Positions 1 through 64,000 of a DNA stretch of 64,000 bases are shown piece after piece. Each line of letters starts with the position of its first letter. Within the stretch, counting starts at the first letter, position 1. Under the pieces are notes generated by a model that was not told where the DNA came from, did not search any database, and was given only the letters and a program-made list of their open reading frames with translations. The stretch is from Candidatus Rifleibacteriota bacterium. GTDB lineage: Bacteria; Muiribacteriota; Ozemobacteria; Ozemobacterales; Ozemobacteraceae. The position numbers and the translations under genes are program-made. Location: the NCBI GenBank assembly GCA_012517355.1, contig JAAYVD010000050.1, forward strand, positions 23,350 through 87,349, written 5' to 3'.

Positions 1-220
1 ACCATGTTCCTGTCATCTCCAGCCGCCGGCCGGGAGGGCCGGCGGCATGCGCGGTCCGGGCGGGAAGCCCGGGCCGGCCACGGAACCGGGGGGCCGGCCC
101 GGAACGGGGGGGCCGGGCGGGGCCGGTCCGGAGCCTTCCCGGGGGGCCGGCCGCGACGCGGGGGAAACCCCGCGGTGGCGGCCGGCCCCGCCGCGAAGGC
201 CGGGGGGCCGGCCCGACCGG

Positions 221-2410
221 CTACTTCCCTGACCGGCCTTCGGGCTTGGGCAGCGAGGGGGCGGGCAGGACGGCGGCGGCGATCTTTTCCGACAACCCGA
301 GGGAACCGGCGTTGTCGAGCAGGTTGCGCACCATGTCCTGGGCCTCCTTGTCGGGGGCGTTGACCAGCATCTTGCCGAGCAGGGCGGCCACCGACAGGTT
401 CTTGACGTCCTCGGTGGAGGCCCCGAACAGCGAGACGGCCTTCTTCAGCCGCAGCTTGAAGGTCTCGGGGTCGCCGGTCAGGAAGGTGTCGCGCAGGGCG
501 GACAGGGTCTGGCTGTTGTCGACCATGCGGTCGAGGGCCTTGCCGGCCGCCACCGAGCTGGTGATCTTGTCGAAGAAGCTCTGGTCGCCGCCCACGATGT
601 CGATGCGGGCCGACTGCAGGGCGGCCGACATGACGTCGCGCTGGTATTCGGCGATGTGCTGGTTGGCCGTGATCTGGGCCAGTTCGATCTCCTTGTCCTT
701 GGCCAGCCGGAGCTTGAACTCCTCGTGGCCGCGGCCGGCGACGTCGAGCAGTTTCATCGAGTTGGCCTTCTCCTCGATGCCCTTCGCCTCGGCCGAATAC
801 TTCATCTCGAGAACCTTGGCGTCGATGGTGCCCTGCTTCTCGAGGGCTTCGGCCTTCACCTGGATGGCCTTCGCCTCGGCGATGGCCTTCACTTCGAGGA
901 CCCGGGCCTCGACCCCGCCCTGCTTCTCGAGGGCGCCGGCCTTGGCTTCGATGCCCTTCGCCTCGGCGAGGGCCTTGCGTTCGAGCACCACCGCCTCGGC
1001 CGTGCCCTGCTTCTCGAGGGCGACCGCCTTGGTCTCCATCACCTGCGCCTCGGCCAGGCCCTGGGCGGCGACTTCGGCCTGTTTGGCCAGAGCCAGCATC
1101 TTCTTCACTTCCATTTCCTTCTCGGCGGCCTTGCGCTGCGCTTCCCACTCGATCTCGGTCTGCTGGGCGGCGAACTCGGACGACCGGCGGTTGGCCTCGG
1201 CCTTCTTGACGTCGGCGATCAGCACCTGCTCGGCTTCCATCTCGGCCTTGACGATCTGCACTTTCTTCTCGCGCTCGGCCTTGGCGAACTCCTGCACGTC
1301 GTAGATGCGCTGCTCCTCCTCGGCGGTGGCCCGCTGCACGCTCATGCGCTGCCGGATCACTTCCTGGATGCTCTTCTGCTCGACCTCGATGACCTTGGTC
1401 TTCTCGATCTGCGCGAGGGCAACGATCCGCTCGCGTTCGGTCTGCTCGAGGGCGCGGTCCTTCTCGACCCGCTCGGTCTCGACCTGCTGCGCCCGATCCC
1501 TGTTCTTGGCGGCCACGATGATCTGGCGGTTCTTGTTCTCCTCGGCCACCGCGATCTCCTCGTCGGCCTGGATGCGCGCCCGCTCGGCCTTGAGGCGCTC
1601 CTCGGCCTGCACCTTGTGCGCCTCGGCCTCCTCGCGGGCCTTGGTGGCGGCGATCTCGCGCCGCTGCCGCTGCTCGGCTTCGGCCTGCTGACGCTGCAGC
1701 TCGAGGATGGTCTCGCGGGCCTTCACGTTCTGCTGCTCGATCGTCATTTCCTTCTCGCGCTGGATCTGGTTGGCCAGCGTCAACTGTTCGGCGGTGATCT
1801 GGCTGATCTTCTTGATGCCTTCGCAGTCGAGGATGTTGTTCGGGTTCAGCTTCTCGAGCGGGGTCTGCTCGAGGTAGTCGATGGCGGCATCTTCGAGCAC
1901 GTAACCGTTGAGGTCGGTGCCGATGGTGTCGATGATCTCGTCCTTGAACCGCTTGCGCTCGGTGTACAGCTCGATGAAATTGAACGCCTTGCCCACCGTC
2001 TTCAGGGCTTCCGAGAACTTGGCGTCGAACAGCTCGACCAGGGCATTCATGTCGGAGGCCCGCCGGCAGCCCAGCGACTGGGCGACCTTCAGCACGTCCT
2101 TGTCGGTGTTGTTGACCCGCACGAAGAACCGCACCTTGACGTCGGCGCGCAGGTTGTCCTTGCAGATCAGCCCTTCGGCGCCGTGCCGGTCGATCTCCAC
2201 GGTCTTGACCGACAGGTCCATCAGCTCGACCCGATGGACGACCGGCACCACCACCAGACCGCCGAAGGACACCTTCTGGCCGCCCATCCCGTTGCGGATG
2301 AGGGCGGTGCCCTGGGAGACCTGGTGGTAGCACTTGAACACCAGGCCTATGATCCCCAAGATGACGATGGCTACGAACCCGACACCGGTAAAGGCAATGT
2401 ACTCGAACAT
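221..2410 (-). CDS. Flotillin-family (SPFH/Band-7) membrane-scaffold protein, 729 aa. N-terminal TM segment plus SPFH domain, followed by a very long E/A/K/Q-rich coiled coil.
   Basis: N-terminal hydrophobic segment MFEYIAFTGVGFVAIVILGIIGLVF followed by the SPFH-like block (ALIRNGMGG...VKTVEID...ADVKVRF). After that comes about 400 aa of EA/EK/EQ heptad-like repeats, typical of YqiK/flotillin. Third-codon positions are GC-rich. It sits next to an NfeD/YqiJ-like gene. Confidence 0.85.
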   Translation of the reverse strand: MFEYIAFTGVGFVAIVILGIIGLVFKCYHQVSQGTALIRNGMGGQKVSFGGLVVVPVVHRVELMDLSVKTVEIDRHGAEGLICKDNLRADVKVRFFVRVNNTDKDVLKVAQSLGCRRASDMNALVELFDAKFSEALKTVGKAFNFIELYTERKRFKDEIIDTIGTDLNGYVLEDAAIDYLEQTPLEKLNPNNILDCEGIKKISQITAEQLTLANQIQREKEMTIEQQNVKARETILELQRQQAEAEQRQRREIAATKAREEAEAHKVQAEERLKAERARIQADEEIAVAEENKNRQIIVAAKNRDRAQQVETERVEKDRALEQTERERIVALAQIEKTKVIEVEQKSIQEVIRQRMSVQRATAEEEQRIYDVQEFAKAEREKKVQIVKAEMEAEQVLIADVKKAEANRRSSEFAAQQTEIEWEAQRKAAEKEMEVKKMLALAKQAEVAAQGLAEAQVMETKAVALEKQGTAEAVVLERKALAEAKGIEAKAGALEKQGGVEARVLEVKAIAEAKAIQVKAEALEKQGTIDAKVLEMKYSAEAKGIEEKANSMKLLDVAGRGHEEFKLRLAKDKEIELAQITANQHIAEYQRDVMSAALQSARIDIVGGDQSFFDKITSSVAAGKALDRMVDNSQTLSALRDTFLTGDPETFKLRLKKAVSLFGASTEDVKNLSVAALLGKMLVNAPDKEAQDMVRNLLDNAGSLGLSEKIAAAVLPAPSLPKPEGRSGK

Positions 2411-2475
2411 ATCCTCGGCCTCCGATCTGGTTTGGTCTGCGAACGCCGGCGACCGCCGCGGGGGCGGCCGGCCGG

Positions 2476-3270
2476 TCAGGACTTCCCGGTCTTGTCCTCC
2501 AGCTCGGGCTGCTGGAAGGCATAGGGTTTGACGATGTACAGATGCTTCTGGGCATCGTAGCGGATGATGAGGGCCTGTTCCCCCTTCTTCATGGAAACCC
2601 CCTCGACGGTGCGGACGGTGAGCAGCAGCGGGGCTCCGGAAGTCTCGACCTCGGCCTGGCCGAAGCCCCCGTCGGCCCGGCTGGTGGAGATGACGCAGGT
2701 CTTGCCGACGACCTTCTCGTGCTGTTCGTATTCCTTGCCCAGCACCCGGAACAGGCTGCCGAAGGGGGCGGAGGCCACCCGGGCCGCCAGGAAGCTGACC
2801 ACGAAGATGGGAATGGCCAGCGCGAGGGCGATCAGGATCGAGGTGTTGCCGAGGGTGTAGTTGATCCCCATCGACAGGGCCCAGGCGGCCAGGGCGAAGA
2901 AACTGAAGAACACGGTGACGGGGACACCGCCCAGCGACAGCAGCTTGGGGACCCCGCTGAGGAACCCGGCTTCCGCCCCCACGTCGGCGTCGGCCCCGCC
3001 ATCGGCGTCCGCCCCCGCATCGGCATCACCACCCGCATCGGCGTCGCCGCCGGCATCCACGTCGCCACCGGCATCGACGTCACCGCCCACGTCACCGCCG
3101 TCCAGCCCGAGGTCGCCGCCGGCGTCGGGGGCGGCCTCTCCGCCATGACCGAACAGGTCGAGGTCGAACACCCCCAGGATGACGGACAGCCAGTACAGGC
3201 CGGCGACCGCCAGCATGATGGTGTACGGCAGGTTCACCCAGGCAACACAGGCCTTCAGGAACAGATCCAT
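2476..3270 (-). CDS. NfeD/YqiJ-like membrane protein (flotillin partner): TM helices plus a C-terminal OB-fold beta-barrel. It carries an internal acidic (D-A-G-G)n low-complexity loop.
   Basis: Start ATG at 3270 (MDLFLKACVAWVNLPYTIMLAVAGLYWLSVILG). Several TM helices. C-terminal block GKTCVISTSRADGGFGQAEVETSGAPLLLTVRTVEGVSMKKGEQALIIRYDAQKHLYIVKP resembles the NfeD OB-fold. It is 65 nt upstream of, and co-oriented with, the flotillin gene, the conserved yqiJ-yqiK-type arrangement. Confidence 0.6.
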   Translation of the reverse strand: MDLFLKACVAWVNLPYTIMLAVAGLYWLSVILGVFDLDLFGHGGEAAPDAGGDLGLDGGDVGGDVDAGGDVDAGGDADAGGDADAGADADGGADADVGAEAGFLSGVPKLLSLGGVPVTVFFSFFALAAWALSMGINYTLGNTSILIALALAIPIFVVSFLAARVASAPFGSLFRVLGKEYEQHEKVVGKTCVISTSRADGGFGQAEVETSGAPLLLTVRTVEGVSMKKGEQALIIRYDAQKHLYIVKPYAFQQPELEDKTGKS

Positions 3271-3492
3271 GGTGGTCGTCTTCCCGAGCGAGGTTCCGGA
3301 CGCGCCAGGGGCGCCCGTCGTCGCCATGATACTTGCCGTACCCTGCGGGGGTCAACCGTTTTCTGCCCCTGAGGGCCAGCCGCCCCCACCTTTCCCCGTC
3401 CGGGGTACCTTACCGGCGGATCAGGAAAAACTTGACCCCGCGCCCACGGCAAAGTATGAATGGAAGAGATCGCCTGCCGGAGAGGATTGGCT

Positions 3493-4038
3493 ATGGAACC
3501 TGTCAAGGCATTCCCGGGGATCCACCCCCTGGCCCGGCCGATGTACGCCATCGGCGTGTTTTTCCTCGCCGCCGCCGCCTATACGGCCTTTCCCACCGGC
3601 ACCCCCACCGACTGGACCTGGTTCCTGGCCGGCCTGGCCGCCCTGATGGTGATCCTCGCCCTCGGCACCCGACGGACCGTCCTCGTCGATGTTTCGGGGG
3701 TCATCTCCGAGGTCAACCATATCGCCTTCGTCCCCCGCCAGACGATCCTGGCCAGGTTTCCAGAGGTGGGGTCGGTGATCGCCCGGTTCTGGCACCTGCC
3801 CGAGACCGGCGGCCACCGGGTCACCTTCGACCTGCGGGTCAAACTGAGCCACGGGCCGTCCTTCTCGATCCTCCCCCCAAAGGTCCTCGGCACCCTTCCC
3901 CCCGCCACCCACCCGGGACTGGCCAATTACCCGGACGACCTGCGGGAAGAGGCGAAGAACGCCATGGCCGAAGCCCATGCCCTCGCAGAGCGGATCGGCT
4001 GTCCGCTGTCGATCATCGAACCCCCGGACCTCTCCTGA
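3493..4038 (+). CDS. Hypothetical membrane protein, 181 aa.
   Basis: ATG at 3493 is preceded by GGAGAGG. Two predicted TM helices (AIGVFFLAAAAYTAF, WFLAGLAALMVILAL). Codon third positions are GC-rich. No recognisable family. Confidence 0.45.
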   Translation: MEPVKAFPGIHPLARPMYAIGVFFLAAAAYTAFPTGTPTDWTWFLAGLAALMVILALGTRRTVLVDVSGVISEVNHIAFVPRQTILARFPEVGSVIARFWHLPETGGHRVTFDLRVKLSHGPSFSILPPKVLGTLPPATHPGLANYPDDLREEAKNAMAEAHALAERIGCPLSIIEPPDLS

Positions 4039-4206
4039 GCCACCCGAGCTGACTTCCCCTGGATTCCCCACCGGTGACGACCGGTGGGTGACGACCGGTC
4101 GGCCGGTCGCGTCGGGAGGCATCCTTTTCCTCCCGTTGGCGAAAGCCGGAAACACCCGCCTGCAACCAGGGAGAAGGCGGTTGGACGGAGGGACCGGATC
4201 AGCGGA

Positions 4207-4650
4207 TCAGCGGGAGAGGTCGGCGGGGGGACTGGCGAGGTCGCTCTCGTCCTCGGGAATGTCGTCCACGACAGGCTCGTCTTCCGGCTGTCCTTCGGAA
4301 GGATGGTCCGTGTCGGGAGAGTCCGCTTCTTCCGCGACCAAGGGGAGGTGGCAGGCCGGGCAGGTGCCGGGGCCGTCGGCTCCGAACCCGCATTCCGGAC
4401 AGGAGTAGGGATACACCGGCCCTTCCTCGACGAGGGTGTCCTCTTCCGAAGGGGTATCGACCTCTTCCAGCGGGGTCGGCGCGGTTGCCGGAACGGCGCC
4501 GGCCGGCAGGCCAGCCGCTGCCGTGGCGGGGACCAATCCACCATGGGAACCGGCCAGACGGGCGGCCGGACTGGCCAGGGGGGCAGCCCCGGCGATCCCT
4601 CCCAGGAGAGCCAACAGAACACCCGCCACCAGAACCATCACATACCGCAT
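4207..4650 (-). CDS. Hypothetical secreted protein with a CxxC...CxxC zinc-ribbon and an acidic C-terminus, 147 aa.
   Basis: Start ATG at 4650 (MRYVMVLVAGVLLALLGGIAGAAP, signal-peptide-like) preceded by GGAGAAG. Motif YPYSCPECGF...GTCPACHLPL. Asp/Glu/Pro-rich tail. Confidence 0.45.
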   Translation of the reverse strand: MRYVMVLVAGVLLALLGGIAGAAPLASPAARLAGSHGGLVPATAAAGLPAGAVPATAPTPLEEVDTPSEEDTLVEEGPVYPYSCPECGFGADGPGTCPACHLPLVAEEADSPDTDHPSEGQPEDEPVVDDIPEDESDLASPPADLSR

Positions 4651-4750
4651 GCCACGCTTCTCCGACCCGACGAATTCCGAACGAGAATGGCCGCAGCATA
4701 CTGCAATTTCCCCGACCCGGCAACATACCCTCACTCCTCCAAGGATCCGC

Positions 4751-4861
4751 CATGGTTCCGGGAGTGGCGGTCAGCCGCTTCCCGACATGGGCTCCGGGAG
4801 TGGCGGTCAGCCGCTTCCCGACATGGGCTCCGGGAGCTGCGGTCAGCCGCTTCCCGACATG
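4751..4861. repeat. Tandem direct repeat, 36-bp unit x3 (ATGGGCTCCGGGAGTGGCGGTCAGCCGCTTCCCGAC), intergenic.
   Basis: Read directly: units at 4751-4785, 4786-4821 and 4822-4857, with 1-2 mismatches between them. Confidence 0.75.
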
Positions 4862-4898
4862 GCGAATCCCGGGGTCCGCCTCTTCCGAAGGCGCGGGG

Positions 4899-4990
4899 TT
4901 GCTGGAACCCGACCGACACGCTGTCGGAAGTGCCCCCTTGCCGCCACGGATGGCGGCGCGAAACGCCAGGGTCGCGCATCGCAAAGGGGC
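4899..4990 (+). repeat. REP-like dispersed element, copy A (two adjacent stem-loops: GCCGCCAcggaTGGCGGC and GCGCGAAACGC...GCGCATCGC).
   Basis: Near-identical core TTGCCGCCACGGATGGCGGCGCGAAACGC...GCGCATCGCaAAGGGGCC recurs at 16615-16700 (same orientation) and at 61945-62100 (inverted). The ORF-track translations ...PCRHGWRRE...SRIAKGP... recur at all three loci. Confidence 0.7.
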
Positions 4991-5501
4991 CGGACCGCGG
5001 CCCATCCGTCTGACTTCTTTCGCCTGGCTTCCTCCCGGGGCTGTGCCATCAACAGCCCTCACTATGGCTACCGGAGCTGTTCTCCGGCCTGCTTCAGCCT
5101 GACACGTCGATGGGGTCAGGGTCTGAGGAGTCCCGGTTCTCCAGAAAAGCTTCGGCCCGCTGAGTGGGATTTCCTGCTGTGCCTTCCGGCAGGTTGCTTC
5201 CGGTGCCGGGCCCGGCTATACTCCTGACCGGCCGGCACCGGGGCAGGAACCGCCCAACCGGCTCGCCCCCGATGGGCACCGTCATCCTGCCACGTTCCTT
5301 CCGGGAGGTTTTGCAGCCCAGATGACCGCCACCGTGAAACGCGCCACCATCTCCCCGCCGGAGCTCCCCCCGCACACCCCCCGCCACGCCACCCCTCTTC
5401 CCGTCCGGCAGGTGAGCCCCGGCCCCCCGCGGTGAGATGATGACAGAAGTTCCCCTGCGGCCGGGTCCTCGTTTCTTGATCCTCCTGGTTGAGACGGGGC
5501 C

Positions 5502-8258
5502 ATGAGCGACCGGACACCCGGTCTGAACACCGGAAGGCTCCAGGGACCGGACCTTCCGGCCTGGGCGGTCACCGGCCTGTGGGCGGTGCTCGTCCTGGTG
5601 CCCTTCCTGCTGACCGCCTGGCTGGCCGAGGGACTTCAACGCCAGTACCGCGCGTCGGCCGTCAGGCAGACCGGACGCCGGCTGGAACGGGCCGCCCGCC
5701 GACTGTTCCACGAATCGCATCCCCGCTTCCTGGCCGCCCGCCGGCTCGACGCCCCCACCCCGGGTGAGCTGCCCCCGCACCCGGCCCCGCAAGATATCGG
5801 CGAGGTCCTCGCCCTCCTGCGGGACTTGTTACGCACCGGCCGGCTCCCCGACCAGATCTCCCTGCTCCGGCTGAAACACCGCCTGGGCTGGACCTTCGAT
5901 CTCTTTTCGCTGCGCGGGCGGCCGGGCATTGCCACGGAGATCCTCTGGGACGGCCGGCCCGGCTGGCTTGCCTGGAAGCCTGACGGCCCCGGGGGGAACG
6001 TCCGGACGGAGGTCGTCCTGCCCCCGCCCCGCGCCCTGTCCCTGCGCGACCGGTGCCAGGAAGCCGCCGCGCGGGCGGGGGTGGCCTGGGCGGTGACCGA
6101 CCGCGCCAGCCGCCGCTGGTGGCGGAGCCCCACGTTCGCCGACCCGGTCCCCGGACTCCTCCGGGCGATCGGACCACGCGACCGGGGAACCCTGGTCCAC
6201 GGCGGCCGGCTCGTCTGGTTCGACCGGGTCGGCCGGGAAGGCCGCTTCCTGGTCTCCACCCCGCTGCCCGTCCTGGCCCGGCCCGACCTGGCCGGGTGGC
6301 TGCCGCTGGCCGGAGGGGCGGCGCTGTTGCTGGTCTCGCTGGTCTTTCCGACGTTCTGCCGCCGTTTCCTGGCCTGGTCGCTCCGGTGGAAACTGCTCGC
6401 CCTGGCCGCCTACCTGGTGAGCGTCCCGCTGGCTCTCGCCCTGCTCCTCGGCCTGGGCTTCCTGAACGGCCGCCGGGAGACCCTGGAGGGCCAGCGGCTG
6501 ACCGCCTCCCTCAGCGACCTCCAGCTCTTCGATGCCGAGTTCCTCCGGTTCCTGCAAACCGTCGAAGTCCGGCTCCACCGCCTCCACGGGCAGGTGGCCC
6601 GGAGTGCGCCCGACCCCGCCGCCCTGGCCCGGCTGGCCGAGCCCATGTTCCGGGGATTGGTCACCGACCGCCTCCTGCTGCTCGCCTCCGACGGGCAGGT
6701 GCTACTCGACCGATGCTCCGACCACCGCACCGATTCCCTGCTGAACGAAGTGGGAACGGGGTTCCTCCGGCAGGAACTGGAGCGCCAGCGCCCCATCGGC
6801 CCGCCCCCGGAGACCTCCCAGCGGTTCCGGCTGTTCCACGAATCCATCCGCAACTCGACCTGGGGCAGCCATTACCACGTCCAGGGCGTTCTGCAGAAGT
6901 TCCTGTTCGGAACGAGGATCTTCTACACCTTCTGGCGGCTGTTCGCCAGGGGCCATCCCACGCTCGGCATCATGGCCGCCGACCTGTTCCACCAGGACAC
7001 CTCGCGGGCGTTCCTGGCCCGGGGCCGGGGCGTTGCCCGGACGGGCGCCTGCCGGCTGTTCACCTGGCACGGCGAGTCGGGCACCTGGTTCCCCACCCCG
7101 CCCCCCGGACGCCCGGACCTCGAGGCCCTGGTGGAAGCCTCGCGCCGGAGCGGCGAGCCCGAGACCGGCGAGGTGGAAACGCGGGCCGGCAGGACGCTGG
7201 CGTTGGCCGTCCCCGCCCACCATCTCCTCGGCTGCGTGCTGGTGGGGGTTCTGCCGGCCGGCGAGGAGGAGCGGGTCCTGGCCGAGCGGCGCGGGTTGCT
7301 GCTGACGGGAACAGGCCTCACGCTGGCCCTGGCCCTCGCCTGCTGGGTCCTGCTGACGCAGGGGTTGCTCCTCCCCGTGCGTGAGATCCTGGCGGGGATC
7401 GCCCGCCTGCGGCGCCTGGAAACGCACCCCCCCATCCCGGTCCTCGGCGACGACGAACTGGCCCGTCTGGCGAAGGGCATCAACCGGATGATGGACATCA
7501 CCGACGAACTCGACCTGGCCCGGGTGGTCCAGCGTGCCTTCGTGCCCGAGGCCCCGCCCCCCCTGCAACGATGGCGGATCGCGTTCTGGGAGAGCCGCCG
7601 GCTGGGGGTGGAAGGCGCCTTCTTCGACTGGTATCCCTGCCCCGACGGGCAGTGGGCCGTGTTGCTGGGCACCGCCACGGGCAGCGGGGTCCGGTCGGCC
7701 CTGATCATGGCGATGGTGAAGGCGCAGGCCTTCCTCCATTTCCGCGGGAACCGGCCCCCCGAGGGGTTCCTCGACCGGGTGCGCGAGGCCCTTCCCGACC
7801 TGGGCGTCACCCGGGCCTGCATGGCCCTTTCCCTGCTGGTCATCGACGAGGCCGGAGCCCGGCTGGCCTTCGTGGGGGCGGGAAGCCCCTTCGCCCTCGT
7901 CCGGTCGGCCCCGCCGGGCCCGGGCGCCCCCGTGGCCGTCGACTTCGTTGGTTCCCCTTCGCCGCCGCTGGGCGCCAGGGCTGCCGGTTCCTTCCCCGCC
8001 GTCTCCGTGCCCCTGGGGCCGGGCAAGGCCCTGCTCCTGTTCACCACCGGGGTGGCCCACGCCGCCGGCCCCGATGGCCAACCCCTGGGTTTCGAAGCCC
8101 TGCGCGAAGCCTTCGCGGCCGCCGACCCCCGGGCCGCCGACCCGCTGCGGCCCCTGCGGGAAAGGCTTCAGCAGCACGTCCAGGGCGGTGGGCGGGGAAA
8201 GGAGGCCTTCCTCCTGGTCTGGGATCCGGGCCCGCCGGCCGAGGGAGGATCCCGGTGA
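5502..8258 (+). CDS. Membrane sensor with a HAMP domain and a degenerate PP2C/SpoIIE-like domain (predicted pseudo-phosphatase), 918 aa.
   Basis: N-terminal TM (VTGLWAVLVLVPFLLTAWLA), a periplasmic-type region, a second TM block, and a HAMP-like segment (LLPVREILAGIARLRRLETHPPIPVLGDDELARLAKGINRMMDITDEL). The C-terminal SpoIIE-like fold is present, but the metal-binding motifs are replaced: LGTATGSG instead of GDVxGHG, and LFTTGVAHAAG instead of YTDG. Confidence 0.65.
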   Translation: MSDRTPGLNTGRLQGPDLPAWAVTGLWAVLVLVPFLLTAWLAEGLQRQYRASAVRQTGRRLERAARRLFHESHPRFLAARRLDAPTPGELPPHPAPQDIGEVLALLRDLLRTGRLPDQISLLRLKHRLGWTFDLFSLRGRPGIATEILWDGRPGWLAWKPDGPGGNVRTEVVLPPPRALSLRDRCQEAAARAGVAWAVTDRASRRWWRSPTFADPVPGLLRAIGPRDRGTLVHGGRLVWFDRVGREGRFLVSTPLPVLARPDLAGWLPLAGGAALLLVSLVFPTFCRRFLAWSLRWKLLALAAYLVSVPLALALLLGLGFLNGRRETLEGQRLTASLSDLQLFDAEFLRFLQTVEVRLHRLHGQVARSAPDPAALARLAEPMFRGLVTDRLLLLASDGQVLLDRCSDHRTDSLLNEVGTGFLRQELERQRPIGPPPETSQRFRLFHESIRNSTWGSHYHVQGVLQKFLFGTRIFYTFWRLFARGHPTLGIMAADLFHQDTSRAFLARGRGVARTGACRLFTWHGESGTWFPTPPPGRPDLEALVEASRRSGEPETGEVETRAGRTLALAVPAHHLLGCVLVGVLPAGEEERVLAERRGLLLTGTGLTLALALACWVLLTQGLLLPVREILAGIARLRRLETHPPIPVLGDDELARLAKGINRMMDITDELDLARVVQRAFVPEAPPPLQRWRIAFWESRRLGVEGAFFDWYPCPDGQWAVLLGTATGSGVRSALIMAMVKAQAFLHFRGNRPPEGFLDRVREALPDLGVTRACMALSLLVIDEAGARLAFVGAGSPFALVRSAPPGPGAPVAVDFVGSPSPPLGARAAGSFPAVSVPLGPGKALLLFTTGVAHAAGPDGQPLGFEALREAFAAADPRAADPLRPLRERLQQHVQGGGRGKEAFLLVWDPGPPAEGGSR

Positions 8259-11053
8259 TCGGCGACGCCAGGCGGTTCCTGATGTTCCTGCTGATGGTCC
8301 TGGTGCCGGCCGGCTTCGTGGTCGTCGGCATCACCCAGAACCAGGAGGAGCGGCGCGTCCGCCGGGCACGGCGCACCCTGGAGGCGACCAGGGACCGGCT
8401 GCTGCGGGTCGCCTTCCGCGCCAATCCCCTGGTCCAGATGAGCCGTGGGGCCTGGGATCTGGCCTCCCGCCTGCGGGCGGCCGGGTGGCGCCCCGTGGCC
8501 GACTCGCCTCTCGCCAACGGCTTCCCGGCCGGCTACCCGGTCCAGGTCGCGGGGTTCACCCCCGAAGGAACCCTGTGGCAACCCGACTGGGGGAAGGTGA
8601 CCTCCCGCTTCCTCTGGTCCCAGCTGTGGCAGGACATCTGCCGTCGGGAGATCCCCGCCCGCAACCTCGAGCGTTACCAGAGCCTGTTCGGCGGTTGGCT
8701 GACGGGGGACGACACCCGGGTCGAGGCAACCTTCCAGGAAGTGTCAACCCCGGCCGGGCCCGGGTTCTTCTCGTTCTTCCGGGGACCGGGAAAGGCCGGC
8801 GTCATGATGTTCTGCCCCGGTCTGCCCACTCCCCTGGCCCGCTGGCGGGAACTGCTCGTCCGCGAGCCGCCCCGGGGTCTCGATGTCTGGGTGCTCGACC
8901 CCCGGACCGGCCGCCTGGCGGGCACCGCCGCCCTCCCCCCGGCAGAACGGGAACTGCTGCGGCGGGCCCGGTGGGACCCCGCGGTGGAGAGCCTTTCCAG
9001 CCGCCATTGCCACGTCACGCGGCGGACCGAGGACAACCTCATCCTGCTGGGCCGCGCCCGCATCCGGCCCCCGGCCAGGCCGGTCAACCTCTGGCCGGCG
9101 CTGGTGTTGATCGGCCTTCTCGTCCCCGTCTGGTGGATCCTGGTGGGGGGGGATCCCCTGGCCCGGATGGGCATCCAGGCCCGGCTCCTCGTCCAGTTCG
9201 CGCTGGTGGCCGCCCTGCCGGTGGCGCTGGTCTGGCAGAACGGCTGGAACCACCTCGCCGAAACCGAACAGCGGCTGATCGAAGAGGCGCACGAGGGGAA
9301 CCTGGTCGGCCTGCGCGCGGCCGACGCCGCCCTCGGCCGGATGGAGGAACGGCAGGAGCGCTATTTCCGGGCCCTGACCGCGGCGGTCGGCCGGCGCCGG
9401 CGGTCGGCGGCGATTCCCGCCGCGGGGCGGCTCCTGGAGCGGGCCCGCCGCGCCAACCGGATCTCGGCCTACACCCTCATCGACCAGGCGGGGCGGGCCC
9501 GGGCCTCGTGGTGGAGCGACCGCGACATCGGCGACCTGGGGGAGATGTTCGCCGCGGAGATGGTGCGCCGCTACCGGGACGACACCTTCCTCCGGCCGGC
9601 CGACACCCTTGCCTGGACCTTCTTCCAGTTCCTGCAGAGCACCCTGATCGGGTTCGACACCATCAGCGACTCGCGGGGGATCGCGCGGCCCCTCGAGGCG
9701 GGGGCCTCGACGGTCTGGTGGTTCTGGGATCTCTTCCCCCGGGGGACCGCCTCGGACGCGGCTTTTCTCGGACTGGTCAAGAGCACCTGGGACCTGCAGG
9801 AGGAGGCGCTGCACGAGGGTCTCCCGGCCGGGGTGCAGGCCTTCGACCTGGGTTCGGGCCAATGGTTCCCGCGGCCCCCCGCCTTCGCCGCCCCCGATGC
9901 GCTGCTGGCCTCGGCCTTCCTTGGCCGGCACCACGTCCGCGCCCGCCGGACCGCCGGGGGAAGGTCGCTGCTGGTGTCGGCGTTTCCCAGCCCCGTCCAT
10001 CCCCGGGTCTGCTTCGTGACCGCCACCGACCTGGCACCGGTGGCCCGCCGCCTGGACGCCCTCCGCTGGTCCTTCCTGCTGGCGGCCGCCTTCACCCTGG
10101 TGCTGGCGGGGTTTCTGGCCAGGGTCATCTCCGGCACCCTGCTCGTGCCGCTGGGGCGGCTGGCCGAAGGGGTGACCGCCTTCGGACGGGGCCGGCGCGA
10201 CCTGGCCCTGCCCGACCTCGGCCCCGACGAGATCGGGGTCATGGGCGAGGCATTCAACGGGATGGTACGCGAAGCCCGCGAGGTCGATGCCGCGCGCCAG
10301 GTGCAGGAGAGCCTGATTCCCGCCGTTCCCCGCACGGTTCCGGGATACCAGACCGCCCTGCGCTACCTGCCGCTCGAAGACCTGGCAGGGGATTTCTGCG
10401 ACACCCTTCCCCGGCCCGACGGCTCGCTGTTCCTGGCCATCGGCGACGTCACCGGGCACGGCATCGGCTCGGCCCTGCAGACCGCCATGGCCAAGGCGGT
10501 CTGTGCCCAGGCCTGCCGCGAGGGCTGGGCGCTGCCCGCGACGTTCGACGCCCTCAATGCGGTCCTCCATCTGGGCCGGGCGAGCGGCAAGCTCATGACC
10601 TTCTGCGGGGGGATCCTCGATCCGGCCACCCATCTCTGGCAGTGGATCTCCGCCGGCCACAACTTCCCGGTGAGGCGTGGCCCGGCCGGCGAGGCGGACT
10701 TCCTGCGCCACGTGGGGGTGCCGCTGGGGGCGAAGGCGGCCCGCAAGTGGTCGGTGTCGGAGCGCCCCCTGGAACCGGGTACCCTGCTGGTGTTCTACAC
10801 CGATGGCCTCGTCGAGGCCACCGCCCCGGACGGCGAACCGTTCGGCTACGACCGGCTGCTGGAACAGGTCCGGCTCGCCCCGGCCGACCCGGGGGCGGCG
10901 CTGGACCACCTGCTACAGGCGTTCCGCGGGTTCGTGGGGGGGACCCCGCTCAACGACGACGTGACCCTGCTGGCGGTGGCGCGCAATCCCGCCCCTGATC
11001 CCGCCTCCGATCCCGACCCCGATCCCTTCCCCCGATCCCGACCATTCCCTTGA
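8255..11053 (+). CDS. Membrane sensor with a HAMP domain and an intact PP2C-type (SpoIIE/RsbU-like) serine phosphatase domain, about 930 aa.
   Basis: GTG at 8255 is 6 nt after GGGAGG and overlaps the stop of the upstream paralogue (alternative ATG at 8282). TM segments, HAMP (LLVPLGRLAEGVTAFGRGRRDLALPDLGPDEIGVMGEAFNGMVREAREVDAARQVQESLIP) and canonical PP2C motifs (LAIGDVTGHGIGSA and VFYTDGLVEA...NDDVTLLAV). The long upstream ORF extension 7571-8254 overlaps the previous gene and was rejected. Confidence 0.7.
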   Translation: MIGDARRFLMFLLMVLVPAGFVVVGITQNQEERRVRRARRTLEATRDRLLRVAFRANPLVQMSRGAWDLASRLRAAGWRPVADSPLANGFPAGYPVQVAGFTPEGTLWQPDWGKVTSRFLWSQLWQDICRREIPARNLERYQSLFGGWLTGDDTRVEATFQEVSTPAGPGFFSFFRGPGKAGVMMFCPGLPTPLARWRELLVREPPRGLDVWVLDPRTGRLAGTAALPPAERELLRRARWDPAVESLSSRHCHVTRRTEDNLILLGRARIRPPARPVNLWPALVLIGLLVPVWWILVGGDPLARMGIQARLLVQFALVAALPVALVWQNGWNHLAETEQRLIEEAHEGNLVGLRAADAALGRMEERQERYFRALTAAVGRRRRSAAIPAAGRLLERARRANRISAYTLIDQAGRARASWWSDRDIGDLGEMFAAEMVRRYRDDTFLRPADTLAWTFFQFLQSTLIGFDTISDSRGIARPLEAGASTVWWFWDLFPRGTASDAAFLGLVKSTWDLQEEALHEGLPAGVQAFDLGSGQWFPRPPAFAAPDALLASAFLGRHHVRARRTAGGRSLLVSAFPSPVHPRVCFVTATDLAPVARRLDALRWSFLLAAAFTLVLAGFLARVISGTLLVPLGRLAEGVTAFGRGRRDLALPDLGPDEIGVMGEAFNGMVREAREVDAARQVQESLIPAVPRTVPGYQTALRYLPLEDLAGDFCDTLPRPDGSLFLAIGDVTGHGIGSALQTAMAKAVCAQACREGWALPATFDALNAVLHLGRASGKLMTFCGGILDPATHLWQWISAGHNFPVRRGPAGEADFLRHVGVPLGAKAARKWSVSERPLEPGTLLVFYTDGLVEATAPDGEPFGYDRLLEQVRLAPADPGAALDHLLQAFRGFVGGTPLNDDVTLLAVARNPAPDPASDPDPDPFPRSRPFP

Positions 11054-11104
11054 CTTTTCCGGCGCCGCCCGGTAGCTTCAGGCATCTGCTTCGGAAGGTC
11101 AGCC

Positions 11105-12541
11105 ATGACATCGCAACCAGCCCCGGCCGCCACGGCGGCGAGCCCCCGCACCTACTACTCCACCACGTCCATCTGCCCCCATTGCGGGACCCTCCTGCCC
11201 GGCAAGGTGGTCGGCCTGGACGACGGGGTCTTCGTGGTCCGCGACTGCCCGACCCACGGCCATCTCGAAGGGCTCGCCTGCTCCGATCGGGCCTGGTTCG
11301 ACCGGCTGCCCGCCTTCGACGTGGCCCCTTCCCCGCCCACCGGGCCGCGCCGACCCGTGGCCCACGGTTGTCCCGCCGACTGCGGCCTGTGCGCCGCCCA
11401 CCGCCAGCGGGCCGGCACTGCGGCCGTCGAGATTTCCAACGAGTGCGACCAGGCCTGCCCCACCTGCCTGGCCGACAACCGCAGCACCTTCCGCCTGACC
11501 CCTGCCGAGGTGGCGAAGATCGCCGACGACCTGTTGGCCAGCCAGGGCGCGGTCGACGCCTTCACGCTGTCGGGCGGCGAACCCACGATCCATCCGCAAC
11601 TGTTCGAGATCCTCGAGGTGCTCGACCGTCCGGCGATCGCGCGCATCGTGATCAACAGCAACGGTCGCCGCATCGCCACCGACGACGCCTTCCTCGACCG
11701 GTTGGCCCGACACCCCAAGGTCTACGTCTCCCTGCACTACGACGGCCCGGCCGCCCCGCGCCTGCGCGGCGTCGAGTTCGCCCGCCAGCAACTGGCCCTC
11801 GACCGCCTGATCCGCTGGAATATCAAGATGGTCCCCCTCCTCCTGGCCGCCCGCGACGTCAACGAGGCCGACCTCGGCCCGGTGACCCTCGACCTGCTCA
11901 CCCGCAGCCCGGCCGTCAAGTCGGTGATGTTGTCGATGATGGCCTACTGCGGCAGTCGCGGCTCACAGGTGCCCATCGACCCGCGGCGCCGCCTGACCAT
12001 TCCCGACGCCCTGGCGGCGATGGAAAGCGGCACCGGCGGGGTGCTGCGCCGGGCCGACTTCATCCCGCTGCCGATGCCCAACCCCCTCTGCGCCGCGATC
12101 GGCTACTTCCTCGTCCAGGACCGCGAGGTCGTCGGCCTGCTGCCCCTGGCCGACCAGGACCGGGTGATCGAGCACGTCGCCAACGCCCACTTCGTCGACC
12201 CCGGCCCGGAACTGGAAGCCCTGCTGCGGCTGGGAATCGACACCGTCTATGCGGATCCCGGCCGGTTCCGCGATCCCGAGCGCGTCCGCTCCAGCTTCAA
12301 GGCGCTCCTGGCGGAACTGTTCCCCGCCGGCCGCCGCCTGGAGGCGGCCGAACGCCGGGTGATCGCGGAAAACCGCATCAAGACCGTCTACCTGATGCAG
12401 TTCATGGACGCCTGGACCTTCGATTCGGTGCGGATGAGCAAGTGCAGCTGCCAGCACTTCCTGCCCGACGGCAAGGTGGTGCCGAGCTGCGGCTACTACA
12501 CGTTCCACCGGGGAAAGGACCCGCGGTTCGCCGACCGGTAG
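11105..12541 (+). CDS. Radical SAM protein (MJ0619/Tes-like architecture) with an N-terminal Cys4 zinc-ribbon/rubredoxin-like motif and a C-terminal Cys cluster, 478 aa.
   Basis: N-terminal CPHCG...(17 aa)...CPTHGH. Radical SAM core ISNECDQACPTC (CxxxCxxC) with TLSGGEPT. C-terminal KCSCQHF...PSCGYY. No SPASM domain. Confidence 0.75.
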   Translation: MTSQPAPAATAASPRTYYSTTSICPHCGTLLPGKVVGLDDGVFVVRDCPTHGHLEGLACSDRAWFDRLPAFDVAPSPPTGPRRPVAHGCPADCGLCAAHRQRAGTAAVEISNECDQACPTCLADNRSTFRLTPAEVAKIADDLLASQGAVDAFTLSGGEPTIHPQLFEILEVLDRPAIARIVINSNGRRIATDDAFLDRLARHPKVYVSLHYDGPAAPRLRGVEFARQQLALDRLIRWNIKMVPLLLAARDVNEADLGPVTLDLLTRSPAVKSVMLSMMAYCGSRGSQVPIDPRRRLTIPDALAAMESGTGGVLRRADFIPLPMPNPLCAAIGYFLVQDREVVGLLPLADQDRVIEHVANAHFVDPGPELEALLRLGIDTVYADPGRFRDPERVRSSFKALLAELFPAGRRLEAAERRVIAENRIKTVYLMQFMDAWTFDSVRMSKCSCQHFLPDGKVVPSCGYYTFHRGKDPRFADR

Positions 12542-12616
12542 CGCCGCCCTTCGGGGTGCCGGGGGGCGCTGCCGACATCCGGTCTCCGATCGGAAGTCGC
12601 CCCCCCGAAACCGTGA

Positions 12617-14263
12617 CTACCAGGAGCCGGCCAGCTTGTAGTAGGCGAGAGGTTCCTTGACGTTCTTCACGGTTGCATGGAAGGGGCCTTCGAACGGCCA
12701 TTTTCCGGGTTCGGCCTTCTGCACGAGGTCGCGAATCGGCGCGAAGACCAGGATCTCGTTGGCCTTGGCCACGCCCTGCAGACGGGCGGTGTTGTTCATG
12801 CCGCTACTGAAGGCGGTCAGGTCCTGGTTGGGGCCGATCATGCCGACGTCGGCCGAACAGTAGTTGAGACCGATGGCGACCCCGAAATCCGGGTAATGGG
12901 GCGACTGCTGGATGTCGGCGTTCTCGGGGGCGGCCAAAAACTCGCGGGTGAAGGCCCGGATGGCCAGGGCGGCCTGCAGGGTCCTCAGGGCGACTTCCTC
13001 GGGCAGCCGGTCGTAGAACGGGGGCCCGAACAGCACGATCACGCAGTCGCCGACCAGCTTGTCGAGCGTGCCGCCGAGGGGGAAGAAGCGGTCGGTGCAG
13101 CCGGTCGACCACCCGTCGATGAACCGGGCAATACGCGCGGGATCCTTCAGGACCTGCTCGCTCAGCTTGGTGAAACCGCTGACGTCGGCGAAGATGATGC
13201 CGATGTCGGCCTTGCGCGGGGACAGGTATTTCGCCTTGTAGTTGGGCTCGCGCAGCATGCGCCGGATGACGTCGGCCGGGAAGAACTGCCGCAGCATGTT
13301 CTTCTCGCGGTTGAAATCGACCAGCCGCTGCCGCAGCGCCTCGGCAAACACCTGCACCATCTCGCGACTGGCGATCGACAGGCCGGTCTGGCTGGGCGGC
13401 CGGATCATGATCTTGCCGACCAGGGTCTCCTCGACCAACCCGTCGAGCAGGATGGTCTCGCTCATCGAGGCCGCGGGAAAGACCTTCTCGAGGTCGCGGT
13501 TCCCGGGCACGACGATCTCCTTCCCCGCCTTGATCAGGGCTTCCAGCTCGGGCAACGGGTGGTCGACCGAGTCGTATTCCTTCGTGAACCCACGGTAGAC
13601 GTAGTATTGGACCATCTTCCCGCCGCCCAGGTCCTCGTCGAGGTAGAGCAGGACCAGTTCCTCCATCGGCACCACGTCGGCCAGGATGGTGATGGCCGTA
13701 TCGATGGCCTCGGAAAGGCTGCGGGCCTTCAGGCACCGCTGGATCTCCATGATGTTCATGTGCTTGTAGCGGCTTTCCTGGATGGAATAGAAGTAGTTGT
13801 CCAGTTCCTCCGCCACCAGGTTCATCTTCTCGAACACCCCGTCGCCCGCCTCGACGGCCCCGGAAGGGAAGGCCAGTCCGAAAGCGCCGATCGTGTCGCC
13901 AGCCATGTCGAGCGGCATGACGAACCATTCCCGGCCGCCCACCACCCGTCGCTCGGTCCGGCCGACGGCGAGCAGGTCGGGGGCTTCCGCGTTCATCTGC
14001 TCCTCGGTCACCGCGCGGCCGAAGAAGGTGGAGCGCAGATCCTCGTTCTGGGTCACCAGGAAGATGGCGGCCGGCTGCAACCGGTTCTCGAGGAAATCGA
14101 AGACGTCGGCCAGGGTGGAAGCCAGATCCTTGTGGCACTTGATGCACCCCTCGATGATCGCGTCGGCCTGGTCGCCGATGGCCAGAAGCCCCTCGAGATG
14201 AGCCACCCGTCGCCGGAGTTCCTCGTTCCCCATTTCTGCCTGCCCCGCCCGTTGGTCTGCCAT
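12617..14263 (-). CDS. Class III adenylate/guanylate cyclase with N-terminal GAF-like sensory domains, 548 aa.
   Basis: Cyclase core IGIIFADVSGFTKL...LDKLVGDCVIVLFGPP...GLNYCSADVGMIGP...FSSGMNNTARLQG, preceded by about 330 aa of GAF-like sequence. Confidence 0.75.
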   Translation of the reverse strand: MADQRAGQAEMGNEELRRRVAHLEGLLAIGDQADAIIEGCIKCHKDLASTLADVFDFLENRLQPAAIFLVTQNEDLRSTFFGRAVTEEQMNAEAPDLLAVGRTERRVVGGREWFVMPLDMAGDTIGAFGLAFPSGAVEAGDGVFEKMNLVAEELDNYFYSIQESRYKHMNIMEIQRCLKARSLSEAIDTAITILADVVPMEELVLLYLDEDLGGGKMVQYYVYRGFTKEYDSVDHPLPELEALIKAGKEIVVPGNRDLEKVFPAASMSETILLDGLVEETLVGKIMIRPPSQTGLSIASREMVQVFAEALRQRLVDFNREKNMLRQFFPADVIRRMLREPNYKAKYLSPRKADIGIIFADVSGFTKLSEQVLKDPARIARFIDGWSTGCTDRFFPLGGTLDKLVGDCVIVLFGPPFYDRLPEEVALRTLQAALAIRAFTREFLAAPENADIQQSPHYPDFGVAIGLNYCSADVGMIGPNQDLTAFSSGMNNTARLQGVAKANEILVFAPIRDLVQKAEPGKWPFEGPFHATVKNVKEPLAYYKLAGSW

Positions 14264-14699
14264 GGTTCCGTCCTCCCAGATTTTCCGCCACTATACCAGA
14301 TGGGCACCCCGGTCTCAAACCGCCCTCGCTGCTGGCACCCTCGCCCCATCCCGGACCCGCGACCGGCCGGCCGGCCGAACGCGCCCCCAGGGCCGGTCCG
14401 TCCCGCCCCCGGGCGCCCGGGTCTCCCGACCCGCTCCACGCGGCAACCGGGCCGCCGTCCACGGCGTCGACGCCGTCAGAGGGACGACTTCCGGCGGGAC
14501 CGCGGGCACCACCACCCACGCCCACCCTGTGCGAGGTTCCGCACATGCGGGGGGGGTGGCGAGGCATCCGTTTCGTTGGCACCCCTGCGGACCCGCCTGC
14601 CATGACGGTTTCCTCGCCCCGCCCGGACTGGCATGCCGCCTGCTTTGGAAAGGGAGGAACGAGCGTTCTCCCCACCAGTTCCGCACACAGGAGGCAGGT

Positions 14700-15821
14700 A
14701 TGTCGGCAGGCGTCGCCAGGTTGGCCACCCTTCGTGGCTCTCACCCCGTCTCGTTGCCCCACCCCGCTTCGCCTCTTCGCCCCACCGGGCTCCTCCGCGC
14801 CGCCCCTTCCCCGGCCGACCTGCACCTGTTCACCTGGCACCTCGAGACCCTGCTCGCTGCCGGGATTCCCCTCCCGCACGGGCTCGCCGTGGTCGGGGAG
14901 GGATTCGAGGACCCCGCCATGCGGCGGCTCGTCCGGGAGATCCGGGCGGCCGTGGCCGCTGGCCTGCCTTTGTCGGTCGCCCTCGCCCGGCATCCCGCCT
15001 GCTTTCCCGAAACCTTCCGCGCGCTGGTGCAGGCCGGCGAAGCCACCGGCCTCCTGGGCGAGATGCTGTCCCTGGCCGCCCGTTTCCAGGAAGGGTCCTG
15101 CCGGCTCCGGTCGTTCTTCGACGCCTGGCTGATCGCCCGCCCGGGATGGTGGGCGGCCCTCTGGGGCACCTTTTCCCTCGCGGGCCTGGCCATGGTGGAC
15201 GGCCTGACGCCGGAGTGGATGGAAGAGGCCACAACCACGCCCTGGACGGTGTCGGCGGTGACCGCCCTGGTGATGCTGCCGACCGTCCTGATGGTGGTCT
15301 ATCTCGTGTCGCAGTCCGTAGCCGCCGTCCTGTGGCGGGAAGGGGAAGCCGGCGGGCCCCTGCTCGATTGGATCGCGGTCCGCATCCCGCTGGTGGGGGA
15401 ATGGTACGGGAATCATCTCCTCGGCCGGGCCCTGCTCGTGATGCACCACCTCCTCGCCGCCGGGGTGCCCATGACCCAGGCCCTGGAAGCGGCCGCCGCC
15501 AGCACCCCGCATTGCCAGTGGCGCAGCGCCCTCCGCGGGGCCGCGGTCCGGGTCCGGGGCGGGGAACCCCTCGCCCTGGCGCTGGACGTGACCGCCCCCT
15601 TGCCGGAACAGGCCCGCCTGCTGATCGCCTCCGGGGAGGAGAACGGCGACCTGGCGCCGCAACTGGCTTGGCTGGGCGGTTTCTACGAACAGGAGGTGAC
15701 GCGCCGGACCGCCCTGCTGGCCACGGCCATCCTGCCCCTCAACCGGTTCCTCCACCTGCTCGTCCTGGGGAGCGCGCTGCTGGCCGTGCTCCAGCCCTTC
15801 CTGTCCATCCCAATGTTCTGA
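14700..15821 (+). CDS. Type II secretion / type IV pilus platform protein F (GspF/PilC) family, two T2SSF repeats, 373 aa. No other pilus genes nearby.
   Basis: ATG at 14700 is 5 nt after AGGAGG. Two T2SSF-like repeats (LLAAGIPLPHGLAVVGEG...GEATGLLGEML and LLAAGVPMTQALEAAA...LIASGEENGDLAPQLAWLGGFYEQEV) with TM segments between them. No pilB/pilT/pilin genes are adjacent. Confidence 0.65.
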   Translation: MSAGVARLATLRGSHPVSLPHPASPLRPTGLLRAAPSPADLHLFTWHLETLLAAGIPLPHGLAVVGEGFEDPAMRRLVREIRAAVAAGLPLSVALARHPACFPETFRALVQAGEATGLLGEMLSLAARFQEGSCRLRSFFDAWLIARPGWWAALWGTFSLAGLAMVDGLTPEWMEEATTTPWTVSAVTALVMLPTVLMVVYLVSQSVAAVLWREGEAGGPLLDWIAVRIPLVGEWYGNHLLGRALLVMHHLLAAGVPMTQALEAAAASTPHCQWRSALRGAAVRVRGGEPLALALDVTAPLPEQARLLIASGEENGDLAPQLAWLGGFYEQEVTRRTALLATAILPLNRFLHLLVLGSALLAVLQPFLSIPMF

Positions 15822-15988
15822 GGGGTCCCCGACATCCTCCCCGCGACATCGCCTCTCGGCAGGCAGGCCCCTCGACGCGCACCCCTACGACGCGCGTCTT
15901 GCGGGCCGGTTGGGTTTGGGCTATGATGGCCATCCCTTCCCGGAGGAAACCCCCGGTTCCCCCGATCGCCTGACCCGCAGGAGCGTGC

Positions 15989-16582
15989 ATGGCCTGGTTG
16001 AAACGTCTCTACGACTGGATGCTCACCTGGGCCGACCGCCCGGGCGGTCCGGTCGCGCTGTTCGTCCTGGCCTTCGCCGAGTCCAGTTTTTTCCCCATCC
16101 CCCCCGACGTTCTCCTGATCGCCCTCTGTATCTCGGCTTCCTCCCGGGCCTTCTGGTTCGCCACCATCTGCTCCGCCGGTTCCCTCATCGGCGGCATGGC
16201 CGGTTACGCGATCGGCATGTTCCTGTGGGCGGCCGTCAGTGACATTTTTTTCACCTACGTACCAGGGTTTACGCACGAAGTATTCCAGCGGGTGTGCGAC
16301 CAGTATGAGCTCTATTCGTACTGGATCGTCTTCACCGCGGCATTCACCCCCATCCCGTACAAGGTCATCACCATCAGTGCCGGGGTGACCCGCATCTCGT
16401 TCGGCCCCTTCGTGGTGGCCAGCCTGGTCGGCCGTGCCGCCCGCTTCTTCCTGGTGGCGGGCCTGCTCTGGAAATGGGGCCGGCCGATGAAGGAGTTCAT
16501 CGAGAAGTATTTCGAGATGTTGACACTCGCCCTCACCCTTCTCGGCATCCTGGGGTTCGTGGCCCTGAAATACCTGTTCTGA
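15989..16582 (+). CDS. DedA/YqaA-family (VTT/SNARE-associated domain) inner-membrane protein, 197 aa.
   Basis: FVLAFAESSFFPIPPDVLLIAL...GSLIGGMAGYAIG...FTPIPYKVITISAGVTRISFGPFVVASLVGRAARFFLVAGLL matches the YqaA/DedA pattern. Confidence 0.7.
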   Translation: MAWLKRLYDWMLTWADRPGGPVALFVLAFAESSFFPIPPDVLLIALCISASSRAFWFATICSAGSLIGGMAGYAIGMFLWAAVSDIFFTYVPGFTHEVFQRVCDQYELYSYWIVFTAAFTPIPYKVITISAGVTRISFGPFVVASLVGRAARFFLVAGLLWKWGRPMKEFIEKYFEMLTLALTLLGILGFVALKYLF

Positions 16583-16614
16583 CCCGCCGCCAGCCGGTTG
16601 CCGGCATCGCCGGG

Positions 16615-16700
16615 AAACCGACCGGAACGATGTCGGAAGGGCCCCCCTGCCGCCACGGCTGGCGGCGCGAAGCGCGCATTTCGCGCATCGCGACGGGGCC
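16615..16700 (+). repeat. REP-like dispersed element, copy B.
   Basis: CTGCCGCCACGGCTGGCGGCGCGAAGCGCGCATTTCGCGCATCGCGACGGGGCC. Both hairpins are conserved relative to copies A and C. It lies in the intergenic gap between convergent genes. Confidence 0.7.
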
Positions 16701-16717
16701 CACCTCCCGGCTTCCGC

Positions 16718-19700
16718 TCAGCCCGTGGCCGGTTTCCCTGCCCCCGCTCCCGGGGTCCCTGGGCCGTCCGGGCGACGATCCCAGTTGGTGATGGTGACAT
16801 CCTGTTGCGGGAAAGGAATCTGGATGCCGTTCTCCCCGAGCACTCGGCAGATGCGCTGGTTCATCTCGTGCTGGAAGTCGGGAAACCCGTCCATTCCTGA
16901 GATGTAGACCCTGACCTCGATGTTCAGCGAGGAGTTCCCGAACCCGGTCAGGACCACCTGCGGGGCCGGGTCGGTCAGGACTTTCGGATGGGTGCGGGCG
17001 ACGAGCATCAGGTGATGCCTGACCTTCTCGAGATCGGATCCGTAGGCCACCCCGACCGGAAAGACGATGCGCAGGATGGGGTCGGAAAGCGTCCAGTTCA
17101 TCAGGCGACCCGTGATCAGCTCCTTGTTCGGGATGACGACCTCCTTGCGGTCGGCGTTCATCAACGTGGTGGCGCGGATCTGGATGCGGGTCACCGCCCC
17201 GGTGGTGTCGCCGACGGTGACGATGTCCCCGACCCGCAGGGGTCGCTCGAACAACAGGATCAGGCCGGAGATGAAGTTGGCGAAGATCTCCTGCAGGCCG
17301 AACCCGAGGCCGACGCTGACGCCGGCGGCCAGCCACTGGATCTTGTCCCACCCGAGCCCCACCGTCTCCATCACCACCACGAACCCGATCAGGCCGATGA
17401 CATAACTCGACAGGGTGCGCACCGCGAACTTGACCCCCGCCTCCAGGTCGAGCCGCTGCAGGACGGCGAACTCGATGAACCCGGGCAGGTTGTTGGTGGC
17501 GCTGATGGTGAGGGCGATCAGACCTATCGCCACCAGCAGGTCGAACAGGGTGATGTCGACCGTCCGTTGCACCCACTCCCGCCGGACCCCGCCGTCCGGG
17601 CCGGTCACCGCCTCCAGGATCTGGGCGTCGGTGGTCCACAGCTTGACCTGGTCGAGGATGCGCAAGGCGGGGAAGACCTCGGCCCAGATCTGGAAGACGC
17701 CGATCAACATGGCGACCGCGAGCACCGCGAACAGCAGCTTCTCGGTCTGGGCGCTGATCTGGAAGATGGACGGCTCGGCGTGGGCGGCTCCCCCCGGGCC
17801 CGCCCCTGTGGCGGCCGGAGCGACCTCGGAACGGCCTTCCTCGCCCTCGGTCGGAGACGGCACCTGGACCACCGCCTTCATCGCCTGCGACTTGTGCAGG
17901 GCGAGGCTGCGGCGATGGACGTGCAGGGCGCGCCAGAAGACGGCATAGGCCAGGTTGCAGCCCAGGATCAAGACCAGCGACTGGACCGCCTTTCCCCACA
18001 GACGGTTCGCCGTGTAGACGTAGCCCATCAGGCAGGCAGGTATCATGACGACCGGCAGCACCACCGCCAGGAAGAACAGCAGATACCGCAACCGGTAGAT
18101 GAACCGCTCCCGCGATACCTGGCCCACGGCCTGCATGACCGGCCCGGCGGGACGGGTAACCGGGTCGAGCAGCCACGCCCCGGCCAGCAGCATCGCCACC
18201 AGGAGACCCCGCCCAAGGCTGACCTGGACGAGATCGGGGGCCTGCTGTTCGACCACCTGGAACAGGAAGAGCAGGGGAAGGACGACCGCCCCGAGCAGGC
18301 GGGCCTGCCGCTGCAGCAGGGGATGGACCTCGGTCACGTGCCAATGGCAATGGTGGGCGGCCAGACCATCCGGCCGGAAGACCTGGCGGAAGGTCTCCAG
18401 GCCCCAGAGCGGGAGGGCGAGCGCCGCCAGCTGGACGGCCACCGTCTCGCTGAACCCGCCCGGTCCTGGATACAGGCTGATGCCCAGGCTGAAGATCCAC
18501 ATCAACAGCGGCCAGGGCGCCGCCCAGCAGACGGTCAGCACGATCGCCTCCAGGGTCAGCCGGAACCGGTCGGTCGCGGCCCGCTGCACCAGCGCGCCGA
18601 TTTCGGCCAACCGGGCGTTGAGCCGCAGACGGCTGGCCAGGATCGCCGTCCAGAACGCCAGCAGGGCGATCATCAGGAGGGGACGGCGACGGAAGGCACG
18701 ACCCAGCGCCCACGCCACCTCCGCCCAGCGGGAGGGCGAAACCAGCCAGGAGACCCCCCGGATCGCGCGCCCGAGGTCGGCCACCCCCAGGGGCTGGCAA
18801 CTCCGCACCCAGAACACCCGCTCGTCGATGAAGGCGGCAAACTCCCGGCTCTTTTGCGAAGCCTGTCGGGACAAGGTGTCGAGATCCACCAGCCGGGTCA
18901 GCCGCGCGGACAGATCGCGCTGGGCGTTCTCCAGGATCTCCCGACGCTGGCGCAGCAGGGTCTTGACCTTGGCCTCCAGCGCGCTCCGCTGGCTTCCCGT
19001 CAGCGCCCCGGCCGAACCCGCCGCCCCGGCCACCAGGTCACGGGCCCGGGCATCCAGGTCACGATCCTGGGCGAGGGCTTCCTCGATCTCGATCAGGCGG
19101 AGCTGGGTCAGCGAGATCTCTTCCGCCCGCCGGGCCTGCCCCTCCTGGAAGGACCCCGAGGAGGGAAGTTCGGCCCGCTTGACCCGCAGCAGGAGCCCGA
19201 TCGCGTCGGAGAACCCGATGGCCTGGATCTTGTCCCGCAACGACCGGTGGTCGTCCCGCAGCCGCGCCAGCAGGTGCGTCAGGCTGGCCACCTCCCGGCT
19301 CGATCCCTCCATCCGCAGGGCCACCTCGTGCCGCTCGGCCGCCCAGGCGGCGTTCTCCTGGGCCAGATTGGCCAGGACCGGGGTGTCGATCCCGAGATCC
19401 CGCGCGGTCTCCTGGGCCTGGACCACGGCGGCGGCGGCCTCCCGTCTCCGGCGGTCGTCCACCAGGCGACGGAAGGTCTGGGCCTGGATCTCGGCCGCCT
19501 CCTTGCGGATCGTCAGCAGCTCCCGCCGCAATCGGGACAGCTCCAGGGTGGTGCCGAACTGGTCGAGTTCGAGCTGGTACAGCCGGGTTTCTTCCTGGGC
19601 CTGCCCGTTCTGCGCCTGGAGCAGGCCCAGCCCGGCGTCGTCCCCGGCTTCGGCCGGGACGAGGGCGGCGATCTTCTCGGTCAGGGCCTCGCCGCGCTGG

Positions 19701-20251
19701 CGGGCCGCCGCCAGTCGGGCGGGAAGGTCCTTCCGCCGGGCCTGGAGGCGCTCGGCCTCGGCCAACTCGGCCGCCAGCTGGTCGGCCAGTCCCTTCCCGT
19801 CGGCTTCGGCCCGGTCGAGAGTCTGCTCGAGGACAGTCAGGGGGGTTCCCGACCCGATCAGCGGGGTCACGCCGGACACCCCGGCGGCCACCAGGGCCTT
19901 CAGGCGGGCGATCTCGGCGGGCGCCGCCCGGACCTGGTCGGTGAGGGCCCGGAACCGGGCATGCGCATCGGTCATCGCCTGCAAGGCCGTCAGGGTCTGC
20001 GTGAGCGTCTCCTTCAGCGCCTGGTGCGTCTCCGAGGCGGTCCCCCCTCCTTCCAGGTCCTTGAGCCACTTCTCGACGGATTCGCGGGTGGGGACCCCGG
20101 TTCCCGCCGCGAACACGCTCCCGGGGCCCCATCCGGCTGGGAACAGGAGGACGAGGAGGCCCACCAGCACGGCAAGGACGACAGCGCCGGGAGCGCGGGG
20201 AGCGTGACTCCAGCGGCTGGAATGACGGCAGGCGGGGCGACGGGACATGGC
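16718..20251 (-). CDS. MscK/KefA-like large mechanosensitive channel (MscS family) with a long periplasmic coiled-coil N-terminal domain, about 1177 aa.
   Basis: Signal/TM at the N-terminus, then about 500 aa of coiled coil, then about 11 TM helices. C-terminal MscS signature GLILLFERPLRVGDIVTVGDTTGAVTRIQIRATTLMNADRKEVVIPNKELITGRLMNWT. Start taken at the internal Met (MSRRPACRHSS...); the exact start is uncertain. Confidence 0.8.
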   Translation of the reverse strand, partial: AMSRRPACRHSSRWSHAPRAPGAVVLAVLVGLLVLLFPAGWGPGSVFAAGTGVPTRESVEKWLKDLEGGGTASETHQALKETLTQTLTALQAMTDAHARFRALTDQVRAAPAEIARLKALVAAGVSGVTPLIGSGTPLTVLEQTLDRAEADGKGLADQLAAELAEAERLQARRKDLPARLAAARQRGEALTEKIAALVPAEAGDDAGLGLLQAQNGQAQEETRLYQLELDQFGTTLELSRLRRELLTIRKEAAEIQAQTFRRLVDDRRRREAAAAVVQAQETARDLGIDTPVLANLAQENAAWAAERHEVALRMEGSSREVASLTHLLARLRDDHRSLRDKIQAIGFSDAIGLLLRVKRAELPSSGSFQEGQARRAEEISLTQLRLIEIEEALAQDRDLDARARDLVAGAAGSAGALTGSQRSALEAKVKTLLRQRREILENAQRDLSARLTRLVDLDTLSRQASQKSREFAAFIDERVFWVRSCQPLGVADLGRAIRGVSWLVSPSRWAEVAWALGRAFRRRPLLMIALLAFWTAILASRLRLNARLAEIGALVQRAATDRFRLTLEAIVLTVCWAAPWPLLMWIFSLGISLYPGPGGFSETVAVQLAALALPLWGLETFRQVFRPDGLAAHHCHWHVTEVHPLLQRQARLLGAVVLPLLFLFQVVEQQAPDLVQVSLGRGLLVAMLLAGAWLLDPVTRPAGPVMQAVGQVSRERFIYRLRYLLFFLAVVLPVVMIPACLMGYVYTANRLWGKAVQSLVLILGCNLAYAVFWRALHVHRRSLALHKSQAMKAVVQVPSPTEGEEGRSEVAPAATGAGPGGAAHAEPSIFQISAQTEKLLFAVLAVAMLIGVFQIWAEVFPALRILDQVKLWTTDAQILEAVTGPDGGVRREWVQRTVDITLFDLLVAIGLIALTISATNNLPGFIEFAVLQRLDLEAGVKFAVRTLSSYVIGLIGFVVVMETVGLGWDKIQWLAAGVSVGLGFGLQEIFANFISGLILLFERPLRVGDIVTVGDTTGAVTRIQIRATTLMNADRKEVVIPNKELITGRLMNWTLSDPILRIVFPVGVAYGSDLEKVRHHLMLVARTHPKVLTDPAPQVVLTGFGNSSLNIEVRVYISGMDGFPDFQHEMNQRICRVLGENGIQIPFPQQDVTITNWDRRPDGPGTPGAGAGKPATG

Positions 20252-20306
20252 GGTCTCCTGGACAGACGTGTTCACCGGCCGCCGGCATGGCCGGGGGGGG
20301 GCCGGT

Positions 20307-21032
20307 TCACCACTCGAAATAGAACTTCTCCCCCGGCAAGCCCATCTGTTGGTGTGGGGAGATCGGCTTCTCGCGCGGGCTGTAGGTGGTGGGGCGGATC
20401 TGGTCGGGCAGCACCGTCCGTTCGAGCTGGATGCCTTCGAACCAGACGGCATGCGAAGCGGTGTCGGGCGAGGTGTTCTCGAGCACGAGGCTGGTGCGGC
20501 TGGCCAGGCTGGGGGAATGGGTGTATTCGAAGGTCACGTAGAGCCGGTGCCAGGGCTGTGGACCCTGCCCCGGAGCCTCGAGGGTAGCCCGTTCGCGCAC
20601 CCCGGCATACACGGGCGTCCCGTACCGGGTGGCCACGCCCTGCGCATCGACCTCCACCCCGTCGTAGCCGACCTCGTCCCCATCGTCGTCGGTCCGCAAA
20701 AACCCGATGGCGGCCGCACCGCTGCCGGGGCAAACCCAGCCCGACAGGATGTAGCGGTTCTGCCCGGGAGGCGGGGCGAACACCCCGGTGGCGATCTCCT
20801 GCCACAGGGTGCCCGCGGGCAGGACGGGATGGGCCGGGGGAACCCCCGGCTTCGGCGGCTTGGGAGGCTTGGGCGGTTTGGGAGGCTTGGGCTTGCGCGC
20901 CGCCAGAACCGGCGGTGCCGATGGCAGCAGGCCGCTGCCCGGCCACCCGGCCGGCCACCCCAGGACCATGCCCAGAAGCAGGATTCCCAGGACACGGACC
21001 GCACCGGAGGTGGGGGTGGTCACGGGTTGCAT
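20307..21032 (-). CDS. Small secreted protein: signal peptide, (K-P-P)n linker and a ~150-aa C-terminal domain shared with the 3553-aa giant protein. Ends ...FYFEW.
   Basis: Signal-like MQPVTTPTSGAVRVLGILLLGMVLGW. Linker KPKPPKPPKPPKPPKPG encoded by a 9-bp tandem DNA repeat. C-terminal block NRYILSGWVCPGSGAAAIGF...SLVLENTSPDTASHAVWFEGIQLE...RPTTYSP...FYFEW aligns with the last 150 aa of CDS 41923..52584. It is 55 nt upstream of the MscK gene and co-oriented with it. Confidence 0.5.
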   Translation of the reverse strand: MQPVTTPTSGAVRVLGILLLGMVLGWPAGWPGSGLLPSAPPVLAARKPKPPKPPKPPKPPKPGVPPAHPVLPAGTLWQEIATGVFAPPPGQNRYILSGWVCPGSGAAAIGFLRTDDDGDEVGYDGVEVDAQGVATRYGTPVYAGVRERATLEAPGQGPQPWHRLYVTFEYTHSPSLASRTSLVLENTSPDTASHAVWFEGIQLERTVLPDQIRPTTYSPREKPISPHQQMGLPGEKFYFEW

Positions 21033-21115
21033 GCGCAGTCTCCTCACGGGGATTTCCGCCATTGTGCCAGAAGCGGGGCCCACCGTCCAGTGGCCGGGGC
21101 CGGGGCCGGCCCCGT

Positions 21116-24100
21116 CTACTTCGTCTTCAGGTGGTAACTGCCGTCCCAGTCCGCGGGCGGCGGCTCCACGCGGAAGGAGGCGATGCGCTCGAGATAGGTG
21201 CGGGAAGGACCATCATCGGGCAGGAGGGCCAGCACCTGCTGCAGAGCCGCTTCGGCGGCATCCCAGTTCCGGGTCAGATACCCGGAGATCCCGTCGCTGT
21301 ACAACGGCAGGACGCGCTCCCACAGGGCGTCGTCCTCGCCTTGTTCCCCGATCAGATGGAAAACCCGGATCGGTTTCTTCTTCCCCTTCACGGCCAAAAA
21401 GTCGAGGAACCGGGTGCGCAGCCCGCTGCCGGCCAGCAGCTCGTTGGTGCTCTCGGACACCATCATCAGCGTATCGTAGGCCTTGTTGGCCCCCTCCAGG
21501 CGGGAGGCCAGGTTGACCCCGTCTCCCAGGCAGGTGAAGTTCATCTGCGCCGAACTGCCGTAAAAACCCACCATGCATTCGGCCGTGTTGATGCCCGCCC
21601 GCATGGTCACGTCGGGCAGACCCCTCGCCTTCCATCCCCGCCGCAACTCCGCCAGCCGCTTCTGCATCGCGATGGCGCATCGCGCCGCCCGGACGGCGTG
21701 GTCCTTCTGCGGCGCGGGATGGTTCCAGAAACACATCACCGCGTCGCCGATGTACTTGTCGAGAGTGCCGTCGAAGGCGAAGACGAGGTTCGTCATCTCC
21801 CCCAGGTACTCGTTCATCAACGCCCCGAGCTGCTCCGGGGAGAGCATCTCCGAGATCGTGGTGAAGCCCGCCAGGTCGGTGAACATGACGGTGAGCGTGG
21901 TCTTCGCCCCGCCCGGCCTGACCGCCGACGGGTTGGCCACGATCTCCTCGACCATCTTCGCCGACACGAACCGGCCGAACGAACTGCGCACCTGCCGTTC
22001 GCGCCGCCGGGACTCGGTGTAGGCGTGGAACCCCCGCCCCACGCCGAACGAGCCCAGCACCAGCACCGGCAGTGCCACCGGCAGCAGCCATCCGGCCAGG
22101 AAAAGGGCCAGCGAGACCGAGGTCCAGGCCGTGGTCAACAGCAGGGTCCAGGCCCCGCCCGTCATCGCGCCGCGCCGCGCGATGCGCCGGTCGAGCAGGA
22201 ACAGGAACGGCAGCAGGGCCAGAAGGTTCCAGACCGGCCAGGCCACCGGCGAGGCGTCGGGGTGCAGCACGGTCGGCCGCAGGAACTCTCGCCGCAGGAG
22301 GGCCGAGCACAAGTGGGCGTGCAGATTGACCCCGGCCATCTTCTTGAAATCGCGGTCGAGGAAGTTCACCGGGGTCACCTGGAAATCCTGGTCCTCACCG
22401 AGATGCGACCCGAAGAAGACCGTGCGCCCCGCGAACCGGCCGGCCAGCCGGTTGCCCGTGCCCCGCTGCCCGGCGGCATCACAGAACACACGCCAGGTCC
22501 CCGGCGGGAAGGCCGCCCCGCCCTCGCCCCCGGCCACCGCCCACCGCCGGGCGTCCGCCGGCGAGGGGCCTCCGTCGATGGCCCGGCCGGCCGATGACCG
22601 GAAGACCACCCGGCCCGCCACCGGGAATCCGGCGGGCAGGCGGAAGGCGACCGGAACCGGATCGAGGTCGGCCGGGGTCGGGGAAAGGGGTCCGGTCAGG
22701 CGCACCGTTTCGCCGGTCCACAGGTCGGGTTCGACCGGGGCGGCCGCCGATGGCCCCGCCGGGTCGGCGGTGGCCGGCGCGGAGGCGGGTTCCGGCCGGC
22801 CCAGGGTGACGCGCGCCCCCAGGGACGACGGCAGCCCCGACACGGTCACCCCGTCTTTCCCCGGGGCCACCCGGACCGTGACGAGGAACCGGGCGGACCA
22901 CGGGGTCCCCGTCTCGGTGAAGGCCACCGTGCGCCCGGCGGCGGGGCGGCCGTCTGCCGCCCGCACCCGGCCCCGGTCGTCGAGGGACAAGGCGGGGCCA
23001 TCGTCGAGCGCGTTCACCTCGAACCCGGCCGGGACACCCATGGCTGATTCGCCGGCCGCGGGTACACCGGCCGCGGGGACACCCGCCGCGGGGGCGTCGG
23101 CCGCCACCGCAGGCTTGGACCCGGGTTCGGACGGCCCGCCTTCCGGCAGTCGGTCCCGGACCAGGAGCCCACCGGTGGATGCCGGCGGCCCCAGGGGCTG
23201 CCCCGAAAGGCCGAGCCGCTCGATCCAGACCGGATCCCCCGTCACCACGAGGATCTGCGGCACGAGGGCGGCCGGCACGCTGGCCACCAGGGTCACGCTG
23301 CCCGCCAGGAACCGCCCGGGGGCGAGCGTGACGGCCGGCTCACCGGCGGCCACCCCGACGGTGGTGGCAAGGGTCTGCGACCGGGAGGCGACGGGATCGT
23401 CGTCGATCCAGGTCAGTTCCACCGAGTAGGAACCAGGGGGCAGGCCGCCGAGGCGGAAAACCCCGTCGGGCCCGGTCGTGGCACTGGCCCAGAACCCGCC
23501 CCCGGTCTGCCAGGCCCAGGCCTCCACTCCCGCCAGCGGCTTCCCCGCCTGGTCGAGGGCCCGACCGGCGATCGTACCCGACCCCGGGTCGGCCAGGTCG
23601 AAGGCGAGGTCGACCGGCTCGGAGGCGGCGAGCCCCGGCGCCACGGTCAGGGCATTCTGCCCGCCTTGCGAGAGGGTTCCCAGCAACAGCGCGAGAGAGA
23701 CGACCCGGATGCCGTCGCCCTTCAGCGGCCACGACTGCCGGCTGAACGGAACTCGCAGGCAGGGCGCGAGCGGGGAACCCATCCAGGGCAGACCGCCGGG
23801 CGGCAGATCCAGCCAGGTGACCGGCGCCAGCCCCGTGAGCGGCATCTGGTCGGCCACCTCTTCCCAGATCACGGCGGTCCGGCCGGTCGCACCAGTCTCC
23901 GTCGGATCGGCCCGGGAAGGGGCCTCATCAAGGCCCTCCCGGTCAGCCGGGCCGGTAGCCGACCGGCCGGGCTCCGAGGCGACCGTCCCACCGCGGTCCA
24001 GGCCCACCGGGGGATCCCCGCCCTGCCCACGGACCGCCGGCAGGGCGGAACCGGAGCCGGCCCCCGCTCCGCCGGCACCGTGCGCTGGCTCCGCCTGCGC

Positions 24101-25138
24101 AGGAGCGGGGTTCCCTGCCCCGAGGTCATCACCGGGACCGGCCACGACAGGCCGCCCTGCCCACCCCCCGGCCGCCCAGCGGGCCAGCCAGCGTAGTTCC
24201 CAGCGGCGCAGCATCCGGTCGAGCCCGGCGTGGGTGGTCCCGTGGAAAGGCCGGGGACCAGCCCCCACAGCCGCCTGCAGCCACGCGGCCGCCCGCTCCC
24301 GCAGACGGGGGCCGGGCTCGGGAACCGGCGGCAGGGCGGCCGCCCCCCGCCCGGCCTCGGCGTCGGCCAGTTGCCGGCGGATCCAGGCGGCCACGCCCAG
24401 GGTGGGCAGGTAGTCCTCCCCGGCTTCGGTCAGGAAGGCCAGCGGGATGTAGCGAACCACCCCGTCCAGATCGAGGAAGAGATTGGTCAGGCCGAAGTCC
24501 GGGGCAGCCGCTGCCACCGGGCCGTACAAGGCCAGAGGCGGCGGGGGCCGTTCCCGGAAGGTCCCGCCCAGGGACAGCTGCTCGACCCCGCCGATCGCCT
24601 GCCGCCGCAGGAACTTGCGGCCGAGCAGCGGCCCGGGGAACGCCCGCAATGCCGCCACGAATGGCCGGTCGGTCTCCTCCTGTTGGGCCTCGTCGAACAG
24701 GAAGTCGAAGGCCGCCACCCGCACCCCGGCCGAGGCGAGGATCCCGAGGGCCTGGGCAAAATCGGCCCGGTGCGGAGGCCGGCCGAACACCTGGGGAAAG
24801 GTATCGTCCTTGGCCACGACCACCACGGGGTGGTCGGGAGGCGACCGCAGGGGAAGCACGAAGAACAGGTCGAACACCTTCCCGTCCAGCCAGGCGAGAA
24901 GGTGCCGGGGCAGAGGGACGAGCGCGACCAGGCACACCAGGACCGGCACCAACAGCAGCCAGCTCCCGGAGACGCCGGGGCCGGTCCCCGACAGGGCGTC
25001 GGGGGGCGAACCGGCCGGGGGGGGAACCGGGGCGCCGCCACCGCTTTCCCGCGCCACCCCCCCGCGGCCCGTCACGGCCGTCGCCGGGGGAGCAGCGCCC
25101 GCCGTGCCTGCCCCAGGTGGCTCACCGTGACCGTTCAC
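21116..25138 (-). CDS. CHASE2-domain membrane sensor fused to a class III adenylate/guanylate cyclase, with a long periplasmic middle region containing carboxypeptidase-regulatory-like beta-sandwich repeats, about 1340 aa.
   Basis: CHASE2-like N-terminus (LLLVPVLVCLVALV...HPVVVVAKDDTF...VAAFDFLFDE). Middle region with GVFRLGGLPPGSYSVELTWIDDD-type repeats. C-terminal cyclase TLTVMFTDLAGFTTISE...LDKYIGDAVMCFWN...GINTAECMVGFYGS...GDGVNLASRLEG. The exact start is uncertain. Confidence 0.75.
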   Translation of the reverse strand: MNGHGEPPGAGTAGAAPPATAVTGRGGVARESGGGAPVPPPAGSPPDALSGTGPGVSGSWLLLVPVLVCLVALVPLPRHLLAWLDGKVFDLFFVLPLRSPPDHPVVVVAKDDTFPQVFGRPPHRADFAQALGILASAGVRVAAFDFLFDEAQQEETDRPFVAALRAFPGPLLGRKFLRRQAIGGVEQLSLGGTFRERPPPPLALYGPVAAAAPDFGLTNLFLDLDGVVRYIPLAFLTEAGEDYLPTLGVAAWIRRQLADAEAGRGAAALPPVPEPGPRLRERAAAWLQAAVGAGPRPFHGTTHAGLDRMLRRWELRWLARWAAGGWAGRPVVAGPGDDLGAGNPAPAQAEPAHGAGGAGAGSGSALPAVRGQGGDPPVGLDRGGTVASEPGRSATGPADREGLDEAPSRADPTETGATGRTAVIWEEVADQMPLTGLAPVTWLDLPPGGLPWMGSPLAPCLRVPFSRQSWPLKGDGIRVVSLALLLGTLSQGGQNALTVAPGLAASEPVDLAFDLADPGSGTIAGRALDQAGKPLAGVEAWAWQTGGGFWASATTGPDGVFRLGGLPPGSYSVELTWIDDDPVASRSQTLATTVGVAAGEPAVTLAPGRFLAGSVTLVASVPAALVPQILVVTGDPVWIERLGLSGQPLGPPASTGGLLVRDRLPEGGPSEPGSKPAVAADAPAAGVPAAGVPAAGESAMGVPAGFEVNALDDGPALSLDDRGRVRAADGRPAAGRTVAFTETGTPWSARFLVTVRVAPGKDGVTVSGLPSSLGARVTLGRPEPASAPATADPAGPSAAAPVEPDLWTGETVRLTGPLSPTPADLDPVPVAFRLPAGFPVAGRVVFRSSAGRAIDGGPSPADARRWAVAGGEGGAAFPPGTWRVFCDAAGQRGTGNRLAGRFAGRTVFFGSHLGEDQDFQVTPVNFLDRDFKKMAGVNLHAHLCSALLRREFLRPTVLHPDASPVAWPVWNLLALLPFLFLLDRRIARRGAMTGGAWTLLLTTAWTSVSLALFLAGWLLPVALPVLVLGSFGVGRGFHAYTESRRRERQVRSSFGRFVSAKMVEEIVANPSAVRPGGAKTTLTVMFTDLAGFTTISEMLSPEQLGALMNEYLGEMTNLVFAFDGTLDKYIGDAVMCFWNHPAPQKDHAVRAARCAIAMQKRLAELRRGWKARGLPDVTMRAGINTAECMVGFYGSSAQMNFTCLGDGVNLASRLEGANKAYDTLMMVSESTNELLAGSGLRTRFLDFLAVKGKKKPIRVFHLIGEQGEDDALWERVLPLYSDGISGYLTRNWDAAEAALQQVLALLPDDGPSRTYLERIASFRVEPPPADWDGSYHLKTK

Positions 25139-25300
25139 CGCGACGACTCACCGCAACCGTTCACTGCGTCGACTCAACGCAACCGCTCATGGCGACGACT
25201 CACCGCGATCGTTCACCGCGACGACTCACGTGACCATTCACCGCGATCGTTCTCCGCAACGACTCAACGCAACCGTTCACCGCGACCGCTCACCGGAGCC
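25137..25300. repeat. Tandem repeat array, about 26-bp unit x6.5 (consensus GYRACCGTTCACCGCGACGACTCACC), between the FecR-like gene and the CHASE2-cyclase gene.
   Basis: Read directly: successive units GTGACCGTTCACCGCGACGACTCACC / GCAACCGTTCACTGCGTCGACTCAAC / GCAACCGCTCATGGCGACGACTCACC / GCGATCGTTCACCGCGACGACTCAC / GTGACCATTCACCGCGATCGTTCTCC / GCAACGACTCAACGCAACCGTTCACC. Confidence 0.7.
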
Positions 25301-26849
25301 AGCCATTGAGCTTCTTGGGCAACCGGATCTTCGGCACCACGTTTTTGACCTTCTCGCCCAGCGTGCCGTTCTTCGCCGCTTCGACGGCCTGGCCGGCCGC
25401 TTCGGCCTGCCCCTTCCGCACCTTCGCCTCGTGCTGTTCGCGCTGCCGCTTGATCTCCTCCTGCGCCCGGAAGACATATCCCATCACGCTGGGGCTCGGC
25501 TCGAGCCCGGGGGCAGGTTGCACCGGCCGGGTCGCCCCGTCGGCGGTGCTGGTCACGAAGCCGGCCCGCTGGCCGGCCGCGACCGTATACACTTCGGTCT
25601 CGCCAGGCACGCGCGCGGACAGCGTCCCTTCCTTCATCTCGATCACCGTCACCACCTGGTCCGCTTCCTGGCGCACGGTGACCAGGCCGTCGATCCCGTC
25701 GATGAAGTCACGCAGGTGGAAGGTGCCTTCGCCTTCCTGCAGCACCAGACCCTGGCCCTCTTCGGGGGTAAGCTTCAGCACCTGGCAGCCAGGGCGTGGC
25801 CCGGCCGCGACGAACAGCCCCTCGCCGAGGTGGGCCTCCTTGACGGCCACTTCGGGGATGATCATCGGGTATTTCTGCACCGGGAACCGGCGCTCGTCGA
25901 TCTCCGGTTTGAAGGCATCGCCGACCAGCTTCTTTCCCCAACTCCGCAAGGCCTTGCCCGCCTGGTTGAGGTCCTGCAGGTTCCCGCCCAGTCGCTGGGC
26001 CCACTCGGAAACGCGATTGCCAAAGATCCGGCCCATCTGGCCGCCGAGATTCAGCCGCTGCAGGGGCATCGACAGCCCTCCGCCCTGGAAGCCGAGCAGC
26101 CCCTGCCGCGTCGAGGCCAGCCCGTGCAGGGCCTCGCCGATCTGGCCGAAACTCTGCCGGATCCGTTCGAGGGGCTGGAACCGGCGCACGTCGCCGAACC
26201 CGCTGGCGAAACCCTTGTCGAGACCCATCAGCACCCGGTTGAAGACCGAGATGCCCTCGCCCGCCTTCAGCCGGCGCGTGCCTTTCGAGGTCTGGTTGGT
26301 CAGTTCGACCTCGCCCTCGATCACGTCGACCATCGTGCCGCCGGCGTTGTCGATGCCGATCTCCACCCCGGGCGTCTGCAGCAGGCGCTGGAAACTGTCG
26401 GTCATCTCGACCTCGAACAGGGTTCCCTTGACGGCCGCCACCACATCGGCGGTCTGCACCTTGAAGTCGCTGCCCGAAACCACCTTGAACAGGAAATGCC
26501 CCTGCTGCGCCTTGAGCTGGGCCACCCCCTTCTCGCCGAGCACCAGGGGCACCTCGAACAGGCTGCCTTCCTTGACGGCCAGCACGCAGGTGTCCTTCAG
26601 CATCAGCTCGGCCGCGCTCTGCACCGCGGTGCGGACCTTGTCCCCCCCGTCGAGCCGCTTGAGCGCCCCGGCCAGTTTGAGGTTGGACGGCACCGGCTTG
26701 AACGCGGGCGCCTGCCCCTTCTTGACCTCGACCTTCCCCTCGACCTTGATCAGCTCGGAGGCGGAAAGGGCATCGGCGGCGCCGGCCGGAGCGCCCGCCA
26801 GGGCGAGAACGAAGGCCAGGAACAGGGTCGGAAACGAACGGCTGGTCAT
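25290..26849 (-). CDS. Secreted FecR-domain protein, 519 aa.
   Basis: Signal peptide MTSRSFPTLFLAFVLALAGAPAGAADA. FecR-like beta-rich region (GTLFEVEMTD...VIEGEVELTN). Immediately upstream of, and co-oriented with, the CHASE2-cyclase gene. Start taken at the internal Met with a signal peptide; the longer ORF extension was rejected. Confidence 0.55.
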   Translation of the reverse strand: MTSRSFPTLFLAFVLALAGAPAGAADALSASELIKVEGKVEVKKGQAPAFKPVPSNLKLAGALKRLDGGDKVRTAVQSAAELMLKDTCVLAVKEGSLFEVPLVLGEKGVAQLKAQQGHFLFKVVSGSDFKVQTADVVAAVKGTLFEVEMTDSFQRLLQTPGVEIGIDNAGGTMVDVIEGEVELTNQTSKGTRRLKAGEGISVFNRVLMGLDKGFASGFGDVRRFQPLERIRQSFGQIGEALHGLASTRQGLLGFQGGGLSMPLQRLNLGGQMGRIFGNRVSEWAQRLGGNLQDLNQAGKALRSWGKKLVGDAFKPEIDERRFPVQKYPMIIPEVAVKEAHLGEGLFVAAGPRPGCQVLKLTPEEGQGLVLQEGEGTFHLRDFIDGIDGLVTVRQEADQVVTVIEMKEGTLSARVPGETEVYTVAAGQRAGFVTSTADGATRPVQPAPGLEPSPSVMGYVFRAQEEIKRQREQHEAKVRKGQAEAAGQAVEAAKNGTLGEKVKNVVPKIRLPKKLNGWLR

Positions 26850-28120
26850 GGGGCAACCTCCATCGGATGAACGTCGGAATGCGATGATCGGGAAACCGGT
26901 CGGGCCGGGCGGACCGCGCGGGCCGCCCCGTACAGGTGCAACAAGGGTTGGGCGAAGCGGGCCCGCCAGGCCGCCTCGTTGTGCGCGGCATGCGGGATCT
27001 CGTGGTAGGCATACCCCGGCCCCGCCGACCCCGCCTGCCGCCAGGCCCGGTCGAACCGGCGGCAGAAGGCCAGCGCCTCCTCGCCTTCGGCCAACCCGAT
27101 ATCGACCCAGAGGCGCGGCCCCCCCGCGGCCGGACGATGAGCCACGGCCCAGGGGATGATCCCGCCGTCGGCCCACCAGAAGGACGGCGACATCGAGACG
27201 ACCGCCCCGAACACGTCGGGATGCGTGAGCCCCAGGTAGAGGGAAATGAGCCCGCCCAGCGACGAACCGCCGACGGCCGTGGCCGCCGCCCCACGCCGGG
27301 TGCGGAACCGGGCGTCGATGGCGGGTTTCAGCTCCTCGACCAGGAACCGGCCGTAGCGGTCACCCTTCCCCCCGCCGTGCTTCGGGTCGGGAAACGGCGT
27401 GTACTCGTCCATGCGGGCGGCCGTGTTGCCCACGCCCACCACGATGATCTCCTCGATCTGGCCGGTGCGCGACAGTTCGTCGACCGTTTCGTCGACACCC
27501 CAGTCGACTCCGCCGAACGAACTGGCCGGGTCGAACAGGTTGTTCCCGTCGTGCAGGTACAACACCGGATACCGCCGGGTCCGGGCCGCCGCCGTGTCGT
27601 AGGAGGGCGGCAGCAGCACCCAGACCGACCGCTTGTCGGGAAGGAACTTCGACGGCACGTCCTTCAGCCACACGTGCTTTCCGGTGATCTCGGGGGCAGG
27701 GGCGGCCACCTGGTCGGCCCAGGCCTCCACCGTGAACCTGGCCTCCACCGGCCCGGGGCCGGCCACCTCGCAGGTGCGATTGGGAATCTCGTGGCCGGCC
27801 GCCGACTTCTCGACGCGGGCGAAATCGCCCCGGGTGAACTTGAACTCGAGCCGCGTGCCGGCAGGAAAGGCGCCGGCGAAGCGGAACCGCCCCGGTCCCG
27901 CCGGGTCGAGCGCCACGCCGCTGCCCTTCCAGGACCCGAGCGAGGGATGGTTCCCGATCACGAAGATCCGCTCCCCGGCCGGCGTCCCGGCCGGCACCCC
28001 CACCTCGAACCGGCACGGCACCATCCCCGCGGAAGCTCCCGCGGCACCGAGGGCGAGGGCGCACAAGGCCAGGACGACCAGCCCCCGGCGCACCGGGGGA
28101 CGGAGCACGATTCCCGTCAT
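26846..28120 (-). CDS. Secreted esterase (esterase D / enterochelin-esterase-like alpha/beta hydrolase) with an N-terminal CBM20-like beta-sandwich domain, 424 aa.
   Basis: Signal peptide MTGIVLRPPVRRGLVVLALCALALGAAGA. CBM-like RFEVGVPAGTPAGERIFVIGNHPSLGSWK...LEFKFTRGDF. Esterase motifs YPVLYLHDGNN and GGSSLGGLISLYLG. Its stop overlaps the FecR-gene start by 4 nt. Confidence 0.6.
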   Translation of the reverse strand: MTGIVLRPPVRRGLVVLALCALALGAAGASAGMVPCRFEVGVPAGTPAGERIFVIGNHPSLGSWKGSGVALDPAGPGRFRFAGAFPAGTRLEFKFTRGDFARVEKSAAGHEIPNRTCEVAGPGPVEARFTVEAWADQVAAPAPEITGKHVWLKDVPSKFLPDKRSVWVLLPPSYDTAAARTRRYPVLYLHDGNNLFDPASSFGGVDWGVDETVDELSRTGQIEEIIVVGVGNTAARMDEYTPFPDPKHGGGKGDRYGRFLVEELKPAIDARFRTRRGAAATAVGGSSLGGLISLYLGLTHPDVFGAVVSMSPSFWWADGGIIPWAVAHRPAAGGPRLWVDIGLAEGEEALAFCRRFDRAWRQAGSAGPGYAYHEIPHAAHNEAAWRARFAQPLLHLYGAARAVRPARPVSRSSHSDVHPMEVAP

Positions 28121-28468
28121 AATGCCTCCTGCCGGGCAGGCCGCGAATCTTCGAGCCTTCCGGGCGGGGCCAAGTATACGCCAAACCCGTTCCGTTTGCA
28201 CCCCAACCCAAGCCCGGGCAGCGATCCCCTGCCCGGCCATCCTCGGGGTGGCCCCGGAGAGGCGGGCCGCCCACCCCTCACCCGGCGACTGCCCCCCGTC
28301 CTCCAGAACTCGCGGCATCCGGGCGGCGGCGGCCCCAGCCCCGTCAGCCCACCCCCCTCCTACCCCGGAGAAGGCCACCGGCCGGGAAGGAAATGCCCGC
28401 CGGGGACTCCGGCGGGCGAAGGTAGGGATGGAGGAATGCAGAACGGGGAACCCTGAAGGGACAAGGGA

Positions 28469-29107
28469 TCACTTGATGGGGATGCGGATGCCCTCTTCGG
28501 GCGGGGTGCTGGGATCGATCGGCAGGGTGACGGTCAGGACACCATTGTCATAGGTCGCCGCCGCCTGGGAGGCGATGACACGGCGCGGCAGCTCGAAGAC
28601 CTGCGAAAAGCTCCCGTAGGAGATCTCCTCCCGGAAGGCCTTCTGGTCCTTGTCTTCCTTCGTCACCGATTTCCGTTCGGAGGACAGGATCAGGGAACGG
28701 TCCTTCAGGCGCAGGTTGATGGCCGACTTGTCGTGGCCGGGAAGGTCGATGGTGACCACGAGATGGTCACCCGACTGGGTGATGTTGGACCGGGCGGCCG
28801 AACCGCCCGACCACAGGCCCATCGCCGGGGATCCGCGCTTGCCGCCCAAGGGGAACCCGAAGTCGTCGTCGAACCACCGGGGGAACCGTCCGAAGCGGAA
28901 CGGCGATTCCATCAGTTTGTCCATTTTTTCTTCCATGGACCGTACCATGTCCTCGATGGAGGCCGGGGGCTGGTCCGCCGTCGACTTGGGCTGCAGGGTC
29001 ACGGCCCCGGAGGCCTGATCCTGCTCCTCCGCACGGATCATCAACGGAACCAGTCCGGCCACCACCACCACCGACAACACCAGGAACCAAATCCAGGGAC
29101 GCTTCAT
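28469..29107 (-). CDS. Periplasmic small heat-shock protein (Hsp20/alpha-crystallin family) with a signal peptide, 212 aa.
   Basis: Signal peptide MKRPWIWFLVLSVVVVAGLVPLMIRA. Alpha-crystallin domain ITQSGDHLVVTIDLPGHDKSAINLRLKDRSLILSSER...FSQVFELPRRV...ATYDNGVLTVTLP. Confidence 0.7.
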   Translation of the reverse strand: MKRPWIWFLVLSVVVVAGLVPLMIRAEEQDQASGAVTLQPKSTADQPPASIEDMVRSMEEKMDKLMESPFRFGRFPRWFDDDFGFPLGGKRGSPAMGLWSGGSAARSNITQSGDHLVVTIDLPGHDKSAINLRLKDRSLILSSERKSVTKEDKDQKAFREEISYGSFSQVFELPRRVIASQAAATYDNGVLTVTLPIDPSTPPEEGIRIPIK

Positions 29108-29563
29108 TGTCAGGCCCTCCTTTCCAGAATCGTTCACCGGAATCGATCACCCCTGTTGACCGCCACATCGCGAGAAAGGTTCCCGGAAAGTTCACGGCCT
29201 GCCGGAAACCCCCGGAAACCCCCGCCGCGTCTTTTCTGGAGACTTCAGCATTTCGACGGAAACCTCGAAAGCTGCAGGGGAAAGGGAGAAAGGGGGGAAA
29301 TGGCGAAGGGAGTCGCCAGCACGATCTGCGCAATCAGCATCGATGGGTGGATGAAGAACGTGGTTTCCCAGGCCCGAAAAGGGTTCCGGGGGCTCTGCCA
29401 GCGGTGAAATGAAGGGCAAAGCCCCTTCGGCAGGCATGGTCGGGGATCGACCTCTTTTTTCCCTTCCACCCCTGTGATAGAGTGTCCTCCGTCGGTCTCC
29501 GGCAGGGCCACCCCCACCGGAACCAGCGGTCACCAACCCGCATTCCACCTGGGAGGATCACCC

Positions 29564-32500
29564 ATGGCTCGTTCCTTCGCCGGTCACCCCCTGCGCCTGT
29601 TCCTCGTCGGCCTGATCGCCGTCCTGTCCGCTTTGTCCGTGATCGTCGGCTGCGGCGGGGGCGGCGGGGGCAACACCGATGCCTTCACCACCGGCGCGAC
29701 GGTCGCCCTCACCGGCCTCGTCACCCGCGAAGGCGCGACCACGTCGGTGCGCGGATCAGGAGCCATCCGGGGTTCCCCGGTGGCCGGGGCGGAGGTCTAC
29801 ATCCAGGAGGATCCTTTGCGCCGGAGCACCACCGACAGCGAGGGCCGCTACCGGTTGCTCGACCTCCCCGTCAGTCTCGCTCGCTTCAACGTGGTGGCCA
29901 GTTGGACCGAAGGCGGCACCGTCTGGAAGAACCGCACGCCGGTAACCAATACCGGGGTCAGTTCCGAACTGACCGGGGACGTGAAGGTCGAACAGGCCAC
30001 CGCCCGCGTGGAGGGCCGCCTGCTCGACGCCAACGGCAATCCCCTGGCGGAAGGCACCATCCTGACCCTGTGGGGCGAAATCTTCCGGGTCCTCACCGAC
30101 GGGCGGTTCGTTTCCCCGCCGCTCCCACCATCGGCCGCGACCGCCGAGATCACCTTCGCCGGAGACGCCGGCCAGGCCCCGGCCACCATGACCGCCCCGC
30201 TCACCACGGGTGACCTGCCCGCCATCATCGAAGTGCAGCTGGTCAGCCGCACCGCGCCGCCCAATGCCCCGCCGTCCGCTCTGCTCACCGCCAAAGTGAG
30301 CGGTCAGGAGGTCACCAAGGTGGCCCCCAAGGCCCAGGTCAGCCTGGCCCTGCAGGTGATCGACCCCGATCCCAACCACGCCACCCTCGCCACCAACGTC
30401 TGGACGAAGACCCGCGGCGAGCTCGCCCAGACCGCGAATGTCCTCACCAACACCTGGACCGCCCCCGACCTGCCGGGGCAGGCCACCATCACCGTCCGCG
30501 TCACCGACCCGCTCGGGGCCGTCGCCACCGCCCAGCTGCGGCTGGTGATCGAAGGCGCCTTGACCGCCACGAAGGAGATCACCGCCTTCCGCTTCCCCGC
30601 CGGCACCCTGAATTCCGGCCTCGCCACCGACGCCGTGGCCATCATCGGCGGCACCGCCATCCAGCTGCAGGTGCCCAACGGCGTGTCCCGCGTCGGGCTG
30701 ATCCCCGAGATCACGCACACCGGCATCGACGTCGTGCCGCGCTCCGGCATCGGCCAGGACTTCAGCCAGCCGGTCACCTACAAGGTCACCGCCGCCGACT
30801 GGTCGACGAAGGAATTCACCGTCACCGTCAACGAGGGTCCCGACACCACCGCCCCGGCCATCGTCACCCTCACGCCCGCGAACGGCGCCACCACGGCCGC
30901 CCTCGACGCCAACCTCGTCATCACCTTCAACGAGATCATCGCCAAGGGAACCGGCAACCTGGTCATCCGCCAGGCCAGTGACGGGGCCATCCTCGAAACC
31001 ATCGACGTCTCCGCGACCGAGGTGACCGTCAACGGCACCCAGGCCACCATCAACCCCGCCGTCACCTTCTCCCCCTCGGGGACCTACTACGTCGAACTGG
31101 CCCCGGGCGCGTTCAAGGACCTCGCCGGCAACCTGTTCACCGGCATCTCCGGAGCCACCACCTGGCGCTTCTCCACCCCGGCCCCGGCCGACACCACCGC
31201 CCCCACCATCGCCGCCCTCACCCCGGCCGACGACAGCGCCACCGCCGCCCCCGATGCCGACCTGGTCATCGTCTTCAGCGAGAACGTCCTGAAGGGAACC
31301 GGCGCCATCACCGTCCGGAACGACACCGACGGCACCACCCTCGAAACCATCGACGTCACCTCGACCCGCGTCACCATCCGAGACGCCCAGGTCACCATCG
31401 ACCTCTCCCAGACCCTGCTGCCTTCGAAGGCCTTCCACGTAGAGATCGCCGCCACCTGCTTCAAGGATGCCGTCGGCAACGCCTTCGCGGGCATCGCCGA
31501 CTCCACCACCTGGAACTTCTCCACCCCCGCCCCCGCCGACACCACTGCCCCCGCCGTGGCCTCCTTCACCCCGGCCTCCGGGTCGGTCAATGTGGGCGTC
31601 GAGACCAACCTCGCCATCACCTTCACCGAGAACGTCCTGCCCGGAACCGGCAACCTGGTCATCTTCGACGGCCCCACCGGCGCCGTCTTCGAGACCATCG
31701 CCGGCAATTCCGGCCAGGTGACCATCGCCGACCGCCTGGTCACCGTCAACCCCGCGGCCGTCTTCACCTTCGGCCGCCCCTACTACGTCACCATCGCCGC
31801 AGGCTTCGTCCAGGACGCCGCCGGCAACGCCTATCCGGGATACACCGCCACCACCACCTGGTCCTTCACCGCCGCCGCGGCCCCCGACACCACCGCCCCC
31901 ACCCTCCAGTCTCTCTCCCCGGCCGACAACGCCACCACCGTCGCCACCGACGCCAACCTCGTCCTCACCTTCACCGAGAGCGTCACGAAGAAGACCGGAA
32001 CCATCGTCATCCACGACGACACGGCCGGCACCGTCTTCGAGAACATCGACGTCACTTCCGGCCTGGTGACCGTGTCCGGGAACCTGGTCACCATCAATCC
32101 CGCCGGGGTCTTCACGGCGGGCCGCTCCTACCACGTGACCGTCGCCGCCACCTGCTTCGTCGACGCCGCCAACAACGCGTTCGCCGGCATCACCGACGCC
32201 ACCACCTGGAACTTCTCGGTGCCCGTGCCCCCCGACACCACCGCCCCCGCCGTGGCCTCCTTCAGCCCGGTCAACGGCGCCACCAACGTGGCGGTCGGTT
32301 CCGACCTCGTCGTCACCTTCAACGAGACCGTCGTGAAGGGAACCGGCAACATCCTGATCAGGAACGATACGGACGGCACCACCTTCGAGACCATCGACGT
32401 GGCCGGCGGCCTGGTGACGGTCTCCGGCGCCCAGGTCACCATCAACCCCGCGGGCACGCTCACCGCCAGCAAGACCTTCCACGTCGAGATCGCCGCCACC

Positions 32501-34963
32501 TGCTTCAAGGACGCCGCCAACAACGCCTTCCCCGGCTTCACCTCGGCCGCCGTCTGGTCCTTCGCGACGCCGGCCCCCACCGACACCACCCCGCCCACCG
32601 TCTCCGTCCTTTCCCCACCCGACGGCGCCACCACCGTGGCCACCGACGCCAACCTCGTCCTCACCTTCAGCGAGAACGTGGTGAAGGGAACCGGCAATCT
32701 CGTCATCAAAAACGATTCCGACGGCACCATCTTCGAGACCATCGACGTCACCTCCGGCCTCGTGACCGTGTCCGGCAACCAGGTCACCGTCAACCCCGCC
32801 GGCACCTTCGCCCCAAGCAAGAACTGGCACGTCGAGATCGCCGCCACCTGCTTCAAGGATGCCGCCAACAACGCGTTCGCCGGCATCACCGACGCCACCA
32901 CCTGGAACTTCTCGACCCCGGCCCCCGCCGACACCACCGCCCCCACGGTGACCGCGTTCTCCCCGCTCGACGGCGCCACCAGCGTGCCCGCCGGCACCAA
33001 CCTGGTCATCACCTTCAGCGAGAACGTCGTCAAGGGAACCGGCAACCTCGTCATCAGGAACGATTCCGACGGCACCACCTTCGAGACGATCGACGTGACC
33101 GCGGCCAACGTCACCGTCTCGGCCAACCAGGTGACGATCGACCCGGCCGGCACCCTCGGCAGCCTGAAGAACTACCACGTCGAGATCGCCGCCACCTGCT
33201 TCCGCGACGCCGCCGGCAACCCCTTCGCCGGCATCGCCAACGCCACCACCTGGAACTTCTCCTCGCGCGGCGAGATCGACCAGGCCGCCGACCTGCTGAT
33301 CACCGAAGTCAGCACGCGGTTCTACTCCAACGTGCCTCTGTTCATCGAGGTCTACAACGACACCGACGGGACCCTCCAGTTGGCCGACTATTCCCTGCGG
33401 TGCTGGTCCCTCCCCTCGGGTGGAGGCGTGCCCGCCCCCAGGACCTACACCCTGCCCTCCCTGTCCATCGCCCCCCGCACCTTCGCCCTCCTGGTCACCA
33501 ACGTCACCACCAACCAGTTCGCCACCTCCCGGTCGGTGCTGATCAACCCCACCGCCGACGGCTATCTGCCCTACTGGGCGGGCGACGGATTCGTCGAACT
33601 GGTCAAGGCCGGCCAGACCACCGACTTCGTCCGGTTCGGCACCAATTCCACCCCCCCGACCACCGGCACCTGGGGAACCAACGCCCCCGCCCTCGAGTCG
33701 GGCACCGACGGCGTCTACGGCAAATCCCTCCAGCGCGCCCGCAGCCTGGCCGACACCGACACCGGCACCGACTGGACCTTCCGCCAGTATGCCACCCCGG
33801 CCGGCCCCAACGACGTGCTCTCCGACACCGACCTCGACCTCGACGGCATCCCCGATTCCTGCGAAGCGCCCGGCCAGACCTACGTCGGCCTGCCCCTCTA
33901 CGACTGGGGCGCCCGCACCAACCAGAAGGACCTGTTCATCCACGTCGCCCACATGGATTCCACCGACCCCGGCGTCACGCCCCGCAAGGAAGCCCTGGCC
34001 AAGGTCGCCGCGGCGTTCGCCCCCCACGGCTTCGTCCTGCACTTCGATGCCGGCACCCTTTACGGGTCGACCCCGGCCGACTACAACCTCGACAACACCT
34101 CCCACCGGATCCCGCTGTCGACGAAGATGACCTTGAGCACCGTCACCGGCTCGGCCAATCTCTACGAGGTCAAGGCGCAATCCATCGACCTGGCCAAGCG
34201 GCACGTCTTCTATTTCTGCGTCTTCGCCTACGAGGAATACTACGGCGCCGCGGGCAAGGGCGAGGTCAACGGCAACGACTTCCTCGTCGCCCTCGGCAAC
34301 AACGGCCTGAAAACCACCCCGGGCGAGGACCTCACCTACCTGATCAACCAGCAGGCTTCGACCCTGATGCACGAGTTCGGCCACAATCTCGGCCTGCGCC
34401 ACGGCGGCGGAGAAGAGGTCAACTACAAGCCCAACTACCGGTCGATCATGAACTACCTCTACTCGAACTACGGCCTTCCCCAGATCGGTAACGTCCGCGA
34501 AGGAGATCGCTACTACCACGAAAAGTGGTATCTCGCCGGCTTCCCCCGCCCCGGCGCCTTCTCCCAGTATTTCCCCAGCGGCACCAAGGACCTCCACAAC
34601 AACCCCTGGAGCGCCTCGTTCACCATGGACTTCTCCGAAGGGAAGGGCGGCACCCTCAACGAGGCCAGCCTGAACGAGCCGGCCGGCCTGCTCTACCCGG
34701 GCAGCACGGGCGTCGACTGGAACGGCGACATGGTCACCACCTCGACCGGCCTCGCGCTGGACGTCAACTTCAGCAGCAACTCCATCGAGTCCTACGGCGA
34801 TTACAACGACTGGGCCAACCTCGCCATCGTCTTCGCCCGCAAGACCGCCGGGGTCTCGAACGCCCCGGGCGGCTCCGAGCCGCGCCCCTATGTGTTCGCC
34901 ATCGACGACTGCCAGGAGGTGGCCACCGAGACCCCGCGCCTCCTGCCCCACCAGATGCCCTGA
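29564..34963 (+). CDS. Large surface lipoprotein, about 1800 aa: about 8 tandem Ig-like (SbsA/Big_5-type) repeats, a lamin-tail domain (LTD) and a C-terminal metzincin zinc metalloprotease domain.
   Basis: ATG at 29564 is 7 nt after GGGAGG. Lipobox-like LSALSVIVGC followed by a poly-Gly stretch. Repeats of about 100 aa: DTTAPxVxSxSPxxGATxVxxDxNLVxTFSExVVKGTGNLVIRNDxDGTxFETIDVTS...NPAGTxxxxKxYHVEIAATCFKDAAxNAFAGI. LTD: LLITEVSTRFYSNVPLFIEVYNDTDGTLQLADYSL. Protease: HEFGHNLGLRHGG (HExxHxxGxxH) with a downstream SIMNY Met-turn. Confidence 0.8.
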   Translation: MARSFAGHPLRLFLVGLIAVLSALSVIVGCGGGGGGNTDAFTTGATVALTGLVTREGATTSVRGSGAIRGSPVAGAEVYIQEDPLRRSTTDSEGRYRLLDLPVSLARFNVVASWTEGGTVWKNRTPVTNTGVSSELTGDVKVEQATARVEGRLLDANGNPLAEGTILTLWGEIFRVLTDGRFVSPPLPPSAATAEITFAGDAGQAPATMTAPLTTGDLPAIIEVQLVSRTAPPNAPPSALLTAKVSGQEVTKVAPKAQVSLALQVIDPDPNHATLATNVWTKTRGELAQTANVLTNTWTAPDLPGQATITVRVTDPLGAVATAQLRLVIEGALTATKEITAFRFPAGTLNSGLATDAVAIIGGTAIQLQVPNGVSRVGLIPEITHTGIDVVPRSGIGQDFSQPVTYKVTAADWSTKEFTVTVNEGPDTTAPAIVTLTPANGATTAALDANLVITFNEIIAKGTGNLVIRQASDGAILETIDVSATEVTVNGTQATINPAVTFSPSGTYYVELAPGAFKDLAGNLFTGISGATTWRFSTPAPADTTAPTIAALTPADDSATAAPDADLVIVFSENVLKGTGAITVRNDTDGTTLETIDVTSTRVTIRDAQVTIDLSQTLLPSKAFHVEIAATCFKDAVGNAFAGIADSTTWNFSTPAPADTTAPAVASFTPASGSVNVGVETNLAITFTENVLPGTGNLVIFDGPTGAVFETIAGNSGQVTIADRLVTVNPAAVFTFGRPYYVTIAAGFVQDAAGNAYPGYTATTTWSFTAAAAPDTTAPTLQSLSPADNATTVATDANLVLTFTESVTKKTGTIVIHDDTAGTVFENIDVTSGLVTVSGNLVTINPAGVFTAGRSYHVTVAATCFVDAANNAFAGITDATTWNFSVPVPPDTTAPAVASFSPVNGATNVAVGSDLVVTFNETVVKGTGNILIRNDTDGTTFETIDVAGGLVTVSGAQVTINPAGTLTASKTFHVEIAATCFKDAANNAFPGFTSAAVWSFATPAPTDTTPPTVSVLSPPDGATTVATDANLVLTFSENVVKGTGNLVIKNDSDGTIFETIDVTSGLVTVSGNQVTVNPAGTFAPSKNWHVEIAATCFKDAANNAFAGITDATTWNFSTPAPADTTAPTVTAFSPLDGATSVPAGTNLVITFSENVVKGTGNLVIRNDSDGTTFETIDVTAANVTVSANQVTIDPAGTLGSLKNYHVEIAATCFRDAAGNPFAGIANATTWNFSSRGEIDQAADLLITEVSTRFYSNVPLFIEVYNDTDGTLQLADYSLRCWSLPSGGGVPAPRTYTLPSLSIAPRTFALLVTNVTTNQFATSRSVLINPTADGYLPYWAGDGFVELVKAGQTTDFVRFGTNSTPPTTGTWGTNAPALESGTDGVYGKSLQRARSLADTDTGTDWTFRQYATPAGPNDVLSDTDLDLDGIPDSCEAPGQTYVGLPLYDWGARTNQKDLFIHVAHMDSTDPGVTPRKEALAKVAAAFAPHGFVLHFDAGTLYGSTPADYNLDNTSHRIPLSTKMTLSTVTGSANLYEVKAQSIDLAKRHVFYFCVFAYEEYYGAAGKGEVNGNDFLVALGNNGLKTTPGEDLTYLINQQASTLMHEFGHNLGLRHGGGEEVNYKPNYRSIMNYLYSNYGLPQIGNVREGDRYYHEKWYLAGFPRPGAFSQYFPSGTKDLHNNPWSASFTMDFSEGKGGTLNEASLNEPAGLLYPGSTGVDWNGDMVTTSTGLALDVNFSSNSIESYGDYNDWANLAIVFARKTAGVSNAPGGSEPRPYVFAIDDCQEVATETPRLLPHQMP

Positions 34964-35235
34964 CCCTGGCCGGCCCCCCAGCGACGCCCGCCTCCGACCT
35001 GGAGGCGGGCGTCGCCCTTTGCCGCTCGTCGCGATACCTGGACCCCGAAATCACGCCGCCCGGATCCTCCAGGCCGACCGGTGGTGGCCGATTCCCACCA
35101 GGGCCGACCGCCAGGATGCCCCCTCGGCTGATCCACGTCCAGCCACGCTCATTCACGGCGAGGCGGCAAAGGGGAAGCCCTTCCGACCTCGTGTCGGTCG
35201 GGTGCGGGAAAGGAAAGGAGGGACCCGGCGGCCCC

Positions 35236-36201
35236 CTACCCCTTGGCTGTGGCGGAGGCGGAAGCGGGAGCGTTCTTCAGCGTGCCCTCGACGGAGCGAA
35301 CCGCCAGGTCGAGCAGCCGCTTGATCTCCGAGGCGCTGGTCTGGTAGCCGCCGTGCTTGTTGGCGAACTGCCGGATGACCAGGATGTTGACGTCCTTGTC
35401 GGTCTTGCGTTCGACGACGTCGCGATCGCCGGCCGCTGGCTGGAAGATCGGCAGCGACGGTCGGGTGATGACCACGAAGTAGAGATACGGCCCGCCGCGG
35501 TTGATGGCCACCTGGGCCTGCACGCCCAGCAGTTCCTTGGGGGCATCGGGTGGTTTGATCATCAGCTTGAGATCGGTCGGCACCTCTCCCTTGTCGGTCT
35601 TGGCCAGTTCGAGCTGGTATTCCCGGCTCCATTTCCCCAGGCCCAATGCGGGAAAACCGGCCAGCAGGGCTTCGAACACGGGCAGTTTGAACTCGACCAG
35701 GTGCGGTTTCCAGGTGTTCGGCGCACAGATCCAGAAATACCAGATGCCCAAAAAGACCAGGTCGAGGAAGGCCGTTCCCAGCATCTCTTCTGCGAAGGAA
35801 TTGCCCAGGCCGTCGGACAGGACCCCGACCGTGCCCATCCCCACCACGAAGACCAGCAGGCTGATCCCCAGGTTGAACAGGCCCCACAGGCAGCCGGAGC
35901 CGAGGTTGTCGATGACCTCAATCTTCTTCTTGATCCGGCCGACCTCGGTGGCCGTGACCTGCACCCAGCGCTTGCCCTCCTCGGCTTTCAGCTTCGGAGA
36001 GAGGTTCAGCCGGGGATCGGCTCCCCATCCCTGCGCGTAGCCGTACCAGAACCCCCCGGCGATGACGGCGAGGCCGAGCCAGGCCGACCACTGCATCTGC
36101 ACGAACAGGCCCCCCATCACCACGAGGGTGGGGATCACCACCTCGCGCAGGATGTCGCTTTCAGCGGCGGGGGCAACGGGAGCCGTCTTCGCAGCTTCCA
36201 T
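35236..36201 (-). CDS. Hypothetical polytopic membrane protein, 321 aa. Last gene of the rSAM/SPASM operon.
   Basis: ATG at 36201 is 6 nt after AAGGAGGG. Several TM helices (IPTLVVMGGLFV, LGLAVIAGGFWYGY, LFNLGISLLVFVVGMGTVGV, FLDLVFLGIWYFWI). Overlaps the 3' end of the rSAM gene by 41 nt, suggesting translational coupling. No recognisable family. Confidence 0.5.
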   Translation of the reverse strand: MEAAKTAPVAPAAESDILREVVIPTLVVMGGLFVQMQWSAWLGLAVIAGGFWYGYAQGWGADPRLNLSPKLKAEEGKRWVQVTATEVGRIKKKIEVIDNLGSGCLWGLFNLGISLLVFVVGMGTVGVLSDGLGNSFAEEMLGTAFLDLVFLGIWYFWICAPNTWKPHLVEFKLPVFEALLAGFPALGLGKWSREYQLELAKTDKGEVPTDLKLMIKPPDAPKELLGVQAQVAINRGGPYLYFVVITRPSLPIFQPAAGDRDVVERKTDKDVNILVIRQFANKHGGYQTSASEIKRLLDLAVRSVEGTLKNAPASASATAKG

Positions 36202-37626
36202 GGTTCCCTCCTTGGGATTCTCGGGAGGAATTTCGGGGACCCAAGACCAGATTCTCCGAAATTGGTCTTGTGTTCCCGAAATTCACGTCAGTCGCAGATT
36301 CCGGCTCGGCGGCCGGCGCCACCGGAGCCAGCTCGGCACACCCCATGGCGCGCCAGTAGAGGGGGCACGCCCCCTCGCACAGGTCGAAATGCCCGCAGGT
36401 CCGGCAGGCCGCCGGGGCCTCCTGCTTCTCACGGAGCCGCGTCGCCGACACCGAGTGCCACACCTCGGTGAACGGCTGTTCCAGCAGCGACCCCTGCGGT
36501 TCGAAGAAACTCGAGCAGGGAATCACCCGCCCCCGCGGATCGACGCTCAACAGTCCGTCACAGGCCGCGCACCCCTTGTTGCCGAGATTGTGGGCGATCG
36601 GGTTGAACAGGCAGTACGGCGTCGGCGAATACCACATGAACCGGATGCCGAGATCGCGGGCGACCGCCTTCACGCGCAGGACGGTCGGGCCGATCTCGCG
36701 GTAGGTCAGCAGCAGCCCTGGCTGGGCTTCCCGCATCCAGGCCGCCGGGATGACCATGTTCATCGAGAACCGGTCGAGGCCCAGGCTCCTGGCCAGGGCC
36801 GGCAGGCGGTCGGCGGCCGCCACGTTGAACCCGGTCAGCGTGGTGTTGGTATGCACCGGCAGTCCCGCCGCCAGGCAGGCCTGCACGGCCGCCACCGTCG
36901 CCGCGAACGACCCCGGCACCCCGGTCAGGCCGTCGTGGATGGCCGCTTCCGGGCCCTCCAGGCTGATCTGCGCCGAGTCGAGGCCGGCCGCCACCAGGGC
37001 GGCCACCAGCGCGGGGGTCAGCCGCAACCCGTTGCTGATCAGGTTGACCCGCAACCCCAGCCGCACCCCCTCCGCGACCAGTTCGGGCAGGTCGTCGCGC
37101 AGGGTCGGCTCCCCGCCGGTGAACGAGACCGACGGCACCTGCGCCTCGTGCCGGATGATCTGGAGCACCCGCTTCACCTCGGCGGTGGTCATCTGGATGG
37201 CGGTGTCCCCGTCCCGGTGCTGGCCGGCGTAGCAGAACCGGCAGGCCAGGTTGCACCGGTAGGTCAGGGCCACCTCGGAAATGATCGGCAGCTTGATGTA
37301 GGGCCGTCGGTAGGGAATGGCCTCGACCTCCGGCCGGCCCCGGCCTTCCCCCAGGCATCCCTTCACCATCGCCACGATGCCGGTGAAAAACTGGAACAGG
37401 TCCCGCCGGACGTGCGGCGGCGGCTGCCGCCCGCCCAGGGCCTGGTCGAGCGTGCGACCGTCGAGCAGGGCCCGCATCAGCTTCATGCCGCTGCGATTCA
37501 GTTTGTACGATTGGTTGGGAACCAGGATCAACAATTCGTCATACTCCCGCAGGAAGACGAAAGACTTGATCTCGCCGATGAACCGGTCGACCCAGTCGAG
37601 GGGAAACTCCTGCTCAGGCGTGGGCA
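36161..37626 (-). CDS. Radical SAM/SPASM-domain maturase with an N-terminal PqqD-like RiPP-recognition element (RRE), 488 aa.
   Basis: N-terminal FVFLREYDELLILVPNQSYKLNRSGMKLMRALLDGRTLDQAL...VRRDLFQFFTGIVAMV matches the PqqD/RRE pattern. Radical SAM LTYRCNLACRFCYAG with FTGGEPTL. SPASM region CAACDGLLSVDPRGRVIPCSSFF...CRTCGHFDLCEGACP. Start ATG at 37626. Confidence 0.85.
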
Positions 37627-37816
37627 TACCCCCACCCGCCTGGCCTGGACGACCTGGCCCGGAGGCCCCGACCGCCCCGAAGTCATCGGAAAGGCCCGCT
37701 TCGGCGCCCGCGCCCGTGATGGTCGCTGCCGTCGAAGCCTCTGCGGCAGGCCGGTCAGCGGAAGCGGCGCAACCCTCCTCCATCTGTGGCCGCTCGCAGC
37801 CCGGCTTGGCTGCCGG

Positions 37817-37945
37817 GGAATTCCGGGGACATGATACCGAATTCCAGGAATTCCGGGGACATGATACCGAACTTCCTGAATTCGATATCATGTCCCCGGA
37901 ATGCTCGGAATGCCCGGAATGCTTGGGGCCCCCATCGGGCCTGTG
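37817..37945. repeat. Lower-GC intergenic repeat cluster: a 25-bp direct repeat x2 (GGAATTCCGGGGACATGATACCGAA), a 17-bp-arm inverted repeat (ATTCCGGGGACATGATA ... TATCATGTCCCCGGAAT) and a 3x GGAATGC tandem. Lies between the Cys/His-repeat coding end and the rSAM/SPASM gene.
   Basis: Read directly at 37817-37841 and 37848-37872 (direct repeats), 37850-37866 versus 37888-37904 (inverted repeat, about 21-nt loop), and 37895-37930 (GGAATGC repeats). Local GC is clearly below the window average. Confidence 0.7.
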
Positions 37946-38109
37946 CGTCACACCCGCCTGGCGGCGGGCGGGACCGGTTTCGCCGACCGGCGCCGTATCG
38001 CCCAGGCCCGGCCCTTCGCCACCGGCCGGTTCGCGGGCGAGGGATGTCGTCGGACCCCTGATCGGCTCCCCCGGCCGTTGTCCGGCAGGGATTTCCGGCG
38101 ACTGTTCGC

Positions 38110-38280
38110 TCACCGGGCCCTCCCCGACACGCAGGCGCTGTGGCACGCGCTGTGGCAGGCACTGTGACAGGCGCTGTGGCACGCGCTGTGACACGCGCTG
38201 TGACAGGCGTCGTGGCAGGCGGTGTGCACGTAGCAGGCCGCGTGGCAGGCATCCGACTTGACCAGGTCGCCCAGGCTCAT
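38110..38280 (-). other. Candidate precursor-like segment (internal Met at 38280): MSLGDLVKSD followed by ten C-H-x-A repeats (ACHAACYVHTACHDACHSACHSACHSACHSACHSACHSACVSGRAR). It is the C-terminal tail of CDS 38110..39954 in the same frame.
   Basis: 12-bp tandem DNA repeat (GCSTGYCACAGY, about 8 units) at 38140-38250 on the minus strand. 10 Cys and 9 His in 40 residues. Lies immediately upstream (in the direction of transcription) of the RRE-rSAM/SPASM gene. Whether it is translated separately is not determinable from sequence. Confidence 0.35.
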
Positions 38281-39954
38281 CGTCTGCTCGACCCCGCTCA
38301 CCTGGCCGATGGTGGGCTCGAGCTCGCCGACGCGGTCGTCGAACCGGTTCCCCGGGACGGTCGCGAGCGGGCCCGGGCCGGGCCGGCCGTGCAGATGGGA
38401 ATGCTGGTGGTGATGATACCAGGACGAAACGTACGACCGCCGGTAGTACCGCCGCCGGTAGACCGGGTAGCCCGACTCGTCGACGGTTTCGGCCGGTTCC
38501 GGCTCCTGCGCGGCCCGGGCAAACTCGGCCCGGTAGTGGGCCTTGGTGGCCTCCGCGTCGCAGTCCCACATCTTGGTCTGGATCGAGTCGACCAGCTTGT
38601 AGAAGATCGCCTTGGCCGTCTCGGGCAGGATCGACCCGTCGTCACCCACCGACTGGATCAGGAGGTTCTCGTAAGGGTCCTCGCTGGTGGGGTGGGGCGT
38701 GAGGAACTTGACGCGGACGGGCTGGGTCGAGGTGATCGACAGCACCCCGTTCTGCTCGAGGCTGGCCAGGATGCACGCCAGCAGCCGCGTGACGGGGTAG
38801 TCGAGCAGCATCATCGCCTCGAGCACCGTCAGCTCGGCCACCTTCCCGTTCTTGCGGAAGCTGGCCACCTGGATCTTCGGCGGCTCCCAGTTTTCCCCCT
38901 CCCACGACAGGTCGGGCACCTTGGCCACCTCGGCCGTCGCCGTGCGCCGTTTGAACCGCAGCAGGAGCAGGGTCAGGCCCATGAACCCGCCCATCACCAG
39001 GAACAGCAGGACCTTCTGCCCGCCGGGCCGGGCGGCCCCGGTCTCCCCGGCCTTCGCCCCATACGACCGGTCGGGCAACGGGCTCTTCTTCCCCGGAACC
39101 GGCCCCGGGCGGCTTTCTTCGGCCTTGAACGTGAAGCCGGTGAACACCTTCCGCGGAAAATACTGCTGAACGCGGATCGCCTCCTGTGAGGGGACGTTCT
39201 CGCGGTGCAGCAGCTGGGTCAGCCAGAACTTCCCGCCGTCACCGCGCTGGCCGCGGTAATCGATCTTGTACGTCGTGTTCATGAACGGCTCGGTCTGGAT
39301 GGTCTGCCGCCATTTCTCCGCATCGATCGCAGCGCCTGAGACTTCCAGAGGCAGGTGCAGGTACACGGTTCGGTGCTCGAGCGGCTCGTCCCAGGCGGGG
39401 TCGGCCCAGTTGAGATAGACCAGTTCCGACTTGTCCTTTTCGGAGCGGGTAATGCCGAGATGCCCCGAGGCCAGCAGGTTGACGGTGTAGGTCAGCACCC
39501 AGGTGGCGGTCTCGCCGGCCGGAATGCGCGCCCCGACCACGTCGACCGCCCACAGGTTGCCCTGCTGCACCACCTTGACCGGCTGGCTGTCCCGGTTCTG
39601 CCGCAGCACCAGGCACTTGTCGGCCTCGAACACCGGGGTGCCAGCCACCCCCATGTAGTCGAGCCCGCCCATGCTCTCGCTTTGAACCGACACCCGGATC
39701 TTGGTCACCACGATGGCATGCCCGTTCCCGGTCAGCGACAGGTCGGTCTCGATCCATTGGAAGTCCACGCGCGGCGCGGCCGCCAGCGACCCGCTGCCCG
39801 CCACCGCCAGGACGAGGGTGAGGGCCGCCAGGACGAGCAGACCGCGCACCCCACCCGGAGCCCGGATCGGCGGGGATGCCCATCGGGCCGAAACCGGCCC
39901 GGCAGACCGGAGCACGCGGGGATCTCCCGCGACGACGGAAACAGGGTGACCCAT
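38110..39954 (-). CDS. DUF2207-like membrane protein (signal/TM, extracytoplasmic beta-rich domain, single TM, cytoplasmic domain) with a Tyr/Arg/His-rich segment and a C-terminal (C-H-x-A)x10 repeat tail, 614 aa.
   Basis: ATG at 39954 is 7 nt after GGGAGG (...EVHMGHPVSVV). Hydrophobic leader VRGLLVLAALTLVLAVAG. Central TM VLLFLVMGGFMGLTLLLL. Tail ...YRRRYYRRSYVSSWYHHHQHSHLHG...MSLGDLVKSDACHAAC...HSACHSAC. The DUF2207 assignment rests on architecture only. Confidence 0.55.
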   Translation of the reverse strand: MGHPVSVVAGDPRVLRSAGPVSARWASPPIRAPGGVRGLLVLAALTLVLAVAGSGSLAAAPRVDFQWIETDLSLTGNGHAIVVTKIRVSVQSESMGGLDYMGVAGTPVFEADKCLVLRQNRDSQPVKVVQQGNLWAVDVVGARIPAGETATWVLTYTVNLLASGHLGITRSEKDKSELVYLNWADPAWDEPLEHRTVYLHLPLEVSGAAIDAEKWRQTIQTEPFMNTTYKIDYRGQRGDGGKFWLTQLLHRENVPSQEAIRVQQYFPRKVFTGFTFKAEESRPGPVPGKKSPLPDRSYGAKAGETGAARPGGQKVLLFLVMGGFMGLTLLLLRFKRRTATAEVAKVPDLSWEGENWEPPKIQVASFRKNGKVAELTVLEAMMLLDYPVTRLLACILASLEQNGVLSITSTQPVRVKFLTPHPTSEDPYENLLIQSVGDDGSILPETAKAIFYKLVDSIQTKMWDCDAEATKAHYRAEFARAAQEPEPAETVDESGYPVYRRRYYRRSYVSSWYHHHQHSHLHGRPGPGPLATVPGNRFDDRVGELEPTIGQVSGVEQTMSLGDLVKSDACHAACYVHTACHDACHSACHSACHSACHSACHSACHSACVSGRAR

Positions 39955-40112
39955 GTGAACCTCCCAGGCTGCGCTCCCCCCCAGTCCCGACCGCGGACCG
40001 TGGAAGGCCGATCGGTCGGGAACGGCTGCCGACCGGGACGGAACCGGCCGACGGGGAACGGTGGCGACGGGCATCGCCGCCCCCTTCACCAGGGGCGGCG
40101 GGGGCGGGAATC

Positions 40113-40505
40113 CTACTCGGCCTTGTTGCTCTCGATGCGGGCCCTGATGAGGTCGGCCTGCGAGGAGATGAACTGGGCGAAGTCGCCCTTGGCGGTGGCC
40201 CAGGCGGGTTCGGCGGGGAAGGTCAGGGCGACCGCCTCCCACAAGTGGGTGTAGACCTTCTCGAGCACCTGTCGCGAATCACCGCCACCGGTGTGCTCGA
40301 AGAACGCCTTGATGGCCACCGGCCGGAAGACCGGCGACGGGGTGTTGGGAATTTCGGTGCTGGCCCCGAGAAACTGCACCTTCATCTCCCCGAACATGTC
40401 GCACCGCTCTTTGATCGCGGTGAGCACCGTGGCGATGGAAAAATCCGCCGAACTGAAGGAGACGGTCAGCAGGTTGTCCTTGATTTCTCCAAATGGCAAA
40501 AACAT
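40113..40505 (-). CDS. Hypothetical protein, 130 aa, first gene of the 40.5-35.2 kb minus-strand gene string.
   Basis: ATG at 40505 is 7 nt after GGGGAGGA. Product MFLPFGEIKDNLLTVSFSSADFSIATVLTAIKERCDMFGEMKVQFLGAST... has no recognisable family. Its stop overlaps the preferred start region of the DUF2207-like gene. Confidence 0.4.
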   Translation of the reverse strand: MFLPFGEIKDNLLTVSFSSADFSIATVLTAIKERCDMFGEMKVQFLGASTEIPNTPSPVFRPVAIKAFFEHTGGGDSRQVLEKVYTHLWEAVALTFPAEPAWATAKGDFAQFISSQADLIRARIESNKAE

Positions 40506-41121
40506 GCGAAGTCCTCCCCGAATGGATTCCGATCGGAAGACCATGGTAGCAGATTTCCCCCAGGGACGCACCGGGCTCCACCCATCGAATTTGTGTGGTT
40601 TTCACACGGCCTTGGTTTTCCCATTGAAACGCCTGGCCACCCTCTGGGGACTTCGGAGAAAGATAGGGGAATGGGAAGGCTATAGGACTCTCTTGCTACC
40701 TCGAGAACAAGCCGGTTTGCATCGGATTATCGTGTAATTTTTGCACGGTAGTAGGCAAGGGGGAACCCCTGGTTTTGCTTTCGTCTTTCTGAAAAATGAC
40801 GCGCCATGGTCCGAACAGGGGAACTCCCACTGATCAGGATGGCGAAGAAAACCATTAGCCCATCCGGGTGATAGCCGGATTCCATGGGATGGGGAGAGGG
40901 CCTGGACATCCCCCTCACCGAACGGAACCTCGCTCGGAAAAAAGGGTCGCCGGTCTGGAAGGATAAGTTCCAACGACGAGGCGGCTCCTCGCCCCTGAGG
41001 GGGACCAGCTTCCGAGGATAGAGGGACAACCCAATCCCTTCGCATGGCCGGCATGGAACTTGCTCGCTCAAGGATAGGGTACACGCCCTTACACCATGAA
41101 ATCCTAGGGAAAGGAACCCCT

Positions 41122-41841
41122 ATGAGCCCTCAAGTCCTAAGAATTCCGTTCCCCTCAGGAAGATCCCAAGGTCCCCTGGGCAAGCTTTTCGGCCTCATCA
41201 AGGGTGTTCCTGGGGAAACCTGGGTTAGATGGCTGGACCGGCTGATTGTGGCCCTGGTTTTCCTGACCATCTGCCTCCTGGGACTCCGCGCCTGGAACAA
41301 CCGATCGGCCCCGATGCCTCCCCTCCCCCAACCTTTTGCCATCCCAGCCACCATCCAGGCCCGTCAACCGCCGCCACCCGGCCAATCGATCCATGAAGCC
41401 CTTCGATTGAGCCCTCAGACCCGATCTCTTGGAGAAGTCCTCCTGAAATCAGGATCCCTGGCCTTCAACCGGGGAGACTTTCCCGCGGCCATCCAGGCGT
41501 TCACCCAGGCCAAGGCTCTGTTGCCGGGCCACCCCGCCCCCCTGGCCGGTCTTGCCCAGATCGATCGGAAGGTTCGCAGCGCCCGGATCTGGACGGACAT
41601 CTCCCGGGATGCCGCGGAGGGAAACCTTCCCCAGGCATGGGAAAAGTTTTCCGCTGCCACCCGGCACAATCTCCCTTTCTTCCTCGACTACGCCCCCCAA
41701 TTTGCTTCGGTCCTCGAAGAACGGGGGGAAGCCGCCTCGGCCGCGGCCATCTTGATGACCTTTTGCCAGTTGCGACCTCAGGCCCAGCGGGAGCATAATC
41801 ACCTGAGGGAGCTCGGAAAGCGGTTCGCTCAGGAGAATTGA
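41122..41841 (+). CDS. Hypothetical membrane-anchored TPR-like protein, 239 aa, with lower GC than the surrounding DNA.
   Basis: ATG at 41122 (AGGAA upstream). One TM (WLDRLIVALVFLTICLLGL). TPR-like helix pairs (GDFPAAIQAFTQAKALLPGHPAPLAGLAQI). GC is visibly lower than the window average. Confidence 0.5.
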   Translation: MSPQVLRIPFPSGRSQGPLGKLFGLIKGVPGETWVRWLDRLIVALVFLTICLLGLRAWNNRSAPMPPLPQPFAIPATIQARQPPPPGQSIHEALRLSPQTRSLGEVLLKSGSLAFNRGDFPAAIQAFTQAKALLPGHPAPLAGLAQIDRKVRSARIWTDISRDAAEGNLPQAWEKFSAATRHNLPFFLDYAPQFASVLEERGEAASAAAILMTFCQLRPQAQREHNHLRELGKRFAQEN

Positions 41842-41922
41842 CCCTGATGCCGCCATGAGAGGAAAACACGTGGGGTAGCTGACACCCGGAGCCTGCCTGC
41901 GATCCACTGGTTTCTGTGGTTC

Positions 41923-44900
41923 GTGGGACTTTTCCTGTTTGTTCCCTTAGCCCCCCTGGTCGCCCTCAATCAATTGTCCCAACCCGCTTTCGACGCGAAC
42001 GGCACCTGGACCTGGGACAACAACATCACCCGGGGAGCTCTCGACACATTTACCAGGAATGCCGGAGGAGGATACTCGGACGCGATTCTCACCTCCAATA
42101 ACACCAGGCGCGATGGCATGCTCCACCAGATCTTCACGACGCCGGCCGCCGGGCCCGTCAACGCCAGGGTGAGAGCGGGTTACCAGACCACCAATACCGC
42201 CGGCTATACCAGTTTCAGCCTGTTGGGAACCGTTCGGGACACCACCTCCGGTGCCTACCCCAACGAAGGGTTGGTCCTCACTTTTCTGAACCGTTCCACC
42301 CTCAATGTCACCGGATGGCAGGCCTCCGGATGGTCCACGGAAAGCCAACTGTCCGCAGGCCGGTCCTACCGGGTCCAGATCTACCACGACATCAATGTGA
42401 CCGGTTTCAACACCAATGTCACGGCCAATATCGATAACGTCTACTGCAACACCAGCCCGGTGAACCTGCGAGCCTCCCGCAGCGGAGCCGATATCGTCCT
42501 GAACTGGGACACCAGCACCGGCGTGGGAACCCTCGCCAATTACCGGGTTTACTACAGCACCACCGGGGTGGCCGGCTCTTTCGTCTGGCTTGCCAACGTG
42601 CCCGCCGGCACCACCAACTACACCCACGTCTCCCCCGGGACGTTATACTATTACGCCGTATCCGACGTAGAAACCGTCACCGGCGACGAATCCCCCCTCT
42701 CCGTGGCGGTCCTTCCCCCCAACATCACCATGGCCGGCGCCAAGAACGTGAACGAGGACACCGACTCGGCCGCGATCACCGACTTCAACTGCACCGGCAG
42801 CGCCGTCTGCTACCCGGTGACCATCGTCCTCACCGTCAGCAACGGCACCCTGACCATGACGAACAACGGGTGCACCACGTTTTCCAACAACGGCACTTCC
42901 CAGGTCACCATCGCAGGGTCCCTGACCGCCCTCAACAATACCCTTGACACCCTCATCTACCGGGGATCCCTGAACTTCTACGGCTCGGACAACCTGAACG
43001 TGAACTTTTCGGGCATCGACATGGGGAACGTGGCCATCACCGTCACGCCGGTCAATGACGCCCCCTCGTTCACCAAGGGGGCCGACCAGACCGCCGAAGA
43101 GAACTCCGGGGCAAAAACCGTGGCCGGATGGGCCACCGCCCTGTCCACCGGGCCGGCCAACGAGTCGTCCCAGTCCATCGCCGGGTTCGTGGTGACCAAC
43201 GACAACAACGCCCTCTTCTCGACCCAGCCCGCCGTCGCCGCCGATGGCACCCTCACCTTCACCCCGGCGGCCTCCGCCAATGGAACCGCCATCGTCACCG
43301 TCCAGGTCCAGGACAACGGAGGGACGGCCAATGGCGGGGTGAACACTTCCGCCGCCCAGACGTTCAGCATCGTCATCTACCACGTGAACAGGGAGCCCTC
43401 CTTCACGAAGGGGGCCGATCAGGTGGTCGCCGAGGATGCCGGCCTCCAGACGGTGGTCGGATGGGCCACCAGCCTGAACCCCGGCCACCCCAGCGAGGGA
43501 GGCCAGGTGCTCGATTTCCTGGTGTCCAACGACAACAACGCCCTGTTCTCCAGCCAACCGGCCATCGCCGCCAACGGCACCCTCACGTTCACCCCCGCCG
43601 CCAACGCGGCCGGGGTCGCTGTCGTCACCGTCCAACTCCACGACAACGGCGGCACCGCCAACGGAGGCGATGATACCTCCCCCGCCCAGACGTTCACCAT
43701 CACCGTGACGGCGGTGAACGATGCCCCCACGATCACCGTTCCCGCCCCCCAATCCGTCTTCAAGAACGGCTCCCTGACCCTGTCCACCGGGAACGGGAAC
43801 CTCATCACCATCGCCGACCCCGATGCCGGCGGCAACCAGATCCAGGTCGGCCTGTCGGTTTCCCAGGGAAAGCTGAAACTCAACGGCACCGGGGGCCTGA
43901 CCATCACCGCGGGCGGCGATGATACCGCCGCCATGACCATCCGAGGAACTCTGGGGAACCTCCAGGCCGCCCTGGATGGCCTCGTCTACACCCCTTCCAC
44001 CGGCTTCACGGGAGCCGACACCCTCGCCGTCCTGCTCGACGACCTCGGCAGCACAGGATCCGGTGGCCCCCTGACCGACAGCGATTCGGTGAGCCTGACC
44101 GTGCTGGTGCCCCCCAACACCGCCCCTCCCACCGGCCTGGAGGCCCTGCCCTCGGGAGGAGGCATCTACCTCGGATGGAACCCCAGTCCTCCCGAGAACG
44201 GCGCTACCGTCGTCAGCTACCTGCTGTACCGCAATCTCACCCCCAACGATCCGGCCGGGGCCACCCTGATCCAGACGCTGCCCGCCGGAACCACCAGCAC
44301 CACCGACACCTGGTTCGGTGACCCCCACTACTACTTCATCCGCGACCTCGATTCGAACGGGCAGACGTCCCCCTACTCCAGCCAGGTGTCGGTCGCCCAG
44401 GCCTTTCCCGTCTACGACGGCTTGCGCGAGGACCTCGACTTTTCCTGGAACCCGGACCGGGTGGAAGTGAACTGGGTCCATCCCAACGTCGACTTCAGCG
44501 GCTACCGCGTGGCGGTGGGCACCACCCCCGGCTCCACCAACGTCCTCGACTGGACGCCGGTCGGCACCACCGACCATGCCACGTTGGCGGTCTCCCCACC
44601 CCTGGCCTCCGGTACGACGTATTTCACCTCGGTCCAGTTGATCGACCCCCTCGGCAACCTTTCGACCCTCTCGACCTCCAACGGATTCACGGTCAGGGGT
44701 GACCAGATCCTGATCGACACTTCGAACACCGGGTATTTCAAGTATGCGCGGGCCCTGGTCAACCTCGATACGACCACCGACCCTGGCTCCCTCCGGCCCA
44801 AGACCTTCGCCGGAGGAGGGCTGTGGCAGTACCGGGTCAAGGTGACCGTGAAAGAACCGGGAGTCACCGCCCGCCTCAACGCCCCCTGCCACGTGACGTT

Positions 44901-47900
44901 CACCATCCCAGCCGGGCAGCAACCAGCCAGTGTCAACGAGTTCCGGGTGACCGACGAATCGGGGACGGAGATCCCGAGATACAACCTGACCGCACCGGCA
45001 GGTGTGGTCAGCACCGTGGCCACGCCCCATCTCGTGTTCCTGGTGAACCTGGGCAAGTCCGAAATCAGGAACTACTGGATCTACTGGGGAAACACCGGGG
45101 CCCCCAACCCCGGATACGGTTTCAGCGCCACCGCCTCCCTCACCTCGCGCACGGAGTGGACCCCGTACTATTCGCGAAAGCTGATGGAGCCCGGCATGGA
45201 GCCGATCACCATTTCCGCCGGCAACAACTTCGCCCTCAACGCCGGGGTCGATTTCCAGCGTGCCGCCGCCCCCGACAACATCCGGAACGCCAACGACGAC
45301 TGCTGGAGCGACCCGTTCAACCTCCCCTGGAACTTCTTCTTCTTCGGCACGAACGTCCAGAACAACTGGAAGGTGGACTCCAACGGCAACCTGTATCAGA
45401 ACAGCGTCGACAGCGGACAATGGGTCAACACCTGGGCCCGCTTCACCGGGGCGACCTGTTTCACGGCGGGACTGATCACCCCGGCCTGGCTCGACTACCG
45501 CTACAACAACGCCCCGTATCCCCCGAACCCAGGTTGCTATGGGAAGATCGAAACCTTCACCAACCCTGACCGCAAGGCCTTCACCTGGCGGGTGAACCGG
45601 TACTCCCTGACCGACGACATCTACCTTCACCAGGCCGTGGTCTACAGTACCGGTGACATCGCCCTTCGGTATGACCTCCTGAGCTACCGCGGCTGCTGGG
45701 ACACCGCCGGAGGCACCGACAACGAGGTGAACCTGGTCAACTTCACGGTCGGCATCAGCAACAACATCGGCAACTGGCTGCGCAGCACTCCCCTGACCGA
45801 GGGTATCGGGCTCACCCCGAGCTCCTTCTTCCAGTGCATGGACGCCTTCCGCAATTCCTACACGGTGGGTCCCATCGAAGGACCCACCGGGGCCTTCGCC
45901 AACCGGGGGAGCATCGAGTCCATCGTCTTCGATTCCCGATCCACCACCCCCCTGTGGGTCAGCCTCGACTACGAAACGGCCCCCACCGCCAACGGGCAGC
46001 TGGTGTTCTCCGTTCGGACAGGGGACACGTACGACCAGGCCGCCACGGGCACCTGGACCCTCCTCACGACGGTCACCAACGCCTCCCCCAACGGTTCGGT
46101 GCCCATTCCCGCCGGCATCGCCGGCAAACGGTATCTGCAATACCAGTGCGTCTTCCAGGGGAACACCGCGGCCGCGGCGCCGGTGCTGAACGAAGTGCGC
46201 CTGGTCTGCCGGGCGTTGAGCGTCGAAACGGTCACCGCCAGCACCTCGACAGGGGTCAGCCAGGGCCAGGACGGCATCCAGGTCGGAGTGACCTTCCGTA
46301 ACCACCACAACGCCGACATCACCATTCTCCCGGCCAACGCCACCCTTACCTTCTCTCTCGGCAGCTACACGGTGAGCGCCCCGGTGCTGGAGAACGGCGG
46401 GGTCGTGCCGCCCGGGGGTTCCATCACCGGCACATTCACCGTCAACGTCCTGGACGACTCGCCCACCGGGTCGGCCACCATCGACTGCATGGCCACCGGC
46501 ACGGCCGGAGCCCTCACCTTCGGCGACCGGGACGCCCAGAATCCCCATGTCTGGCGGGTTCTCAAGAAGGCCAAGATGGTGATCAGTTCCACCGACACCT
46601 CTCCCCCCACGGTGACCAAGGGCCAGGAATCCATCCCGGTCCGGGTCGCCATCCGCAACGACGGGGAAGCCCCCTTTACCCTCGATTCTGCCTCCCTGAC
46701 TTTCCCCCTCGGTCATTATCTCATCACCTACGGGACACCCCCCTTCGGAACCGTCGTCCCAGGCGGCACCGGCATCACCGCCGAATTCTCCGTCACCATC
46801 CTGGTGACCAGCCCCTCGGGAGTCTCCCTGATCAACGCCTTCGCCTCCGGGACCAACACCTTTTCGGGAAAATCGGTCGAGGCGACCGGATCCCTGGTCC
46901 TCGATTCCTGGATCATCCAGAACGAAGCCGCGCTGATCCTGACCGAAATCCTGGCCTCGCCCACGGTCTACCGCGGCCAGGCCAATGCTCCGGTCCTGCT
47001 CAAAACCGTGAACGAGGGCGAAGCCGCAGGGGTCTGGGCGAGTTCGGTGGTCGATTTCACCCCGATCGACCTCCCGCCCCGCACGTATCTCTCGAAAACC
47101 CCCGTCAGCAGTTTCCCCGTCACCATCCAGGGCGGCGGGGGATTCCACGTCGCCCGGTATGCCATCACCGTCTCCCCTTCCTCGGCGACCGGAACCGACG
47201 ACATCGAACCCACCATCCATTACACCGACAACAACGTGAAGGTGGAGGTCACCTATTCCTCCCCCTACTCCCTGGCCAGCTGGACGGTGGTGTCGCAATT
47301 GATCGGCACATACAAGGACGCGGCCTTCCAGTTCCCCTCATCGAGTTTCAACCAGCCCCTGAGCGGCACTCGCACGGTCCATGCCCGCGGCACGAACATG
47401 GACGGATTCACCGACTACGTGGTGCGCTGGTTTGATCCCGGCAACCAGGAAGTGGCTTCGAGCCCCGTCCTGACCGGTGACGCGTCGGGAACGCTTTCCC
47501 ATTCCTACGACCTCACCCCTGTCTCCCCGCCCGGCGGGTGGGTGGTCAAGGTCACCGACCCCCTCAACACCTACACCGCCTGCCAGACCCTGTTCGACGT
47601 GGTCAGCCCGGCCAGCCTTTCGGCCCGGGTTTCCCTGCCGCCCTCGGTCTCGGTGGGGCAGCCGTTCCCCCTCCTCATGACCTTCGCCAATGCCGGCGGG
47701 GCCATCATCAACGGCGCCTATCCCAGCCCCCTGCAGATATCGGGGGCGGGTTCCGCGGTGGTGGCCTCAGGCCCCACCCCGGTCGTCCAGGCGGTGGGAG
47801 GGTATGGGCAAGCAACCTTCACCTGGGGCCTGGTGGCGGTGGCCCCGGGCACCTTCACCGCCAGCGCCACGGGCTACGGCTTCGACGCCAACTCGGACGA

Positions 47901-50900
47901 TTTCCTGACCAGCCTGTATTCCTCGGCCAGCACCAACATCCAGAATCCCCCCAACGTCGCGATCACGTTGGTGACCGCCACCCCGACCGTGGTCTACCGG
48001 AACCAGCAGAATCTCGAAGTCCAGGTACGGGTGCGCAACACGGGTTCGTCGACGGCCCTCGTGGACGCGGCCAGCCTGACCTTCACCGCCGGAAGCTTCA
48101 CGCAGGCCCTGACCGACCCACCCCTGCCCTACAGCCTGGGCGGCTCGGGAGCGGCCGCCACCTTCACCTTCTCCATCGACGTGGCGGTCGATTCCCCGAC
48201 CGGCCTCTCCGCCTTCAGCGGGTATCTGCGTTTTTCCGACAGCAACTTCCCCGCCTCCGTCACCGTCATCAGCGCCCCCACCCCGAACGACAGCTGGACG
48301 GTGGCCACCATCGGCCTGCTCCTGTCCAACAATATCGCCTACGATCCCCAAAACTACACCTTCGTTCCCGGCCAAACCATCTACAGCCGCGCTTTCGGCC
48401 TGACCCCCGGGTCGTCCTGGTACCGCATCCGTTTCTACTCCCGGGAAATCCCCAACTCCTCCCCCGCTCCGGCCGGATGGGCCTATGTCTCCTCGCAACT
48501 GGCCGCCAACGCCTCGGGCACCGCCGACTTCCTGTATCCCATCCCCGCGGGATCGACTCCGGGAAAATGGAGCGTCGAGATCGAAACGGACCCCGACCTC
48601 AATTCCGGCACCCTCGGCACCCTGCTCGCCGTCCAGTATCTCGACCTCCAGGCCCCCGGCACCTTGCAGGCCAGCCTGACCCTCTCGCCCGTCGCCCCCT
48701 TCGAGGGCGACCTGGTCACGGCCACGCTCGACGCGGGGAACTGCCTGTCGACCGCCGCCTCCCTCATCACCCCGGCCACCGCTTCGGCCCTTGTGAAGAC
48801 CGGCATCTACGGTGACCTGACCTATGTCAGCGGCCCAACCCCCGCCTCGGCCTCTGTCCCCGCCATGGCCACGGCCACCTTCGTCTGGACCTACACCGCC
48901 GCCTCCAGCACCGGCCTCACCGGCTCGCTGGCCATGACCACGCAGCTGGCGTCATCCGTGACCGGCATCGAGGTCAACCGCGGGGTGGCCGCCGCCGGGT
49001 CGGCCCAGGCCGTCTCCAACCCCATCCGGATCTACCGCCGGGCCCTGTCGATGACCGCCACCAACACCTGGTATCAGGGAACCATCGCCCCGGGCACGAC
49101 CGGCGCCCCGGTGCCGGCCACCGTCATCAACACCGGCAACGCCACCCTCTCTGCCATCATGTGGAACACCGTCGACCTGAACGGCCCCAGTGGCAACAAG
49201 ATACCTTACAGCTCGCTCTCCCTGTCCCCCTCCCCGGTCTCGACCGTCCTTTCCCCATTGTCCCCGGCCGCCACGAGGGGCCTCTCCTCGCAATTGGCCG
49301 TTCCCTTCAACAAGACCGCCGGCCATTACATCGCCACCATGACCCTGTTCGAAGACCTCTCGGGGAACGGCAGCCGCGACCCGCTCGAGCCCTATGTCCT
49401 GTTCGCCCTCGACGTCGATGTGCCCGCCACCCAGAGCCTGTTCGTGCCCTCAGCCATCGTCGACCTGGGCGACTGGCCCCCGAACTCCTTCACCGGCAGC
49501 CAGACCATCACGATCATGAGCGTCGGCAATCTCGACCTGACCGACGTGAAGTTCGAAACCCCGCCGGTCGCCACCGATACCTTCTTCCGGGCCGCCCCTC
49601 TCTCCCTTGGCGGACTGTCGGTCGTCTCCCCGACCAACCTGACGACCGCCGAGGTGTCGGCCGACATCCCCAACCTGGCGCCCGCCCTCCACAAGCGCTA
49701 CATCGCCACCTGGACGGTCTACGAAGACACGGACCACAACGGCAGCCGGTCAGCCGCCGAGCCGGTCAAGGCGACCTTCCAGGTCCGCGTCAACATCGGA
49801 GCGGTCGACTTCAGCCTGACCTCGCCCGTCGACCTCGGGGTGGGGACACCCAGCACCGTCGTGCCGAGCAAGCCCCTCCAGATCACCAACGTCCCGGGCA
49901 CCCTGGATTTGTCACGCCTGCGGACCACCTACGGCGACCTCACCGGAAGCGGGCATACCATCCCCGCCGCCAACATCAACCTCGTCCATCCCTCCTCCAT
50001 CGCGGTCGGTGCCACCGGATACGCCTCGGTGACCATGCTGGTCCCCGCCGGCACCTATGCGACCACCTATTCGGGCATCCAGTGGGTGTATGAAGATGTC
50101 AACGGGAACGGCACCTGGAACACCGGAGAGGCCTCCCGGCCGTTCACCCTCACGGTGACCGTGCCCAGTTATCCGGCCATCCAGGTCCAGACCTCCCTGG
50201 TCTCGTTCGGCGACCTGACCGAGGGAGCCGTGGCCACCGTGACCTTCAACTGCAGGAACACGGGTAACGTCGACCTGACCGCCCTGCGCTGGCAGAAGCC
50301 CAACCTGGTCTCGGGGGGGAACACCATTGGGGCAGCCCAGTACTGGTTCCCCCCGACCGCCCCCACCTCATCTTTTACCGTCCCTGCTGGAACCTTCTTC
50401 TCCCAGGCCGTGACGATCACCGTCCCCAACCCGCAGGCCTACGGCGATTACACCGCCACCCCGGTCTGGTTGTACAACGACACCGATGGCGATTACCCGG
50501 TGACCGTGGAGCCCGGCGAACCCCAGAGCGCCTTCACCCTCCACGCCAAGATCGGAACCGTCTCCCTGGACATCCTGGAAAGCCAGGTCACCACCACGGG
50601 GGTTCCCGCCGCGGTTTCCGACCCCGGCGCCTACAACGTCAAGAACACCGGCAACCTGTCCCTGATCCGTCCCATGGCCAGCGCCACCACCAACCTGGTC
50701 GGCCCCTGGACGATCTCCGCCACGGCCAGCCAGTTCACCCCCAACCCGCTGGGAGTCACCATTCCCCTGCAGACCTCGGCGGGCCAGTGGCGGGTGACCG
50801 TCCCGGCGGGGGCGCCGGCGGGCGACTACCTCGGAACCCTGACGGTCTGGAACGATGCGAACGCCGATGCCAAGATCCAGAGTACCGAGGCCCGCGACAC

Positions 50901-52584
50901 CGCGCCGTTGAAGCTGACGGTGACCGCAAAAAAGGTGATCCAGGTGGTCGAAAACCCGGTCAACCTGGGCCTGGCCACCCAAGGGATGAGCGTCACCCGG
51001 GGCATCACCATCGTCAATGCCGGCAACGTCGACCTGGGCCGGCTCCGCGGGTGGGCCGGAACCCTGGAATACCCGGGATTCGACACGATTCCCGCCGCCA
51101 ACGGCACCTTCACTTCGAACCCGATCTGTCTCAACCTGACCACCGGTGCCGCCCCCGTCCCCGCCACGTTCACGGTCACCATGAAGACCAACCAGGCCCT
51201 GGGCCCCTACGCCTCAGACACCTTCTTCATCTACGAGGATGCCAACAACTCCGGCGATTACACCAGCGGCGAGGTGTTCGCCACCTTCACCGTCTCGGTG
51301 CAGGTCGCCCGCATGGCCATCAGCGTCACCTCGCCCCCTGCCCCCTTCGGGAATCAGAACCCGGGGGCAACGGTCTCCCAGGGGTTCACCATCCGCAACT
51401 CCGGCAGTTTCCCGCTGACCGCCAACGTCAAGTGGCTCCCCCGGGCCATGGAGGGTGGCGGGAACGTCATCGCCACGGCGGCCACCACCTTCCCCCCGCC
51501 CTCGCCCGCCGTCCCTTTCACCATGCTGGTCGGGGACACGTTCGCCTGCTCGGTGCGGCTGACCATCGCCTCGACGACCCCGCCGGGGACCTACCTCGGC
51601 ACCCACACGGTCTGGGCCGACCTGGACGGGGAAGGCGACCTCGACGACACCGAAGCCTCCGCCACCTTCCAGACCTCGGTCACCGTGAACGCCGTGGCCT
51701 CGCTGACGCTGCTGCCCGACACCGCGCACCTGGGCTCGTGGGCCCCCACCCAGACCACCACGCCGGTCGAGGTCGGCTTCCAGAACACGGGCAACACCAC
51801 CCTCTCCGGGTTCACCTGGGGAACCTACCTCGACCTGCTGAACGGGCTCGGTGACAGCATTCCCGCCACCCTCTTCTCGTCGGCCGCGCCGGTCTCGGTC
51901 GCCGCAGGGGCGTTCGCCACCACCACCGTCTGGGTCGGCCCTCTGCCCGACGTCCCGGTGGGGACCTACTCCCGGACCGGGTTCACGTTCCAGGCGGGCG
52001 CCGCCGGCGATTCCTGTTCCTTCACCCTCCACCTGACCCATTCCCTGCACCCGGTCCCCGACGTGGGCTCCGGCAGCGTGTTCCAGGCGGTGGCCACCTC
52101 CACCTTCGCGGCCGTCCTCCCGCCGGAGGACAACCGGTTCATCATCTCCGGCTGGGTCTGTCCCGGTTCCGGCGCCGCCGCCCTCGGCTTGTTCCTCGCC
52201 AGGAGCGACCAGTCGGAGGCAGGATTCCTGGGTGTGAAGATCGCCTCCACCGGCGCGGTGACGCCCCTCGGGGGCGTCGTCGAGGCGGGCATCCTGGAGC
52301 GGATCGTCCTGCCCGATGCGGCCGGAGTCATGCAGACCTGGTACCGCGTCTACGCCAGCTTCGATTACACGTTCACGGAGACGGTGGCCAGTTCCACCAG
52401 CCTCGTCCTGAGCAACGAGTCGCCCACGACGGCCAGCCATTCCGTCTGGTTCGACGCGGTCCAGTTCGAACAGGCCGTCTTCCCCGAACAGACCCGGCCG
52501 ACCAGTTTCTCGCCCGGCCGCAAGGTGGTGTCCCCCAACCAGGGCCTCGACCTGGAGGGGCGTCGCATCTACTACGAGTGGTAG
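41923..52584 (+). CDS. Giant secreted adhesin-like protein, 3553 aa. Contains tandem cadherin-like/VCBS-type Ig domains (NDAP...TLTFTPAANANGTA...DNGGTANGG), FN3-like domains, a long run of ASH/choice-of-anchor-D-like beta-sandwich repeats, and a ~150-aa C-terminal domain shared with CDS 20307..21032.
   Basis: GTG start at 41923 with hydrophobic leader GLFLFVPLAPLVALNQ. Four or more NDAPSFTKGADQ...LTFTPAA(S/N)ANGTAIVTVQVQDNGGTANGG repeats. FN3-like segments (TAPPTGLEALPSGGGIYLGWNP...). Dozens of about 100-aa repeats of the form VTFxCRNTGNVDLTxLRW...xGxYxGTLTVWxDxN-type. C-terminus ...SGWVCPGSGAAALGLF...ASHSVWFDAVQFEQ...RIYYEW. Confidence 0.8.
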   Translation: MGLFLFVPLAPLVALNQLSQPAFDANGTWTWDNNITRGALDTFTRNAGGGYSDAILTSNNTRRDGMLHQIFTTPAAGPVNARVRAGYQTTNTAGYTSFSLLGTVRDTTSGAYPNEGLVLTFLNRSTLNVTGWQASGWSTESQLSAGRSYRVQIYHDINVTGFNTNVTANIDNVYCNTSPVNLRASRSGADIVLNWDTSTGVGTLANYRVYYSTTGVAGSFVWLANVPAGTTNYTHVSPGTLYYYAVSDVETVTGDESPLSVAVLPPNITMAGAKNVNEDTDSAAITDFNCTGSAVCYPVTIVLTVSNGTLTMTNNGCTTFSNNGTSQVTIAGSLTALNNTLDTLIYRGSLNFYGSDNLNVNFSGIDMGNVAITVTPVNDAPSFTKGADQTAEENSGAKTVAGWATALSTGPANESSQSIAGFVVTNDNNALFSTQPAVAADGTLTFTPAASANGTAIVTVQVQDNGGTANGGVNTSAAQTFSIVIYHVNREPSFTKGADQVVAEDAGLQTVVGWATSLNPGHPSEGGQVLDFLVSNDNNALFSSQPAIAANGTLTFTPAANAAGVAVVTVQLHDNGGTANGGDDTSPAQTFTITVTAVNDAPTITVPAPQSVFKNGSLTLSTGNGNLITIADPDAGGNQIQVGLSVSQGKLKLNGTGGLTITAGGDDTAAMTIRGTLGNLQAALDGLVYTPSTGFTGADTLAVLLDDLGSTGSGGPLTDSDSVSLTVLVPPNTAPPTGLEALPSGGGIYLGWNPSPPENGATVVSYLLYRNLTPNDPAGATLIQTLPAGTTSTTDTWFGDPHYYFIRDLDSNGQTSPYSSQVSVAQAFPVYDGLREDLDFSWNPDRVEVNWVHPNVDFSGYRVAVGTTPGSTNVLDWTPVGTTDHATLAVSPPLASGTTYFTSVQLIDPLGNLSTLSTSNGFTVRGDQILIDTSNTGYFKYARALVNLDTTTDPGSLRPKTFAGGGLWQYRVKVTVKEPGVTARLNAPCHVTFTIPAGQQPASVNEFRVTDESGTEIPRYNLTAPAGVVSTVATPHLVFLVNLGKSEIRNYWIYWGNTGAPNPGYGFSATASLTSRTEWTPYYSRKLMEPGMEPITISAGNNFALNAGVDFQRAAAPDNIRNANDDCWSDPFNLPWNFFFFGTNVQNNWKVDSNGNLYQNSVDSGQWVNTWARFTGATCFTAGLITPAWLDYRYNNAPYPPNPGCYGKIETFTNPDRKAFTWRVNRYSLTDDIYLHQAVVYSTGDIALRYDLLSYRGCWDTAGGTDNEVNLVNFTVGISNNIGNWLRSTPLTEGIGLTPSSFFQCMDAFRNSYTVGPIEGPTGAFANRGSIESIVFDSRSTTPLWVSLDYETAPTANGQLVFSVRTGDTYDQAATGTWTLLTTVTNASPNGSVPIPAGIAGKRYLQYQCVFQGNTAAAAPVLNEVRLVCRALSVETVTASTSTGVSQGQDGIQVGVTFRNHHNADITILPANATLTFSLGSYTVSAPVLENGGVVPPGGSITGTFTVNVLDDSPTGSATIDCMATGTAGALTFGDRDAQNPHVWRVLKKAKMVISSTDTSPPTVTKGQESIPVRVAIRNDGEAPFTLDSASLTFPLGHYLITYGTPPFGTVVPGGTGITAEFSVTILVTSPSGVSLINAFASGTNTFSGKSVEATGSLVLDSWIIQNEAALILTEILASPTVYRGQANAPVLLKTVNEGEAAGVWASSVVDFTPIDLPPRTYLSKTPVSSFPVTIQGGGGFHVARYAITVSPSSATGTDDIEPTIHYTDNNVKVEVTYSSPYSLASWTVVSQLIGTYKDAAFQFPSSSFNQPLSGTRTVHARGTNMDGFTDYVVRWFDPGNQEVASSPVLTGDASGTLSHSYDLTPVSPPGGWVVKVTDPLNTYTACQTLFDVVSPASLSARVSLPPSVSVGQPFPLLMTFANAGGAIINGAYPSPLQISGAGSAVVASGPTPVVQAVGGYGQATFTWGLVAVAPGTFTASATGYGFDANSDDFLTSLYSSASTNIQNPPNVAITLVTATPTVVYRNQQNLEVQVRVRNTGSSTALVDAASLTFTAGSFTQALTDPPLPYSLGGSGAAATFTFSIDVAVDSPTGLSAFSGYLRFSDSNFPASVTVISAPTPNDSWTVATIGLLLSNNIAYDPQNYTFVPGQTIYSRAFGLTPGSSWYRIRFYSREIPNSSPAPAGWAYVSSQLAANASGTADFLYPIPAGSTPGKWSVEIETDPDLNSGTLGTLLAVQYLDLQAPGTLQASLTLSPVAPFEGDLVTATLDAGNCLSTAASLITPATASALVKTGIYGDLTYVSGPTPASASVPAMATATFVWTYTAASSTGLTGSLAMTTQLASSVTGIEVNRGVAAAGSAQAVSNPIRIYRRALSMTATNTWYQGTIAPGTTGAPVPATVINTGNATLSAIMWNTVDLNGPSGNKIPYSSLSLSPSPVSTVLSPLSPAATRGLSSQLAVPFNKTAGHYIATMTLFEDLSGNGSRDPLEPYVLFALDVDVPATQSLFVPSAIVDLGDWPPNSFTGSQTITIMSVGNLDLTDVKFETPPVATDTFFRAAPLSLGGLSVVSPTNLTTAEVSADIPNLAPALHKRYIATWTVYEDTDHNGSRSAAEPVKATFQVRVNIGAVDFSLTSPVDLGVGTPSTVVPSKPLQITNVPGTLDLSRLRTTYGDLTGSGHTIPAANINLVHPSSIAVGATGYASVTMLVPAGTYATTYSGIQWVYEDVNGNGTWNTGEASRPFTLTVTVPSYPAIQVQTSLVSFGDLTEGAVATVTFNCRNTGNVDLTALRWQKPNLVSGGNTIGAAQYWFPPTAPTSSFTVPAGTFFSQAVTITVPNPQAYGDYTATPVWLYNDTDGDYPVTVEPGEPQSAFTLHAKIGTVSLDILESQVTTTGVPAAVSDPGAYNVKNTGNLSLIRPMASATTNLVGPWTISATASQFTPNPLGVTIPLQTSAGQWRVTVPAGAPAGDYLGTLTVWNDANADAKIQSTEARDTAPLKLTVTAKKVIQVVENPVNLGLATQGMSVTRGITIVNAGNVDLGRLRGWAGTLEYPGFDTIPAANGTFTSNPICLNLTTGAAPVPATFTVTMKTNQALGPYASDTFFIYEDANNSGDYTSGEVFATFTVSVQVARMAISVTSPPAPFGNQNPGATVSQGFTIRNSGSFPLTANVKWLPRAMEGGGNVIATAATTFPPPSPAVPFTMLVGDTFACSVRLTIASTTPPGTYLGTHTVWADLDGEGDLDDTEASATFQTSVTVNAVASLTLLPDTAHLGSWAPTQTTTPVEVGFQNTGNTTLSGFTWGTYLDLLNGLGDSIPATLFSSAAPVSVAAGAFATTTVWVGPLPDVPVGTYSRTGFTFQAGAAGDSCSFTLHLTHSLHPVPDVGSGSVFQAVATSTFAAVLPPEDNRFIISGWVCPGSGAAALGLFLARSDQSEAGFLGVKIASTGAVTPLGGVVEAGILERIVLPDAAGVMQTWYRVYASFDYTFTETVASSTSLVLSNESPTTASHSVWFDAVQFEQAVFPEQTRPTSFSPGRKVVSPNQGLDLEGRRIYYEW

Positions 52585-52736
52585 CGCCCGCCACGCCGCG
52601 GAAAGGCCGGCCAGGAGAAGGAATTCAGAGCGTGCGCCTGACCTAGGCCGGAAGGAGATCCGGGCCGGTCACCGTGCAGCCGCGTTCCCCCGCCCAGGGA
52701 GTTCCCGGCGCCCGGCCGTGCCCCGGTGGTCTGCCG

Positions 52737-53489
52737 CTAGACCTGCCGCATCGTGGCTTCGAGGACGCGGAAGGTGATCCAGATGGCCAGCAGGAACCAG
52801 GCGACGCCCACCACCCAGCCGGGCAGATGGAGCATCTCGGCCAGCCGGTAGGCGTCAGACTGCGGCAGGTTGCGGTCGATCAGGTCGGACTTGATGTCGA
52901 GGATCACGTAGAAGCTCGAGGTCAGCCCGATGTAGCGCAGCAGCTGGTCGCAGGCCACCTCGCCGAACTGGCTGGCGAAGGCCAGCATCGCCGCCCCGAA
53001 CCCCAGGCCGAAGGCCACGCCGGCCCAGGTCCGCACGTAGACGGCGGTGACCACGATCAACAGGCCGCCGAGAAACTGTACCAGTTCCCGGTCATACCGG
53101 GTTTTGGCGGCGGCATAGAGCAGGCCCGCGCCCCACACCAGGCTGCCCAGGTAACCGGCCGACAGGATGACCCACCAGATGCCGCCCGCCGTCCAGCACA
53201 AGCCGCCCTGGTCGGCGGTCAACTCGATGGAGTGCATGCTGCCCCCCGTCGCCACCGCCGCCAGGCCGTGCGACAGTTCGTGGAAGAAGACGGTCAACAG
53301 CTTGACGGGATAGACCACCGGGCTCTCCCAGAACCAGACCGACAGCACGAACAGGATCAGCGGCAGGCCCATGCCCCCCAGGGGCAGCCGGGGGCCACGA
53401 TCGCCTGGAGCCGCCGGCCCGCCCGGGCCGGTCACGGGACCTGGGGGGGGAACCGGAGGAAGGTCGGGGAAGGGGAACGGTTCATCCAT
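52737..53489 (-). CDS. M50B-family (SpoIVFB/site-2-protease-like) intramembrane zinc metallopeptidase, 250 aa.
   Basis: Polytopic membrane protein with HELSHGLAAVATGG (HExxH inside a TM helix) and a downstream GxxxAGYLGSLVWG pattern typical of Peptidase_M50B. Starts 9 nt after the stop of the 1879-aa gene. Confidence 0.7.
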   Translation of the reverse strand: MDEPFPFPDLPPVPPPGPVTGPGGPAAPGDRGPRLPLGGMGLPLILFVLSVWFWESPVVYPVKLLTVFFHELSHGLAAVATGGSMHSIELTADQGGLCWTAGGIWWVILSAGYLGSLVWGAGLLYAAAKTRYDRELVQFLGGLLIVVTAVYVRTWAGVAFGLGFGAAMLAFASQFGEVACDQLLRYIGLTSSFYVILDIKSDLIDRNLPQSDAYRLAEMLHLPGWVVGVAWFLLAIWITFRVLEATMRQV

Positions 53490-53498
53490 GGCCGGGCC

Positions 53499-56400
53499 TC
53501 ATTCCGCCGGGGCGGCCGGGGCCGCCTCGTCCGGGGCCGCGGCGGGCGGGGCGCCGGCGGGCTTCCAGCGATAGACGGCGGACAGCACCATCGTGACGAA
53601 GACCACCAGGAACCCCATCTTGAAGAAGTGGTCGGCCTGGTACAGCTTCATCATCAGGGTGAAAGCCAGGCCACACGACAGGACCGCCAGCACGGCGAAC
53701 CAGAAGAACCGCCGCGGCCCCGTTCCCAGGAAGACCAGCGCGGCCCCGGCCAGGCACCCCGCCAGCAGCATCACCAGCTGGAACACCCGACCCGGCCCCG
53801 CCTTGGGGCTGACCAGCACGCCGGCCACATGGGGAGGGACCCCGCGCGGGTCGATCTGCTGCATCGAGAAACTGGTCGGCCACCCGGTGGTGGGAATGCG
53901 GAACTCGACCGGCAGCAGGCCCACGATGGCGTTGCCGGCGCCCTCGCCGCCCAGGGTTGCTTGCGACCGGGTGGTCAGCAGCGACCCCAGGTCGAGCCCG
54001 GGGAACCGTTTCTGCCCCTCGAGCAGGGGCTGCGCCGGGCGGTCCATCAACCGGTCGACGTTGCCCTGGCCGCGCATCAGCTCGTAGCCCTCGGGGAGGT
54101 AGACCACCCAGTTCATCTCGCTGACGTCGAGGTGGACGCGGGGCAGCTCGAACCGCACCGGCAGGAAGGAACTGAGCCGGGTGGGCAGGCGCTGGGCGTA
54201 GATGACCTCGACGGGAAACGGCTGGGATTGCCCGTCGACCATGGGCGACCGGATGATCGGCACGTTGAACACCTGCTGCTCCGGGTCGTAGCCGGCCTTC
54301 ACGGCCTGGTCGGCGACCTCGCTGCTCCACAGCGTGGCCGACTCGGTGCCGAGCCGGGGCAGCTGGATCTTCAGGAACTGTTCGGAGTTGTTGCGCACCT
54401 CGAAGGCCATCCGGGTCAGCAGGTAGCCTTCCTCGTTGACCAGGGTCACCGCTTCAGCCTTGTCGACGACCGCGGTCGACTGCTCGATGTCCTTGGGCCG
54501 CGTCACGGCCAGCCGCAGCCGGTTCGGGTGCCGCAGGAACTTGAAGGCGAAGGGCAGCTTGTCGGGCGGCTGCCCCTGGTACTCCCGCAGGAACTCGCCG
54601 ACGTCGATGGGGCTGTAGCCCTGCGGAGCCTCGGGCACCGCCAGTTCGAGGGCCGGCAGACAGCCCACCGCCAGCAGGCCCTGGCTGCGGTCGACCATGA
54701 CGGGAACCAGCTCCGGAACCTGGTACAGCTCTTCCTTCCGTTGCTGGATGTCCTCCTCGAAATCGACCGTGAACGCGATCTGCCCCTTCACCTCGGAGGC
54801 GAAGGCGATGTTCAGCCGGCGCCAGTTCTCGTCGGGCCGCTCTTCGACCTTCCAGTCCTCGACCGGCCGGTCCTTCACCTCGAGGATGCGCACCTGGGGC
54901 GGGACCCGCAGGGTGAAGCTGGTGATGCCCTCGGAACCGCTGATCTGCAGGGCATAGCGGTTGTGGCCCCGGACGAACCCCTCCTCGCAGACGAGCAGGT
55001 TGCGTTCGGTCACCACCACCCGGGTCTCCTCCCGCAGGACGACGGGGGCGGCCGGCGCCGCCGCCGAGGCGGACTCGGGGGACGGAGCGGGGGTCTCTTC
55101 CTGGACCGTCTCCTTCGGGGCCGGCAGCCGCCGCACCAGCTCGAGGCGCACGCGCGGGGTCGGCGGCAGCAGCGCCCGGAACGTGGAGCCTTCCCTGCCC
55201 GAGGCGGTCTGCCACAGGACCCCGGGATCGACCCAGGCGTCGCACTCGGCCTCGGGAACGGTGACCTCGAGCGTCGAGCGGCAGAAGGGGATGGTCGGCA
55301 ACTCGATGCGGCGGGTGTTGAACTCGGTGGCCGCCAGGGGAAGGAAGAACTCGACCTCCAGCCGCCGGCTGCCCGTGCCGTCGATCACCAGCCCGTAGAA
55401 GCTCTCCCCGCCCCCCCCCGGCACCAGGTCGAGCGGAGTCGGGTTGCCGTCGAGGCGGGCTTGCGAGGGAACGACCGCCGAGGTCAGCAGCGGCACCTGT
55501 TTCCACCCCTCCCGCCACAGGTCGAGGTCGAAGCGGGCGCGGAACCGCACGCCGCGGTCGCCCACCGTGCCGACGTAGGAGGCCTCGCGGACCGACCAGG
55601 GGACGGGAGGCGGCGCCGGCGGGGCGGGAGGCCGTTCGCCGGTCTCGGCGAGGGCCCGGTATTCCTCTTCGGAGATCAGGACCATCTTGTCTTCCGGACC
55701 CACCACCTTCGACAGGTCGGTGAAGGGCACCAGCACCCGGATCTCCTCCTGCCGCGGAGCGGTCACCGGGACCGGGGTCGGAGCCGGAACCGGCTCCCCG
55801 GCGGCGGCCAGGGCCCCGGCCAGCACGAAGCCGAGAACCACCGCCACGGTCAGGCCGGGCGACCGGGACTCCGAACGGGCCGGTTCCCCGGCCGGGGGCG
55901 CCCCGCCGGCCGGGGTGTCGGGCAGCGGCTGCGTGGTGACGGGGTCGTCGAAGTTGATGCCGGACACGCCGGGCCCGCGGCCCCGGATCACCCGCCGGGG
56001 CGGACCGCCGGAACCCCCAGGACCGCCGGGGCCGTCGGAGCCGCCCGGGCCACGGGGCGCCGGACCGCCCTCATCGCCGGAACCGCCCAGCGACAGGTTC
56101 TGCAGGGAAATGGCCCAGCCGATCTTCCAGAGCACCCCGCCGGCCAGGGCCAGCCAGAGGCCGAGGTTGGCCGCGTCGCCGATGGCGGGGAGCAGCTGGT
56201 CCCAGGCGGAGAGGATGAGGATGATCACCGCACCGACGAACAGCTTGGGAAGATACTGGTGGTAGGTGCCCCCGATGAAATAGAACCCGGCCAGCAGCCC
56301 GAGGATGAAGGAGGCGATCTTCAGGCCCTGCAGGATCTCGCGGCGCATGAACCGGACCGTGACCTGCGGGCAGGTGGAATTGGCCAGCAGGCTGCCGTCG

Positions 56401-59138
56401 CTGGCGATGTCGGCCAGGACGAGGTCCCGCGAGACCGTCCAGAAGTTGGGGGTCAGCACGAACTTCGCCTCGAGCGGGAGGGTGCCCCGGGTGCGGCCGC
56501 CGGCCGTGAACCCGGTGGCCGAAGGCCCCCCGGGGGCGGCGCCCGCCGCCTTGTCGGCGCGCCCGGTTTCCCGCGCGGATTCCTCCTGGGAGGACCGCGG
56601 CATGCCGGCCAGGACGCGGATCTCGTCGAGGGTATGGTCGACGCCCCCGCAGTTCCGGCAGTAGACGAACCCCGACTCGGTGAGGTCGCCGCAGGACTCG
56701 TAGCCACACTCCGGCATGGGGGAGGTGATATCGCTCTTGAGATACTGGCCCCGACGCAGGGCGGGGATGTCGAGGGTGGTCATGCCGGGGGAGTGGTCCA
56801 TGTTGAACATCTCGACCGCCCCCTGCAGCACGCGCTGGTTGGCGTAGCAGGCCTTGCCCCGGGCCTGTTCGCGCGCCTTGCGGAAGTTCGGGACGGCCAT
56901 CGCCCCGAGGATGCCCAGGACCATCACCACAATCATCAGCTCGGCCAGCCGGAAACCCTTCCCCGTGAAGACGAAGGTGACCATCGCCACGACCGTGTTC
57001 CAGGCCCCGGTGAGCAGCCACCAGAGCCACTCGCGCGAGACGATCAGCAAAGCCACGATCAGGACGAACAGGGCGAGGGTGAAGGCGTGCGGGTCGAGCA
57101 GGACGGCCGTCGCCAGGTCATACAGGGTCAGGAAGCCGCGAAACAGGAAGGGGTCGCGCAGCGCGTCCGGCGGATTGATCGTTCCGGTGAATTTGTACAA
57201 GACATGGTTGACCGGCGCGAAGAAGGTCCAGGTGAAGTGCGAGACCGGAACGTCGACGAGAGGGGCCTCGAAGGGGTGATGGCCCATCCAGGACATGGTG
57301 GCGACCGCGTTCTTGACCAGGATCTTCAGTTCCATGTCCTCGGGCCGGCCCAGGTTGCGGCTCATGCGCAGGGGCACCTGGACCCGGCCGTCCCCACGGC
57401 CGGCCACCAGCTTGATCGGCTGGTTGTCGCGCAGGGCGCTGAGGACCTCGGTGCCCGAGGCCAGTTGCAGCGACAGGTACTGCTTGTTGTTGTTGCGAAG
57501 GCGCAGCGTGACCTGCGTCTGGCTGTTGCCGTTGGTGGTGAACGAGGTCTTCACGTCCATCTGGTCGGCCACCACGGTCTGCAGCGGCAGGTCCTGGTAC
57601 CGCTTGACCTGGATCTCGGGCGCGGCCGGCCGCGCCGACAGGCGGTAGGCCAGCAGGATGGGCCGGAAGGCCCGCTGTTTCAGCGTCGCCGGCAGCTCGA
57701 CGGCATCGATGCGGAAGAGGTTGGGCGGCGGGGTCTTCTCCATGGCCGCAGTGGGTTGCACCTCGACGCTGGTCAGCGCCTGCAAAGCCAACGAGCCCTG
57801 TTCGCGCTCGACGCCGATCGGGTGCACGTCGGGAATGCGGTAGGTGCCGAGCGTCTCGTCCATCTTGGCCTCGAAGGTGACCGAAAGGGGGAAGGCATCC
57901 TCGCGGGCGGCCAGGAAATCGACGACGAGCCGCTTGTGTTCCCCATCCCGGATCACCTGGTGGCTCTGCGGCCGGTCGGAGGTCACGCCCAGAACCTCGA
58001 CCGTGGCGGGCAGCAGGATCGTGAAGCTCGCCACGGGCGCCTTGGTGACCGAGTATTCGATGTCGATCCGGCCCTGCAGGGCGGCCTCGCCGAGGGTGAT
58101 CAGGGTTTCCGTGCGCGCGTAGACGAGGGGCTTGGGCGGTGCCTTGACGGGTTTGGGCGCGACCACCGGGGCCGGCCCGCTGGCCACCTGGTCGGAGCCG
58201 GAGGCGGGGGCGGCGACGGGTTCGGAAACCGGCGCCGGCGGCTCCTCATCCAGCCGACGGGCCTTGCGGCGCCAGGTCAGCCGCAGCGACGGCTCGGCCC
58301 CCAGCCACCCGACAAACGAGCATCCGCGGGCCCCGGCGGGATCGGCGCGGTCCTGGGCCTCGACGCTCCAGTCCCGGAAGGAGGTCTCCTCGACCGCCAG
58401 CACCTGGTCGGTCACCCGGATCTTGACGAAGGTCAGGGGAACCGGGGCCAGGCCGAAATCGAGACCGTACCGTTCCTCGTGCTTCTCCACCGGCACCTGG
58501 AAGATGAGCCGGCAGATGTGCGACCCGCGGCCCCGGAACGGCAGCCGGAACCGGGCCTCGCGCCACAGGTCCTGGCCCAGGATCTCGGCGCCCAGGGCGG
58601 ATCCCGGAAACACGCGGCCGGCCGCCGACCGGGGGGCCCGGCCGAATTCCAGGCGACGCGCCTCGCCGGGCGTCCAGTCGGGCAGCAGCGCCACGGGCTG
58701 GTCGCCCAGGATGGCGCTCTCGATGGCGATCGGCCCGCGCAACACCTCGACCGTCTGCCAGTCGTCGGAGAAGCTTTCGAGGCGGATCTCGGCCTCGAAC
58801 CGGACGAAGCTCCCCTCCAGCACCCCTTCCAGGCTGGCCGAAACCAGGCGGTGGGTCATCGGCGGGGGGGCCGGAACGAACGCGGTGGCCGAGGCCTGCA
58901 CCGCCTCCTTGGCCCGCCGCAGCCGCTCGATCTCGTCGAAGGGCACCATCAGGTAGCGGCCGCCCTTCTCCTGCAACGCGTCCGACAGGTCGGAGAACGG
59001 CACGAGGGTCTTGACGACCTTGATGCCGACCGGATCGGCGGCCACGGCCGGGCGCGGCTCCGTCAGGAGGACGAACAGGAGCAGACAGGCCGCCACCACC
59101 GGGAAGATCGGGGGAACCAGGGATCGGATGCGTCGCAT
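53499..59138 (-). CDS. Giant membrane-anchored protein, 1879 aa: signal peptide, two homologous modules of roughly 800 aa separated by a hydrophobic segment containing a canonical prepilin-type motif (MVTFVFTGKG|FRLAELMIVVMVLGILGAMAVP) plus a pseudopilin-like Cys-rich head, and C-terminal TM helices.
   Basis: Signal MRRIRSLVPPIFPVVAACLLLFVLL. Module 1 opens IKVVKTLVPFSDLSDALQEKGGRYLMVPFDEIERLRRAKEA; module 2 opens IRVLVPFTDLSKVVGPEDKMVLISEEEYRALAETGE. The internal motif has G|F with Glu at +5, followed by KACYANQRVLQGAVEMFNMDH...CGYESCGDL...YCRNCGG. C-terminal TM helices (FQLVMLLAGCLAGAALVFLG, FFWFAVLAVLSCGLAFTLMM, FLVVFVTMVLSAVY). Confidence 0.65.
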   Translation of the reverse strand: MRRIRSLVPPIFPVVAACLLLFVLLTEPRPAVAADPVGIKVVKTLVPFSDLSDALQEKGGRYLMVPFDEIERLRRAKEAVQASATAFVPAPPPMTHRLVSASLEGVLEGSFVRFEAEIRLESFSDDWQTVEVLRGPIAIESAILGDQPVALLPDWTPGEARRLEFGRAPRSAAGRVFPGSALGAEILGQDLWREARFRLPFRGRGSHICRLIFQVPVEKHEERYGLDFGLAPVPLTFVKIRVTDQVLAVEETSFRDWSVEAQDRADPAGARGCSFVGWLGAEPSLRLTWRRKARRLDEEPPAPVSEPVAAPASGSDQVASGPAPVVAPKPVKAPPKPLVYARTETLITLGEAALQGRIDIEYSVTKAPVASFTILLPATVEVLGVTSDRPQSHQVIRDGEHKRLVVDFLAAREDAFPLSVTFEAKMDETLGTYRIPDVHPIGVEREQGSLALQALTSVEVQPTAAMEKTPPPNLFRIDAVELPATLKQRAFRPILLAYRLSARPAAPEIQVKRYQDLPLQTVVADQMDVKTSFTTNGNSQTQVTLRLRNNNKQYLSLQLASGTEVLSALRDNQPIKLVAGRGDGRVQVPLRMSRNLGRPEDMELKILVKNAVATMSWMGHHPFEAPLVDVPVSHFTWTFFAPVNHVLYKFTGTINPPDALRDPFLFRGFLTLYDLATAVLLDPHAFTLALFVLIVALLIVSREWLWWLLTGAWNTVVAMVTFVFTGKGFRLAELMIVVMVLGILGAMAVPNFRKAREQARGKACYANQRVLQGAVEMFNMDHSPGMTTLDIPALRRGQYLKSDITSPMPECGYESCGDLTESGFVYCRNCGGVDHTLDEIRVLAGMPRSSQEESARETGRADKAAGAAPGGPSATGFTAGGRTRGTLPLEAKFVLTPNFWTVSRDLVLADIASDGSLLANSTCPQVTVRFMRREILQGLKIASFILGLLAGFYFIGGTYHQYLPKLFVGAVIILILSAWDQLLPAIGDAANLGLWLALAGGVLWKIGWAISLQNLSLGGSGDEGGPAPRGPGGSDGPGGPGGSGGPPRRVIRGRGPGVSGINFDDPVTTQPLPDTPAGGAPPAGEPARSESRSPGLTVAVVLGFVLAGALAAAGEPVPAPTPVPVTAPRQEEIRVLVPFTDLSKVVGPEDKMVLISEEEYRALAETGERPPAPPAPPPVPWSVREASYVGTVGDRGVRFRARFDLDLWREGWKQVPLLTSAVVPSQARLDGNPTPLDLVPGGGGESFYGLVIDGTGSRRLEVEFFLPLAATEFNTRRIELPTIPFCRSTLEVTVPEAECDAWVDPGVLWQTASGREGSTFRALLPPTPRVRLELVRRLPAPKETVQEETPAPSPESASAAAPAAPVVLREETRVVVTERNLLVCEEGFVRGHNRYALQISGSEGITSFTLRVPPQVRILEVKDRPVEDWKVEERPDENWRRLNIAFASEVKGQIAFTVDFEEDIQQRKEELYQVPELVPVMVDRSQGLLAVGCLPALELAVPEAPQGYSPIDVGEFLREYQGQPPDKLPFAFKFLRHPNRLRLAVTRPKDIEQSTAVVDKAEAVTLVNEEGYLLTRMAFEVRNNSEQFLKIQLPRLGTESATLWSSEVADQAVKAGYDPEQQVFNVPIIRSPMVDGQSQPFPVEVIYAQRLPTRLSSFLPVRFELPRVHLDVSEMNWVVYLPEGYELMRGQGNVDRLMDRPAQPLLEGQKRFPGLDLGSLLTTRSQATLGGEGAGNAIVGLLPVEFRIPTTGWPTSFSMQQIDPRGVPPHVAGVLVSPKAGPGRVFQLVMLLAGCLAGAALVFLGTGPRRFFWFAVLAVLSCGLAFTLMMKLYQADHFFKMGFLVVFVTMVLSAVYRWKPAGAPPAAAPDEAAPAAPAE

Positions 59139-59152
59139 GTCGTCTCTCCTCC

Positions 59153-60166
59153 TCAGGATTTCGCCGCCGGCGCGGTCGCCAGCTCGCCCATCTTGTTGAT
59201 CTGGTCGCGGTTGCCCATGACGACCAGGATGTCACCGCCCGCGAAGACGTAGGCGGGCTCGGGGTTGATCACGGTCTTGCCCTGCCGCTTGACCGACACG
59301 ATGATGGCCCCGGACCGCCGCCGCAGGTCGGCGTCCTTCAGGGCCTGGGTGTCGAGAAACGACCCGGGCTGGATGCGGAACTCGTCCATCTGCAGGTCCT
59401 GGTCGTCGCCAGACAGGGTGGCATCGAGGAAATCCACGACCGAGGGGCGCATCAGCACCGAAGCCATGCGGTTGGCGGCGGTGATGTTGGGCGACACCAC
59501 GTAATTCGCCCCCGCCCGTTTGAGCTTCGGCACCGACTCGATCTTGGTGGCCGTCGCCGCCACGAACACGTTCGGGTTGATGCCCTTGGCGGTCAGGGCG
59601 ACGAACACGTTGTCGGCATCGTGGGGCAGGGCGGCGACCAGTCCAGAGGCCATTTCCAGCCCGGCGTCGATCAACACCTCGTCGGCCGTGGCGTCGCCTT
59701 CGATGGCGATGAACCGCTGATCGAGCAGTTCCTGCACGACCTTCGGGTCGGTGTCGACCAGCACGACCGGCGTGTTCTGCCGATGGAGCCGTTCCGCCAC
59801 CACCCAGCCGGTGGAGCCTGCCCCACAGATGATGTAGTGGTGCCGCAAGGCCTTGATCCGATCCCTCATGCGCCGCCTCCCGAGATAGTCACGCAAGCCG
59901 CCCTCGACCACGAACTGGGCCAGGGTGGTCACCATGTAGGCCATCAGGCCCGCGCCCACCAGGATCAACCCGACGGTGAACAGCCGGCCTTGGTCCGTCA
60001 GGGGGTGGGTCTCGCCGTACCCCACGGTGGCGAGGGTGATGACCGTCATGAACAGCCCGTCGATCAGGCTCCAGGAGGGTCCCTCGATGAGCCGGTAGCC
60101 GAACGTCCCGATGGCCAGGACGATCAGGAATACCACCGTGGCGGAGAAGATCTTCCTCTTCTGCAT
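59153..60166 (-). CDS. Potassium channel (2-TM pore with TVGYGE selectivity filter) with a cytoplasmic RCK/TrkA-N plus TrkA-C gating domain (MthK/Kch-like), 337 aa.
   Basis: TM1 ATVVFLIVLAIGTFGY. Pore helix and filter LFMTVITLATVGYGETHP. TM2. RCK Rossmann motif HYIICGAGSTGWVVAERL. TrkA-C-like C-terminus. Its stop is 15 nt before the start of the 1879-aa gene. Confidence 0.85.
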   Translation of the reverse strand: MQKRKIFSATVVFLIVLAIGTFGYRLIEGPSWSLIDGLFMTVITLATVGYGETHPLTDQGRLFTVGLILVGAGLMAYMVTTLAQFVVEGGLRDYLGRRRMRDRIKALRHHYIICGAGSTGWVVAERLHRQNTPVVLVDTDPKVVQELLDQRFIAIEGDATADEVLIDAGLEMASGLVAALPHDADNVFVALTAKGINPNVFVAATATKIESVPKLKRAGANYVVSPNITAANRMASVLMRPSVVDFLDATLSGDDQDLQMDEFRIQPGSFLDTQALKDADLRRRSGAIIVSVKRQGKTVINPEPAYVFAGGDILVVMGNRDQINKMGELATAPAAKS

Positions 60167-60274
60167 AGAACGCCCAGAGTGTATCCCAACCCCCCGGTCT
60201 GTGCAACGGCGAACGGCGCGGGGGTCGCGGGAAGGGTCGGAGCGCGCGGACGGTCGGACCGAAGGGGGGCCCGG

Positions 60275-61645
60275 TCAGCGGACCGCCCGCAGGTCGCGCA
60301 TGGGCCCTTCGTTGCTCAACAGGCGCGACAGGACGGGATCGCCCAGGACCTCGGCGATGGGACGGTCGACGCCGTCGACGGTCACCGTGCGCGACACCAG
60401 GCGGATGCCGTGGCTGTAGTCGGCGTAGGTGTTCTCGTGGCTGAAGCCGTAGCCCTGGATGGGCTTGCCCTGGTTCCGCTTGTCGTGCCAGCCGTAGATG
60501 ACCACGTTCTTCCGGTGCGAGTCCAGGAAGTTGCTGATCAGCACGTCCTTCTTGTGGCCGGCCAGCAGGTCGCCCAGCCGGTGCCCGGTGCGGGTGCGCT
60601 GGCTCTCGACCAGCCGCTGGTGCTCGCGGTAGAACTCGTTCTTCGTCATGCGGGCCTGCCAGTTGGCATAGGCGCCCGACGACATCGGTTGCGGCAGGAG
60701 CTGCACCGCCGCCTGCCGGTAGATCTCGTCGACCATCTTCGCCGTGGGCAGGAGGCAGCCGAACCGGTCGGCCAGCACCTGGCCGGCGATCGGACTCATC
60801 GGGATGCGGACGAAATCCTCGTCGGTGCCGATGCACAGGTAGTCGGGCAGACAGCGGAAGACCGCCGTGTGCTCCTTCCCGTCGCGCAGGCGCATGGTCA
60901 CCCGGACCTCGCACAGCCGGCGCAGGAAGGGCGGCACGTTCCCCGCCAGAATCGCCTTCCGGATCTCCTCCTCGCGCGCGGCGGGGCCGAGCGGCTCGGT
61001 GCGGGCCAGGAACTGGCTGCCGGTCTCGGCTCCGGCCGGGCGGGCGGGGAAACCGGTGAAGGCCCCGCCGGCGGCGGCCTGGCCGGGCGGGCGGGAACCG
61101 TCGTCGGAACCGGTCGGGGGATGGCCTGGCCCGGGTTCCGTGTCCGGCCCGGATTCCGTGTCCGGTCCGGCCGGGGAATGGGCGGTGCCGGCGGGGGAAG
61201 TCGCGGCCGGCGGCCGCGGGCCGACCGGCGGCGGATTCCGGGCGGGCCCCTCCCCGGGCTGTCCGGAAGGTGGCGATGCCACCGGTGCGGGCTCCCCAGG
61301 AGGATGGACCACCACGGGCGGCAGGGGATCACCGCGCAGAATGGCCAGCAGCCTGGCCAGGACCCGTTCGAGGAAGGACACCAGCTGCTCGAGGGACAGG
61401 ACCCCGCGGCTGAACTCGAGATAGACGTCGGCCCCGCTCACCGGGTGCCACAGTTCCGAAGACACCGTGGCCACGCCCGGCCCGCCCGGGCCTTCGACCA
61501 CCGGCGAATCGTCGCCGGCGGGCCGGGCCAGGAAGTCGTCGAGATCCTGTGCGAGGGCCGGACCCGCGGGGGCCAGGGCGGCGAGCAGCACCAGGACCAG
61601 CAGTCCGGCCACCAGGGAAGAGATACGGAAGGGGATGATTCGCAT
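60275..61645 (-). CDS. Hypothetical secreted protein with a Pro-rich linker and a conserved-looking C-terminal globular domain, 456 aa.
   Basis: Signal peptide MRIIPFRISSLVAGLLVLVLLAALAPAGPALAQD. Pro/Gly-rich low-complexity middle. C-terminal about 250 aa (FLRRLCEVRVTMRLRDGKEHTAVFRCLPDYLCIGTDEDFVRIPMSPIAGQ...IYGWHDKRNQGKPIQGYGFSHENTYADYSHGIRLV) has no recognisable family. Start chosen at the Met with a signal peptide. Confidence 0.45.
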   Translation of the reverse strand: MRIIPFRISSLVAGLLVLVLLAALAPAGPALAQDLDDFLARPAGDDSPVVEGPGGPGVATVSSELWHPVSGADVYLEFSRGVLSLEQLVSFLERVLARLLAILRGDPLPPVVVHPPGEPAPVASPPSGQPGEGPARNPPPVGPRPPAATSPAGTAHSPAGPDTESGPDTEPGPGHPPTGSDDGSRPPGQAAAGGAFTGFPARPAGAETGSQFLARTEPLGPAAREEEIRKAILAGNVPPFLRRLCEVRVTMRLRDGKEHTAVFRCLPDYLCIGTDEDFVRIPMSPIAGQVLADRFGCLLPTAKMVDEIYRQAAVQLLPQPMSSGAYANWQARMTKNEFYREHQRLVESQRTRTGHRLGDLLAGHKKDVLISNFLDSHRKNVVIYGWHDKRNQGKPIQGYGFSHENTYADYSHGIRLVSRTVTVDGVDRPIAEVLGDPVLSRLLSNEGPMRDLRAVR

Positions 61646-61944
61646 GGTTCCTCCAGTAGCGGGGTGGCTCCCCGGAAGATGGCCGGCCATGTCGTCGGAA
61701 GCCCGATGCGGCCGGAGTGTGCAGACATCGCCCGCCAGGCCGATCGGCAGGCGGCAAGGCGCCCACGACCCCATGAAACCACGCTGGCATCCTCCTGTCA
61801 ATGTCGCCAGGGCCCGGGCCATGAACTGCCGGTCGCGCCGCCGCGCCGGGGAACACCCTGCCCGCCACTCAGCCATTGTGGGGATCCCGGGATTCCAGTA
61901 GAATGGCCTCCCATGCATCCTCCACTACCCGCCGGTCAGCCTCC

Positions 61945-62100
61945 TGGCGATGGGCGAAACGGGCGTTTCGCGCCGCCCTGCCCGCCACCTACCGCGGTGG
62001 CCACGCGACCAGAGGTCGGCCCCTTGGCGATGCGCGAAACGGGGGTTTCGCGCCGCCATCCGTGGCGGCAAAGGGGTAAGGCCGACCGCGTGTCGGTCGG
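61945..62100 (-). repeat. REP-like dispersed element, copy C: one partial and one complete unit in tandem, inverted relative to copies A and B.
   Basis: CCGACCGACACGCGGTCGGCC...TTTGCCGCCACGGATGGCGGCGCGAAACCCCCGTTTCGCGCATCGCC (reverse complement of 62019-62100) matches copy A. A partial second unit GGCGATGGGCGAAACGGGCGTTTCGCGCCGCC sits at 61945-61985. It overlaps the predicted start region of the + strand sensor gene. Confidence 0.7.
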
Positions 62101-64000
62101 GGCCCGCCGGGGGGCCGGCCTGCTGCCGCTGCTGTTGTTCATCCTGCTGCTGGGGGTGATCGGGTGGGCCCTCTCCCTCGTCGACCTGGTGGAGCGGGAG
62201 AGGCGCACCGGGGCCGAGGAGGAACTGGGCATCCTGGCCGGAACCCTGGCCCGCCGCCTCGACCCCGAGATGGCCGGGGAGGCGGCCGGCCGCCGGCTTC
62301 TCGTCTGGTGCCAGCGGCGGCCGGGAGCGGGACCCGCCCTGCACCGCCGCCTCGCCGGCTTCCGCCGGGTCTGGGGCCCCCACGCCGACCCCGGGGTGTT
62401 CGGCCCCGACGGCCGCCTGCGCACCCCGGCCAGCATGCCGCTGCACAGCCGGTTCATCATGCAGAAGCTGTGGGACATCCTGACCGGCCCCGCCAACGCG
62501 GCCGAACGCGAGGAGGCCCGACTGGCCCGCCAGTTCTCCACGCTGTTCGGCCCCGACTTCCTGCCCGGGGTCCTGCGCACCCGGCCGGGCCGGGCCCGCC
62601 GGTTCCGCTCCCGCAACCGGGAGGGGCTGGTCTGGTGGCGGCCCTCCGCGCCCGGCCAGGACCGGGCCGGCCTGTTGTGCATCTTCTGGCGGATCCCCCG
62701 CGCCACGCAGCTCCTGCGGCCACTGGTCGAGCCCCTGCGACGGCGCGGCCTCCACCTGGGCATCGCCACCGCCGACCACCGCCTCCGCCCGCTCGGCGCC
62801 CGCTGGCCCCGCGGCTGGCTGGCCGTCACCGAAGCCATGCTCCGGGCCGGGCACACCTCGGCCTGGGCGGGCCGCATGGGCGCCGTCCTGGTGCCGCCCG
62901 CCGACCGTCGGCTGGTCCTGGCCCGCGCCTTCCCCCGGGCCGACCTCGACCCTGCCCGGCGCGGGGTGTGGCTGGCCGGCGGGGTGCTCGCCCTGGGGAT
63001 GCTGCTGCTCCTCGGCCGCGGGGAACGGGCCGGCCTGCCGGGTTTCCGCCTGACCGTGGGCCGCCGTTCCCTGCTCATCTTCCTGCTGGCCGCCCTGTTC
63101 CCCCTGCTGGGACTGGCCTTCCTCGGCATGCGCACCCTGCAGGACCGCCAGACCATCCTGCAGACCCGCGCCTTCACCCGGGCCCGGCTGCTGTTGGGCG
63201 AGCTCGACCGCGAATTCCTGCACGACCAGGACCGCTTCCTGGAACGGTGCCGGGCCCTGCAGGCGATCGCCCTCGCCTCCCGCGTCCCGCCCGAACCCAC
63301 CGACATCCCGCCCCACCTCGGATACTGGGAACTCCGCTCCCTCACCGGCGAGTTCTGGGGGAAATCCCCGCCGGCCGCTTGGGCCCGGGGCACCGACCTC
63401 TTCTTCGACGCCTTCGGCAAGGCGACCATCCTGCAACATCTGGAGGACCGGCTCGCCTCCAGTGGCAGGAAGGTCCTGCGGCCCCCCGACCCGGTGACCC
63501 AGCAACTGCTCTCCAACCCGCAGCTGGGCTTCTCCCACATCCTGCTGCGCGCCGATGCCGTCCACCTGACCCAGTTCGCGAAGATGCACCTCTACTGGTT
63601 CTGGGACGTCTTCCACGACGACTCCCACCCCCTGGCCTACATGACCGTCATGCACTCCCTGGCCGAGGCCTGGGATGCCTTCCTCGACCGGCGGCTGCCC
63701 CCGGGTTCCGCACCCCTCGCCTCTCCGCCGATCTTCCTGGTGAAGAACCTCGAGTCGGGCGTCTGGTATCCCCGCCACACCGCCATCGGCGCCGACCTCG
63801 AGGAACTCGCCCACCGCTGCGCCCTGGCCGGCGACACCATCCACCGCCCGGTGACCTGGAAGGGGGAACCGGGCCTCGCCCTCGCCGCTCCCGGCCGCCA
63901 CTTCTACGGGCATGTCCTGGTGGCCATCCAGCCCACCGCGTCCATCCTCGCCCCGCTCGCCCCCTTCCGCCAGGCCCTCGCCCTCGCCTGGCTGATCGGC
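62090..64000 (+). CDS. Partial (3'-truncated by the window end) membrane sensor protein. The N-terminal architecture resembles the HAMP-PP2C sensors at 5.5-11 kb. Not present in the supplied ORF track because it has no stop in the window.
   Basis: The frame beginning at GTG 62090 (alternative GTG at 62153) appears uninterrupted to 64000, with codon third positions GC-rich and TM helices (LLPLLLFILLLGVIGWALSL; LLIFLLAALFPLLGLAFLGM). The opposite-strand ORF 61925..63913 has a Gly/Arg/Ala/Glu-rich antisense-type composition and was rejected. Confidence 0.45.
   Translation, partial: MSVGARRGAGLLPLLLFILLLGVIGWALSLVDLVERERRTGAEEELGILAGTLARRLDPEMAGEAAGRRLLVWCQRRPGAGPALHRRLAGFRRVWGPHADPGVFGPDGRLRTPASMPLHSRFIMQKLWDILTGPANAAEREEARLARQFSTLFGPDFLPGVLRTRPGRARRFRSRNREGLVWWRPSAPGQDRAGLLCIFWRIPRATQLLRPLVEPLRRRGLHLGIATADHRLRPLGARWPRGWLAVTEAMLRAGHTSAWAGRMGAVLVPPADRRLVLARAFPRADLDPARRGVWLAGGVLALGMLLLLGRGERAGLPGFRLTVGRRSLLIFLLAALFPLLGLAFLGMRTLQDRQTILQTRAFTRARLLLGELDREFLHDQDRFLERCRALQAIALASRVPPEPTDIPPHLGYWELRSLTGEFWGKSPPAAWARGTDLFFDAFGKATILQHLEDRLASSGRKVLRPPDPVTQQLLSNPQLGFSHILLRADAVHLTQFAKMHLYWFWDVFHDDSHPLAYMTVMHSLAEAWDAFLDRRLPPGSAPLASPPIFLVKNLESGVWYPRHTAIGADLEELAHRCALAGDTIHRPVTWKGEPGLALAAPGRHFYGHVLVAIQPTASILAPLAPFRQALALAWLIG

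What the first reader, a model, noticed from the sequence alone, without database searches (positions are those of the whole stretch)
35236..40505. Candidate undescribed radical-SAM/SPASM modification system acting on a (C-H-x-A)x10 repeat tail
Read directly from the sequence:
- An operon-like minus-strand string: hypothetical 130-aa protein, then a DUF2207-like membrane protein, then a structured repeat/hairpin region, then a radical SAM/SPASM enzyme with an N-terminal PqqD-like RRE, then a membrane protein whose start is overlapped by 41 nt.
- The membrane protein ends in ...MSLGDLVKSD-ACHA-ACYV-HTAC-HDAC-(HSAC)x6-VSGRAR: 10 Cys spaced every 4 residues, each flanked by His, with an in-frame Met 10 residues before the repeats.

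Established background: RRE-containing rSAM/SPASM enzymes are the hallmark maturases of Cys-rich RiPPs (sacti-, ranthi- and SCIFF-type peptides). The same enzyme class also crosslinks Cys residues of a full-size protein, the QhpC gamma subunit, via QhpD.

Inference: the Cys/His repeat is the substrate. It may be translated as a short leader-core peptide from the internal Met, or modified as a protein tail in cis. Possible products are thioether crosslinks or a metal-chelating tail. I am not aware of a described system with a C-H-x-A repeat substrate or with this DUF2207-like fusion partner.
Basis: partly seen in the sequence, partly recalled or inferred. Interest (0 to 1): 0.85.

Follow-up and report, generated by a model that had tools for sequence, protein, structure and literature searches.

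The report
Radical-SAM cassette for Cys-His protein tail
A radical-SAM enzyme gene sits directly after the gene for a large membrane protein whose last ~35 residues are an almost invariant Cys-His-x-Ala repeat, and this pairing recurs in about 20 bacterial lineages with no family name or paper found, so it looks like an undescribed protein-tail modification system.

Summary
The window carries, on the minus strand:
- a 130-aa protein;
- a 614-aa membrane protein ending in ACHAACYVHTA-(CHxA)x7-CVSGRAR;
- a 480-nt spacer with a strong hairpin;
- a radical SAM/SPASM enzyme with an RRE-like N-terminus;
- a 321-aa membrane protein.

Searching from the enzyme, 75 of 77 informative genome loci from about 20 named lineages have the tailed protein directly upstream. 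Searching from the tail motif, 60 of 60 informative metagenome loci have the enzyme directly downstream (median gap 7.5 nt).

In the strict run, Cys, His and Ala are invariant in 553 of 553 units. The tail diverges 4.5% between loci, against 65% for the rest of its protein. Synonymous codon variation excludes a microsatellite artefact.

The internal Met is not conserved, and no protease or exporter is in the cassette. The tail is therefore most likely modified in cis in the cytoplasm, not released as a peptide.

No Pfam or NCBIfam model reaches its cut-off for any of the four proteins beyond the generic radical SAM and SPASM domains, and no paper describes the system. The chemistry is untested; my leading guess is one crosslink per repeat.

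Verdict: a new variant of a known kind, of high interest.

The parts
40113..40505 (-). Accessory gene: 130-aa soluble protein of unknown function. It is present only with 'type A' tails.
   Evidence: ORF. 17 homologues align at 67% mean column identity. It lies directly upstream of the tailed gene in 24 of 83 enzyme-found loci and in 29 of 80 tail-found loci. No Pfam family. Only a faint AhpC-like PDB match, E about 0.4.
38110..39954 (-). Tailed membrane protein, 614 aa plus stop. It is the proposed substrate. An alternative ATG is at 40074.
   Evidence: ORF. The start matches the gene called in the close relative L001. Homologues lie directly upstream of the rSAM gene in 75/77 informative loci. 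phmmer against 1.84 billion representatives finds only 225 relatives.
39787..39852 (-). N-terminal signal or anchor helix of the tailed protein (residues 35-56).
   Evidence: Helix 35-56 in the AlphaFold2 model. Homologues show a basic n-region, a hydrophobic core and AxA-like sites (alignment). Export of the following domain is inferred.
39154..39768 (-). Predicted periplasmic beta-sandwich domain (residues 63-267), distantly DUF2207-N-like.
38926..39015 (-). Transmembrane helix (residues 314-343), followed by a basic stretch (RFKRR).
   Evidence: Helix 314-343 in the model. The positive charges after it are conserved in the family alignment, so the C-terminal part is inferred to be cytoplasmic.
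38506..38826 (-). Cytoplasmic helix/hairpin domain (residues 377-483). It carries conserved motifs such as FRKxGKVA and WDCDLEAT.
38218..38280 (-). Pre-repeat 'leader-like' segment, MSLGDLVKSD-ACHAACYVHTA. It is a candidate RRE recognition element and holds two extra Cys.
   Evidence: Sequence. Three conserved types of this segment exist across lineages (A: SDACHSACYVHTA; B: C(F/Y)EGCF(T/V)H(S/T)A; C: TDHL..DLNV). The Met at 38278-38280 is not conserved.
38131..38217 (-). Strict repeat (C-H-x-A)x7 plus a closing Cys. This is the proposed site of modification.
   Evidence: Tandem Repeats Finder: period 12, 8 copies. C, H and A are invariant in 553 of 553 units; x is S 78%, D 17%, G 4%. x is position-specific: D in unit 1, S in units 3-5, S or G in units 6-7. 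The mean locus has 6.4 distinct 12-nt units but only 2.2 distinct peptide units.
38110..38130 (-). C-terminal cap VSGRAR plus stop. In most lineages it is VSGGAH.
   Evidence: The protein ends 6 residues after the last Cys in 68 of 76 loci and 5 residues after it in 7 more. The last residue is His in 63 of 76.
37816..37906 (-). Long hairpin built from 30-nt direct and inverted repeats, inside a 480-nt spacer. It is specific to this lineage and not part of the conserved system.
   Evidence: Repeats. RNA fold -74 kcal/mol, z = -8.4. Only generic hairpin noise in Rfam. The motif is unique to this spot in the window. A related palindrome sits at the same place in L001. The median spacer elsewhere is 7.5 nt.
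36161..37627 (-). Radical SAM/SPASM enzyme (488 aa). It is the proposed tail-modifying enzyme.
   Evidence: PF04055 1.1e-26 and PF13186 4e-8. 3034 relatives, about 50% identical across lineages. Best PDB relatives are SkfB, PqqE, SuiB, anSME and CteB. No NCBIfam model reaches its cut-off.
37358..37627 (-). N-terminal RRE-like (PqqD-like) domain, residues 1 to about 90.
   Evidence: The model shows a helix, three strands and three helices, with block-mean pLDDT 75-95. Foldseek aligns the full length to the RRE-bearing maturases SkfB and SuiB. PF05402 hits 11 of 18 homologous N-termini, best E 2e-4. The lasso-peptide RRE protein TfuB1 matches at E 0.025.
37232..37255 (-). CX3CX2C motif (C125, C129, C132) for the SAM-cleaving [4Fe-4S] cluster.
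   Evidence: Invariant in the 20-sequence alignment and lies within the PF04055 match.
36338..36613 (-). SPASM region with eight invariant Cys (C339, C353, C356, C371, C408, C411, C417, C421), including CX2CX5CX3C.
   Evidence: Invariant columns. PF13186 matches residues 353-411.
35236..36201 (-). Conserved third gene: 321-aa membrane protein with a C-terminal soluble domain of unknown function.
   Evidence: Homologues follow the rSAM gene in 70 of 83 enzyme-found loci by tblastn (about 78 by clustering) and in 49 of 80 tail-found loci. It has hydrophobic segments and the conserved motif FLGxQxQVSINxVQGxxYPYxYCVLVAK...VIRQxTTKxxGYHT. No Pfam or PDB relative.
35219..35236 (-). Terminator-like stem-loop at the end of the cassette.
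   Evidence: Consensus scan. This is a pattern match only.

Best explanation
This is a self-contained three-gene cassette, with a fourth gene in some lineages.

Components:
- A type-I membrane protein made of an exported beta-sandwich domain, one transmembrane helix and a cytoplasmic domain. It ends in a near-invariant tail, (Cys-His-x-Ala)x7-Cys-Val-Ser-Gly-Gly-Ala-His.
- A radical SAM/SPASM enzyme encoded immediately downstream.
- A further membrane protein after the enzyme gene, and a 130-aa protein before the tailed gene in some lineages.

Proposed mechanism:
1. The enzyme's fused RRE domain docks on the conserved segment just before the repeat.
2. The enzyme modifies the tail post-translationally, in the cytoplasm, while the tail stays attached to the protein.
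3. Most likely chemistry: one radical-initiated intramolecular crosslink per repeat unit. My leading guess is a Cys thioether to a carbon of a residue in the same or adjacent unit. This would give a rigid ladder of small rings that displays the His side chains (and any remaining Cys) for metal or redox chemistry.
4. The downstream membrane protein, and the 130-aa protein where present, are partners that use or assist the matured tail.

Shown: gene content, domain identities, obligate linkage and extreme purifying selection on the tail.
Inferred: the enzyme-substrate relation, the cytoplasmic location, the in-cis mode and the chemistry.
For: 1. Linkage.
- The tailed gene lies directly upstream of the enzyme gene in 75 of 77 informative loci found through the enzyme, from about 20 named lineages.
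- The enzyme gene lies directly downstream in 60 of 60 informative loci found through the tail motif alone, with a median inferred gap of 7.5 nt.
- Nothing else is conserved around them except the third gene and the 130-aa gene.

2. Selection.
- C, H and A are invariant in 553 of 553 units.
- The run holds exactly 8 Cys in 64 of 77 loci.
- The x residue is position-specific.
- Tail divergence is 4.5%, against 65% for the protein body and 49% for the enzyme.
- Codons vary synonymously, and Ser uses both TCN and AGY codons.

3. Enzyme type.
- It has CX3CX2C, a full eight-Cys SPASM region and an RRE-like N-terminus.
- The nearest solved structures are peptide or protein maturases: SkfB, SuiB, PqqE, anSME and CteB.

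4. Precedent.
- PapB installs six thioethers in six CX3D motifs (PMC9413430).
- TvgB modifies each TVGG repeat (PMC9062424).
- QhpD crosslinks Cys within a protein subunit (PMC10114670).

5. In-cis mode.
- The tail is in frame with the large ORF in all 138 loci that carry a tail (137 distinct fetched loci plus this window).
- The internal Met is not conserved.
- There is no protease or transporter in the cassette.
- The basic stretch after the transmembrane helix places the tail in the cytoplasm, where a radical SAM enzyme works.

6. Enzyme and partner divergences correlate, r = 0.78.
Against: - There is no direct evidence of any modification. Everything rests on gene linkage and domain identity.
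- The enzyme's highest NCBIfam scores are to the tetrapyrrole enzymes AhbD and NirJ, as well as to PqqE and MftC. All are far below cut-off and do not discriminate.
- The window protein's own N-terminus gives no PqqD hit; only homologues do.
- Two enzyme-first loci, L033 and L075, form a distinct sub-branch with no tailed gene within the contig.
- Thioether chemistry does not explain why His and Ala are as invariant as Cys.
- Asp or Glu acceptors, used by PapB and QhpD, are mostly absent: x is D in only 17% of units.
- AlphaFold2 gives the tail pLDDT below 50, so no structural support is available.
Confidence: 0.68

Rival explanations
1. The enzyme-substrate pair is the same, but the chemistry is not a thioether. 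Candidates are:
- a His-centred C-C cyclophane over the triad His-x-Ala, as made by three-residue cyclophane-forming rSAM/SPASM enzymes;
- a Cys-His S-C crosslink;
- a side-chain conversion at each repeat, as TvgB performs on Val.
The product would be a protein-derived redox or metal cofactor.
For: - The invariant His, variable x, invariant Ala pattern fits an 'aromatic-X-X' triad in which the middle residue is free.
- With the usual C-terminal His there are 8 Cys and 8 His.
- The enzyme scores as well against the PqqE and MftC cofactor maturases as against any thioether synthase.
- TvgB shows that four-residue repeats can receive a non-crosslink modification (PMC9062424).
- The cyclophane family itself is recalled from my own knowledge and was not tested here.
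Against: - The invariant Cys is then left without a role in the reaction.
- The terminal His is replaced by Arg in this window and in 11 of 76 loci.
- No known cyclophane or cofactor maturase model comes near its cut-off.
- I found no precedent for a radical SAM Cys-His crosslink.
Confidence: 0.2
2. The tail is not a substrate. It is a metal, Fe-S or haem binding element: Cys and His are classical ligands, and CHSACH contains overlapping CX3CH motifs. The radical SAM enzyme acts on another molecule, for example a tetrapyrrole or cofactor, which is then delivered to or used with the membrane protein. Alternatively, the tail serves the enzyme as an electron or cluster donor.
For: - The best NCBIfam scores are to AhbD, NirJ2 and NirJ, which are tetrapyrrole-modifying rSAM/SPASM enzymes.
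- An i/i+4 spacing of Cys and of His suits metal binding on a helix, and the model draws the tail as a helix, though at low confidence.
- No modification has been demonstrated.
Against: - The fused N-terminal domain is RRE/PqqD-like, a peptide-binding module that I recall AhbD and NirJ lack (their domain make-up was not checked here).
- The nearest structures over the full length are the peptide maturases SkfB and SuiB.
- The AhbD and NirJ scores (127 and 103-113 bits) are far below their cut-offs of 500 or more, and are similar to those of the peptide maturases PqqE and MftC.
- Covalent haem c attachment is extracytoplasmic (established knowledge), whereas the tail is predicted to be cytoplasmic.
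- No tetrapyrrole or metal-handling gene is conserved nearby.
- A simple ligand motif would not need a fixed register and fixed copy number across about 20 named lineages.
Confidence: 0.1
3. It is a conventional RiPP. The tail is made as a short leader-core peptide from the internal Met, or is cleaved off the protein. It is then modified and exported as a secreted bioactive peptide.
For: - An in-frame Met lies 10 residues before the repeat in this window and its closest relatives, and in a minority of other loci.
- RRE-rSAM/SPASM enzymes are typical RiPP maturases (PMC10114670).
- Protein-sized leaders exist in some RiPP classes (my own knowledge).
Against: - That position is T, D, S, R, K, E, G or L in most loci, so it cannot be a general start.
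- The tail is always in frame at the end of a 500-700-aa ORF.
- No peptidase, ABC transporter or immunity gene is conserved in the cassette.
- Near-invariance of the core across about 20 named lineages is unlike most RiPP cores, which vary between producers (my own knowledge).
- There is one copy per locus.
Confidence: 0.05
4. The repeat is an assembly artefact or a neutral 12-bp microsatellite that happens to lie at the end of an ORF.
For: Tandem Repeats Finder detects a 12-nt period with 8 copies at 83% matches.
Against: - The same peptide repeat occurs in 137 further distinct loci from independent assemblies and about 20 named lineages.
- Copies differ at synonymous sites: 6.4 distinct 12-nt units but only 2.2 distinct peptide units per locus, and Ser is encoded by both TCN and AGY.
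- Copy number is fixed at 8 Cys in 64 of 77 loci.
Confidence: 0.01

Closest known systems
PapA/PapB (freyrasin, a ranthipeptide)
   Same: An rSAM/SPASM maturase acts on a Cys-containing motif repeated six times with period-like spacing (CX3D). It installs one thioether per motif (PMC9413430).
   Different: - PapA is a short secreted precursor peptide, and the acceptor is Asp or Glu.
- Here the repeat is C-H-x-A with invariant His and Ala and mostly no acidic residue.
- Here the repeat forms the C-terminal tail of a 500-700-aa membrane protein.
- The chemistry here is untested.
QhpC/QhpD (quinohemoprotein amine dehydrogenase gamma subunit and its rSAM/SPASM maturase)
   Same: An rSAM/SPASM enzyme crosslinks Cys residues within a protein that stays part of a functional complex, rather than making a released peptide (PMC10114670).
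   Different: - QhpC is a small soluble subunit exported to the periplasm after modification, with Cys-Asp/Glu links and a quinone cofactor (my own knowledge).
- Here there is no dehydrogenase context.
- The substrate here is a repeat tail on a membrane protein.
- No QhpD-type model is among the top 25 NCBIfam hits.
TvgA/TvgB (poly-cyclopropylglycine peptide)
   Same: An rSAM/SPASM enzyme modifies every unit of a conserved four-residue repeat, TVGG (PMC9062424).
   Different: - TvgA is a stand-alone peptide in a cluster with an oxygenase and transporters.
- The modification is on Val.
- There is no Cys or His.
NCBIfam in-silico systems: TIGR04117 'Cys-Xaa-Xaa-Xaa repeat radical SAM target protein' and TIGR04340 'radical SAM/SPASM domain protein, ACGX system'
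   Same: These are predicted rSAM targets with a Cys every fourth residue. TIGR04117 gives weak hits to 6 of 18 tailed proteins, best E 1.4e-3.
   Different: - Scores are far below cut-off: 13.9 against 50 bits for the tail, and 64.8 against 400 bits for the enzyme against TIGR04340.
- Those families are, from memory, short peptides of narrow distribution.
- Neither has been characterised, to my knowledge.
SkfB, SuiB and CteB (structurally solved RRE-rSAM-SPASM/twitch RiPP maturases)
   Same: Same three-part architecture. They are the best sequence and fold matches: SkfB E 8e-30 and Foldseek E 2e-13, with full-length alignment.
   Different: - Only 16-20% identity.
- Their substrates are short peptides.
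- The family here is about 50% identical across lineages, behaving as a distinct orthologous group with its own invariant residues, for example C91 in a GCLGEG motif.
DUF2207 membrane proteins (PF09972)
   Same: An exported N-terminal beta-sandwich is followed by a membrane anchor and a low-complexity C-terminal tail. PF09972 hits 7 of 18 homologues.
   Different: - The window protein itself does not hit the model.
- Typical DUF2207 proteins pair with LemA (PMC12631010) and, from memory, carry Gly-rich tails.
- No link between DUF2207 and radical SAM was found in the literature.

Membership tests
Radical SAM superfamily (PF04055) | CX3CX2C cluster motif and a match to the core-domain model above its cut-off | tested here: met
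   C125-x3-C129-x2-C132 is invariant. PF04055 scores 94.5 bits against a cut-off of 29.5.
SPASM subfamily (PF13186) | C-terminal extension with the CX2CX5CX3C motif and further Cys for two auxiliary clusters | tested here: met
   PF13186 scores 33.9 bits against 21.5. C408-x2-C411-x5-C417-x3-C421, plus C339, C353, C356 and C371, are all invariant.
RRE / PqqD-like domain (PF05402) | Winged-helix-like fold with a three-stranded sheet and three helices, and a match to the PqqD model | tested here: inconclusive
   - The window N-terminus gives no Pfam hit.
- 11 of 18 homologous N-termini hit PF05402, best E 2e-4.
- TfuB1 matches at E 0.025.
- The model shows strands 25-27, 32-36 and 39-42 and helices 45-55, 60-63 and 71-88.
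- Full-length Foldseek alignment to SkfB and SuiB.
The evidence leans towards met. Peptide binding is not testable here.
RiPP biosynthetic system (classical definition) | Short, separately translated precursor peptide with leader and core, released by proteolysis | tested here: not met
   The core is the C-terminus of a 500-700-aa membrane protein in every locus. The internal Met is not conserved. No peptidase or exporter is conserved.
Sactipeptide / ranthipeptide maturation | Cys S to C-alpha, or to C-beta/C-gamma, thioether bonds in the product | not testable with these tools
   This needs mass spectrometry or NMR of the modified tail. There is only analogy: SkfB is the best PDB hit, and PapB acts on a repeat (PMC9413430).
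NCBIfam TIGR04117 Cys-Xaa-Xaa-Xaa repeat radical SAM target protein | Score at or above the curated cut-off of 50 bits | tested here: not met
   13.9 bits, E 0.044 for the window protein. The best of the 18 homologues reaches E 1.4e-3.
NCBIfam equivalogs for known rSAM/SPASM enzymes (AhbD, PqqE, MftC, NirJ, GeoRSP, ScmE/F, HxsC4, StsB, ACGX, WgkB) | Score at or above each model's curated cut-off | tested here: not met
   The best is AhbD at 127 bits against 500. PqqE scores 114 against 381, MftC 104 against 265, and ACGX 65 against 400. None reaches its cut-off.
DUF2207 (PF09972 N-terminal domain) | Match to the Pfam model | tested here: inconclusive
   No hit for the window protein at E up to 0.1. 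7 of 18 homologues hit, best E 4.6e-5. It is precomputed for P0123. The fold is a beta-sandwich like the Ost1 and M1-aminopeptidase N-domains.
Known anti-phage defence systems (PADLOC) | Specific model match for the cassette proteins | tested here: not met
   Only generic viperin-type radical SAM core hits for the enzyme, and nothing for the other three proteins.

The most novel reading that the evidence does not exclude
The matured (Cys-His-x-Ala)7-Cys tail is a new kind of protein-derived cofactor. It would be a covalently stitched Cys/His ladder, made by radical SAM chemistry not yet described, for example serial Cys-His or His-Ala crosslinks. It would bind a defined chain of metal ions or act as a redox relay at the cytoplasmic face of a transmembrane receptor-like protein. 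Together with the downstream membrane protein, it would form a previously unrecognised membrane module shared by many mostly uncultured lineages (PVC and FCB groups, Armatimonadota, Hydrogenedentota, Riflebacteria and others).
Probability: 0.2. Interest if true: 0.95.

Novelty: new variant of a known kind. Interest (0 to 1): 0.8.

Why it matters
- Radical SAM/SPASM enzymes fused to an RRE are known almost only as makers of small secreted peptides or peptide-derived cofactors. Here the same machinery appears dedicated to the tail of a large membrane protein.
- The target sequence is conserved more strictly (4.5% divergence) than almost anything else in these genomes' accessory gene sets. It spans about 20 named lineages, most of them uncultured.
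- Such conservation points to a defined structural, metal-binding or redox role rather than an arms-race natural product.
- The system offers a clean, testable substrate of about 35 residues with seven identical units, suitable for finding possibly new radical chemistry on Cys, His or Ala.
- It gives a first functional handle on a DUF2207-like membrane protein family and on two protein families with no annotation at all.
- It adds a rare example of RiPP-type modification in cis on a full-size protein.
- The repeat could also be useful as a genetically encoded crosslinked or metal-binding tag.

Tried and rejected
1. Word-indexed protein searches with the tailed protein, with and without its tail, returned only 1 and 3 hits. 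The family is about 33% identical and the index is not sensitive enough. The full phmmer scan and the DNA-pattern scans solved this.
3. An Rfam scan of the region found only generic microRNA-like hairpin noise for the spacer hairpin, all well below the gathering scores. It is not a known RNA family.
4. PADLOC gave no defence-system assignment.
5. Profile searches of the 130-aa and 321-aa proteins against Pfam and PDB found nothing significant.
6. Literature searches found nothing on this system. The terms tried were the repeat strings; rSAM + SPASM + DUF2207; 'CXXX repeat'; Cys-His crosslinks; and membrane or tail terms. Haft & Basu 2011 (PMC3133131) is not held in the library, so I could not check it directly.
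7. A look-up of cluster members to find a cultured carrier returned only MAG-derived, mostly unnamed entries.
8. Considered and rejected: a microsatellite artefact, a peptide initiated at the internal Met, and covalent haem c attachment via CX3CH (wrong compartment). See the rival explanations.

Full report
**What is in the window**

Between 35236 and 40505 the minus strand carries four closely spaced ORFs:
- a 130-aa protein (40113-40505);
- a 614-aa protein (38110-39954; an alternative ATG lies at 40074);
- a 488-aa protein (36161-37627);
- a 321-aa protein (35236-36201), whose start overlaps the preceding stop by 41 nt.

A terminator-like stem-loop follows at 35219-35236.

- The strict period-4 run has seven C-H-x-A units closed by an eighth Cys (38131-38217).
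- Two further Cys lie upstream, out of register by a six-residue step. Eight of the ten Cys are followed by His.

Tandem Repeats Finder sees the 12-nt period.

The 480-nt spacer before the next gene holds a strong hairpin at 37816-37906, built from 30-nt repeats (-74 kcal/mol, z = -8.4). It matches no real Rfam family, and its repeat motif occurs nowhere else in the window.

**The enzyme**

The 488-aa protein is a radical SAM/SPASM enzyme:
- PF04055 scores 94.5 bits and PF13186 33.9 bits, both above Pfam's cut-offs.
- CX3CX2C (C125, C129, C132) and eight SPASM-region Cys, including CX2CX5CX3C (C408-C421), are invariant in 20 homologues.
- No NCBIfam model comes near its cut-off. The best is AhbD at 127 of 500 bits, then PqqE at 114 of 381 and MftC at 104 of 265.
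- By profile search, the closest solved structures are SkfB (8e-30), PqqE, GDGT-MAS, BlsE, SuiB, anSME and CteB.

An AlphaFold2 model (mean pLDDT 76) shows an N-terminal helix, three strands and three helices before the barrel. Foldseek aligns the whole chain to the RRE-bearing maturases SkfB and SuiB.

When only the first ~100 residues of 18 family members are scanned:
- PqqD (PF05402) is hit in 11 of them, best E 2e-4, though not in the window protein.
- The lasso-peptide RRE protein TfuB1 appears at E 0.025.

**The tailed protein**

It gives no Pfam or NCBIfam hit itself. Its AlphaFold2 model shows:
- an N-terminal hydrophobic helix (residues 35-56);
- a confident beta-sandwich (63-267);
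- a linker, then one transmembrane helix (314-343) followed by RFKRR;
- a helical/hairpin domain (377-483);
- low-confidence sequence up to the tail.

Homologues have classical signal-peptide features and the same basic patch after the transmembrane helix. I therefore infer an exported N-domain and a cytoplasmic C-domain and tail.

**Comparative test from the enzyme side**

The enzyme has 3034 detectable relatives. The closest 120 are 49-89% identical and named only 'radical SAM protein'.

A pattern scan of one genome per species confirmed 503 relatives and returned the best 80 loci. They come from Ca. Ozemobacter (Riflebacteria), Planctomycetota, Armatimonadota, Hydrogenedentota, Nitrospiraceae, Acidobacteriota, Kiritimatiellae, Lentisphaerae, Sumerlaeota, WOR-3, Elusimicrobia, Gemmatimonadota, Verrucomicrobia, Omnitrophota, Calditrichaceae, Bacteroidales, Spirochaetes, Abditibacteriota, Auribacterota and others.

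Of the 77 loci with enough upstream sequence, 75 have directly upstream a ~550-aa ORF homologous to the window's protein, ending in ...ACHDAC(HSAC)nVSGGAH.

The two exceptions, L033 and L075, form a distinct enzyme sub-branch. They have unrelated upstream genes and no Cys-repeat anywhere on their short contigs.

Conserved neighbours:
- The 321-aa protein's homologue follows the enzyme in 70-78 loci.
- The 130-aa protein precedes the tailed gene in 24 loci.
- Nothing else is conserved.

**Comparative test from the tail side**

A metagenome scan seeded only by the peptide pattern [SDG]ACH[SDN]ACVS confirmed 561 relatives and kept 80 loci.
- All 60 loci with at least 1.5 kb downstream of the tail carry the enzyme gene immediately after it, with a median inferred gap of 7.5 nt.
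- 16 of the 20 truncated loci show its beginning.

**Selection on the tail**

- In 553 repeat units from 77 loci, Cys, His and Ala are invariant; x is Ser 78%, Asp 17%, Gly 4%.
- The run has exactly eight Cys in 64 of 77 loci.
- x is position-specific: Asp in unit 1 (59 of 63), Ser in units 3-5 (nearly always), Ser or Gly in units 6-7. The chain ends five or six residues after the last Cys in 75 of 76 loci, usually with His.
- At DNA level, a locus has on average 6.4 distinct 12-nt units but only 2.2 distinct peptide units. Ser is encoded by both TCN and AGY codons.
- Mean pairwise divergence is 4.5% for the tail, 65% for the rest of the same protein and 49% for the enzyme. Partner and enzyme distances correlate, r = 0.78.

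These results exclude an assembly or microsatellite artefact. They show that the repeat has a fixed register and length, as expected for a defined structure or product.

**How the tail is delivered**

The Met ten residues before the repeat is present in this lineage and in some others. In most loci it is replaced by T, D, S, R, K, E, G or L. The tail is always in frame with the large ORF, and no peptidase or exporter is conserved. I conclude that the tail is most likely modified while attached, in the cytoplasm.

The segment just upstream of the repeat comes in three conserved types and is the natural candidate for RRE docking:
- A: (S/x)DACHSACYVHTA, which tends to come with the 130-aa gene;
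- B: C(F/Y)EGCF(T/V)H(S/T)A;
- C: TDHL..DLNV.

**Mechanism**

Shown:
- an RRE-rSAM/SPASM enzyme;
- its obligate, tightly spaced pairing with a Cys/His/Ala repeat tail;
- extreme purifying selection on that tail.

Inferred: the enzyme modifies the tail once per unit.

The best precedents are:
- PapB, with six thioethers in six CX3D motifs (PMC9413430);
- QhpD, with Cys crosslinks within a protein subunit (PMC10114670);
- TvgB, with one modification per TVGG unit (PMC9062424).

I put thioether laddering first. However, the equal invariance of His and Ala, and the free middle residue, also fit a His-x-Ala cyclophane or a Cys-His link. Sequence similarity does not discriminate between these.

A non-substrate reading has the tail as a metal, cluster or haem site and the enzyme acting on a tetrapyrrole. 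It is disfavoured by the RRE, by the full-length structural matches, by the cytoplasmic location and by the lack of any associated metal or tetrapyrrole genes.

**Novelty**

- No curated model names any of the four proteins specifically, and PADLOC has nothing.
- The only thematic echo is a far sub-threshold hit to NCBIfam's 'Cys-Xaa-Xaa-Xaa repeat radical SAM target protein'.
- Seven literature searches found no description. Subscription-only papers and Haft & Basu 2011 could not be read.

I classify it as a new variant of a known kind (an rSAM/SPASM-RRE maturase with a repeat substrate). It is distinguished by a full-size membrane-protein substrate, a C-H-x-A unit, two wholly unannotated partner proteins, and unusually broad and strict conservation.

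Noticed in passing
window 37628-38109 (hairpin 37816-37906); L001 7600-7720; L005 4890-6000: In this lineage the tailed gene and the enzyme gene are separated by about 480 nt holding a very stable palindromic hairpin built from GGAATTCCGGGGACATGATA units. L001 has a related palindrome at the same place. L005 (Ca. Ozemobacter sibiricus) has a spacer of about 1.1 kb. Most other lineages have a gap of about 7 nt. It could be a regulatory or attenuator element, or an inserted repeat element.
   Followed up: partly
L033 1-4660 and L075 1-5887: Two enzyme orthologues (48-49% identical, sharing the N-terminus GLPEDFDPDLxWVDEFVAQI) have no tailed gene and no Cys-repeat on their contigs. L075 also lacks the third gene. 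Either the partner is elsewhere in the genome, or this sub-branch has a different substrate.
   Followed up: partly
P0217, P0235, P0131, P0152: Rare tail variants exist:
- CDSS/CHSS units with three-residue spacing (P0217);
- ACVHDACHS units (P0235);
- tails with only two or three units (P0131, P0152).
All still end in ACVS. They could show which features the enzyme really needs.
   Followed up: no
P0002 residues ~160-250 and P0003 (alignment A1 columns 170-260): Two close relatives of the enzyme carry a low-complexity insertion of about 50-90 residues right after the CX3CX2C motif. It is absent from the window protein.
   Followed up: no
L020 3890-5989: Here the 130-aa protein's homologue and the tailed protein appear as one 699-aa ORF. 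This is either a fusion or a frameshift. A real fusion would argue that the 130-aa protein works physically with the tailed protein.
   Followed up: no
window 40113-40505 (-): The 130-aa protein's conserved FSSADFS(V/I)A segment aligns faintly (E about 0.4-1.4) with the active-site region of AhpC peroxiredoxins, but it lacks the Cys. This may be a degenerate thioredoxin-fold protein.
   Followed up: partly
window 29474-34963 (+): A 1829-aa protein has seven Big_5 Ig-like domains (E 1.9e-112), a CopC-like match and a lamin-tail-like match. Its C-terminus carries an HEFGHNLGLRH zinc-metalloprotease motif. It is not conserved next to the cassette elsewhere.
   Followed up: partly
window 41923-52584 (+): A 3553-aa protein has fn3, cadherin-like and MG2 (alpha-2-macroglobulin-type) matches. 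A similar giant MG2-related gene also neighbours the cassette in L001. GC skew is strongly negative across both giant ORFs.
   Followed up: no

Follow-up and report, generated by a model that had tools for sequence, protein, structure and literature searches.

We consider it probable that the 12-nt coding repeat analysed here is the footprint of an invariant tail on a DUF2207-related membrane protein, and that this tail serves as the tethered substrate of a radical SAM/SPASM enzyme encoded downstream. The repeat lies on the minus strand of the window, by which we mean the whole 64,000-nt stretch of DNA that was analysed; all positions below refer to it. Regular as it looks at the DNA level, this coding repeat is among the most constrained segments of its protein and not a variable microsatellite, and the synonymous "alternation" between its units is a signature of peptide constraint. 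The locus is tied to a large family in which, with few exceptions, the gene for a Cys-His-tailed membrane protein precedes one for a dedicated radical SAM/SPASM enzyme. This family offers handles for biochemistry in the form of an invariant A-C-H unit, a preferred count of about 10, and a conserved motif just ahead of the tail.

The tail gene and its product

The tail gene occupies 38110..39954 on the minus strand and encodes a 614-aa single-pass membrane protein, as indicated by the open reading frame, GC3, public gene calls, an AF2 model, and 239 relatives found with HMMER. The open reading frame itself covers 38110-40242 and would give 710 aa, of which about 96 residues are untranslated upstream sequence; the start at 39954 is that of the public gene calls, and from about 39950 downward the frame has a GC3 of 0.85-0.97. 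From the N-terminus, the protein has a signal or anchor helix, a periplasmic beta-sandwich, and a transmembrane (TM) helix; on the cytoplasmic side follow a helical/winged domain and a variable linker that leads to the Cys-His tail. The AF2 model, made from an input alignment of 40 sequences, places the beta-sandwich N-domain at residues 62-267 and the cytoplasmic domain at residues 377-483, both with pLDDT above 90, and a single TM helix at residues 314-344 of the 614. The residues KRR follow this helix, which suggests by the positive-inside rule that the C-terminal half is located in the cytoplasm. The tail was modelled with low confidence (pLDDT below 50) and is predicted to be flexible and peptide-like, so the model is not used for any structural inference on the repeat. 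When compared with PDB folds, the N-domain appeared as a generic beta-sandwich resembling Ost1/ribophorin and the N-domain of M1 aminopeptidases.

This arrangement is shared with DUF2207 proteins, which likewise carry a signal or anchor, an extracytoplasmic beta-sandwich, a TM helix, and a C-terminal low-complexity tail. PF09972 (DUF2207) was matched by 11 of 40 family members at E<=0.01, with a best value of 1.3e-5; one relative (P0003) scored 24.1 bits where the cut-off is 24.4, and the window protein gave no match. To our knowledge, neither a Cys-His tail nor a partnership with a radical SAM enzyme is among the known features of DUF2207.

The 12-nt repeat and its codons

The 12-nt repeat is real. 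At 38131-38226, Tandem Repeats Finder detects an array of period 12 (8.0 copies, 83% matches, score 122) and also calls a 36-nt period on the same array with 87% matches. Offset-12 self-identity across 38131-38226 is 73/96, the top value across the 64-kb window, where the background has a mean of 32.3 and a standard deviation of 5.7 (binomial p of 2.6e-17 for the array). A degenerate C-H-x-A-C-H-x-A-C pattern finds six overlapping matches at the array and none elsewhere in the window, with 0 expected from shuffles.

At the peptide level, the Cys/His array runs over 38125..38250 on the minus strand and reads ACHA-ACYVHT-ACHD-(ACHS)x6-ACVS. Of its 42 residues, 10 are Cys and 9 are His; eight of the Cys stand in strict period 4, and two further Cys lie upstream of these. 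The six consecutive exact A-C-H-S units (38137..38208, minus strand) show third-position synonymous differences only, varying between GCC and GCG, TGT and TGC, and AGC and AGT, and the last of them is followed by A-C-V-S-G-R-A-R and the stop codon. Our codon-by-codon reading thus agrees with the earlier note, which had described coding units with HSAC repeated six times in alternating synonymous codons and had placed them, essentially correctly, at 38140-38250. Its count of about eight 12-bp units also stands, but to call them near-perfect was an overstatement, as the longest exact self-match at offset 12 is just 14 nt; at offset 36 it is 23 nt. In the Logan assembly of ERR1876141, the repeat and the whole tail gene are identical to the window, with 0 mismatches over 2784 nt.

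Conservation of the tail

The tail is the most conserved portion of a large, multi-phylum, DUF2207-related family. The 239 relatives mentioned above come from exhaustive HMMER searching with the 614-aa protein. In a metagenome scan, at least 424 stretches were confirmed, and the 80 loci retained from them were ranked by similarity to the window protein. The source names of family members include Ozemobacteraceae, Pseudomonadota, Stahlbacteria, and Spirochaetia. In a 13-sequence family alignment, nearly all invariant columns fall inside the tail. Across 538 units, Cys is present in 100%, His in 97.4%, and Ala in 99.1%, and the variable position is Ser in 74%, Asp in 18%, Asn in 3%, and Gly in 3%. 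Of 74 tails, 63 have CVSG as their final unit, and G-[AS]-[HR] usually comes next. Just ahead of the array, the motif [YF]xxF[ILMV]xS[DES]A is conserved across the family; its counterpart in the window reads SLGDLVKSDA, and the pre-tail segment is placed at 38251..38283 on the minus strand.

The proteins encoded around the tail gene recur unchanged in run ERR1876141, both on ENA contig ERZ928041 k127_82725 (239,675 bp) and on Logan contigs, and exact-protein look-ups of these neighbour genes found just the ERR1876141 population and one 904-nt SRR21707648 contig that ends before the tail. A scan of species-representative genomes identified an orthologue with 74% identity in Ca. Ozemobacter sibiricus BY5 (L001) and a second, truncated orthologue in another Ozemobacteraceae MAG. 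A word-index protein search with the 710-aa open reading frame had a sole, partial match (P0001), also from Ozemobacteraceae and ending short of the C-terminus, and when the C-terminal 274 aa served as the query, this kind of search brought up nothing nearer than the relatives already known.

The O. sibiricus protein illustrates how constrained the tail is. The last 57 codons of the window gene (38113..38283, minus strand), comprising TMSLGDLVKSD, the array, and GRAR, encode exactly the same amino acids in both species, the six ACHS units included. Over these 57 codons there are 0 nonsynonymous differences, and 22 of 56 degenerate codons differ synonymously (39%), next to a synonymous difference of 37.5% in the gene body. 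The distribution of amino acid change between the tail and the rest of the protein is strongly uneven (Fisher p of 1.7e-7), and the 70 residues just before the conserved tail have diverged strongly and include in-frame length changes (+8 and -4 aa).

The radical SAM/SPASM enzyme and the gene cassette

The putative tail maturase is a 488-aa radical SAM/SPASM enzyme encoded at 36161..37627 on the minus strand, with matches to PF04055 (1.1e-26) and PF13186 (3.9e-8), a CX3CX2C motif, and a full SPASM motif, CX2CX5CX3C. It lies 483 nt downstream of the tail gene on the same strand, and this spacer of about 480 nt is rich in repeats, so co-transcription of the two genes in the window is not assured. 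Compared with the NCBIfam equivalogs, the enzyme matches none at cut-off, the best being AhbD with 127 bits where 500 are required. Its nearest solved structures are PqqE, SkfB, and SuiB, which are peptide-modifying or PqqE-like enzymes. The conserved N-terminal domain of about 110 aa is predicted to be PqqD-like (RRE-like): the N-termini of 7 of 10 orthologues match PqqD at sub-threshold level (E values between 5e-4 and 0.2; scores below 23.4 bits throughout), and no such match is seen for the window copy.

The association between tail and enzyme is close across the family. The comparison covered 75 non-redundant related loci in which 300 nt or more of downstream sequence was available. In 73 of them, the gene directly behind the tail gene codes for a radical SAM/SPASM orthologue (38-59% identical), and the median distance between the two genes is 21 nt. 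The two exceptions (L080 and L087) keep a full tail and have no radical SAM gene within 4.6-6 kb downstream, where MetH/MTHFR-like and Nuo-like genes are found instead; in these the enzyme may be encoded elsewhere, or the tail may be able to work unmodified.

The third gene of the cassette, at 35236..36201 on the minus strand, encodes a polytopic membrane protein of 321 aa and overlaps the 3' end of the radical SAM gene by 41 nt. This protein has no Pfam or NCBIfam match; of the 49 loci with sufficient downstream sequence, 45 have a homologue. Association on the upstream side is looser. A 130-aa protein encoded at 40113..40505 on the minus strand, again with no Pfam or NCBIfam match, is 85% identical in O. 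sibiricus and stands upstream in 14 of 64 loci. Its linkage to the cassette is confined to some lineages, and a Peptidase_M50B gene occurs upstream of the cassette in the Ozemobacter lineage only.

Relationship to known systems

The locus resembles the Cxxx-repeat radical SAM targets and would belong with them, a group recognized to date on bioinformatic grounds. Precomputed matches to PF27846 (tSAM_targ_Cxxx_rpt) exist for three relatives, namely P0002, which is 48% identical and has the same cassette, P0041, and P0052; the window product has no Pfam match on record, PF27846 included. Of the NCBIfam models, only TIGR04117 ("Syntroph_Cxxx"), a narrow "paralog" model, gives a match to the window tail, scoring 14.1-15 bits for the tail or the whole protein where the cut-off is 50 (E of 0.02-0.04), and P0002 reaches 18.7 bits against the same cut-off. 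Like the targets described by PF27846 and TIGR04117, the window protein has a C-terminal Cys at every fourth residue and an adjoining radical SAM gene. It differs from them in its repeat, whose unit is more strictly defined (A-C-H-[SDNG]), whose end is fixed as ACVSG, and which is carried on a DUF2207-like membrane protein of about 600 aa, and in a partner enzyme that matches no NCBIfam equivalog.

The ACGX-repeat system also pairs a peptide built of four-residue Ala-Cys-x-x repeats with a radical SAM/SPASM enzyme. The window enzyme is a weak match to the corresponding model, TIGR04340 (7.3e-18, 64.9 bits where the cut-off is 400), and is not a member. In addition, the third position of the unit is His here and not Gly, and the repeat is part of a large membrane protein and not a small peptide. 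Similarly, the array differs from the precursor of a classical sactipeptide or ranthipeptide RiPP in that it ends a 614-aa membrane protein and is not borne by a short precursor with a leader.

The best characterised precedent for a radical SAM enzyme acting on a period-4 Cys repeat is the PapA/PapB pair. In freyrasin biosynthesis, the radical SAM/SPASM enzyme PapB introduces one thioether per unit into six tandem Cys-X3-Asp/Glu motifs of PapA (PMC9413430). The acceptor Asp/Glu of PapA is at +4, whereas in the present repeat position +4 is taken by the next Cys, and Asp is found just at +2, in 18% of units; moreover, PapA is short and bears a leader, whereas the candidate substrate here is the tail of a membrane protein. 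PapB chemistry is not transferable to this system. Neither NCBIfam nor solved structures place the window enzyme in the PapB family at the sequence level. Our literature search found no paper on a DUF2207-like Cys-His-tail/radical SAM system, and likewise no experimental work.

A probable tethered substrate or a possible metal-binding tail

The Cys-His tail is most probably a tethered substrate on which the directly downstream radical SAM/SPASM enzyme acts. The enzyme could dock on the pre-tail motif through its predicted PqqD-like N-terminal domain and then modify the A-C-H-x units one after another in a processive manner. By pure analogy with these systems, the likeliest chemistry would be Cys-centred, for instance thioether cross-links of the kind known from sactipeptides and ranthipeptides. 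The product would be a modified Cys/His array of fixed length at the inner face of the membrane, and it is conceivable that this array binds metal afterwards.

Metal binding by the tail is plausible in its own right, as the earlier note had suggested, and the composition of the array (10 Cys, 9 His) is compatible with it. No sequence family match to Cys/His metal-binding tails of the Hpn, SlyD, HypB, or metallothionein-like kind was found for the window protein. It might be asked whether the tail works without modification, binding soft metals or Fe-S clusters for storage, sensing, or delivery, with the radical SAM enzyme acting elsewhere or taking a cluster or metal from it. Such a role would draw on the density of potential ligands within 42 residues, with an invariant CH dipeptide, on the predicted flexibility and cytoplasmic location of the tail, on the two loci that keep it with no adjoining enzyme, and on the fixed number of about 10 Cys, which would suit a defined metal stoichiometry. 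We nevertheless regard it as unlikely. The near-obligate linkage to the enzyme, with short gaps, speaks for a role as enzyme substrate better than for independent metal binding. The enzyme also carries a predicted peptide-recognition domain, and the array is preceded by a conserved, leader-like motif. Metal ligation also does not account for the Ala of the unit, which is 99% invariant. Metal-storage tails such as those of Hpn, SlyD, and HypB are biased in composition and poorly conserved position by position. Lastly, the name that curators have given to the related family is that of a radical SAM target.

If the tail is indeed the tethered substrate of its enzyme, it could be speculated, as a possibility to which we give clearly less weight, that the cassette defines a widespread post-translational system in which what a radical SAM enzyme matures is not a secreted peptide but part of an integral membrane protein, namely its cytoplasmic tail. 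Were this true, a covalently modified Cys/His ladder of about 10 units could provide a multi-metal or redox-active device at the membranes of anaerobes, for which the strict unit count would mean a defined stoichiometry.

Unit number and its evolution

The array is a protein-level repeat under purifying selection and not a slippage-prone microsatellite. From the regularity of the units, the earlier note had expected slipped-strand gain or loss in multiples of 4 aa and a repeat number that is likely to vary between strains or populations, tuning the number of Cys/His sites. The array does resemble contingency-locus repeats in having short tandem units within a coding region, eight of them here, with a unit length that is a multiple of 3. 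It differs from them in that it has no long perfect tract, no change of copy number among close relatives, and no concerted evolution, and we consider a hypermutable array very improbable.

The comparison of copy number in related genomes, which the earlier note had itself suggested, showed constancy at short range. The same count is found in the 74%-identical O. sibiricus protein despite the 39% synonymous difference in the tail, and two independent assemblies of ERR1876141 agree. A set of 111 family sequences contains 24 pairs whose bodies are at least 90% identical, and none of these pairs differs in Cys count or tail length; in four clusters at 90% identity the bodies differ by up to 41 residues and the tails by 0, with identical tail lengths. 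The first difference in copy number appears at 89% body identity, and one-unit (4-aa) differences appear at about 74%. Gain and loss in steps of 4 aa have therefore occurred over deep time, at 74-89% body identity, but not among close relatives; whole units are gained or lost rarely, at species-to-genus divergence and deeper.

Over the family as a whole, unit number is kept near 10 Cys through stabilising selection. Of 86 distinct tails, 73 have 9-11 Cys in total; the commonest number is 10, and the extremes are 3 and 18. As the 80 metagenomic loci were ranked by likeness to the window protein, the uniformity of their tails may be inflated; the HMMER representatives, which are less biased in this respect, range from 3 to 18 Cys and are still centred on 9-11.

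The DNA of the units tells the same story. The longest perfect offset-12 tract, 14 nt in the window array, has a median of 11 nt over 78 non-redundant tails of the family. In the same 78 tails, adjacent units with the same peptide are identical at the DNA level in 13 of 356 cases (3.7%), no different from the 14.4 predicted by codon shuffling. Synonymous scrambling has removed the long perfect tracts that slippage requires and shows that selection acts at the peptide level. The distance between orthologous units of the window and O. sibiricus (1.33 nt) is close to that between paralogous units (1.4-1.5 nt), so that synonymous sites are randomised and concerted evolution is absent. At longer spacing, identical units are in excess across the family at lag 2 (26 against 13.4 expected) and lag 3 (18 against 9.2). 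This excess suggests old duplications of two- or three-unit blocks and counts in favour of slippage, as does the 23-nt exact match at offset 36, which could allow rare three-unit slippage in the window. A length difference does exist at this locus, not in the coding array but in a non-coding 261-nt unit of the downstream spacer.

Other readings of the tail

Least probable of all, and rejected here, is a separate small precursor gene, a classical leader-plus-core RiPP starting at the in-frame ATG of MSLGDLVKSD (38278-38280): this Met (residue 655 of the open reading frame counted from 40242) precedes a Cys-rich peptide of 56 aa, and perfect conservation starts one residue ahead of it in both Ozemobacter species, but the frame is kept across the +8 and -4 aa linker indels, which argues for a single open reading frame, the Met is missing in nearly all other family members (e.g., NYSTFITSDA, SYASFIRSDA), so that no internal start is conserved across the family, neither Ozemobacter species has a conserved Shine-Dalgarno-like sequence upstream, and an 11-aa leader would be unusually short.

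Two further readings of the Cys motifs were rejected. Heme c attachment through CX3CH is discounted by the predicted cytoplasmic location of the tail, given a single TM helix followed by KRR, and by the mutual overlap of the motifs. The anSME-type formylglycine motif (C/S-x-P/A-x-R) does not fit the sequence.

The downstream spacer

Between the tail gene and the radical SAM gene lies a non-coding element at 37817..38108, with no strand assigned, which in the window is one hybrid copy of the 261-nt unit. The element contains direct repeats of 30 nt and 9 nt and inverted repeats of 31-34 nt. On the ENA contig, two tandem copies of the unit, 96% identical, follow right after the stop codon of the tail gene in place of the single hybrid copy seen in the window. 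The Logan contig breaks inside the unit, at 37817. Outside the 261-nt unit, all positions compared between the window and the other assemblies of the same population are identical.

Pre-tail motif and repeat structure

A motif, [YF]xxF[ILMV]xS[DES]A, lies directly 5' of the Cys-His array and is conserved family-wide, being present in the window (38251-38283, as the version SLGDLVKSDA) and in the family loci. In many family members an additional CF/YxGCF pair is placed between this motif and the array. The pre-tail motif may be the sequence recognized by the PqqD-like domain of the radical SAM/SPASM protein (rSAM) encoded in the same cassette.

Within the tails, the 12-nt repeat units that encode A-C-H-x were compared for DNA identity across 78 non-redundant family loci. 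DNA-identical units occur at about twice the expected frequency at spacings of two (26 versus 13.4 expected) and three (18 versus 9.2 expected), and adjacent units show no such excess. This pattern hints at ancient duplications of 24-36-nt blocks or at an ancestral S/D alternation.

Among the family loci, only two metagenome loci, L080 (4036-5644) and L087 (from 5989, ending at 7596), carry a full tail without a downstream rSAM gene. In these loci, the genes 3' of the tail gene instead encode an S-methyltransferase/MTHFR fusion and Nuo subunits; on the 5' side lie genes for a Rex-like regulator and for a PAS protein that is Fe-only hydrogenase-like. Their tail DNA is the most repetitive of the set, with exact self-matches of 29 and 27 nt at a one-unit (12-nt) shift.

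Cassette organization and spacer

The third cassette gene, coding for a 321-aa membrane protein with no matches in Pfam or NCBIfam, is kept in 45 of 49 loci. Because the rSAM gene overlaps it by 41 nt (window 36161-36201), translational coupling of the pair is suggested.

The spacer between the tail and rSAM genes, nearly absent in most related loci, contains a 261-nt unit (window 37817-38108; L007:8398-8920). The window carries one hybrid copy of this unit. For the same population, the ENA MEGAHIT contig (L007) shows 2.0 tandem copies with 96% identity; the independent Logan assembly of the same sequencing run ends within the unit, at 37817. Outside the unit, all compared sequence is identical (8396 + 3253 nt). 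The copy difference could reflect a true deletion/duplication polymorphism or an assembly collapse. Positions 37817-37926 hold direct repeats of 30 nt (GGAATTCCGGGGACATGATACCGAA...), three CCGGAATGC repeats at a 9-nt spacing, and inverted repeats of 31-34 nt based on CCGGGGACATGATA / TATCATGTCCCCGG. These repeats could represent a site bound by a regulator, a structure resembling a terminator, or a small mobile element.

At the position of this spacer in Candidatus Ozemobacter sibiricus (L001:11826-12459) are two small overlapping open reading frames (101 and 113 aa) that, judged by eye, look like a candidate nucleotidyltransferase/HEPN (MNT/HepT-type) toxin-antitoxin pair.

Flanking genes

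A Peptidase_M50B gene (site-2-protease-like, HExxH) lies just 5' of the cassette in L001 (8573-9364) and L003 (7253-7996); it adjoins the cassette only in Ozemobacter-lineage loci and is not present just 5' of it in the window. In Ozemobacter-lineage species, its product could process the cassette's membrane protein.

The window cassette is flanked by two giant secreted-looking proteins, both encoded on the plus strand. One (29474-34963; 1829 aa) has seven Big_5 Ig-like domains, matches of the CopC-like and lamin-tail types, and a metalloprotease-like region at its C-terminal end, and the other (41923-52584; 3553 aa) has faint fn3, cadherin-like, and MG2 matches.
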